Shown: positions 1-20,000 of the stretch, piece after piece | Layout of the letters: each line of letters opens with the position of its first letter | How positions within the stretch are numbered: the stretch's first letter is position 1 | IMG/VR virus record: IMGVR_UViG_3300021440_000019 | Length of the DNA stretch: 20,000 bases | Strand: one strand, 5' to 3' | Source of the DNA: an uncultured virus (IMG/VR IMGVR_UViG_3300021440_000019) | Taxonomy: Duplodnaviria > Heunggongvirae > Uroviricota > Caudoviricetes | Translations under genes and position numbers: made by a program | The notes under the pieces: generated by a model | The model's input: the letters and a program-made list of their open reading frames with translations, nothing else | What the model was told of the DNA's origin: nothing | Databases searched by the model: none

Positions 1-2
1 GG

Positions 3-104
3 GACCAACTGGAACGGCAATCGGTAGTGGCTGCATCCGGCGGGAACTACGGACAGAGCGTCACCATAGGCGTCTCCAACGTGTTTGCGCGTGTGCCCAA
101 GTAG
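3..104 (+). CDS. 3' end of an upstream gene (partial, product unknown)
   Basis: Frame 3 is open from the window edge (DQLERQSVVAASGGNYGQSVTIGVSNVFARVPK) to TAG at 102-104. It is too short to identify. Confidence 0.4.
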   Translation, partial: DQLERQSVVAASGGNYGQSVTIGVSNVFARVPK

Positions 105-116
105 GTGCGATTCTCA

Positions 117-126
117 CTAATTTCAT
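117..126 (+). promoter_or_regulatory. candidate phage late-promoter element (CTAATTTCAT)
   Basis: AT-rich island in GC-rich DNA, in the gap directly upstream of the head-gene cluster. Only one copy was seen in the window, so it is unverified. Confidence 0.3.
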
Positions 127-150
127 GGCACGTAACCTCGGCAAACGATC

Positions 151-528
151 ATGATCCGTATTGATCCTCTAGACCTCGTGGCCGTCACTGCTGGTGCCGG
201 CAGTACTCCTGTAACCGCGCGAATCGACCTCGACCGCGTGGATCGTTGCCCCGCAATCGGCTGCGGCAAGCCCATGTCCACGATTCTCGCTTCGGACATA
301 CCGTGCTTCATCTGCTGGGAGCACCGTGTAGTGCTGCCGCAGCCGGACCCGGAGCCGGCAACGGCGTCCACGGAACAGGCGTCGCCGGACACCGACGTGA
401 GTGCCGAGCCGCCGATGCCTGTGCCATCGGACTTCCGTGTCACCACGGAGGACCCTGTGGTCGAGGTTGAGAAACCAGGCGCCGGAATCGTCGTGACTTC
501 CGACCCGGAGACGGAGGCACCATGCTGA
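151..528 (+). CDS. small hypothetical protein with putative Zn ribbon and acidic/Pro-rich tail, possibly head-associated
   Basis: CPAIGC...CFICWEH motif. The stop overlaps the start of the portal-like gene. Confidence 0.65.
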   Translation: MIRIDPLDLVAVTAGAGSTPVTARIDLDRVDRCPAIGCGKPMSTILASDIPCFICWEHRVVLPQPDPEPATASTEQASPDTDVSAEPPMPVPSDFRVTTEDPVVEVEKPGAGIVVTSDPETEAPC

Positions 529-2273
529 AGCTCAAGCACGCGGTGCACACACGCGGTGGTGCCAAAGGGTTGCATCCCGTGCTCGGAGTAGCTCCGGGGA
601 ACCGTAGCGGCGCAGCCGCGTTTGCGTCCTCAGGTCCGAAACCGGTGGACCCCGGTGTCCGCGTGGAAGCTGACATCAACTCGTTCTCGGGGATGCAGAA
701 CACGCAGCAGTATTCCATGATCGGGAACTCCGGTCAGCAATACGACACGCTGATGGCGGGGATCCTCAGCGATGACGACCAAGCGAACCTCCGGTTCTAC
801 CGGGACATCTACCGGTATGACAACACTTCGGGTTCCGCAGTCGATCTGCTGTCGATGCTGCCCTTCAGCGACTACGAACTGGTCGGCACCACCAAGGAAC
901 GGAACCGCGTTTACGAATCGAGCACCGAACGTCTGAACCTGAAAACAGCGCTGGTGCCCATGTCAATCGAGTACCTGGTCACCGGGCGGTACGTTGGCAC
1001 GCTGCTGTACCGCAGCAGCACGCGCATGTTCACGGAAATGATGCCGCACCGTGCTGAGGACACCAAGGTCACGCCGAGCCCGTTCTTCGGTGTCGAGCCC
1101 AGTATCGAGGTCAAGCAGAGCGACGTAGTGCAGAAGTTCCTGGAGTCGGAAGACCCGAGGTTCAAACGCATGGCTCAGGCACTGCACCCGAAGTTCCGCG
1201 AAGCCATCAAGGCGCCGTCGATGCTGCTGGACGCGAGCACCACGCTGTACGTGCCGCGAATGGCAGAGGCCACGAACCTATGCGGCATGTCGCTGTACAA
1301 GCGTGTGCTCCCCATCTGGCTGATCGAGAAAGCGCTGTACCGTGGCACGCTCGTCGAGGCGCAACGGAGACAGCGGTCGCTGTTGCACCTGGGTGTCGGC
1401 GACGAAGAATGGGAACCCACGAGCGAAGAACTTCAGGCCATCGTCGCGCTGTTCCAGCAGGCGGACCTGGACCCGTTGGGTGCCATCATCGCCACGCGCG
1501 CAGGTGTCGTCCCGGAAGAACTGCGGCAGGGCGGTGACTTCTGGAAGTACACGGACATGACAGACCTGCTGTCGCCGATGAAGCTCCGGGCGCTCACGAT
1601 TTCCGAGACGTTCCTCAACGGCGAAGCGAACTACAGCAGCATGGAAGTGTCGCTGTCGGTGTTCCTCGACATGCTGAACAACCACCGGAACATGTTCACC
1701 CAGGAGGTCTTCTACAACAAGACGTTCCCGATCGTGGCTGTGACCAACGGGTTCTTCAAGCCCAACGTCAAGACCAAGGAAGTGGCGGACGCGCAGGACC
1801 AGATGCGCATGCAGTACCACATATCCGATGTGTCCAAGCTGGACATTCCCGAGGTACAGTGGAAGAAGCCGCTGAAGCCGACGGCGAACAAGGACTACAT
1901 GGACGTGCTGACCACGCTGGAAGAGAAGGGGTTGCCCATCGGACTGCGCATGTGGGCGGCAGCCGGTGGCGTGGACGCTGATTCCGTGGTCAAGCAAGCG
2001 GAAGAGGAAGTGGAACTGCGCAAGCGTGCCACCGCGATGCGCAAGGGCACGGAGCCAGAAGACGAAGGTCACGCTGCGTTCGCATCGGCGGGCCGGATCG
2101 TCGTCCGCGACAAGTACCCGGAGTACGTGTCGGAAATACGGGGCTCCACGAAGACCGGCGCACCGAAGTACGTGCCGAACCAACGGGCTGCCGCGCAGCG
2201 CATGCACCTCATGGCAGCCACCGCGCTGAAGCGGCTGGCAACGACCTGGACACCGAAAGGAGCACGCAAGTGA
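522..2273 (+). CDS. portal protein (putative)
   Basis: 583 aa with RBS GGAGG. The N-terminal 'FYRDIYRYDNTSGSAVDLLSMLPFSDY' helix pattern and the C-terminal 'ISETFLNGEANYSSMEVSL...PEVQWKKPL' are typical of portals. It lies upstream of a prohead protease. Confidence 0.75.
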   Translation: MLKLKHAVHTRGGAKGLHPVLGVAPGNRSGAAAFASSGPKPVDPGVRVEADINSFSGMQNTQQYSMIGNSGQQYDTLMAGILSDDDQANLRFYRDIYRYDNTSGSAVDLLSMLPFSDYELVGTTKERNRVYESSTERLNLKTALVPMSIEYLVTGRYVGTLLYRSSTRMFTEMMPHRAEDTKVTPSPFFGVEPSIEVKQSDVVQKFLESEDPRFKRMAQALHPKFREAIKAPSMLLDASTTLYVPRMAEATNLCGMSLYKRVLPIWLIEKALYRGTLVEAQRRQRSLLHLGVGDEEWEPTSEELQAIVALFQQADLDPLGAIIATRAGVVPEELRQGGDFWKYTDMTDLLSPMKLRALTISETFLNGEANYSSMEVSLSVFLDMLNNHRNMFTQEVFYNKTFPIVAVTNGFFKPNVKTKEVADAQDQMRMQYHISDVSKLDIPEVQWKKPLKPTANKDYMDVLTTLEEKGLPIGLRMWAAAGGVDADSVVKQAEEEVELRKRATAMRKGTEPEDEGHAAFASAGRIVVRDKYPEYVSEIRGSTKTGAPKYVPNQRAAAQRMHLMAATALKRLATTWTPKGARK

Positions 2274-2767
2274 ACGTGTTCATCACCGGGACGCTCGTGC
2301 TCGGTTCAAAGCTGTACTCGCAGTGCCTGCGTGACCTTCTTCGGTTGTCGCTGGCATGCAAGCGCAAGTGCCTGGCGTTGACGGTTACCGTTGACGACAG
2401 CCAAGCGGGGCTGCTAGCACGCAAGCTCGTTTCGGCCATCGCAGTGACACCCGTGGTGCGTGACCGGTTCCTGGCGGTGCCGCAAGCGGACACGATCCTC
2501 GTGTACGAAGAAGAGCCGGACAAGGACTACGCATTCGAGGAACTCGTGTACGACAGCCACAAGGAAGGTGCTGACGTGTACGTGCGCAAGCCACCGGAAC
2601 CGGAAACAGCGAGGCCGGTGGCGCCAGCCGAGGAGCCGTACAACGACTTCCGTCGCGCGTTCGAGTTGATCGAACGGAGAATTCGCCCAATACCCACAAG
2701 AGGTCCGCAGGTCTGGCGCGAGGTCGAAATCCGACCGAACGGCGGGCGCCCTTGGTTCTATCTGTGA
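2270..2767 (+). CDS. hypothetical protein, possibly a degenerate SLOG/YspA-like Rossmannoid fold
   Basis: GTGA overlap with the portal stop and RBS AAGGAG. The patterns 'NVFITG' and 'RDRFLAVPQADTILVY...HKEGADVYV' resemble SLOG proteins. Confidence 0.55.
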   Translation: MNVFITGTLVLGSKLYSQCLRDLLRLSLACKRKCLALTVTVDDSQAGLLARKLVSAIAVTPVVRDRFLAVPQADTILVYEEEPDKDYAFEELVYDSHKEGADVYVRKPPEPETARPVAPAEEPYNDFRRAFELIERRIRPIPTRGPQVWREVEIRPNGGRPWFYL

Positions 2768-2774
2768 GCAACGT

Positions 2775-3542
2775 ATGAGACGCATGGATTCCCACTTCGG
2801 CTACGCAGAGTACGCGGATGCCATGAGCCCTGGTGTGCTCGACCTGCACGCAGCAGCGAGAAACAAGTCGCTGATCCTCAGTTCCGAGGGCATCGACGTT
2901 CGTGACTCGTCGGCGGTGAATCTGCTCGGAGCGCAGACCCTGGACTTCCAGATGTGGCTGCCTGCCGCCGCAGTCGAGTACCGCATCAGTCCGAACGTGC
3001 AGGACTACGTGCTGACGCCGGTGCTGACCATCCCCACGGAGCTACCGAACCGGAACTGCGTGGGCTTCCCTCGGCGTGAACTCGTGAAGTTCAACATCGA
3101 GGCCGGCCGTCTCGCGTACAAGACGTTCATCGGCAAGCCCGTGCACGTGGAGCACGACAACGAAGACCCCACGAAGGCAATCGGCGTCATCGTCGATTCT
3201 GTGCTGCGGCCGACTCGTGGCTACGGCGCAGGGCGCATGCACCGGCTGTTCAAGCTGCTGGCAGTGGACCGCACGAAGAACCCGATGATGGCGCAGAAGA
3301 TCATCGACCGGGAAGTCAACACCTACAGCATGGGTGCCTGGGTCAAGAGCTTCGAGTGCAGTTACTGCGGCGCACCGATGGGACGGTGCAGTCACCTGCA
3401 TCCGAATCGGCCGCGAGATTTCTACGAACTGATGGGTCGCCTGGTGTACCGCTGGTGCATCGGTGTCAACGGATTCGAGACTTCAGTGGTGTTCGATCCC
3501 GCGTACTCCGTCGCGGCTTCAGACATCCTGTTCGGCTTGTAA
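2775..3542 (+). CDS. prohead (capsid maturation) serine protease, HK97/herpes-type fold, with Cys/His Zn motif
   Basis: GKPVHVEH (candidate catalytic His), YSMG (candidate catalytic Ser), terminal FETSVVFDPAY (ExSxVxxPA motif) and an inserted CSYC...CSH. It lies downstream of the portal. Confidence 0.8.
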   Translation: MRRMDSHFGYAEYADAMSPGVLDLHAAARNKSLILSSEGIDVRDSSAVNLLGAQTLDFQMWLPAAAVEYRISPNVQDYVLTPVLTIPTELPNRNCVGFPRRELVKFNIEAGRLAYKTFIGKPVHVEHDNEDPTKAIGVIVDSVLRPTRGYGAGRMHRLFKLLAVDRTKNPMMAQKIIDREVNTYSMGAWVKSFECSYCGAPMGRCSHLHPNRPRDFYELMGRLVYRWCIGVNGFETSVVFDPAYSVAASDILFGL

Positions 3543-3569
3543 CTCCCGTCATCGTCAACCCTCCGAGGT

Positions 3570-4430
3570 ATGTACATGCACATGCACCTTCGCGCGATTG
3601 ACTACTTGGTGTTGCTGGTGTTGATCTTCTTGATCTTCCTGGCGTACCGCTTCTTCATACGCATCGACGTACCAACCTCGCCTCCGCTGCCGCCACCGGG
3701 ACCGCCACCGCCACCCGGCAAACCAGTGGCTGTGCGCTTCCGCTTTTTCATCAACGGGAAACCCCAACCTCAAGGACCCAACATGACAACCGAAATCCGT
3801 GTCGATCAAGAGAGCAACGCCGTTGCCGAGTTCGTGGACAAGTTCAAGAACGTGGTCAAGCCGGAAGGCCCATCCACCTGGGTGTCGTCCGACACGAGCA
3901 TCGCCGATCTGGAACCCGGTGCCGATGGCACGACCGCCAAGCTGCTGCCCACCGGCGTCGCCGGCCCCGTGACCATCACGATCACCAACGGCGAACTGAC
4001 GGCCACGGCCGACGCCGTGTTCGTCGGCGGTGCACCGAAGGCCGCAGAACTCAAGCTGCTGGTCGGCGGCGTCGAAGTGCCGCTGGGCGCCGACGGCAAG
4101 CTGCCGCCGGTGAAGGTCGATGCCGAGCCGTCGATCGTCGCCTCGTTCGCCGACGAGTTCGGCAACCCCGTGACACCGACGGACATCCCGACCTGGGCCA
4201 CCTCGGACTCGTCCATCGCCGACATCGAAGTGTCCGACGACGGCAAGACCATCAAGCTGGTGCCCACCGGCGTCGCCGGCCCCGTCACGTTCTCCGTGGA
4301 CCTGAACGGCGTGACCACGAGCATCACCATGGACTTCGTGGGCGGCGCGCCGGTTGCCGTGACGCTGAAGATCGTGGTCGCGGAAACCCCGGCGCCTGCA
4401 CCGGCTCCGGCTCCGGCGGCTCCGGTCTGA
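3570..4430 (+). CDS. Ig-like (Big_2-type) tandem-domain protein with N-terminal transmembrane helix; possible internal start at 3783
   Basis: Two ~105-aa repeats (TWVSSDTSIADL...PTGVAGPVT and TWATSDSSIADI...PTGVAGPVT), hydrophobic LVLLVLIFLIFLAY, a poly-Pro linker and a PAPAPA tail. RBS-like sites precede both 3570 (GAGG) and 3783 (AAGGA). Confidence 0.8.
   Translation: MYMHMHLRAIDYLVLLVLIFLIFLAYRFFIRIDVPTSPPLPPPGPPPPPGKPVAVRFRFFINGKPQPQGPNMTTEIRVDQESNAVAEFVDKFKNVVKPEGPSTWVSSDTSIADLEPGADGTTAKLLPTGVAGPVTITITNGELTATADAVFVGGAPKAAELKLLVGGVEVPLGADGKLPPVKVDAEPSIVASFADEFGNPVTPTDIPTWATSDSSIADIEVSDDGKTIKLVPTGVAGPVTFSVDLNGVTTSITMDFVGGAPVAVTLKIVVAETPAPAPAPAPAAPV
3946..4285 (+). repeat. 25-bp exact direct repeat marking the Ig-domain duplication
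   Basis: TGCCCACCGGCGTCGCCGGCCCCGT at 3946-3970 and 4261-4285, a 315-nt (105-codon) period. Confidence 0.85.
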
Positions 4431-4461
4431 CCTTGACCCGCGTCGTCTAGCGTTGTGCCAC

Positions 4462-4502
4462 TGCGGGGCTCCCGGTTCTTTACGGAGCCCCGCACCTGTT
4501 TT
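4462..4502 (+). terminator. probable rho-independent terminator
   Basis: 11-bp stem TGCGGGGCTCC / GGAGCCCCGCA followed by CCTGTTTT, just after the Ig gene. Confidence 0.65.
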
Positions 4503-4513
4503 CGGAGGGCGTC

Positions 4514-4945
4514 ATGCGCATACTCAGAAGCAAAGACCTGCAACCCGGTGACTTATACGCCTACCGAGGTTCCGTGTACGTGGTCACCGCTGTGAACCCC
4601 GAAGCTCGCACGTTCTCCTACGTGGACCGCTGGTCGAGAACGCTGACGAAGGGCCTTGATGTTGCATCGCTAGTCGATGCTGAAACTCCGAGGATCTTCG
4701 CCGCCGTTGGCGAACGGATTCCATTCGTGGTCGAGTTCAGATGGGGATCAGGTTTCCGTAGCGAACGCACCCAGGCTCACAGCCGTGCGAAAGCGAGAAA
4801 CAACATTCTGTTCCGCGTGGGCAACACGCTGCTGAACATCGACAAGGCTTACCACGCGCGTCTGGTAAATGAAGCTAAGCGCGCCATCGCGGATGCCGCA
4901 GGCGTTAGCGAGTACGATCCATCGCTGTTAACCGTCAAGGTCTGA
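4514..4945 (+). CDS. hypothetical protein
   Basis: 143-aa ORF with RBS GGAGG. The N-terminus 'DLQPGDLYAY' looks SH3-like. Confidence 0.7.
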   Translation: MRILRSKDLQPGDLYAYRGSVYVVTAVNPEARTFSYVDRWSRTLTKGLDVASLVDAETPRIFAAVGERIPFVVEFRWGSGFRSERTQAHSRAKARNNILFRVGNTLLNIDKAYHARLVNEAKRAIADAAGVSEYDPSLLTVKV

Positions 4946-4949
4946 AACC

Positions 4950-5360
4950 ATGTTGAACCGTCGTCTCTTTCTCCGAGGGGCTGCACTGGCACTAGCAGCC
5001 CCTGCCATCGTGCGCGCATCGTCGATCATGCGCGTGACACCGCTGTCGGTGCCCGAAGCTGTTGCTCCGGTGCCGGCTCCGTACACGAAGATCGCAGTGG
5101 ACCCACGAGGACGCGTCACCTCGATGTACACCGGGGAGGTCGGTGTCATAGAGAACTTCCGGGTCATCTGTGACCAAGCTGTGCCGGTGGTCCCGCGCCG
5201 TACCATCCTCGTCACCGGCCAACAGCGCGCGGCTGACAACGGCGTGTACTTCGTGTCCGTGGGACCCACGATGTTCCCCGAGCTTCGTCGCGTTTCCGAC
5301 CCGCGCAAGGTGCTGCGCGTACGTCCCAACCCCTTCAGCCCCGTAGGAGCCTTCGCATAG
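4950..5360 (+). CDS. Tat-signal protein carrying virion-protein-like motifs
   Basis: NRRLFL twin-arginine motif, h-region GAALALAAPAI and a VRA cleavage-like site. The cargo motifs are YTKIAVDPRGRVT, GEVGVIENFRVI and ILVTGQ..ADNGVY. Confidence 0.7.
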   Translation: MLNRRLFLRGAALALAAPAIVRASSIMRVTPLSVPEAVAPVPAPYTKIAVDPRGRVTSMYTGEVGVIENFRVICDQAVPVVPRRTILVTGQQRAADNGVYFVSVGPTMFPELRRVSDPRKVLRVRPNPFSPVGAFA

Positions 5361-5367
5361 GTGACAC

Positions 5368-5868
5368 ATGACGACACCCTCGTACAAGCGCATCCGCATC
5401 CGAGGCTGTTCGTACATCGTGTACAGTTCGGGCTTGATATGGTCGTGCGCATGGAACAAGTATCTGAGCGCACACCAAGACAAAGACGGGTACAGCATCG
5501 TCTGGATGGGAGGTAAGAAGCGTAAGGTGCATCGAGTTGTGTGCCGAGCCTTTCACGGTACGCCGCCAGAAGGGTACGTAGCCCGCCACAAGAATGGAGA
5601 CACCTCGAACAACAGAGCCTCCAACCTTCAATGGGGTACGACATCGGACAACGAACGTGACAAGTGGAGGCATGGCACGCACAACAAGGGCTCCCGTCAT
5701 GGTAGAAGTCACCTGACGGAAGACATCGTGCTGCGGCTCCGGGCTCTGGTAAAGAAACAACCACCCGGTACCAAGACGGCATTTCTGAAGAGGCAAAGTC
5801 AGAAGTACGGAGCTTCGTGGCAAGCAATAGGACACGCCTGCGCTGGCAGAACGTGGACGCACATCTGA
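5368..5868 (+). CDS. HNH homing endonuclease (HNH_3 type, free-standing)
   Basis: KVHRVVCRAFHG...RHKNGDTSNNRASNLQWGTTSDN, plus a C-terminal helix-turn-helix-like DNA-binding tail. Confidence 0.9.
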   Translation: MTTPSYKRIRIRGCSYIVYSSGLIWSCAWNKYLSAHQDKDGYSIVWMGGKKRKVHRVVCRAFHGTPPEGYVARHKNGDTSNNRASNLQWGTTSDNERDKWRHGTHNKGSRHGRSHLTEDIVLRLRALVKKQPPGTKTAFLKRQSQKYGASWQAIGHACAGRTWTHI

Positions 5869-5877
5869 GAGGTTCAC

Positions 5878-6426
5878 ATGATCTTCAAGTTCACCCGCCG
5901 GTACTGCATGGCTCACCGGTTGATTCAAGGAGGGGCGTCTTCCAAATGCGGGATCGTTCATGGACACAACGAACTGGTCATCGTGGAGTGCCGGCCGACG
6001 GCAGAGTTCAAGCCGGGGCCGAACATGAGCATGGACTTCGGGGATGCCAAGTCCGTGTGGCACGACTGGATCGACAACGCGGTGGACCACAGCTTCCAAC
6101 TCGGGGACGAAGACCCGTTGCTGCCGTGGTTCATCGAGAATGAGCCCCACCGGCTGCCGAGAATCATGGTCACTCCGGGCGATCCGACGACGGAAATGCT
6201 GCTGCTGGTGTTCGCACGGAAGTTCCGCGCGTTGTGCGGTTCCGCCCTGGAACTGATCCGCATCACCGTCGAAGAAACCCCGACGAACTCCGTGACCCTG
6301 GACGTTGCCTTCGCATCGCACACACAGAGCTTCGACGACCAGTGGTTGTTGGCGCCCGCCAACGTGGACCACTGGTGGGATCGTCCGGACCTGAGCATCA
6401 ACGACACCCGCGCGGAAAAGCGCTAA
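5878..6426 (+). CDS. queD: 6-carboxy-5,6,7,8-tetrahydropterin synthase (QueD/PTPS family)
   Basis: AHRL...KCGIVHGHN (Zn-binding His residues and catalytic Cys), MDFG, DH, PTTE and EETPTN motifs. Confidence 0.9.
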   Translation: MIFKFTRRYCMAHRLIQGGASSKCGIVHGHNELVIVECRPTAEFKPGPNMSMDFGDAKSVWHDWIDNAVDHSFQLGDEDPLLPWFIENEPHRLPRIMVTPGDPTTEMLLLVFARKFRALCGSALELIRITVEETPTNSVTLDVAFASHTQSFDDQWLLAPANVDHWWDRPDLSINDTRAEKR

Positions 6427-6439
6427 CTGAGGAGCAACC

Positions 6440-7261
6440 GTGAACGCTGTTACCACCCCCGAGGTACCCCTGGTCCCCGTGAACGACTTCGCCGCGTACG
6501 TTCCGCTGGCTACGCGCACGAAGTCGCCAGGGATCATGCGACCCACGTTGACACCACTGGGAGAACCAGTGCTCGGCGACGATGGCAAGCCGAAGACGCA
6601 CTGCATTGCCGCAGGCCCCGTGATCGACTTCTGCCACTTCGTCATCGGCATGAAGTCCGAGTCCGGGGAGACCGTCGGCGATGTCAAGTCCGCGCTGTTC
6701 TACGGCAAGGAGTTCAACGTCGCCAACTTCTACGGGGAACTCGGTGACCTCTGGTGGTACACGGCTGTGGGCGTCTCCGCGTTCAACTCCGTGATGGACA
6801 AGCTGGGGTTCCCGCTGTACACCGTGAACGTGGACGAGTACGTCGGCCAAGCGCAGGGCTTCGCGCGCAAGCTCGTCACTGGTGCTGGTGACCAGCGTCT
6901 GTTCTCGGGACTCACGCTTGTGGACGAATGGGCCACGAAGCTCATGCACGTGGTGTGCGAAATCCGTGTGGAACTGCCGATCTGGCACCACACGGAGTGG
7001 GCGTTAGAACGAGAAGACGCTGCACGGCTGTCCATCCAGGTGCAGCAAACGGTGGCCGCCCTCGTCGGACTCAGCGCTGCGTTCTACGACATGGAGCGGC
7101 AACACGTTGTCCCGGGGCTGCAAGACACGTGGGCACGGAACATCCGCAAGCTGCGAATCCGCTACCCCGATGCGTTCTCCACGGTACTCGCCATCGAACG
7201 GGGTACGCAAGCTCAGGAGCTGGCAGCGCTCGGCGAGGGTACCGCAAGTGTGGAGCCGTGA
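6440..7261 (+). CDS. MazG-like nucleotide pyrophosphohydrolase (extended)
   Basis: IGMKSESGETVGDVKSALFYGK...GELGDLWWY and C-terminal NIRKLRIRYPDAF. GTG start with RBS GAGGAG. Confidence 0.8.
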   Translation: MNAVTTPEVPLVPVNDFAAYVPLATRTKSPGIMRPTLTPLGEPVLGDDGKPKTHCIAAGPVIDFCHFVIGMKSESGETVGDVKSALFYGKEFNVANFYGELGDLWWYTAVGVSAFNSVMDKLGFPLYTVNVDEYVGQAQGFARKLVTGAGDQRLFSGLTLVDEWATKLMHVVCEIRVELPIWHHTEWALEREDAARLSIQVQQTVAALVGLSAAFYDMERQHVVPGLQDTWARNIRKLRIRYPDAFSTVLAIERGTQAQELAALGEGTASVEP

Positions 7262-7499
7262 CCCAGCAATCCAGGAGCTATGCGTCTCACGGATTCTCGA
7301 AGTCTCGGGCACTCGTGACCCGCTAGCTCGCGCACGGCGAGCACTCCAGTACATCGAGCACCTGGCTGCGTACCCTGCGGAAGCAGGCGACAACCCTGTG
7401 AGGTACACGCCGGTCATGGCAGCGTATGCCTTAGCCGCTTATCGTGAATCACCACAGGAGCACGTACGTGAACGAACCGGAGAACCTGGATCGGGATGA
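7248..7499 (+). CDS. small hypothetical protein
   Basis: 3' part of track ORF 7107-7499. GTG at 7248 follows GAGG, and the ORF fills the gap between the MazG-like gene and the next gene. Confidence 0.45.
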   Translation: MWSRDPAIQELCVSRILEVSGTRDPLARARRALQYIEHLAAYPAEAGDNPVRYTPVMAAYALAAYRESPQEHVRERTGEPGSG

Positions 7500-7770
7500 A
7501 CTAGACCTCGGAGACAACCATGTCCTGGTGTTCGCCGGGTACAAAGGTGAACCACGAGTCGGAGCCAGCGTCGCGCATCTGAAGCCCGACGGCAGTCAGT
7601 GTGATGGCTGGATCGCGTTCTCCGACCGCGCATGGGCACGCGAGTTCTCCGGAGGCATCGCTACATGGGTCGTCGAGCAGGAGCAGCCGCTGACGCTGAG
7701 TCCAAGCATTCTCTGCCGCGTGTGCGGGGACCACGGGTTCGTACGCCAGGGTCGTTGGGTACGCGCGTAA
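7468..7770 (+). CDS. DUF6527-like small metal-binding protein
   Basis: C-terminal TLSPSILCRVCGDHGFVRQGRW plus an upstream H...C. GTG at 7468 follows AGGAG. Confidence 0.7.
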   Translation: MNEPENLDRDELDLGDNHVLVFAGYKGEPRVGASVAHLKPDGSQCDGWIAFSDRAWAREFSGGIATWVVEQEQPLTLSPSILCRVCGDHGFVRQGRWVRA

Positions 7771-7782
7771 CCACGTCAGGAC

Positions 7783-7823
7783 AAAAAAGGGGGGTGCCAC
7801 TGTCGCCGGTGGCACCCCCTTTC
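7783..7823. terminator. bidirectional rho-independent terminator
   Basis: AAAAAAGGGGGGTGCCAC-loop-GTGGCACCCCCTTT, lying between the convergent + and - gene blocks. Confidence 0.85.
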
Positions 7824-7837
7824 TCGTTTCCGCGCTC

Positions 7838-8665
7838 TCACACGCGGAAGATCACGCCCTCTGGTCCGAACACGATGCCGAGGTCTGCGCCCGTGATGTT
7901 CGAGCGCTCCATGTCCGTGAGGTACACGCGCCGGACTTCGTTCTTGGCGATCATGCCCTTGATGAAACCGATGCAGGCACCTCGGTACTTCTCGACGACC
8001 CCTTGGTTCGCTTTGCCCTTCAGTTGCTTCAGGTGCTTCGTTTCCGGATCGTACTCGATGGTTGCGTGCGGCTGATCGTTGCCATCGCGCAGGCTGAAGA
8101 TGTGGATTTCTCCTGCTTCGACCCTTCGCGTGTACGACATGCCTTCGTTGCCGACGCAGTGACCCATGAACGCGCTCTCGTTGCGCAGCGCCTTGGCGGT
8201 CTTGAGATCCCACCATGCGTAGCCGTTGCCGTAGCGGTGCACCAGCGTTTTGTCTTCTTCCTTCTCGGTCACCCGTTCTTCCACACGGGTGCGCTCGATG
8301 GCTCGGTGTCCTTCGGTCACCGCACGGTCGAACTTCACGGTGTTCAACTGCTTGATCCCCGAGGCTTGCAACGCCAGTAGATACGCGGTGCACGCATCCA
8401 CGTCCTCACGGAACTGCTGGAAGTCGTTGTCCTCGGGGTCGAACTCGTACACGAGAACGCCAGCCGGAAACGCCTTGAGCATCCACGGCTTACTCCGGTA
8501 CTCGCGCATGAGGTCGGTCACGGTAAGCCGACGGAAGGCAGCAACCTCCGTCAGCAACCACTTCTTCCCCACAGTCTTGATCCACTCGCCGATCTTCGGG
8601 TTCTTGTCCCGTGCGAGTTCCTCCAGCGCGGCGTCCAATGTTTCCGGGTTGCTCACGTTCTTCAT
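7838..8665 (-). CDS. PcfJ-like domain protein
   Basis: LRNESAFMGHCVG...IFSLRD...PHATIEY...QLKGKAN signature. RBS GAGG. Confidence 0.8.
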   Translation of the reverse strand: MKNVSNPETLDAALEELARDKNPKIGEWIKTVGKKWLLTEVAAFRRLTVTDLMREYRSKPWMLKAFPAGVLVYEFDPEDNDFQQFREDVDACTAYLLALQASGIKQLNTVKFDRAVTEGHRAIERTRVEERVTEKEEDKTLVHRYGNGYAWWDLKTAKALRNESAFMGHCVGNEGMSYTRRVEAGEIHIFSLRDGNDQPHATIEYDPETKHLKQLKGKANQGVVEKYRGACIGFIKGMIAKNEVRRVYLTDMERSNITGADLGIVFGPEGVIFRV

Positions 8666-8689
8666 CGTTGATCCCTCGTTACGGAGGCA

Positions 8690-9538
8690 TCATGGAGTGC
8701 CCCACTTGACAATTGCTTGAACCGGACCTGTGGGAGCTTCCGCAGCGGCAACCGGTGCCGCCGGTGCTTCCGCAGCAGCCTTCGCACCGGTCACTCGACG
8801 GATCACCCACATGTCATCGACGAGACGCCTGGGGTCCGTGAACCAGTCCTGCGTCATCTTGTAGTACCCGAGCATGCCCCACCGCCGACCCCACGAGTTG
8901 CGGACCCACACGAACGGCTTGCTCGGGCGATCGTCGTAACCCGCTGCCATCACCGCGTGGCCCCCGAGCAACTGTTCTTCCAGCGTCGGAAGCTCCAGAA
9001 CCCAAGGGCTGCTCAAAGCGTCGAACTTCTCCGGCACTGCGAAACCGAACACCACGGGGTGCCCGTCAGCCAGCGACTGCTTGAGCCCCATGAGTGTGGA
9101 CACTCGTGCGTACTCGAAGCCTGCGGTGAGCAGCGCACGGAGCGCGGTAGCTTCGTCATACGCCTTGGCTGCCGGCTTTTCCGCGTACCGCTGAGGCACG
9201 TACGGCCACGAACGCTCGGTGGCAACGCCCGTGCGGAAGAAGCTCTTGATGACGCTGCGGATCATCGCGCCGCCGTCTTCGTTCACGTCGCCTTCCGCTT
9301 CACGGCCGTTGTAGTACGCCATCAGCCGGGATAGCTGCGTGCCGGCCGTCACGATTTCCACAGCGGACGTGCTGGCGTTGCCCGTGCACGAACCCAACTG
9401 ACCCTGATCTTCGATGGGGTTGCCCATGCCGATGCGGTCCACAAATCTCGGCAGCGGTCGGTCAGGCTTTACCGCTGCATAGCGGTCACGGTGGTCGGGT
9501 ACATCGGGCTTCCAGGTGTAGTAACGCTTGCTCATCAT
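8690..9538 (-). CDS. papain-like cysteine peptidase (family C1)
   Basis: DQGQLGSCTGN (oxyanion Gln and catalytic Cys), GGHAV (His) and VRNSWG (Asn). The start was moved to ATG 9538, which follows GGAG. Confidence 0.92.
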   Translation of the reverse strand: MMSKRYYTWKPDVPDHRDRYAAVKPDRPLPRFVDRIGMGNPIEDQGQLGSCTGNASTSAVEIVTAGTQLSRLMAYYNGREAEGDVNEDGGAMIRSVIKSFFRTGVATERSWPYVPQRYAEKPAAKAYDEATALRALLTAGFEYARVSTLMGLKQSLADGHPVVFGFAVPEKFDALSSPWVLELPTLEEQLLGGHAVMAAGYDDRPSKPFVWVRNSWGRRWGMLGYYKMTQDWFTDPRRLVDDMWVIRRVTGAKAAAEAPAAPVAAAEAPTGPVQAIVKWGTP

Positions 9539-9588
9539 CGACTCCAAGGGGTTAAGGGGAGCCTCGAAGGCGAACGTACCCGAAGGTG

Positions 9589-9891
9589 CTAAACAGTGGT
9601 GTTCGGCGACGTACTGGAGATAGCCCCCACGAAGTCACCGGACACCGGATCACCAAGTCGCGCTGCGGGCAACCCGTTGACGTTCACGCTGGTGTCGCCA
9701 CCGACGATGCTCGCGCTGTGCCCACAGTCAGTGACCACAGGGTCACCAAGTCGCGCTGCGGGCAACCCGTTGACGTTGACGTTGGGTGAACCACCGACGA
9801 TGGACGCGCCGACCACGATAGGATTCTCGTGCGCAGGGTGGAAACAGGTGCCGCTACACCTATCAAATAAGCGAGCCGCTGAAATTCCCAA
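9589..9891 (-). CDS. PAAR-domain protein (contractile-tail spike tip)
   Basis: AARLFD plus two NVNGLPAARLGDP repeats, with Cys/His metal ligands. TTG start after GGAGG. Confidence 0.92.
   Translation of the reverse strand: MGISAARLFDRCSGTCFHPAHENPIVVGASIVGGSPNVNVNGLPAARLGDPVVTDCGHSASIVGGDTSVNVNGLPAARLGDPVSGDFVGAISSTSPNTTV
9650..9777. repeat. 35-bp exact direct repeat inside the PAAR gene
   Basis: TCACCAAGTCGCGCTGCGGGCAACCCGTTGACGTT at 9650-9684 and 9743-9777. Confidence 0.85.
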
Positions 9892-9906
9892 GATGGACCT
9901 CCGTGT

Positions 9907-10599
9907 TTACGCCATGGAATGCAACCGCGCGGCCATCCCCGCCATGAAGTTCTCGCTGATGTCCTTGATACCCGTGTGCGAGAACGACAAGTTGGCAGCC
10001 TGCTTGGCGTTGAGCCGCAGCGAAGTCACCTCGTGAGCAAGCAACGTGGCGCGCTCGGTCGTGAACGTGGCCGCATGCACCAGGCACGACGTGAGGTTCA
10101 CCAGGTCTTTGACACCGGAGGCTCCGACGGCAGCCGCGAAGTCTTTCAGTGCATCGCGCGTCTGCCCGAGGAACGTGTCGATTTCATGCAGCGCTGCGGT
10201 GAACACAACCGCCTTGTCTAGAGCGGAGAGCGCAGCACTGAGTTCGGAGCCGACGGCGAGGACCCCTGACTTGATCTTGGCAAGCAGCGCGTCCACCGCA
10301 GTGGTCAACCCGTTCAGGAAGTCCCCGCTGGCGGTGAACGCGATGACCCCGCAGATGCTGTGCGTCGGGTTGTCCGTGAGCGTGCCCAACGACTTTGCCA
10401 TGGCGTTCACCGTGGACACGTGCTGCATGAAGCCGCCGTAGAACGAAGCTAGCTGCTGTGGCACAGACGTAGCCATCCCCGCCACTCTGATCTTCGCCGT
10501 CAGCAAGTCCGCCTTGGTACCCGGAGCCAAGTTCGTGCCAGAGGCAATCGCCTGATCGAGCTTGGACTGTATGTCGTGGAGTTTGGTTGCGAGCGTCAT
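9907..10599 (-). CDS. hypothetical Ala/Leu-rich helical protein
   Basis: Start at ATG 10599 (MTLATKLHD) with RBS AAGGA and an ATGA overlap with the upstream gene. It lies just upstream of the PAAR gene. Confidence 0.7.
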   Translation of the reverse strand: MTLATKLHDIQSKLDQAIASGTNLAPGTKADLLTAKIRVAGMATSVPQQLASFYGGFMQHVSTVNAMAKSLGTLTDNPTHSICGVIAFTASGDFLNGLTTAVDALLAKIKSGVLAVGSELSAALSALDKAVVFTAALHEIDTFLGQTRDALKDFAAAVGASGVKDLVNLTSCLVHAATFTTERATLLAHEVTSLRLNAKQAANLSFSHTGIKDISENFMAGMAARLHSMA

Positions 10600-10958
10600 G
10601 ATCCGTCCTTGAACAGCGGGTTGTCCGGTGGTGTCCACAAGCCGGTCGCATACAGGTAGTCCCTGGCTCTGCGGTCAAGCTCGTCGGGCACGAAGTCGAA
10701 GGCGTACCCCGCGTAGTCACGCCACGACTGATTGTCCTCATCGAAGTCGCTGAGCTTGTACTCTATGGTCTCCCGTAGGTGCTCGAACAGCGAGGTCAGT
10801 CCCTTGAACTGCTCAGGGGTTGCCACCGGTCGTCGGCGACTGGCCGTACCGAAGGCTTCAGCGTACCGCAAGCTCGTGTTGCCATCGACCTCGGCTGTAA
10901 CCACGTCGTACGCCCAACTGAGGTAGTCTTCGAGGTCGAGTCCAGGTAGGCTAGACAT
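10596..10958 (-). CDS. hypothetical acidic protein
   Basis: 3' portion of track ORF 10596-11165 from MSSLPGLDLEDY. It overlaps the stop of the upstream gene. Confidence 0.65.
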   Translation of the reverse strand: MSSLPGLDLEDYLSWAYDVVTAEVDGNTSLRYAEAFGTASRRRPVATPEQFKGLTSLFEHLRETIEYKLSDFDEDNQSWRDYAGYAFDFVPDELDRRARDYLYATGLWTPPDNPLFKDGS

Positions 10959-11310
10959 AGGGCGCCCAATGCGTTGGGTAGAACACGCTGCCGGATTCAG
11001 CACACCAGCCTTCGGTGTACGCACCGTCGGCAGCGCTCTCGAAGAACCCACGGACTTCGACCACGGTGCCGCCGGGATCACTCGCGTACGTGCCCCGAAG
11101 CCACAGCACAGCACCGTGGACTTGCGGAGCGCTGGCAATCCCACGGAAGTCCCACGGCAGACCATGGAGCTTGCGGTACGCGAGGTCTGTTGCGGCCCAC
11201 TGCTGCTCCACGAGCGCGGCTACCGCAGGCGTTTGCTTTGCGGTCATCAACTCGTGCAGCACCGTACCCGGCGCCACCAGGGTGTCCTTGTACTTCAGGT
11301 ACGTCTTCAC
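10951..11310 (-). CDS. hypothetical protein with DUF551-like C-terminus
   Basis: Ends in PTHWAP, as in the 'THW.P' tail of DUF551 proteins. GTGA coupling with the upstream gene. Confidence 0.6.
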   Translation of the reverse strand: MKTYLKYKDTLVAPGTVLHELMTAKQTPAVAALVEQQWAATDLAYRKLHGLPWDFRGIASAPQVHGAVLWLRGTYASDPGGTVVEVRGFFESAADGAYTEGWCAESGSVFYPTHWAPYV

Positions 11311-11501
11311 GCTCGCTCCAGCCGGATGTAGTGCTCTCCGTACCCGTCAGCTAGGCAGACGTTGCCGGTTACCTCAGGGCCCTTGCCATCGGCGTCGAAC
11401 CCCGTAGAACCGAGCGCGGCATCCACGAGCTTGGACTCCTCTTCGGTGGGCAGCAGCACCAGGATCTTCCGGCCATCGAAGTCACGGATTTGAACTTGCA
11501 T
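11307..11501 (-). CDS. small hypothetical protein
   Basis: ATG at 11501 after GGAGG; 64 aa; coupled to both neighbours. Confidence 0.65.
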   Translation of the reverse strand: MQVQIRDFDGRKILVLLPTEEESKLVDAALGSTGFDADGKGPEVTGNVCLADGYGEHYIRLERA

Positions 11502-11937
11502 ATGCACCTCCAGGGGTTGTTCGTAACTTGGGCGCGAACGTAAGGACCATGTAGCTAGAGAGCCTTACGGGTTTCCACATCACCATCAAGCCGATGAGCC
11601 CGGTGTCGATCACGGACATCGGGTTGTTGCGGGCGTCACAGACGACCAGCGCATCGTGGATGTCTCGACGTTGCTTGTACGGCGCCAGCAACGCTTCCAT
11701 CTGCGTTCTCAACTCGGTCCTCAACAGGTCATCTTGAGGATCCCACGCATGCGTTTCCAGGAAACTCAAGTACAGTTCGGTCACGTTGTCAGCGATGGCA
11801 CGACTCGTCTTTAGAACGCGCACGGGGTCCGCAGGTGTGCTGCCTGGAGTGGCTTGCACATCAGGGGACACTGCGGCACCTGCTTTCGGTACGAGTATCG
11901 AAATGGAGAGGGCTTTGAGGAGGTCACGTCTTTTCAC
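11482..11937 (-). CDS. Tat-signal-like peptide fused to a tail-sheath C-terminal domain
   Basis: GTG at 11937 after AAGGT gives MKRRDLLKALSISILVPKAGA. The segment WDPQDDLLRTELR...LLAPYKQRRDIHDALVVCDARNNPMSVIDTG...KPVRLSSYMVLTF matches the sheath C-terminal pattern (FEPND..TR......FL......I.DF.VVCDE.NN...VID.......KP.....I.L.F). Confidence 0.75.
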   Translation of the reverse strand: MKRRDLLKALSISILVPKAGAAVSPDVQATPGSTPADPVRVLKTSRAIADNVTELYLSFLETHAWDPQDDLLRTELRTQMEALLAPYKQRRDIHDALVVCDARNNPMSVIDTGLIGLMVMWKPVRLSSYMVLTFAPKLRTTPGGAYASSNP

Positions 11938-11957
11938 TAAGGCACCTTGGTGTCGGG

Positions 11958-12143
11958 TTATCGTATGTCCTTGCGGTACTCTACGGGCACGTCGCGGTAT
12001 GGCATGTATCTGATGAACGTGAAGCCCGTTGATGTTCGCACGCGAACGCTGACGAACAACGGGCTGGTGTACACGTCGTCCGGCCAGGGTTGAACTTCGC
12101 GCCATTTCTTGCGTGCGCGCTGCACGCCCTCGACGGTAATCAT
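11958..12143 (-). CDS. small hypothetical protein
   Basis: 61 aa; ATGA overlap with the ligase stop. Confidence 0.55.
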   Translation of the reverse strand: MITVEGVQRARKKWREVQPWPDDVYTSPLFVSVRVRTSTGFTFIRYMPYRDVPVEYRKDIR

Positions 12144-13981
12144 AGCCCGTACTTTCGGCGGAACTGCTCCGCCGTGAGGATTCTCGTGCCGAGTGCTCGG
12201 GCAGCACCGAGCTTGGAACTACTGCCACTGGGATCTTTCGCCAGCAGCACCGTTGCGGTCTTCACCGATGTCGCCAGTGTGCCTCCGTTGCGGAGCACCA
12301 GTTCTTCGAGTTCGGCATCGCGGAACCCCGTGAACAGCACGGAGACGCCTCGGAGCTTCGAGCCGGTGGCACGTGCCTTCTTCTCGACCTCGTACGCGAG
12401 CTTCGTGGACGCCGCGAACCGCGCGAACTTCGGCAGCGCGTGCGCGAACGCGTAAGCCTGTTTCACATCGAACCCTGGGATCTCGTCCACAAGGTGCTGG
12501 AGCTTGGCAACGGGCCACAGCGCGTAGTCCATGATCTTCGGATGCGCTGTGCAGATGGCCCCGAGCTTGCGGCTGCCGAATGCGCGACCGAACAAGCCAG
12601 AGGCGTACATCAACGTGTGCAGCCACACACCGTCGGTCTTCAGCCGCTGTACGTCCTGGTACACGACGTGGCTCAGCCGCGAGACACCTTCGACCTCGGT
12701 GAACTGCTTCTCGGTCATGCGCAGGATCTTCTGCGGTGTGTCGAATCCCGCCCGGATGTACTTGGCAACGGTGGCCGGCTTGAACCGGTCAATGCCGAGC
12801 ACCGTGAAGAAGTGGGACAATCGCATGGACAGCACGGACTCGACCCCGGCGACACCGGAGGCTGGCTTGATGTTCGCTCCGTCCCACACGTGGTCTTTCG
12901 GCCACTTGAGCTTTCCGGGCTTCAGCACGTCTTCCGCGCGGATGTCGGGGATCACATCGCCGGACCTCCGGAGCTTGATGACCGCACCCGGACCGATACC
13001 GTTGTCCCTGACGAACGCAGCGGACTTGGCGGACGCATAGGTCACGGTAGCGCCCTTGAGCACCACGGGTTTGACCTCGATCCTTGGGAAGTACCACCCG
13101 GTTCTCGTGAGGTTCCACTGCACATCGACCACTGTGGTCTTCGCTGAGTCGTCCTCTGTGTCGGACTTGAACGCGACCACGTGGTCAGGATCACCCTTGC
13201 TGATACCGGTCTTCACGTCCTGCGCGATCACCAAGCCATCGACTTCGTACCCGGTGTTGGCCCTGGCCGCTTGCAGCAGCGCCAGTAGCTTCTCTTCGGT
13301 CAACGCGGGGAACACCTTGAACGGCGCCACGTCGTACCCCAAGGACTTGAGCTTGGCGAACGCGGCACTCGGCTTCAACCGGGGCACCAGCAGTTCGTAT
13401 GCGAGGTACGTCACGTCCTTGGTAGCCGGGTGCACGGTCTTGACGTTGGTTAGCCCACCAACCATGTTCCGGGGGTTAGCGTACTCGTGCCCGTACTTGG
13501 CCGTGAACGTCGTGTTGCGCATCACGAGTTCACCACGGACCACGAAGTCACCCTTGGGCTCTGGCAGCTTCTTCAGATGCGGCACCAGATGGCTGATGTC
13601 TCCACCGTGTGTGCCCGACGATCGACCCCGCGTGTACAGCTTGCGGCGTGCCGGCACATGCAGGCCGCTGATGCCGTCGATCTTCCACGACACGCAGTAC
13701 GGCCCTGGATGGTCAGCGAGCCACTGACCGACGCCGCCGGTCAGGTACTTGATCTTCGTCAGCGACGGCATCGGGAACGGCAGCTTCACCTTGAGCTTGG
13801 TTGTCGGGTCTGCCCCACTGTGCTTGAGCACCGGATGATCCGGGTTCACGGCACGCAGCGCTTCTTCCAGCGCGTCGTAGTCCCTGTCGGTCATGATCGG
13901 GAGCCCACGGTAGTACGCACCGCGAGCACGCTCGATCTGCTTCGCCATTGCGCCTTCGGTCATCGCAGCCAGCACTTTCAT
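12140..13981 (-). CDS. ligA: NAD-dependent DNA ligase
   Basis: Domain Ia (YY...TDRDYD), KIDG adenylation motif, VRGE, NPRN, EVDGLVI, AFK, OB-fold RSGDVIP, HhH region and C-terminal BRCT (VLFTGFRD...SSKL..A..LG). Confidence 0.93.
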   Translation of the reverse strand: MKVLAAMTEGAMAKQIERARGAYYRGLPIMTDRDYDALEEALRAVNPDHPVLKHSGADPTTKLKVKLPFPMPSLTKIKYLTGGVGQWLADHPGPYCVSWKIDGISGLHVPARRKLYTRGRSSGTHGGDISHLVPHLKKLPEPKGDFVVRGELVMRNTTFTAKYGHEYANPRNMVGGLTNVKTVHPATKDVTYLAYELLVPRLKPSAAFAKLKSLGYDVAPFKVFPALTEEKLLALLQAARANTGYEVDGLVIAQDVKTGISKGDPDHVVAFKSDTEDDSAKTTVVDVQWNLTRTGWYFPRIEVKPVVLKGATVTYASAKSAAFVRDNGIGPGAVIKLRRSGDVIPDIRAEDVLKPGKLKWPKDHVWDGANIKPASGVAGVESVLSMRLSHFFTVLGIDRFKPATVAKYIRAGFDTPQKILRMTEKQFTEVEGVSRLSHVVYQDVQRLKTDGVWLHTLMYASGLFGRAFGSRKLGAICTAHPKIMDYALWPVAKLQHLVDEIPGFDVKQAYAFAHALPKFARFAASTKLAYEVEKKARATGSKLRGVSVLFTGFRDAELEELVLRNGGTLATSVKTATVLLAKDPSGSSSKLGAARALGTRILTAEQFRRKYGL

Positions 13982-14202
13982 CTAAACTCCTCGATGTGAT
14001 ACAGGTCAGACAGCCGCAAGTAGTTCCGCACGTTGTACCCGGCCATGACGGCGGCGGGCAGCGCCCAAAATAGCACGTACGGCCACCACGGACGCCCCGA
14101 GTACCACACGTAAGCGCACGCGATGCCGAGCACGAGCGCCACTAGCGAGGAGACAGCAGCGGTAACCCGGGCACGCGCCAGAACTTGCTTGACCGTGGTC
14201 AT
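13978..14202 (-). CDS. small membrane protein (2 predicted TM helices)
   Basis: Hydrophobic runs VSSLVALVLGIACAYVWY and WWPYVLFWALPAAVMAGY. Contains the RBS GAGGAG for the ligase gene. Confidence 0.7.
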   Translation of the reverse strand: MTTVKQVLARARVTAAVSSLVALVLGIACAYVWYSGRPWWPYVLFWALPAAVMAGYNVRNYLRLSDLYHIEEFR

Positions 14203-14573
14203 CAGCTTTCTCCGCTAAGTGCTGACAAGACCTCCCGTGCCTTGCCGAAGTTGAACCGCGCGGATACCGACGACGCGAAGTTCCGTGCGCCCTGCGGTAG
14301 CTTGCGGCTCAGGTCCACGGAGAACCGCAGACGCTTGACCGTATTGTCTCCGGGGACGCAGACGCGGCACAGGTACTCCCAGTGGCTGACGCCGTAGTGG
14401 GAGCTCGGCATCGACCACAGCAACTGCTCGTCCACGGCGAACACAGTGCATCGTGTGCCCACGAACATCAGCAGGTACAAGTCCGTGTACCCGTTGCCGT
14501 TCGTTGCGAGCAGCCTGTAGCTGCGGTCGCCGAACACCGTGCCAGGCATCTGGTCCACGATGTTGCCGAACAC
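14202..14573 (-). CDS. hypothetical protein (start uncertain)
   Basis: Non-overlapping 3' part of track ORF 14202-14777. TGATG coupling to the next gene. Confidence 0.55.
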   Translation of the reverse strand: MFGNIVDQMPGTVFGDRSYRLLATNGNGYTDLYLLMFVGTRCTVFAVDEQLLWSMPSSHYGVSHWEYLCRVCVPGDNTVKRLRFSVDLSRKLPQGARNFASSVSARFNFGKAREVLSALSGES

Positions 14574-14578
14574 GGTCT

Positions 14579-15745
14579 TCAACCGGTAGTCGGGGGTTCC
14601 GTCGGGGAACCGTTGGAATACGCCGACAGGTGTCTGCGCAGCCGCTCCAGCACTGCGCGCCCGGTTGTGTCTCGGAGTCCGAGGTACTCCAAGGCGAGTT
14701 TCATGAAGCGTTGGTTCGCCGCGCGCTCCAGATACTCCGAAGAACTGCTGCGAATCCCGTGTGTCGTGCTCAGCCATTGGTTGAACTCCTTGTCTTCGTA
14801 CCCCATGAACAACGCGATCAGCCGTTGCTTCTTGGACAGCCGTAACTCCGGTGGCACGGGTGTGCCCATCGGTGGAAACAGCACCCTGTGGTCAACATGC
14901 GCGGTGCCCTTGGGGAACAGATTGAATGCGCGTCCGATGTCGATCACGCGGTCCCTGTTCTCTCGTTCGTCAGGTGCGTGCAACTCGTGCGTCTCTGTCA
15001 GGTCGTGAATGGCAACGACCTTGTTCGTAAACGTGTCGCCTTCGCGGACAACACGTGCACGCTTCTCGTGCGTCTGTTGGATTATCAGGTTGATCCCGAA
15101 GTTGTGCGCGGCTGACTTGACGATGTTCGTCGCGTGCAGCAGGCTCTCAACCTTCGGGTACGTGAGGTACAGTGCGTGTACGCCCTTGGCGAACACCTGC
15201 ATTGCCATGTCGTGCGCTTGCAAGCCCTGCTGCTGGTACACGAACCTCATCTTCCGATGCACGAACTTGCCGAGCCAGTCACGCATCCTCTGGTGGATCG
15301 TCACGATGTGCCTGTCGAAGCACGAGAGCGTCAGCGCAGGATACCGCAACGCCGTCTTCTTCAACGCCGTGAGCAACGCCGGAGACATCAGCAGTCGCAG
15401 GCACGTGTCTGCTTCACGCACGTTGAATGCTGGTGCGACCTTCGCTGCGGTAACGCCGCGTAGCCCACGCTTGACGCACCAGAACAGCCAGCACTTCACC
15501 TCCTTGACGACGTACCCGGAGTCCGTGATGGCTTTCCACATCGCCTTGTAGTCGAGGGAACCGAACGCGGAGCGCGCTTGCACCTGTAGTTGCTTGTACG
15601 TCGTGTGCCTGAAGATCGTGCTCAGCATCATCTGCACCCACTGCTGCTGCTTGTACTTCGGCAGCGTCAGGAACCTTGGGTCAGCCTCGCCACTGAGCTT
15701 CGTAACGATGTCGCACTCACGTGCGTTCGATTGTGAACGACCCAT
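14579..15745 (-). CDS. hypothetical protein, possibly a divergent sigma-factor-like transcription factor
   Basis: 388-aa basic, helical ORF. The segment 'KFVHRKMRFV...HDMAMQVFAKGVHALYLTYP...NIVKSAAHNFGINLIIQQTHEKR' loosely follows sigma region 2. The function is weakly supported. Confidence 0.55.
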   Translation of the reverse strand: MGRSQSNARECDIVTKLSGEADPRFLTLPKYKQQQWVQMMLSTIFRHTTYKQLQVQARSAFGSLDYKAMWKAITDSGYVVKEVKCWLFWCVKRGLRGVTAAKVAPAFNVREADTCLRLLMSPALLTALKKTALRYPALTLSCFDRHIVTIHQRMRDWLGKFVHRKMRFVYQQQGLQAHDMAMQVFAKGVHALYLTYPKVESLLHATNIVKSAAHNFGINLIIQQTHEKRARVVREGDTFTNKVVAIHDLTETHELHAPDERENRDRVIDIGRAFNLFPKGTAHVDHRVLFPPMGTPVPPELRLSKKQRLIALFMGYEDKEFNQWLSTTHGIRSSSSEYLERAANQRFMKLALEYLGLRDTTGRAVLERLRRHLSAYSNGSPTEPPTTG

Positions 15746-16502
15746 CTTTGCCCCTTGTCAGCGTCTTCTTCATCTTGGCCTTGGTCTTGGCGTCCGCGAT
15801 CTTCTTCGACTTCTTGATGTTGCCGGTGATCGCATGCATCGCCTCTTCCTTGAAGAGCTTGACGCGACGCTTGTCTAGCCAGTGCTGTGGCACGGAATCG
15901 AGTGATGGGGGCACATACTCGGCGGGTTTGACGGCCAGGGTGTCACGGTACGCGAGCCACTCGTCTCGGGGCATCTGCAACTCGTCGTACAGCGTCGGCC
16001 TGCCGTTCTTCTTCGGCTCGATGACGCGGTTTGCGCTGATGAGCGAGCGCTTGCGCTTCTCCCACTTGGCGAACGTCAGCACGGACTCGGGCATCAACGT
16101 GACCATGGTGTTGCCGTCACCGTCACGCAGCGACGAACTGACGTACACGAACTGCTTGTCCTTGGACACGCTGACGATGCGTCCTCGGAAGTAGTTCTGC
16201 ACGTACTCCTGGCCGACGCAGAAGTACACCGGCTGGCCGAACTCGTAGCCGGCTTTCTGGAGGTAGGAGCCACCTCTGATAGCCATTGCCATGACTTGCA
16301 GTTCGGGGTCCCGCATGGAGCGGAACAGCAGTCGCATGACCTTGAGTACGTTCTGATGTGCTGAGGCCAGAAGCGTTGGGTCCGGCACGTACAGTTCGCA
16401 GGCGGTTGCGGTTGCAAGCACACCGAGCTTGATGCACGGTTTCTTCGCTGACGCGTGAGGGACCTTCTCGTGGTGAATGCACGACTGGCACTTGTTTGGC
16501 AT
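15717..16502 (-). CDS. hypothetical protein with N-terminal Cys cluster and SH3-like middle
   Basis: CQSCIHH...C....C cluster and a Lys-rich C-terminus. The start is either ATG 16502 or GTG 16541. Confidence 0.7.
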   Translation of the reverse strand: MPNKCQSCIHHEKVPHASAKKPCIKLGVLATATACELYVPDPTLLASAHQNVLKVMRLLFRSMRDPELQVMAMAIRGGSYLQKAGYEFGQPVYFCVGQEYVQNYFRGRIVSVSKDKQFVYVSSSLRDGDGNTMVTLMPESVLTFAKWEKRKRSLISANRVIEPKKNGRPTLYDELQMPRDEWLAYRDTLAVKPAEYVPPSLDSVPQHWLDKRRVKLFKEEAMHAITGNIKKSKKIADAKTKAKMKKTLTRGKDGSFTIERT

Positions 16503-16543
16503 TGAGAGGGCTGACCCTCCTTCTTCTCTTTTCAATTGCACGG

Positions 16544-16984
16544 CTACTCGCTCCTCTTTAGCGGTTGGACTTGTGTGGCATACAGGAATTCGATTGCGGC
16601 TTCCATAGCCGCTTGGTCACTCCGCAAGTGCGGGTGCATCGCCCTATACGCATTCCACATGCGCTGATGGACGATACCGAATTTGAATGCCTTGTTCACG
16701 GGTTTCTCGACGTTGACCACGGCGAGGAAACTCGTGTAGATCACTTGGGTCAGGTACTGGAGTTTGCGGACTTGTGCGGCATCGCCGCTGAACCTCCTTG
16801 CGTGTGGTGGATGAAAGGCTTCGACGTGGATGACTGCGTGGTGGCGAGCGCAAAGGGAAACCGTTGGCCCGTGCAGACCTCCACACGACTTGGGAACTAG
16901 ATGGTGGTCGTGAAGACCGTCATCACTAGGGCATACCCAACAACGGTCAAGTGCTATGGTTTTCGTGATCGGGATGTCAGACAT
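16544..16984 (-). CDS. HNH endonuclease (Zn-finger, McrA-like)
   Basis: CWVC...HDHHLVPKSCGG...LCARHHAVIH. Confidence 0.85.
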   Translation of the reverse strand: MSDIPITKTIALDRCWVCPSDDGLHDHHLVPKSCGGLHGPTVSLCARHHAVIHVEAFHPPHARRFSGDAAQVRKLQYLTQVIYTSFLAVVNVEKPVNKAFKFGIVHQRMWNAYRAMHPHLRSDQAAMEAAIEFLYATQVQPLKRSE

Positions 16985-17014
16985 ACTGTGTACGCCTGTG
17001 TAGGTATTGTGTCA

Positions 17015-17102
17015 CGCAGCGGAGGAAACGTACTTCCGTGGTCAAACCCTGAGCTAAGAGGAGTAAGCACCCAGGATACGGCAGTACGTTTTCTTCGCTG
17101 CG
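17015..17102. other. long imperfect inverted repeat / structured leader RNA
   Basis: 17015-17039 is complementary to 17078-17102 at 22 of 25 positions, and there is an inner stem CCTGAG/CCCAGG. Confidence 0.7.
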
Positions 17103-17113
17103 CTGCTGCATTC

Positions 17114-17142
17114 ATTTTACCCGATTGACGTTGCCGTGTCAA
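17114..17142 (-). promoter_or_regulatory. sigma70-type promoter
   Basis: TTGACA-17 bp-TAAAAT on the - strand, in an intergenic gap. Confidence 0.85.
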
Positions 17143-17153
17143 CCCCGTGCTGG

Positions 17154-17384
17154 CTAGCCCGATTCGGGTGCCATCGCACGGCCAATGAGCCGTAGCCCGC
17201 ATCGTCTGCACCTGAAGGCCCGAGCGCAGCACTCAAGCGCGCCGGCTTGCCCTCTGTGACAGTCCCATTCTCGTCGTTCTTCCCCGGTGGTACTGACTCG
17301 CTCCGCGTACCCATTGCAAGTGCAGCACACAACGTCGGCTTCGCGGTCCACGACTTCCGCCAGGATCATCGTCGTTTCGGTCAT
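17154..17384 (-). CDS. small Cys-rich Zn-ribbon protein
   Basis: CCTC...C...CC...CRRC; ATGA coupling at 17381-17384. Confidence 0.65.
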   Translation of the reverse strand: MTETTMILAEVVDREADVVCCTCNGYAERVSTTGEERREWDCHRGQAGALECCARAFRCRRCGLRLIGRAMAPESG

Positions 17385-18430
17385 CGCCGTGTGGGCCTTG
17401 TCTCTTTGCCGAACGGCAGACCCCACTCACGCACAGGGGCACCCAGCGCTTCGACGCTGGCACGTGGCAGCGCCCAGTACAGTGAGAAGCCAGCGAGCAT
17501 GTTGTTGCCGATGCGCTGCTTGCCTTCGGCGCCGGCGAGCACGACCTTGGTGCCGCCGTGCTTGCGCTCGTAGCTCGTCATCATCTTCTCGATGTAGCCC
17601 TGCTCGTCACCTTCCCACGTCTCGTCCGCTGCGAGCACTCGTTGGTTCACGCACCAGATGTCCTGGTCATGCAGCACGATGTAGTCGCCGTCGGCAGTCA
17701 CCTCGAAGCCCTCGGCGTCGAGGTCTGCTGCGCGCACTGGCCGAGAGAACAGCGCGATCACCGGGCACCGCACCACGGTCATCCGCCGCTTGTCCGCGAC
17801 ACCCGGGAACTTCGCACGGTACTTCAGGTACTTCGAGAAGTGGTTGACAGGCAGGTCCGCCAGCGAAGTCGATTCCACCACGGTTGCGGATGCGCCTTCC
17901 AGATGGGTCACCACGTCTGCGAGCCGGCCGAGCACGAGTCCTCGCGTGTTCTTCAGCGTCCGCCGATCCAAGTCGGCGCTCGCGTTCGCTTCGTGCAAGG
18001 ACTGCACGGCGTTGGCGATCCATCGGGCTGACGCTACAGCACGACGGTCGTCAACTCCGTTCTTGTACTTGAGCCGGGCTGCCACGGCTTCCGCAGTCTC
18101 CCGTGCGAGCACCCGTGCGCGAAGCAACCTCGTGGCCGCGTCGTCGGTCCCGATGATCGTGGTTCGCAGCGCGGTGACCGCTTGATGCAACTTCGCTGTC
18201 GGCACCGGCACTGCCTTGGTCAATGGCGCGGTCGGCTGCCCAAGCAACGGCACGGCGGAAGCCGCGTCCACGAACGTCAGCCCCGTGTCGAGTTCGGGTT
18301 CGCGTAGCGCGACGACGCGCTCGGTCTTGGCCGGAGGCGCGTTCCACGTCGGTGCCGGCTTGCGCTTCTTCACGACCACGACGCCTGAGAGCACAAGGTC
18401 AGCCAGTTGTTCCTTCAGGGTCCGCGTCAT
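17381..18430 (-). CDS. hypothetical protein (349 aa)
   Basis: Start at ATG 18430 (MTRTLKEQL) with RBS AAGGA, overlapping the topoisomerase stop (ATGA). Confidence 0.75.
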   Translation of the reverse strand: MTRTLKEQLADLVLSGVVVVKKRKPAPTWNAPPAKTERVVALREPELDTGLTFVDAASAVPLLGQPTAPLTKAVPVPTAKLHQAVTALRTTIIGTDDAATRLLRARVLARETAEAVAARLKYKNGVDDRRAVASARWIANAVQSLHEANASADLDRRTLKNTRGLVLGRLADVVTHLEGASATVVESTSLADLPVNHFSKYLKYRAKFPGVADKRRMTVVRCPVIALFSRPVRAADLDAEGFEVTADGDYIVLHDQDIWCVNQRVLAADETWEGDEQGYIEKMMTSYERKHGGTKVVLAGAEGKQRIGNNMLAGFSLYWALPRASVEALGAPVREWGLPFGKETRPTRR

Positions 18431-19884
18431 GAGAGTTCCTTCAACAGGGTTTGCAGGTGGCGCACGACGTACGCATTGGGTTTGGCCTTGCGCTGCTCGT
18501 ACTCGGCGCGCAACGCCTTCAGCTTCTTGAGTTCCGCGACCAGCTTGTCGTCTTCCAGCGCCTTGAGTTGCCGGACGCGAAGTTCGAGAATGGACTTGGC
18601 TTCGTCCACTGTGACCTTCAACGCCTTGGCGAGGTACGCTGCCAGTTGCTCGTCGTCCAGCTTCTGGTCCAGCGCGCGAATGATCGTGGCTCGGTTCGCC
18701 ACGGCAATCCTGAGCACCGTGACCCGCCGAATCTCTTTGTCCTTGATGTCGATCTGGTACGCGCACGCTGAGACTTCGAGCTTGACACGGTATGCCGCCC
18801 ACTTGTTCAGCAACTCGGGCACCGTGGTGGACCTCAGTGCGATGGACGGCTCGTCGGGCACTTCCGAGTTCGCTGTGCGAATCGTGACGTTCACGAAGTA
18901 CAACTCGGACTCGCGGAGCTTGGCTGCCAGCCTCGCGGCAACTTCGCTCACGTTCTTGACATCGACTCGCGGCCTCAGGTACGCTGTGAACTCGCCGATG
19001 CGCTGTCCACGGGAGCTCGTGTCCGACGTGGACTGCACGTCAGGATCAGCCGCGAGCTTCTCGGCGCGTGCATCAAAATTACTGAAGGGTGCGAACCCCG
19101 TGAACGTGATGCTCTTGTCCTTGACGTTGATCCGGTACGGTGAGTCGTACACGAGCGTGGCTTTGCCCGTCGTGAACAACTCGCGCACGAGCTTGCCCTG
19201 CTTCGGCGCGAGCACGCCACCGAACTGCGTGCAGAACACGAGGGACGCTGCGCACGACTCGGCAGTCGCCGGTGTTCCGCGCAGCACGGGGATCAACGTG
19301 TTGACCACGGACTCCATCGTGAACTTCGGGATCTTCGCAGTGAGGCCCACGCCGATGGCGAAGGTCGTGTTGAACAGGATGTTCGGCAGCAGCGAGTGCA
19401 GGTACAGGGGTTCACGGTCCTTGCTGTCGTAGTTGCTGACGAATCGAGTGAGTGGGAGGTAGAACGGGTCGAAGAACACGAGTTCGCTGAACTTCGAGAG
19501 CCTGACGTTCGTGTACCTCGGCGCTGCGAACCCCTTGGGATTCGCGAACGACCCGAAGTTGCCCTCGCCGTCGAGTAGCGCGTACCGCGCGGTCACCATG
19601 TTCACGATGGCCCCGTAGCACGCGAGGTCGCCGTGCGGATGGAACTTGCCGAGCGTGTCGCCGACGAGCCTCGCCGACTTCTCCACGGCTTTTCCGTGTC
19701 GGTAGCCGCCGGTATACGCTGCCCACAGCACTCGTCGCTGCACGGGCTTGCATCCGTCGTGGTACTCGGACACCGCGCGGTCCTCGTTCACGGACGTGGC
19801 GTAGCGGATCATCTGCTTGTGTGCGAAGCCCGAGAGGTCGATCTCCTTGATCTTCTCTTTCACGGGCGTATCAGGTTTCGTCAT
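18427..19884 (-). CDS. type IIA DNA topoisomerase subunit A (GyrA/ParC-like, lacking the C-terminal pinwheel)
   Basis: DGCKPVQRR, KSARLVGDTLGKFHPHGD, GNFG, AAPRYT (catalytic Tyr) and LPNILFN; only 485 aa. Confidence 0.93.
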   Translation of the reverse strand: MTKPDTPVKEKIKEIDLSGFAHKQMIRYATSVNEDRAVSEYHDGCKPVQRRVLWAAYTGGYRHGKAVEKSARLVGDTLGKFHPHGDLACYGAIVNMVTARYALLDGEGNFGSFANPKGFAAPRYTNVRLSKFSELVFFDPFYLPLTRFVSNYDSKDREPLYLHSLLPNILFNTTFAIGVGLTAKIPKFTMESVVNTLIPVLRGTPATAESCAASLVFCTQFGGVLAPKQGKLVRELFTTGKATLVYDSPYRINVKDKSITFTGFAPFSNFDARAEKLAADPDVQSTSDTSSRGQRIGEFTAYLRPRVDVKNVSEVAARLAAKLRESELYFVNVTIRTANSEVPDEPSIALRSTTVPELLNKWAAYRVKLEVSACAYQIDIKDKEIRRVTVLRIAVANRATIIRALDQKLDDEQLAAYLAKALKVTVDEAKSILELRVRQLKALEDDKLVAELKKLKALRAEYEQRKAKPNAYVVRHLQTLLKELS

Positions 19885-19925
19885 GGTCGTCTCACGTTGG
19901 TATGGTGTATGGACTACTGGCGTTC

Positions 19926-19954
19926 ATTATACCAGAGCCCCAAGTGCGTGTCAA
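19926..19954 (-). promoter_or_regulatory. perfect-consensus sigma70 promoter upstream of the topoisomerase gene
   Basis: TTGACA-17 bp-TATAAT on the - strand. Confidence 0.92.
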
Positions 19955-20000
19955 TACCCGCCGTTGCCGGCTGTTGCTGCGTCTACGGCCCCTGTTGTTC

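Follow-up and report, generated by a model that had tools for sequence, protein, structure and literature searches.

The window, a 20,000-nucleotide stretch of DNA from an uncultured virus (IMG/VR record IMGVR_UViG_3300021440_000019), comes from a jumbo-type phage and carries genes for portal, prohead protease, QueD, MazG, PAAR, NAD-ligase, and topoisomerase II. Two small open reading frames (ORFs), here called P0001 and P0002 (Table 1), were found as an earlier note on this DNA had described them. We scanned all six frames from 992 candidate starts, each followed by 50 codons or more. The pattern RR.[FLIVM][LIVMF] within the first 14 residues, with a hydrophobic 12-mer after it, occurred at these two loci only. 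Since two loci alone among 992 starts carry it, this pattern is not common noise.

Table 1. Positions of the two genes, their parts, and the adjoining ORF in the window
Feature	Coordinates	Strand	Basis
P0001, 136-aa gene, member of the Tat-type-leader/variable-cargo family	4950..5360	+	ORF, translation, leader HMM
Predicted Tat-type signal peptide, P0001 residues 1-23	4950..5018	+	Sequence reading, PF10518, family consensus
Conserved post-signal motif S-S-I-M of P0001	5019..5030	+	Leader comparison
P0001 cargo, residues 28-136: Pro-rich linker and unique sequence	5031..5357	+	Comparison with P0008 and P0009
P0002, stand-alone ORF corresponding to the T4-type tail sheath C-terminal domain	11482..11937	-	PHROG, BLASTP, PDB, Atlas
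61-aa ORF between ligase and P0002	11958..12143	-	Sequence; exact protein on record

The ATG of P0001 lies 4 nt downstream of the stop codon of the preceding gene. The protein begins with NRRLFLR (residues 3 to 9), followed by a short h-region of 12 uncharged residues (G10 to V21, including Pro18), then V-R-A, two serines, and a Pro-rich stretch; the signal would be cleaved after A23. The only curated models touched by P0001 were Tat-signal models, both below their cutoffs (PF10518, 12.9 bits against a cutoff of 22.7, E = 0.11; TIGR02811, 13.4 bits). A leader HMM trained on other phages, with the window excluded, scored P0001 at 44.3 bits (E = 2e-13). These observations bear out the earlier proposal that the gene opens with a Tat-type signal. 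Over 23 residues, the P0001 leader shares 70% identity with the N terminus of a bacterial ORF of 344 aa. An identical P0001 protein is on record in contigs of 76,691 and 229,055 bp, and the gene has a GC3 of 0.72 and a GC2 of 0.51.

P0001 itself had no match in PHROG, Pfam, or PDB, and its ESM Atlas model had a pLDDT of 0.43. Residues 36 to 104, approximately, weakly resemble one or two tail-fibre repeat units: the top pairwise match of the cargo to a tail-fibre repeat was 39% over 62 aa (E = 5e-5). P0008 and P0009 match phrog_38058 ("tail fiber protein"), and the match of P0008 to the P0001 cargo (E = 8.4e-8) was spread over 13 repeat stretches. The best match of this cargo to head proteins had an E value of 0.16, and none was detected in four related jumbo phages.

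All 151 residues of P0002 align with the C-terminal domain of the T4-type tail sheath gp18 (its last ∼140 to 150 residues), at 27 to 29% identity to T4-type sheaths. In BLASTP comparisons, residues 3 to 147 matched residues 781 to 920 of a 924-aa cyanophage sheath (E = 1e-12), and residues 3 to 145 matched residues 513 to 650 of Ac42 gp18 (E = 5e-11). Matches were also obtained to phrog_23 tail sheath (E = 1.6e-8), to the sheath structures 9ev2 (E = 6.9e-5) and T4 gp18 3j2m (E = 0.012), and to Phage_sheath_1C clusters in the ESM Atlas (TM, 0.67). At least 80% of P0002 was covered in 294 of the 448 phage records that match it, and among the 20 matches listed the gene was a sheath gene in every case. 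The earlier claim of structural-protein fragments in both genes therefore holds strongly for P0002, and only weakly, as a tail-fibre repeat likeness, for P0001.

The same note had read KRRDLLK at the start of P0002 as a Tat signal. This stretch falls on the conserved sheath motif (H/Q)RDRLY..(I/V)NP, with R4-D5 aligned to the R-D of sheaths, and K18 limits the putative h-region to 9 uncharged residues. No curated Tat model matched P0002 at E ≤ 10; the leader HMM gave 0.1 bits, placing it outside the leader family; and in public gene calls the start is V39 (giving 113 aa) or V23, downstream of the RR. As far as its sequence can be read, P0002 is without a signal peptide and is not a Tat protein. 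The match to gp18 spans the whole length of P0002, taking in the C-terminal end as well as the RDRLY..NP motif. Unlike gp18, however, P0002 stands alone after the ligase gene and the 61-aa ORF, and no sheath N-terminal domain was found anywhere in the window. The ATG of the 61-aa ORF overlaps the ligase stop codon (ATGA); this ORF, which showed no sheath likeness and no PHROG match, separates P0002 from any upstream sheath sequence.

Membership of both window genes in one system joining a Tat tag to a virion fragment is very improbable. Both are small, start with RR and a hydrophobic stretch, and carry virion-like sequence. Against this, the N terminus of P0002 is itself homologous to sheath and has the non-Tat features given above, and the two genes lie 6 kb apart on opposite strands with no link found between them. 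The two-gene system is largely refuted, and the shared design claimed for the genes is not supported: P0002 is a sheath homologue, and the window holds two unrelated things, a member of the leader family and a sheath fragment.

The most likely reading of P0002 is a gene fragment, atypical in composition, that was captured or arose by duplication. Its GC3 is 0.64, against 0.75 to 0.84 in most window genes; a word search found no similar small homologue; gene callers disagree on its start; and short "sheath C-terminal" clusters in the Atlas are possibly contig-end fragments. It is tentatively possible that P0002 is instead a working protein. The sheath C-terminal domain makes inter-subunit contacts, and a free copy would donate a strand to the growing sheath. 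It would thereby terminate or initiate the sheath in the tail of its own phage, or poison the T4-type sheaths of competitors. The frame is intact across the whole domain and stops where sheaths stop. Homology runs from the GTG start codon on, and AAGGTG, 5 nt upstream of it, is a plausible ribosome-binding site. P0002 is also nearer to T4-type sheaths (about 145 aligned residues) than to sheaths of related jumbo phages (58 to 74), and phage PaBG already has two sheath-like frames. The type VI secretion sheath is made by two genes, TssB/TssC, and gp25/TssE has a sheath-like domain; these offer precedents for a split sheath or for a lone sheath-type domain at the sheath end. However, the TssB/TssC split points differ from that of P0002, and a partner gene is not visible in the window.

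The leader of P0001 heads a much larger group. In an all-against-all HMMER search, we found two small proteins with the leader alone in common. The near-invariant consensus that defines the family, RRxFL...AAPAIVRA-xS(L/I)M, spans about 27 residues. A profile search detected the leader in 763 small-protein clusters at E ≤ 0.01, from 4372 candidates, and 57 viral loci in IMG/VR carry it in ORFs of 74 to 242 aa; two copies were present at 8 of these loci and four in one 62-kb genome. No Pfam or PHROG family matched, our literature search found no paper describing the family, and tblastn did not find it in cultured phages, where the filter probably masks the leader. From these searches, the leader appears to define a large, widespread, undescribed, and modular phage family. 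A modular family of the kind proposed earlier is supported, on a scale beyond anything visible in the window, and comparable fusions occur in other phages.

Among curated models, none but Tat models matched the family repeatedly. PF10518 matched 16 of 30 members (E ≤ 1), TIGR02811 9, and TIGR01409 6; most members scored below the curated cutoffs. A Met lies four residues past V-R-A in all 64 distinct leaders, and in 58/58 once six loci found by a Met-containing pattern were excluded; the invariance is partly search-made, as shared words or patterns (AAPAIVRA, AIVRASS[LI]M) were used. Across the 64 leaders, synonymous codons were used freely at conserved residues (Ser, TCN and AGY; Arg, CGN and AGR), and codon comparison shows the leader to be under protein-level selection. 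The cargo frame stays open for a median of 77 codons, compared with 15 in other frames, and at least 40 open codons were found in 61 of 63 cargo frames versus 31 of 126 other frames; by this measure, cargo reading frames are shown to be maintained. The 176 cargos fall into 137 BLASTP clusters, and they read as soluble, with a transmembrane-like stretch in one.

At E ≤ 1e-3, 29 of the 176 cargos matched one of 24 head proteins, whereas no reversed or shuffled cargo did; the other 147 were without detectable head-protein likeness. On 21 phage contigs, 13 of 28 members matched a protein of their own genome at E ≤ 0.01 (11 the major capsid protein, 2 the portal), compared with 4 of 315 control ORFs. 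The earlier idea of a Tat signal joined to a virion-protein fragment thus holds for the family. All 13 own-genome matches were in-frame capsid or portal segments, and the own capsid protein was the top match for 10 of 14 members. Identity to the own-genome head copy was just 44 to 72%, with conserved motif residues kept. Because random capture would sample all genes and frames, this pattern points to selection for head-protein likeness. An annotated 303-aa capsid protein was tiled by 20 of the 176 cargos, with nonadjacent segments joined in some; four cargos match its last 31 to 36 residues (pairwise E = 7e-11 and 4e-9). Among cargos matching a major capsid protein, the match lay in the N-terminal quarter for 13, in the C-terminal quarter for 7, and in internal regions for 7. 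In total, 16 of 28 members were tied to head proteins; the others, P0001 among them, were without assignment. Together with the controls, the alignments show many cargos to be apparent linear mosaics of 20- to 65-residue segments taken from head proteins of the same phage: from the major capsid protein, its N-terminal arm, its C-terminal end, or motifs in its interior, and in some cases from the portal. In these descriptive parts of our explanation we have high confidence.

Family loci have mixed contexts. At 17 of 49 loci, the gene for the terminase large subunit is no more than three called genes away, and at 22 of 49 some packaging or head gene is; several loci lie among replication genes.

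The family leader resembles Tat signal peptides (PF10518, TIGR01409) in its RRxFL near the N terminus, short and weakly hydrophobic h-region (rich in Ala and Gly), Pro before the c-region, basic c-region residue, and V-x-A site. Ordinary Tat signals, in contrast, vary freely outside the RR, whereas the AAPAIVRA-xS(L/I)M of the leader hardly changes among hundreds of unrelated cargos. Those cargos also differ from usual Tat cargo, being peptides of 30 to 200 residues, many of them copied from cytoplasmic virion proteins. The T4 internal proteins (IPI-III, Alt), which carry a capsid-targeting sequence, likewise combine a short shared N-terminal leader with unrelated, fast-evolving small proteins in several copies per genome. 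However, the T4 leader is a hydrophilic sequence that the phage's own prohead recognizes and the prohead protease cleaves. The family leader is Tat-like and does not differ between phages whose capsid families are unrelated, and capsid likeness lies in the variable part of the family proteins. Where phage is mentioned in the available portion of a 2026 Tat review, no phage-encoded Tat substrate is named.

The layout shared with T4 internal proteins would suit a capsid-addressed effector, in which the head-protein mimic is the address, slotting into or binding the phage's own procapsid or portal, and the invariant, hydrophobic RR leader is a payload that travels in the virion to the next host's membrane. 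The frequent top match to the own capsid protein, the placement of many genes beside terminase, portal, or head genes, and the invariance of the leader despite unrelated capsid families agree with such a role. We nonetheless judge it improbable: the leader shows every part expected of a cleavable Tat signal, the only curated models that match it are Tat models, mosaics of short segments in non-native order are unlikely to fit a capsid lattice, and many loci lie among replication genes. Capsid N-arm and C-terminal segments make subunit and scaffold contacts in P22 and HK97, and these are segments that the cargos copy. The fragments could act in the cytoplasm by binding capsid protein, scaffold, or portal, either poisoning head assembly of coinfecting relatives and satellites or reporting on the phage's own assembly, as a checkpoint in which the protein is exported only while unbound. 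The position of family genes near late genes and the divergence of the cargos from the own copy favor this interference or control of assembly; yet in most cases the closest match is the own capsid protein, which would demand a way around self-poisoning, and a cytoplasmic poison has no need of a Tat signal. We regard it as rather unlikely. Similarly unlikely is that the family consists of ordinary exported accessory proteins, acting in superinfection exclusion or periplasmic envelope modification, for which head fragments were mere raw material and the likeness has no present function. The Tat-type leader, the accessory and variable placement, the tandem copies, the solubility of the cargos, and the absence of detectable head-protein likeness in most of them are as expected of such proteins, but in-frame capsid or portal segments in every own-genome match, with motifs kept despite divergence, are not.

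A short linear segment of capsid protein sets off Lit in the Lit/Gol system. Bacterial defence systems often respond to capsid and portal proteins, and the available portions of two sources describe no phage-encoded fragment of either as a decoy (PMC13728456, PMC13581612). The triggers given for CapRel, Thoeris, CBASS, SpbK, and Avs in the portions available are the same two proteins that supply the family cargos, the major capsid protein and the portal; a link of the leader family to defence we infer only. A mimic of a ligand that activates a sensor could, instead of blocking that sensor, set it off.

The explanation we prefer overall, which blends this description with a mechanism, we hold at about even chances; its mechanistic part, bait plus export, is a tentative proposal from sequence. 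The leader would bring the protein to the host Tat translocon. It does not vary between phages whose capsid families are unrelated, which suggests a conserved partner in the host rather than in the phage. The cargo would serve as bait that passes for capsid or portal protein of the same phage, and would most likely bind a factor that reads those segments, either a host capsid or portal sensor or an assembly protein of a competitor or satellite. The bound factor would then be held at the membrane or exported piggy-back via Tat, a route akin to Tat "hitch-hiker" co-export.

The earlier note had joined P0001 and P0002, two small genes opening on twin-arginine motifs, into one system of Tat signals fused to virion-protein fragments that would work as a bait plus export tag. 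Six-frame scanning of the window (992 possible starts) for an RR motif within the first 14 residues and a subsequent hydrophobic stretch returned these two loci alone; as a string pattern, therefore, what the note described does exist. The design thought to be common to both genes did not survive, however: a leader HMM built from 62 leaders, all from other phages, scored P0001 at 44.3 bits (E 2e-13) and the P0002 frame at 0.1 bits. P0001 thus belongs to, and P0002 falls outside, a family of phage proteins in which an N-terminal leader of about 27 residues (RRxFL...AAPAIVRA-xS(L/I)M) precedes a variable C-terminal part, here called the cargo.

P0002 reads as a captured or duplicated C-terminal domain of a tail sheath protein. 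Among PHROGs it matched number 23, 'tail sheath,' over positions 392-460 of the 496 in that profile (E 1.6e-8), and by tblastn it matched 448 phage records, in 294 of which a single place spans at least 80% of the query; the 20 matches listed all coincide with genes for the tail sheath in T4-type phages. By BLASTP, residues 3-147 corresponded to 781-920 of the 924-aa S-SZBM1 sheath (28%, E 1e-12) and residues 3-145 to 513-650 of the 661-aa Ac42 gp18 (27%, E 5e-11). In both alignments the K-R-R-D-L-L-K of P0002 falls on the sheath motif (H/Q)RDRLY..(I/V)NP, and the supposed hydrophobic stretch is the strand after that motif. Solved sheaths were also matched (9ev2, E 6.9e-5; T4 gp18, 3j2m, E 0.012), and the ESM Atlas model fell on Phage_sheath_1C clusters (TM 0.67); against Pfam, with its sheath entries PF04984 and PF17482, there was no match at E ≤ 10. 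The putative h-region runs for nine uncharged residues before K18 breaks it (the Tat standard is about 12 or more), none of the Tat models matched at E ≤ 10, and public gene calls begin the protein at V39 or V23. Taken with the sheath-motif homology and the leader HMM score, these results dispose of the Tat signal that had been proposed for P0002.

When the window was searched by tblastn with two full sheaths, only 11497-11934 was matched, and N-terminal sheath domains were absent. A 61-aa ORF upstream of P0002, whose ATG overlaps the stop of the ligase gene, was considered as the missing sheath piece and rejected because it is unrelated to sheaths. The GC3 of P0002 is 0.64, compared with 0.75-0.84 in most genes of the window and 0.63-0.66 in the two HNH genes, which suggests foreign or decaying DNA. 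P0002 could on that account be a relic, but its frame is intact and ends at the sheath end, homology runs from the start codon on, and AAGGTG lies 5 nt upstream of the start. That it is still functional, for example by capping or poisoning the polymerisation of sheaths, we regard as possible but somewhat doubtful. In related jumbo phages the homologous stretch was found only within full-length frames (Motura, GR11A, and two in PaBG), and these jumbo-phage sheath frames align with P0002 over just 58-74 residues. The two frames in PaBG (KF147891.1; loci L072 and L074) are separate, encode 551 and 545 aa, and both match the sheath C-terminal domain, so sheath paralogues exist in this jumbo-phage group.

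For P0001, the proposed Tat signal held up in anatomy but not in score. Residues 3-9 read N-R-R-L-F-L-R, where the Tat standard is (S/T)-R-R-x-F-L-K and the leader family consensus N-R-R-x-F-L. Read by eye, the h-region spans G10-V21 (12 uncharged residues) with the helix breaker Pro18, and the c-region offers V21-R22-A23, a putative small-x-small cleavage site with a basic residue in it, then S-S-I-M and a Pro-rich stretch; the ATG lies 4 nt past the stop of the upstream gene. The curated models that P0001 touched were Tat models, all scoring under their cut-offs (PF10518, 12.9 bits against a curated cut-off of 22.7), and P0001 was not among the matches of TIGR01409. A bacterial ORF of 344 aa, a Tat protein otherwise unrelated to P0001, begins with a signal 70% identical to the P0001 leader over 23 residues.

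Searched with HMMER against 1.84 billion representatives, P0001 had seven matches at E ≤ 1e-3. Besides P0001 these comprise four long proteins with repeats and a pair of small ones, of 87 and 120 aa, that share with it only about the first 35 residues. A profile of P0001 and this pair, searched over lengths of 47-238 aa only, picked out 763 of 4372 candidates, all small proteins, at E ≤ 0.01. Scanning IMG/VR for the peptide AAPAIVRA returned 200 stretches, 77 of them confirmed, in 57 loci (ORFs of 74-242 aa; two family copies in 8 of the 57). Comparable leader-cargo fusions, which the earlier idea required, are present in other phages. AIVRASS[LI]M occurred as a pattern in 55 stretches across 185,579 species genomes, and just six loci, all in MAGs, were confirmed. 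Pfam, PHROGs, and NCBIfam hold no model for the leader family, with weak PHROG matches in 2 of 30 members tested. Its recurring curated matches were to Tat-signal models only: at E ≤ 1, PF10518 matched 16 of the 30 (best 1.9e-4), TIGR02811 nine, and TIGR01409 six. A tblastn search of cultured phages with the leader gave no matches, the query probably being masked as low complexity; matches in Rhodobacter phages were rejected because they run antisense to the genes annotated there. In the literature, searched without supplements, we found no paper with 'APAIVRA' and no description of such Tat-leader/head-fragment phage proteins, and where a 2026 Tat review speaks of phage it mentions no Tat substrate encoded by one (PMC13673990).

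Conservation of the leader is partly imposed by the word- and pattern-based searches. Outside the search patterns, the first Arg is kept in 98% of 64 distinct leaders, and the Ser two residues past V-R-A in 91%. The Met four residues past V-R-A is present in all 64, or in 58 of 58 once six loci whose pattern included it are removed. Conserved residues vary in codon family (Ser TCN/AGY, Arg CGN/AGR, Leu CTN/TTR), and this free use of synonymous codons argues for selection on the leader peptide and led us to reject a recombination site or an RNA element. A RiPP-type leader was likewise rejected, modifying enzymes being absent among the neighbors, as was a lipoprotein or spanin, given the missing lipobox cysteine and a transmembrane-like stretch in 1 of 176 cargos.

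Genomic context was surveyed for 273 neighbor ORFs in 49 loci, called by a crude greedy rule and assigned at E ≤ 1e-5 for the first 150 and 1e-8 for the remaining 123. The terminase large subunit lay within three genes in 17 of the 49 loci and any packaging or head gene in 22; other loci adjoin Holliday-junction resolvases, NinB, DNA polymerase or primase, or methyltransferases, and no constant partner gene was seen across the 49. The start codon of the member often overlaps the stop of the upstream gene. At one locus (L033, 5635-6339), a serine recombinase/DNA invertase lies two genes downstream of the family member, probably by coincidence since such a neighbor occurred in one locus only.

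The cargos are genuine coding sequence. Their frames stay open for a median of 77 codons before a stop, whereas the two alternative frames do so for 15; at least 40 codons are reached by 61 of 63 cargo frames, versus 31 of 126 alternative ones, and the GC3>GC2 signature is present. They are also highly diverse: 176 distinct cargos (median length 68 aa, Cys absent from 112) fell into 137 BLASTP clusters, the biggest holding five. The first clue to their nature came when one member gave a weak tblastn match to a protein of 303 aa annotated as major capsid protein. In pairwise alignments, two members correspond to the final 33-36 residues of this protein with 44-45% identity (E 4e-9 and 7e-11), and 20 of the 176 cargos match it at E ≤ 0.05. 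Between them the matches tile its residues 2-39, 48-67, 73-127, 136-149, 234-251, and 265-303; some cargos fuse segments that are not neighbors in it, in one case with the order reversed. Across the family, 29 of 176 cargos matched a set of 24 head proteins at E ≤ 1e-3, 27 to capsid and two to portal proteins, with none among reversed or shuffled cargos; at E ≤ 0.01 the numbers were 42 versus one and four, respectively. By position, 13 of the capsid matches fell in the N-terminal quarter, seven in the C-terminal quarter, and seven internally.

For a comparison of cargos with their own genomes we took 21 phage contigs from IMG/VR (28-102 kb; several are rated as complete), in which the leader HMM identified 28 members, at most four per genome. 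Thirteen of the 28 cargos match their own genome outside themselves at E ≤ 0.01, 11 at the major capsid protein and two at the portal; the targets were typed by their likeness to an annotated capsid protein, to PHROG-typed capsid and portal proteins, and to cultured-phage genes annotated as P22-type coat, capsid, or portal. As a control, 315 small, coding-like ORFs from these genomes were stripped of their first 30 residues and compared likewise; 4 gave matches. Against small databases, one per capsid family, 14 members were capsid-like at E ≤ 0.01, and for 10 of these the best match was their own capsid protein. Adding the two portal cases brings the members linked with head proteins to 16 of 28. 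The complete 62-kb genome G005 (the contig of locus L063) carries four leader-family genes, at about 2.9 kb and 48.0-50.2 kb. Three of them are clustered and two of these three are tandem copies, of which one copies the N-terminal 64 residues of a P22-type coat protein (52%, E 8e-19) and the other a C-terminal and an internal segment of the same protein. From these alignments, many cargos appear to be pieces of head proteins; virion-fragment cargo, as first proposed, is thus evident for part of the family, and the remaining cargos were unmatched in the 24-protein set.

The P0001 cargo is a singleton among the BLASTP clusters. P0001 matched no PHROG or Pfam model, nothing meaningful among PDB sequences, and nothing in four related jumbo phages at E ≤ 10; its ESM Atlas model is poor (pLDDT 0.43), with no usable matches. 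The best match of its cargo in the 24-head-protein set (E 0.16) was not significant, and a match to capsid_maj_N4 of NCBIfam (E 0.18) was discounted as too weak. In residues ~36-104 there is a likeness to one or two copies of the 27-residue repeat of some giant proteins (E 8.4e-8 when 13 repeats are summed; best pairwise E 5e-5), which themselves match PHROG 38058 'tail fiber protein.' This weak likeness is in keeping with the virion-fragment theme. The suggestion that both genes carry fragments of structural proteins is therefore upheld by the sheath domain of P0002 and only faintly echoed in P0001.

The window (GC, ~61%) comes from a phage whose portal is 34-40% identical to jumbo-phage portals, e.g., those of PaBG, Motura, PhiXhv-12, and Vibrio phage GR11A, and the exact proteins are present on public contigs of 76,691 and 229,055 bp. 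The membrane-anchored protein encoded between the prohead protease and P0001 carries a transmembrane helix at its N-terminus, together with a poly-proline linker and a pair of internal repeats that look Ig-like; its gene is followed by a G+C-rich hairpin, and the product would be a second envelope-directed protein of the head-gene region. P0005 was considered as a relative of P0001 and rejected, the two sequences being unrelated on comparison. The genes for the PAAR protein, C1 peptidase, and PcfJ-like protein form a consecutive trio downstream of P0002 on its strand, and several minus-strand genes have no assigned function. An HNH-like ORF and an unknown gene separate the PHROG 17701 protein gene from the subunit-A-like gene; a GTG ORF at 17381-18802 overlaps the latter by ~375 nt, so the true start of the GTG ORF probably lies further downstream. 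No duplicates of any small ORF and no tRNAs were found in the window, promoter and terminator scans around P0001 and P0002 gave nothing exceeding chance, and the searches made found no close relatives of either protein.

Features of the window discussed in the text
Feature	Coordinates	Strand	Remarks
Portal	522-2273	+	phrog_16240, E 1.6e-145
Head maturation protease	2775-3542	+	
Membrane-anchored protein with Ig-like repeats, 286 aa	3570-4430	+	Big_7 E 0.059
Small gene P0005	4514-4945	+	
P0001, 136 aa	4950-5360	+	
HNH endonuclease	5368-5868	+	Directly 3' of P0001
QueD-like PTPS	5878-6426	+	
MazG-like protein	6440-7261	+	
PcfJ-like protein	7838-8665	-	
Papain-family C1 peptidase	8690-9547	-	
PAAR protein	9589-9891	-	
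P0002, 151 aa	11482-11937	-	
61-aa ORF, then NAD-dependent DNA ligase		-	Upstream of P0002
'DNA topoisomerase' PHROG 17701 protein	15717-16541	-	
Second HNH-like ORF	16544-16984	-	Between topoisomerase-related genes
Topoisomerase II subunit-A-like protein	18427-19884	-	

The leader is the same in phages whose capsid proteins span at least four unrelated sequence families, so its partner should be a conserved host machine; given the leader anatomy, the Tat translocon and signal peptidase would be the obvious candidates. Cargos follow the head proteins of their own phages and keep the conserved motif residues of these at 44-72% identity, and for that reason the likeness itself seems to be selected. 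Capsid and portal proteins figure as prominent triggers of bacterial immunity in the relevant parts of two papers (PMC13728456, PMC13581612). The reading we tentatively prefer, and hold to be possible rather than probable, joins bait and Tat signal and comes near the idea of the earlier note: the cargo would be recognized as if it were a capsid or portal protein, and the Tat signal would tether or remove whatever binds it. The members may instead be capsid-addressed effectors, may interfere with head assembly or act as a checkpoint of it, or may be ordinary exported accessory proteins assembled from head-gene scraps.

A more specific form of the bait-plus-Tat reading, a portable bait and export tag in which linear capsid or portal mimics capture their readers and Tat tethers or expels them, strikes us as rather unlikely. 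The captured factors might be host sensors of the CapRel, Avs, Thoeris, or CBASS type, or else rival or satellite assembly factors, and they would be dragged to the Tat translocon and there tethered or expelled by piggy-back export. The lone sheath domain of P0002 could be a leaderless case of the same habit of making decoys from virion fragments.

Capsid and portal proteins rank among the main molecular patterns on which phage detection by bacteria relies, and phage escape has until now been put down mainly to mutation of these proteins. If true, bait plus export tag would be a new counter-defense principle and would explain how a fixed leader goes with cargos that track the head proteins of their own phage. 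The family would also be the first described of phage-encoded Tat substrates. With one fixed leader and short cargos it offers an experimental handle, the predictions being Tat dependence, binding partners, and effects on defense or co-infection. For annotation, P0002 is a reminder that what looks like a twin-arginine motif where a small ORF begins can be no more than conserved structural-protein sequence. That a family present in hundreds of uncultured phages joins a putative export signal to short copies of capsid and portal proteins suggests an unrecognized layer of phage biology, whether of decoys, assembly control, or capsid-addressed effectors.

What the first reader, a model, noticed from the sequence alone, without database searches (positions are those of the whole stretch)
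11482..11937. Stand-alone tail-sheath C-terminal domain behind a twin-arginine leader, outside any tail operon
Seen: about 100 aa matching the sheath C-terminal pattern (VVCDARNN..VID, KPVR...LTF) in a 151-aa ORF among small genes downstream of the DNA ligase. Established: true sheath proteins are several hundred residues long, and this domain forms the inner, tube-contacting, polymerising layer. Inference: a dominant-negative inhibitor of contractile-tail (or T6SS/tailocin) assembly, or a decoy for a sheath-sensing defence. The hydrophobic region is short, so export is less certain than for 4950-5360. The track's longer start at 12228 hides the signal.
Basis: partly seen in the sequence, partly recalled or inferred. 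Interest (0 to 1): 0.7.

Follow-up and report, generated by a model that had tools for sequence, protein, structure and literature searches.

The report
Exported mini tail-sheath protein of phage
An uncultured giant phage carries a small gene that joins a bacterial export signal to the inner core piece of a contractile tail sheath, a rare and undescribed design whose job (perhaps blocking rival injection devices in the cell envelope) is untested.

Summary
Window 11482-11937 (-) is a real 151-aa gene. Residues ~33-136 are the core domain of a contractile tail sheath (PHROG sheath profile E 1.6e-8; T4-like gp18 residues ~537-644; AlphaFold core pLDDT above 90; Z 9-10.6 to solved sheaths). The N- and C-terminal donor arms and all outer domains are missing. 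Residues 1-21 look like a twin-arginine (Tat) signal.

The gene is not a one-off fragment. An exhaustive search found 32 small relatives, and 23 of them start with the same leader. A profile of those leaders picks this gene's GTG start as the best of 1,123 possible starts in the window.

The phage is a PaBG/Motura-like jumbo myophage. The gene sits with ligase, topoisomerase and small unknown genes, not with tail genes.

No cultured phage has the leader-bearing form. Achromobacter phage Motura has a leaderless 111-aa version.

The function is inferred only. My preferred reading is that the protein is exported to the periplasm and acts on incoming tail tubes, as an exclusion factor. A cytoplasmic role in sheath assembly remains a serious rival, because this member's hydrophobic stretch is short and alternative starts exist. 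Two earlier notes of this scan describe the same design in other phages.

The parts
11482..11937 (-). mini-sheath gene, 151 codons plus stop (P0001)
   Evidence: ORF list and translation. Codon-usage log-odds is positive only in this frame: 0.229 against -0.31 and -0.45.
11943..11948 (-). SD-like AAGGTG, 5 nt before the GTG start
   Evidence: Read from the sequence.
11875..11937 (-). predicted Tat-type signal peptide, aa 1-21: KRRDLLK motif, short h-region aa 9-17, c-region with Lys and an A-x-A-type site
   Evidence: Family alignment has R4 invariant and R3 in at least 90% of rows. Leader-profile scan ranks it 1 of 1,123. Candidate -3/-1 cleavage sites after aa 21, 22, 29 and 32. Export itself is not shown.
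11842..11874 (-). Pro/Thr/Ala-rich linker, aa 22-32, with low model confidence
   Evidence: pLDDT blocks of 50-57 for aa 11-30.
11530..11841 (-). sheath core domain, aa 33-136: two long helices and a three-stranded sheet
   Evidence: AF2 elements H38-62, H70-89, E93-99, E117-123, E130-134, with pLDDT 92-98 over aa 41-100. Foldseek and VIA-align matches to sheath chains over model residues 33-137. HMM and alignment matches.
11482..11529 (-). short disordered C-terminal tail (aa 137-151) and stop; no equivalent of the long sheath C-tail
   Evidence: pLDDT 40-49. Relatives end 0-20 residues after the last strand.
11869..11871 (-). alternative GTG start (codon 23), also preceded by AGGTG plus 5 nt
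   Evidence: Sequence. The ESM Atlas record begins here.
11821..11823 (-). alternative GTG start (codon 39), used by another gene call (113 aa)
   Evidence: P0002.
11958..12143 (-). 61-aa ORF between ligase and mini-sheath; overlaps the ligase stop and ends 20 nt before the mini-sheath start
   Evidence: GC3 0.74; codon score 0.356.
11307..11507 (-). next small ORF (64-66 aa). Its GGAGG and ATG lie inside the last codons of the mini-sheath gene, suggesting translational coupling.
   Evidence: codon score 0.459.
12140..13981 (-). NAD-dependent DNA ligase, upstream gene of the same strand block
   Evidence: phrog_3869 E 1.9e-106; Pfam ligase domains.

Best explanation
The gene encodes a pre-protein made of a Tat-type signal peptide, a short flexible linker and the ~100-residue inner core domain of a contractile tail sheath. 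In real sheaths this domain accepts the N- and C-terminal arms of neighbouring subunits and lays a helix on the tail tube. The protein has no donor arms of its own and no outer domains. It belongs to a rare, fast-diverging family of phage accessory genes with the same design.

Shown here: the gene is real, it has the domain and the fold, the leader resembles those of the family, and the gene lies among replication and small unknown genes of a PaBG/Motura-like jumbo myophage.

Inferred: the protein folds in the cytoplasm, is exported by the host Tat pathway and is cleaved. In the periplasm it binds something that normally meets the inside of a sheath. The simplest candidate is the bare tail tube (or Hcp-like tube) of an incoming contractile phage, tailocin or T6SS. 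The infected cell would thereby be protected from superinfection or killing.

My odds: about 0.85 for the architecture and family, about 0.6-0.65 that this particular member is exported, and about 0.25 for the tube-binding exclusion role. The confidence given is for the package.
For: Domain: PHROG sheath profiles; T4-like sheath C-termini; model pLDDT 80.8 with a core above 90; Foldseek top hits are sheaths; VIA-align Z 10.6-9.0 over ~80-90 residues to eCIS and phage sheaths.

Family: the exhaustive HMMER search gave 45 hits. One is the window's own shorter gene call, 12 are full-length sheaths and 32 are small proteins. Of the 32 small ones, 23 start with [RK]R within 12 residues followed by an uncharged stretch.
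- All 24 aligned members match phrog_23.
- 17 of 24 match PF17482 and 7 of 24 match Pfam TAT_signal.
- 5 of 24 match TIGR01409.
- 24 of 26 have RR-x-hydrophobic-hydrophobic, and 26 of 26 have a -3/-1 site.

This member's leader: rank 1 of 1,123 starts against the relatives' leader profile. With the 11937 start the gap to the upstream ORF is 20 nt, like the tight packing of the whole block. The other starts give gaps of 86 or 134 nt.

What the domain does in sheaths: in myophage A-1(L), sheath domain II holds the N-tail and C-tail of neighbours and its helix alpha10 lies on the tube; the sheath initiator has the same fold (PMC10966104, section 9 read). The conserved sheath core faces the tube (PMC9230969, passages).

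Context: the gene lies between NAD ligase/topoisomerase II and small unknown ORFs, not among late tail genes. The same phage has a second Tat-like leader ORF at 4950-5360.

Precedent for periplasm-side blocks of DNA entry: T4 Imm binds the tape measure protein (bioRxiv 10.64898/2026.03.06.709160, abstract only); the HXS system (PMC13128918, start of the abstract in the search listing; one methods passage read).
Against: - This member's hydrophobic stretch is only 9 uncharged residues, against 14-29 in 21 of the 23 leader-bearing relatives scored.
- Neither Pfam TAT_signal nor TIGR01409 hits it.
- Two other GTG starts exist. One has an equally good AGGTG upstream, and other gene calls used them.
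- Leaderless small relatives exist: 9 of the 32 small hits and the 111-aa Motura protein. The core domain can therefore presumably work without export.
- The small proteins have lost conservation at positions that sheaths keep in strands 2-3 and the C-tail. Their median net charge is -2, against +2.5 for full-length sheath cores. Tube or arm binding may not be retained.
- GC3 (0.64) and codon score (0.23) are lower than in the neighbours (0.72-0.81; 0.36-0.46).
- No expression, export, timing or binding data exist, and early timing is guessed from the neighbours only.
Confidence: 0.35

Rival explanations
1. Cytoplasmic modulator of sheath assembly. The protein, or an isoform from the internal GTG starts, stays in the cell. 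Because it can accept sheath arms but cannot donate any, it caps, nucleates or poisons sheath polymers. The targets could be the phage's own sheath (length or timing control), a co-infecting myophage's, or the host's T6SS or tailocin.
For: The fold also matches the sheath initiators gp25 (Z 7.8) and TssE (Z 7.0) (Foldseek rank 12). The initiator uses this fold to hold the arms of the first sheath ring (PMC10966104). This member keeps sheath-conserved residues in strands 2-3 (P123, R125, F134) that most relatives lost. Leaderless relatives exist, including Motura's 111-aa protein and a 224-aa PaBG protein with the core motif. The h-region is short and alternative starts exist.
Against: The leader is conserved in 23 of 32 small relatives, and this gene's N-terminus matches their profile better than any other start in the window. 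Gene packing favours the long form. No GPW_gp25 or other baseplate family hit. The gene is not in a tail module.
Confidence: 0.25
2. Exported or membrane-tethered protein with a target other than tubes. Examples are an uncleaved signal anchor that places the domain at the inner membrane, or a domain re-used for an unrelated envelope interaction. The same fold serves as the anti-adaptor IraD in E. coli.
For: IraD matches at Z 7.7, which shows the fold is re-used for non-tail roles. There is strong divergence and loss of sheath-specific conserved positions in the family. The charge is shifted relative to sheaths.
Against: The core motifs shared with sheaths (ND..TR, VVCD..NNPP) stay nearly invariant in the family, which suggests a retained sheath-type function. 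All 26 leaders have plausible signal-peptidase sites and only 1 has a lipobox-like motif.
Confidence: 0.17
3. Decaying fragment of a sheath gene with no function.
For: Codon adaptation is lower than in the neighbours. No close homologue was found anywhere (best 33-41% identity). Gene callers disagree on the start.
Against: The frame is intact, with an SD-like site and coupling to the next gene. The fold is modelled with confidence. The architecture is conserved in dozens of lineages with invariant core residues. A leader is not something a 3' gene fragment would carry.
Confidence: 0.06
4. Decoy for a host defence that senses sheath protein.
For: Only the resemblance to a sheath domain.
Against: No call or paper seen here reports a sheath-sensing system. 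A cytoplasmic decoy would not carry an export leader.
Confidence: 0.04

Closest known systems
Contractile tail sheath proteins (T4 gp18 and relatives; Pfam PF04984 + PF17482)
   Same: Residues ~33-136 are homologous in sequence and fold to the C-terminal core domain. The ND..TR and VVCD..NN motifs are shared.
   Different: It has 151 aa, against at least 321 aa for the smallest sheaths modelled in PMC9230969. It lacks the N-terminal half of the core, the outer domains, and the N-tail and C-tail donor arms. It carries an export leader and is encoded away from tail genes.
Sheath initiators T4 gp25 / T6SS TssE (Pfam PF04965)
   Same: Small stand-alone proteins (~125-135 aa) with the same core fold, which accept the arms of sheath subunits (Z 7.8 and 7.0; PMC10966104).
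   Different: No sequence match to PF04965. gp25 and TssE are cytoplasmic baseplate parts without a leader, and are encoded in baseplate modules.
Periplasm- or envelope-side exclusion factors (T4 Imm and Sp; the bacterial HXS system)
   Same: The proposed logic is the same: a small protein placed in the envelope that stops genome delivery by a tailed phage (abstract; search listing, start of the abstract, plus one methods passage). Sp is recalled from memory and was not seen in a call.
   Different: There is no homology. Those proteins are not built from a virion domain, and nothing shows that this protein excludes anything.
Leaderless mini-sheath of Achromobacter phage Motura (QDH83656.1, 111 aa, 'hypothetical protein')
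   Same: A stand-alone sheath core in a related jumbo myophage, lying within a run of small unknown genes.
   Different: It has no leader and is very divergent (37% identity over 52 aligned residues to the window's core domain; end branch 3.25 on the tree). No homologue was found in other cultured phages.

Membership tests
Contractile tail sheath protein | [quoted passage not shown] | tested here: not met
   151 aa; no PF04984 hit. Only the C-terminal part aligns. The smallest sheaths modelled were 321-341 aa (PMC9230969).
Contractile tail sheath protein | N-tail and C-tail arms that insert into neighbouring subunits | tested here: not met
   The N-terminus is a leader plus linker. Only 15 low-confidence residues follow the last strand, against a 45-residue C-tail in A-1(L) gp9.
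Phage_sheath_1C domain (PF17482) | Match to the Pfam model | tested here: inconclusive
   No hit for this protein at E<=10. However, 17 of 24 aligned relatives hit it, best 1.3e-14, and PHROG sheath profiles hit this protein at E 1.6e-8.
Phage_sheath_1C domain (PF17482) | Fold of the sheath core (two helices packed on a small sheet) | tested here: met
   AF2 core pLDDT above 90. Z 9-10.6, rmsd 1.6-2.4 A over 80-89 residues to solved sheaths.
Tat (twin-arginine) signal peptide | RR-x-hydrophobic-hydrophobic(-K) motif near the N-terminus | tested here: met
   KRRDLLK at aa 2-8; R4 invariant and R3 in at least 90% of the family alignment.
Tat (twin-arginine) signal peptide | Moderately hydrophobic h-region of typical length, then a c-region with an A-x-A site | tested here: inconclusive
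   Only 9 uncharged residues before a Lys. Candidate sites follow aa 21, 22, 29 and 32. The typical h-region length is recalled from memory, not taken from a call.
Tat (twin-arginine) signal peptide | Match to curated Tat-signal models (PF10518, TIGR01409) | tested here: not met
   No hit for this protein. 7 of 24 and 5 of 24 relatives hit.
Tat (twin-arginine) signal peptide | Tat-dependent export of the folded protein | not testable with these tools
   Needs a reporter or fractionation experiment.
gp25/TssE sheath initiator (PF04965) | Sequence match to GPW_gp25 and a location in a baseplate module | tested here: not met
   No Pfam hit. The neighbours are a ligase and small unknown ORFs. The fold resemblance is only Z 7.0-7.8.
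Leader-bearing mini-sheath family (undescribed; defined here) | 108-185 aa; N-terminal RR leader; sheath core with invariant C-D..N-N; no arms | tested here: met
   Alignment A1; leader profile; best relatives are P0003 and P0004 at 38-40% identity over the core.

The most novel reading that the evidence does not exclude
Phages repurpose the tube-facing core of their own tail sheath as a secreted weapon. A Tat-exported mini-sheath coats or jams the naked tubes of rival contractile injection devices (myophages, tailocins, T6SS) in the periplasm of the infected cell. This would be a new class of exclusion factor built from a virion part.
Probability: 0.2. Interest if true: 0.85.

Novelty: new variant of a known kind. 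Interest (0 to 1): 0.6.

Why it matters
Sheath proteins are known only as cytoplasmically assembled structural polymers. A conserved family that detaches the tube-facing, arm-accepting core and gives it a folded-protein export signal implies that this domain has a second job outside the cytoplasm. No search or passage seen here describes such a job.

If that job is binding incoming tubes, it would be a new and simple way to block contractile injection. It would also be a useful tool against tailocins and T6SS.

The present case adds three things to the two earlier notes of this scan. It extends the design to PaBG-like jumbo phages. It shows a second Tat-type leader gene in the same phage. It points to a leaderless homologue in a cultured phage (Motura) that can be tested at the bench.

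Tried and rejected
- **Own contig.** No whole genome is held. An exact 40-mer from the window start was found in neither viral contigs nor metagenome contigs.
- **Close relatives.** None turned up with the mini-sheath protein in viral contigs, nor with the ligase in viral contigs or metagenome contigs. No dN/dS test was possible.
- **Genomic context of other leader-bearing members was not obtained.**
  - The best 80 IMG/VR loci from the family alignment A2 are all sheath ORFs of 170-945 aa, the shorter ones cut by contig ends.
  - The 22 IMG/VR loci found with P0047 are sheath ORFs of 190-1,124 aa.
  - The 77 GTDB loci kept (of 131 confirmed) from alignment A3 are sheath ORFs; the complete ones are at least 275 aa.
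  - A degenerate DNA pattern of my own found nothing, but its gap lengths were wrong, so it says nothing.
- **Cultured phages.** tblastn with two family members hit only full-length sheaths: 435 records (40 listed) and 2,530 records (60 listed). The Motura protein has no relatives in the collection.
- **Sequencing runs.** One DNA run held a share of 0.07 of the words. Laying it gave a single identical 246-nt contig at 12012-12257. No RNA holder was listed.
- **Complex prediction.** A homotrimer of the mature domain could not be run because the queue was full at every try.
- **Split sheath gene or intron: rejected.** The upstream DNA is the ligase plus a 61-aa ORF in another frame. None of the other 27 window ORFs scanned hits a sheath profile.
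- **Recent copy of the phage's own sheath: not supported, not excluded.** The core is 23-33% identical to the sheaths of seven PaBG-like rows, but 41% identical to three unnamed full-length sheaths that group with them.
- **Single origin of the leader-bearing family: neither shown nor rejected.** In the tree, 17 of 26 leader rows fall in one cluster with SH-aLRT 88. The AU test for one clade gives p 0.117. Long branches make the tree unreliable.
- **P0163 as a second mini-sheath: rejected for now.** Only 15 columns align.

Full report
**The gene.** On the minus strand, a GTG at 11937 opens a 151-codon frame ending at 11482. An AAGGTG lies 5 nt upstream, and the stop of a 61-aa ORF (11958-12143) lies 20 nt upstream. 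That 61-aa ORF overlaps the stop of the NAD-dependent ligase.

The 248-aa reading that starts at 12228 is an artefact. Its extra part has GC3 0.48, whereas the 61-aa ORF in another frame has GC3 0.74. A codon-usage log-odds score trained on 11 long genes of the window is positive only in the stated frame: 0.229 against -0.31 and -0.45. It is lower than for the neighbouring small genes (0.36-0.46). The next gene's GGAGG and ATG lie inside the last codons, so the genes look translationally coupled.

**The sheath domain.**
- PHROG profile phrog_23 (tail sheath) matches aa 66-134 at E 1.6e-8.
- tblastn against 50,697 phage records gives 435 records. The 40 listed hits all fall on the 3' end of T4-like sheath genes at 26-30% identity.
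- phmmer against PDB aligns aa 26-136 with residues 537-643 of a 656-aa sheath, and aligns T4 gp18 residues 541-644.
- Pfam's PF17482 does not hit this protein.
- An AlphaFold model built on the family alignment has mean pLDDT 80.8, with 92-98 over aa 41-100. It shows two long helices and a three-stranded sheet.
- Foldseek's best matches are sheaths of T4-like phages, pyocin and eCIS.
- VIA-align gives Z 10.6-9.0 (rmsd 1.6-2.4 A, 80-89 residues) to sheath chains. The sheath initiators gp25 and TssE score Z 7.8 and 7.0, and IraD scores 7.7. An unrelated enzyme domain also reaches about 7.8, so only the sheath matches stand out.

In myophage A-1(L) this domain ('domain II') holds the N-tail and C-tail of neighbouring subunits and lays helix alpha10 on the tube, and the initiator has the same fold (PMC10966104, section 9 read). 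A survey of modelled sheaths found the smallest to be 321-341 aa, with a core made of both termini and facing the tube (PMC9230969, passages). The window protein is therefore the acceptor, tube-facing core alone. It has no N-tail, and only 15 disordered residues stand where sheaths have a long C-tail.

**The leader and the family.** One is the window's own shorter gene call, 12 are full-length sheaths and 32 are small proteins of 108-238 aa. Of the 32 small ones, 23 begin with [RK]R within 12 residues followed by an uncharged stretch, and 9 do not. Two more leader-bearing members came from the word-index search, whose other hits were mostly fragments of sheath genes on short contigs.

In the 24-row alignment, R4, C100, N104 and N105 are invariant, and R3, D69 and D101 are nearly so. 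Family-library results on those 24 rows:
- 24 of 24 match phrog_23.
- 17 of 24 match PF17482.
- 7 of 24 match Pfam TAT_signal.
- 5 of 24 match TIGR01409.

Of the 26 leader-bearing proteins, 24 have RR-x-hydrophobic-hydrophobic, all 26 have a loose -3/-1 cleavage site, and 1 has a lipobox-like motif.

The window protein itself has KRRDLLK, but only 9 uncharged residues precede a Lys, and it hits neither Tat model. To test its leader without circularity, I built a profile from the 25 other leaders. I then scored all 1,123 start-codon-initiated open 40-codon peptides in six frames of the window. The GTG at 11937 came first (19.4 bits, E 6.5e-5). The start of another ORF at 4950/4953 came second (19.1 bits). 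Everything else scored 5 bits or less.

Against the long form, there are GTGs at codon 23 (also behind AGGTG plus 5 nt) and at codon 39, and other gene calls used both. Those starts would leave gaps of 86 or 134 nt in an otherwise tightly packed block.

**Where it lives.** The window holds the following genes:
- plus strand: portal, head protease, HNH endonuclease, QueD-like and MazG-like genes;
- minus strand: topoisomerase II pieces, ligase, a run of small unknown ORFs, a PAAR protein, a papain-like peptidase and a PcfJ-like protein.

The portal is 34-40% identical to those of jumbo myophages of Proteobacteria, including PaBG, Motura, Yoloswag, Lauda and Vibrio GR11A. One assembly holding a window protein is 229,055 bases long.

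I searched seven such phage records with the family profile. All have full-length sheaths, and PaBG and Yoloswag each have two. Only Motura has a small copy: a leaderless 111-aa 'hypothetical protein' within a long run of small genes. PaBG has a 224-aa protein with the core motif and no leader. The passages found in the PaBG paper do not mention that protein, and it is not among the 14 listed virion bands (PMC7412058, passages).

No leader-bearing member was seen among cultured phages, the IMG/VR loci kept or the GTDB loci kept; all of those were sheath genes. In the ESM Atlas, 21 of 30 feature hits share the PF17482 family set. The rows shown are clusters of 106-148-aa proteins, mostly viral where taxa are recorded. 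I could not see whether these have leaders or are fragments.

**Evolution.** A 78-row tree of the core (106 columns, quick search) is mostly unresolved. In it, 17 of 26 leader rows, including the window's, plus two leaderless small proteins form one cluster (SH-aLRT 88). The other leader rows scatter among sheath lineages.

The small proteins have end branches of 1-2.4 changes per column, against well under 1 for most sheath cores. I left out two loci where my script found no ORF, two small hits without the C-D motif, three of every four complete IMG/VR sheaths, and all but ten GTDB loci. The AU test does not reject one clade of all leader rows (p 0.117).

Pairwise, the window's core is closest to leader-bearing P0003 and P0004 (38-40%) and to three unnamed full-length sheaths that group with PaBG-like sheaths (41%).

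Column by column, the motifs ND..TR and VVCD..NNPP are conserved in both small proteins and sheaths. Positions that sheaths conserve at the start of helix 1, in strands 2-3 and in the C-tail are relaxed in the small proteins. The window protein still keeps several of them (P123, R125, F134). Median net charge of the core is -2 in leader-bearing proteins and +2.5 in T4-like full-length sheaths.

**What it most likely does.** The shown facts are a real gene, a sheath core without arms, a leader of the family's type, and non-tail neighbours. From there I infer export by the host Tat pathway and action in the periplasm.

The only thing known to meet this face of a sheath is the tail tube. The only time a tube is bare in the periplasm is after contraction of an incoming device. 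A role in excluding contractile phages, tailocins or T6SS is therefore the most economical guess.

It parallels envelope-side blocks such as T4 Imm binding the tape measure protein (bioRxiv 10.64898/2026.03.06.709160, outline and abstract only) and the HXS system (PMC13128918, start of the abstract in the search listing, plus one methods passage).

The main rival is a cytoplasmic cap, initiator or poison of sheath polymers. It is favoured by the leaderless relatives, the weak h-region here and the alternative starts. Decay and decoy readings are unlikely.

**Known or new.** Six literature searches and the passages found in a comparative review of 224 jumbo phages turned up no description of a stand-alone or exported sheath domain. 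That review has no occurrence of 'twin-arginine' or 'signal peptide' (PMC7824862). Supplements were not consulted.

Two earlier AI notes of this scan (e1-5411941, e1-5754555) report the same design in a rhizosphere jumbo phage and a T4-like sludge phage, again among replication genes. They agree with my independent result but are not independent evidence of function.

I file this as a new variant of a known kind: a known domain and a known signal, in an undescribed combination and setting.

Noticed in passing
window 4950-5360 (+): A second small ORF (136 aa, P0163) with a textbook-looking twin-arginine leader, lying between head genes and an HNH endonuclease. It ranks second of 1,123 starts against the mini-sheath leader profile. 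It is an orphan: no homologue was found and no usable Atlas hit. Only a 15-column resemblance to the VVCD strand of the family exists.
   Followed up: partly
window 11958-12143 (-): A 61-aa ORF that overlaps the ligase stop and is hidden under the over-long 248-aa gene call. Its codon statistics are good (GC3 0.74; score 0.356). No family hit.
   Followed up: partly
window 7838-9891 (-): A PAAR-motif protein (9589-9891), a papain-family cysteine peptidase (8690-9547) and a PcfJ-like protein (7838-8665) follow the small ORFs on the same strand, away from the head module. This is an odd place for a spike-tip protein.
   Followed up: no
window 5368-7261 (+): HNH endonuclease, QueD-like 6-pyruvoyl-tetrahydropterin synthase and a MazG-like pyrophosphatase lie directly after the head genes. 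This hints at modified-base (queuosine-type) metabolism.
   Followed up: no
L087 1480-1815 (Achromobacter phage Motura, record 202011-202346): QDH83656.1, annotated hypothetical, is a leaderless 111-aa stand-alone sheath core (E 8.9e-10 to the family profile). It is the only such gene found in the seven related cultured jumbo phages searched, and it has no relatives in the phage collection.
   Followed up: partly
L088 / L201 (Pseudomonas phage PaBG, PaBG_00291, record 241632-242306): A 224-aa hypothetical protein carries the sheath-core C-D..N-N motif near its C-terminus (E 1.1e-5), with no leader and an unrelated N-terminal part. PaBG also has its two known full-length sheath genes.
   Followed up: partly
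window 15717-19884 (-): Topoisomerase II appears as separate ORFs: a GyrA/ParC-like ORF at 18427-19884 and a further 'DNA topoisomerase' PHROG hit at 15717-16541, with unknown ORFs between them. PaBG also annotates a short topoisomerase IV subunit A piece.
   Followed up: no
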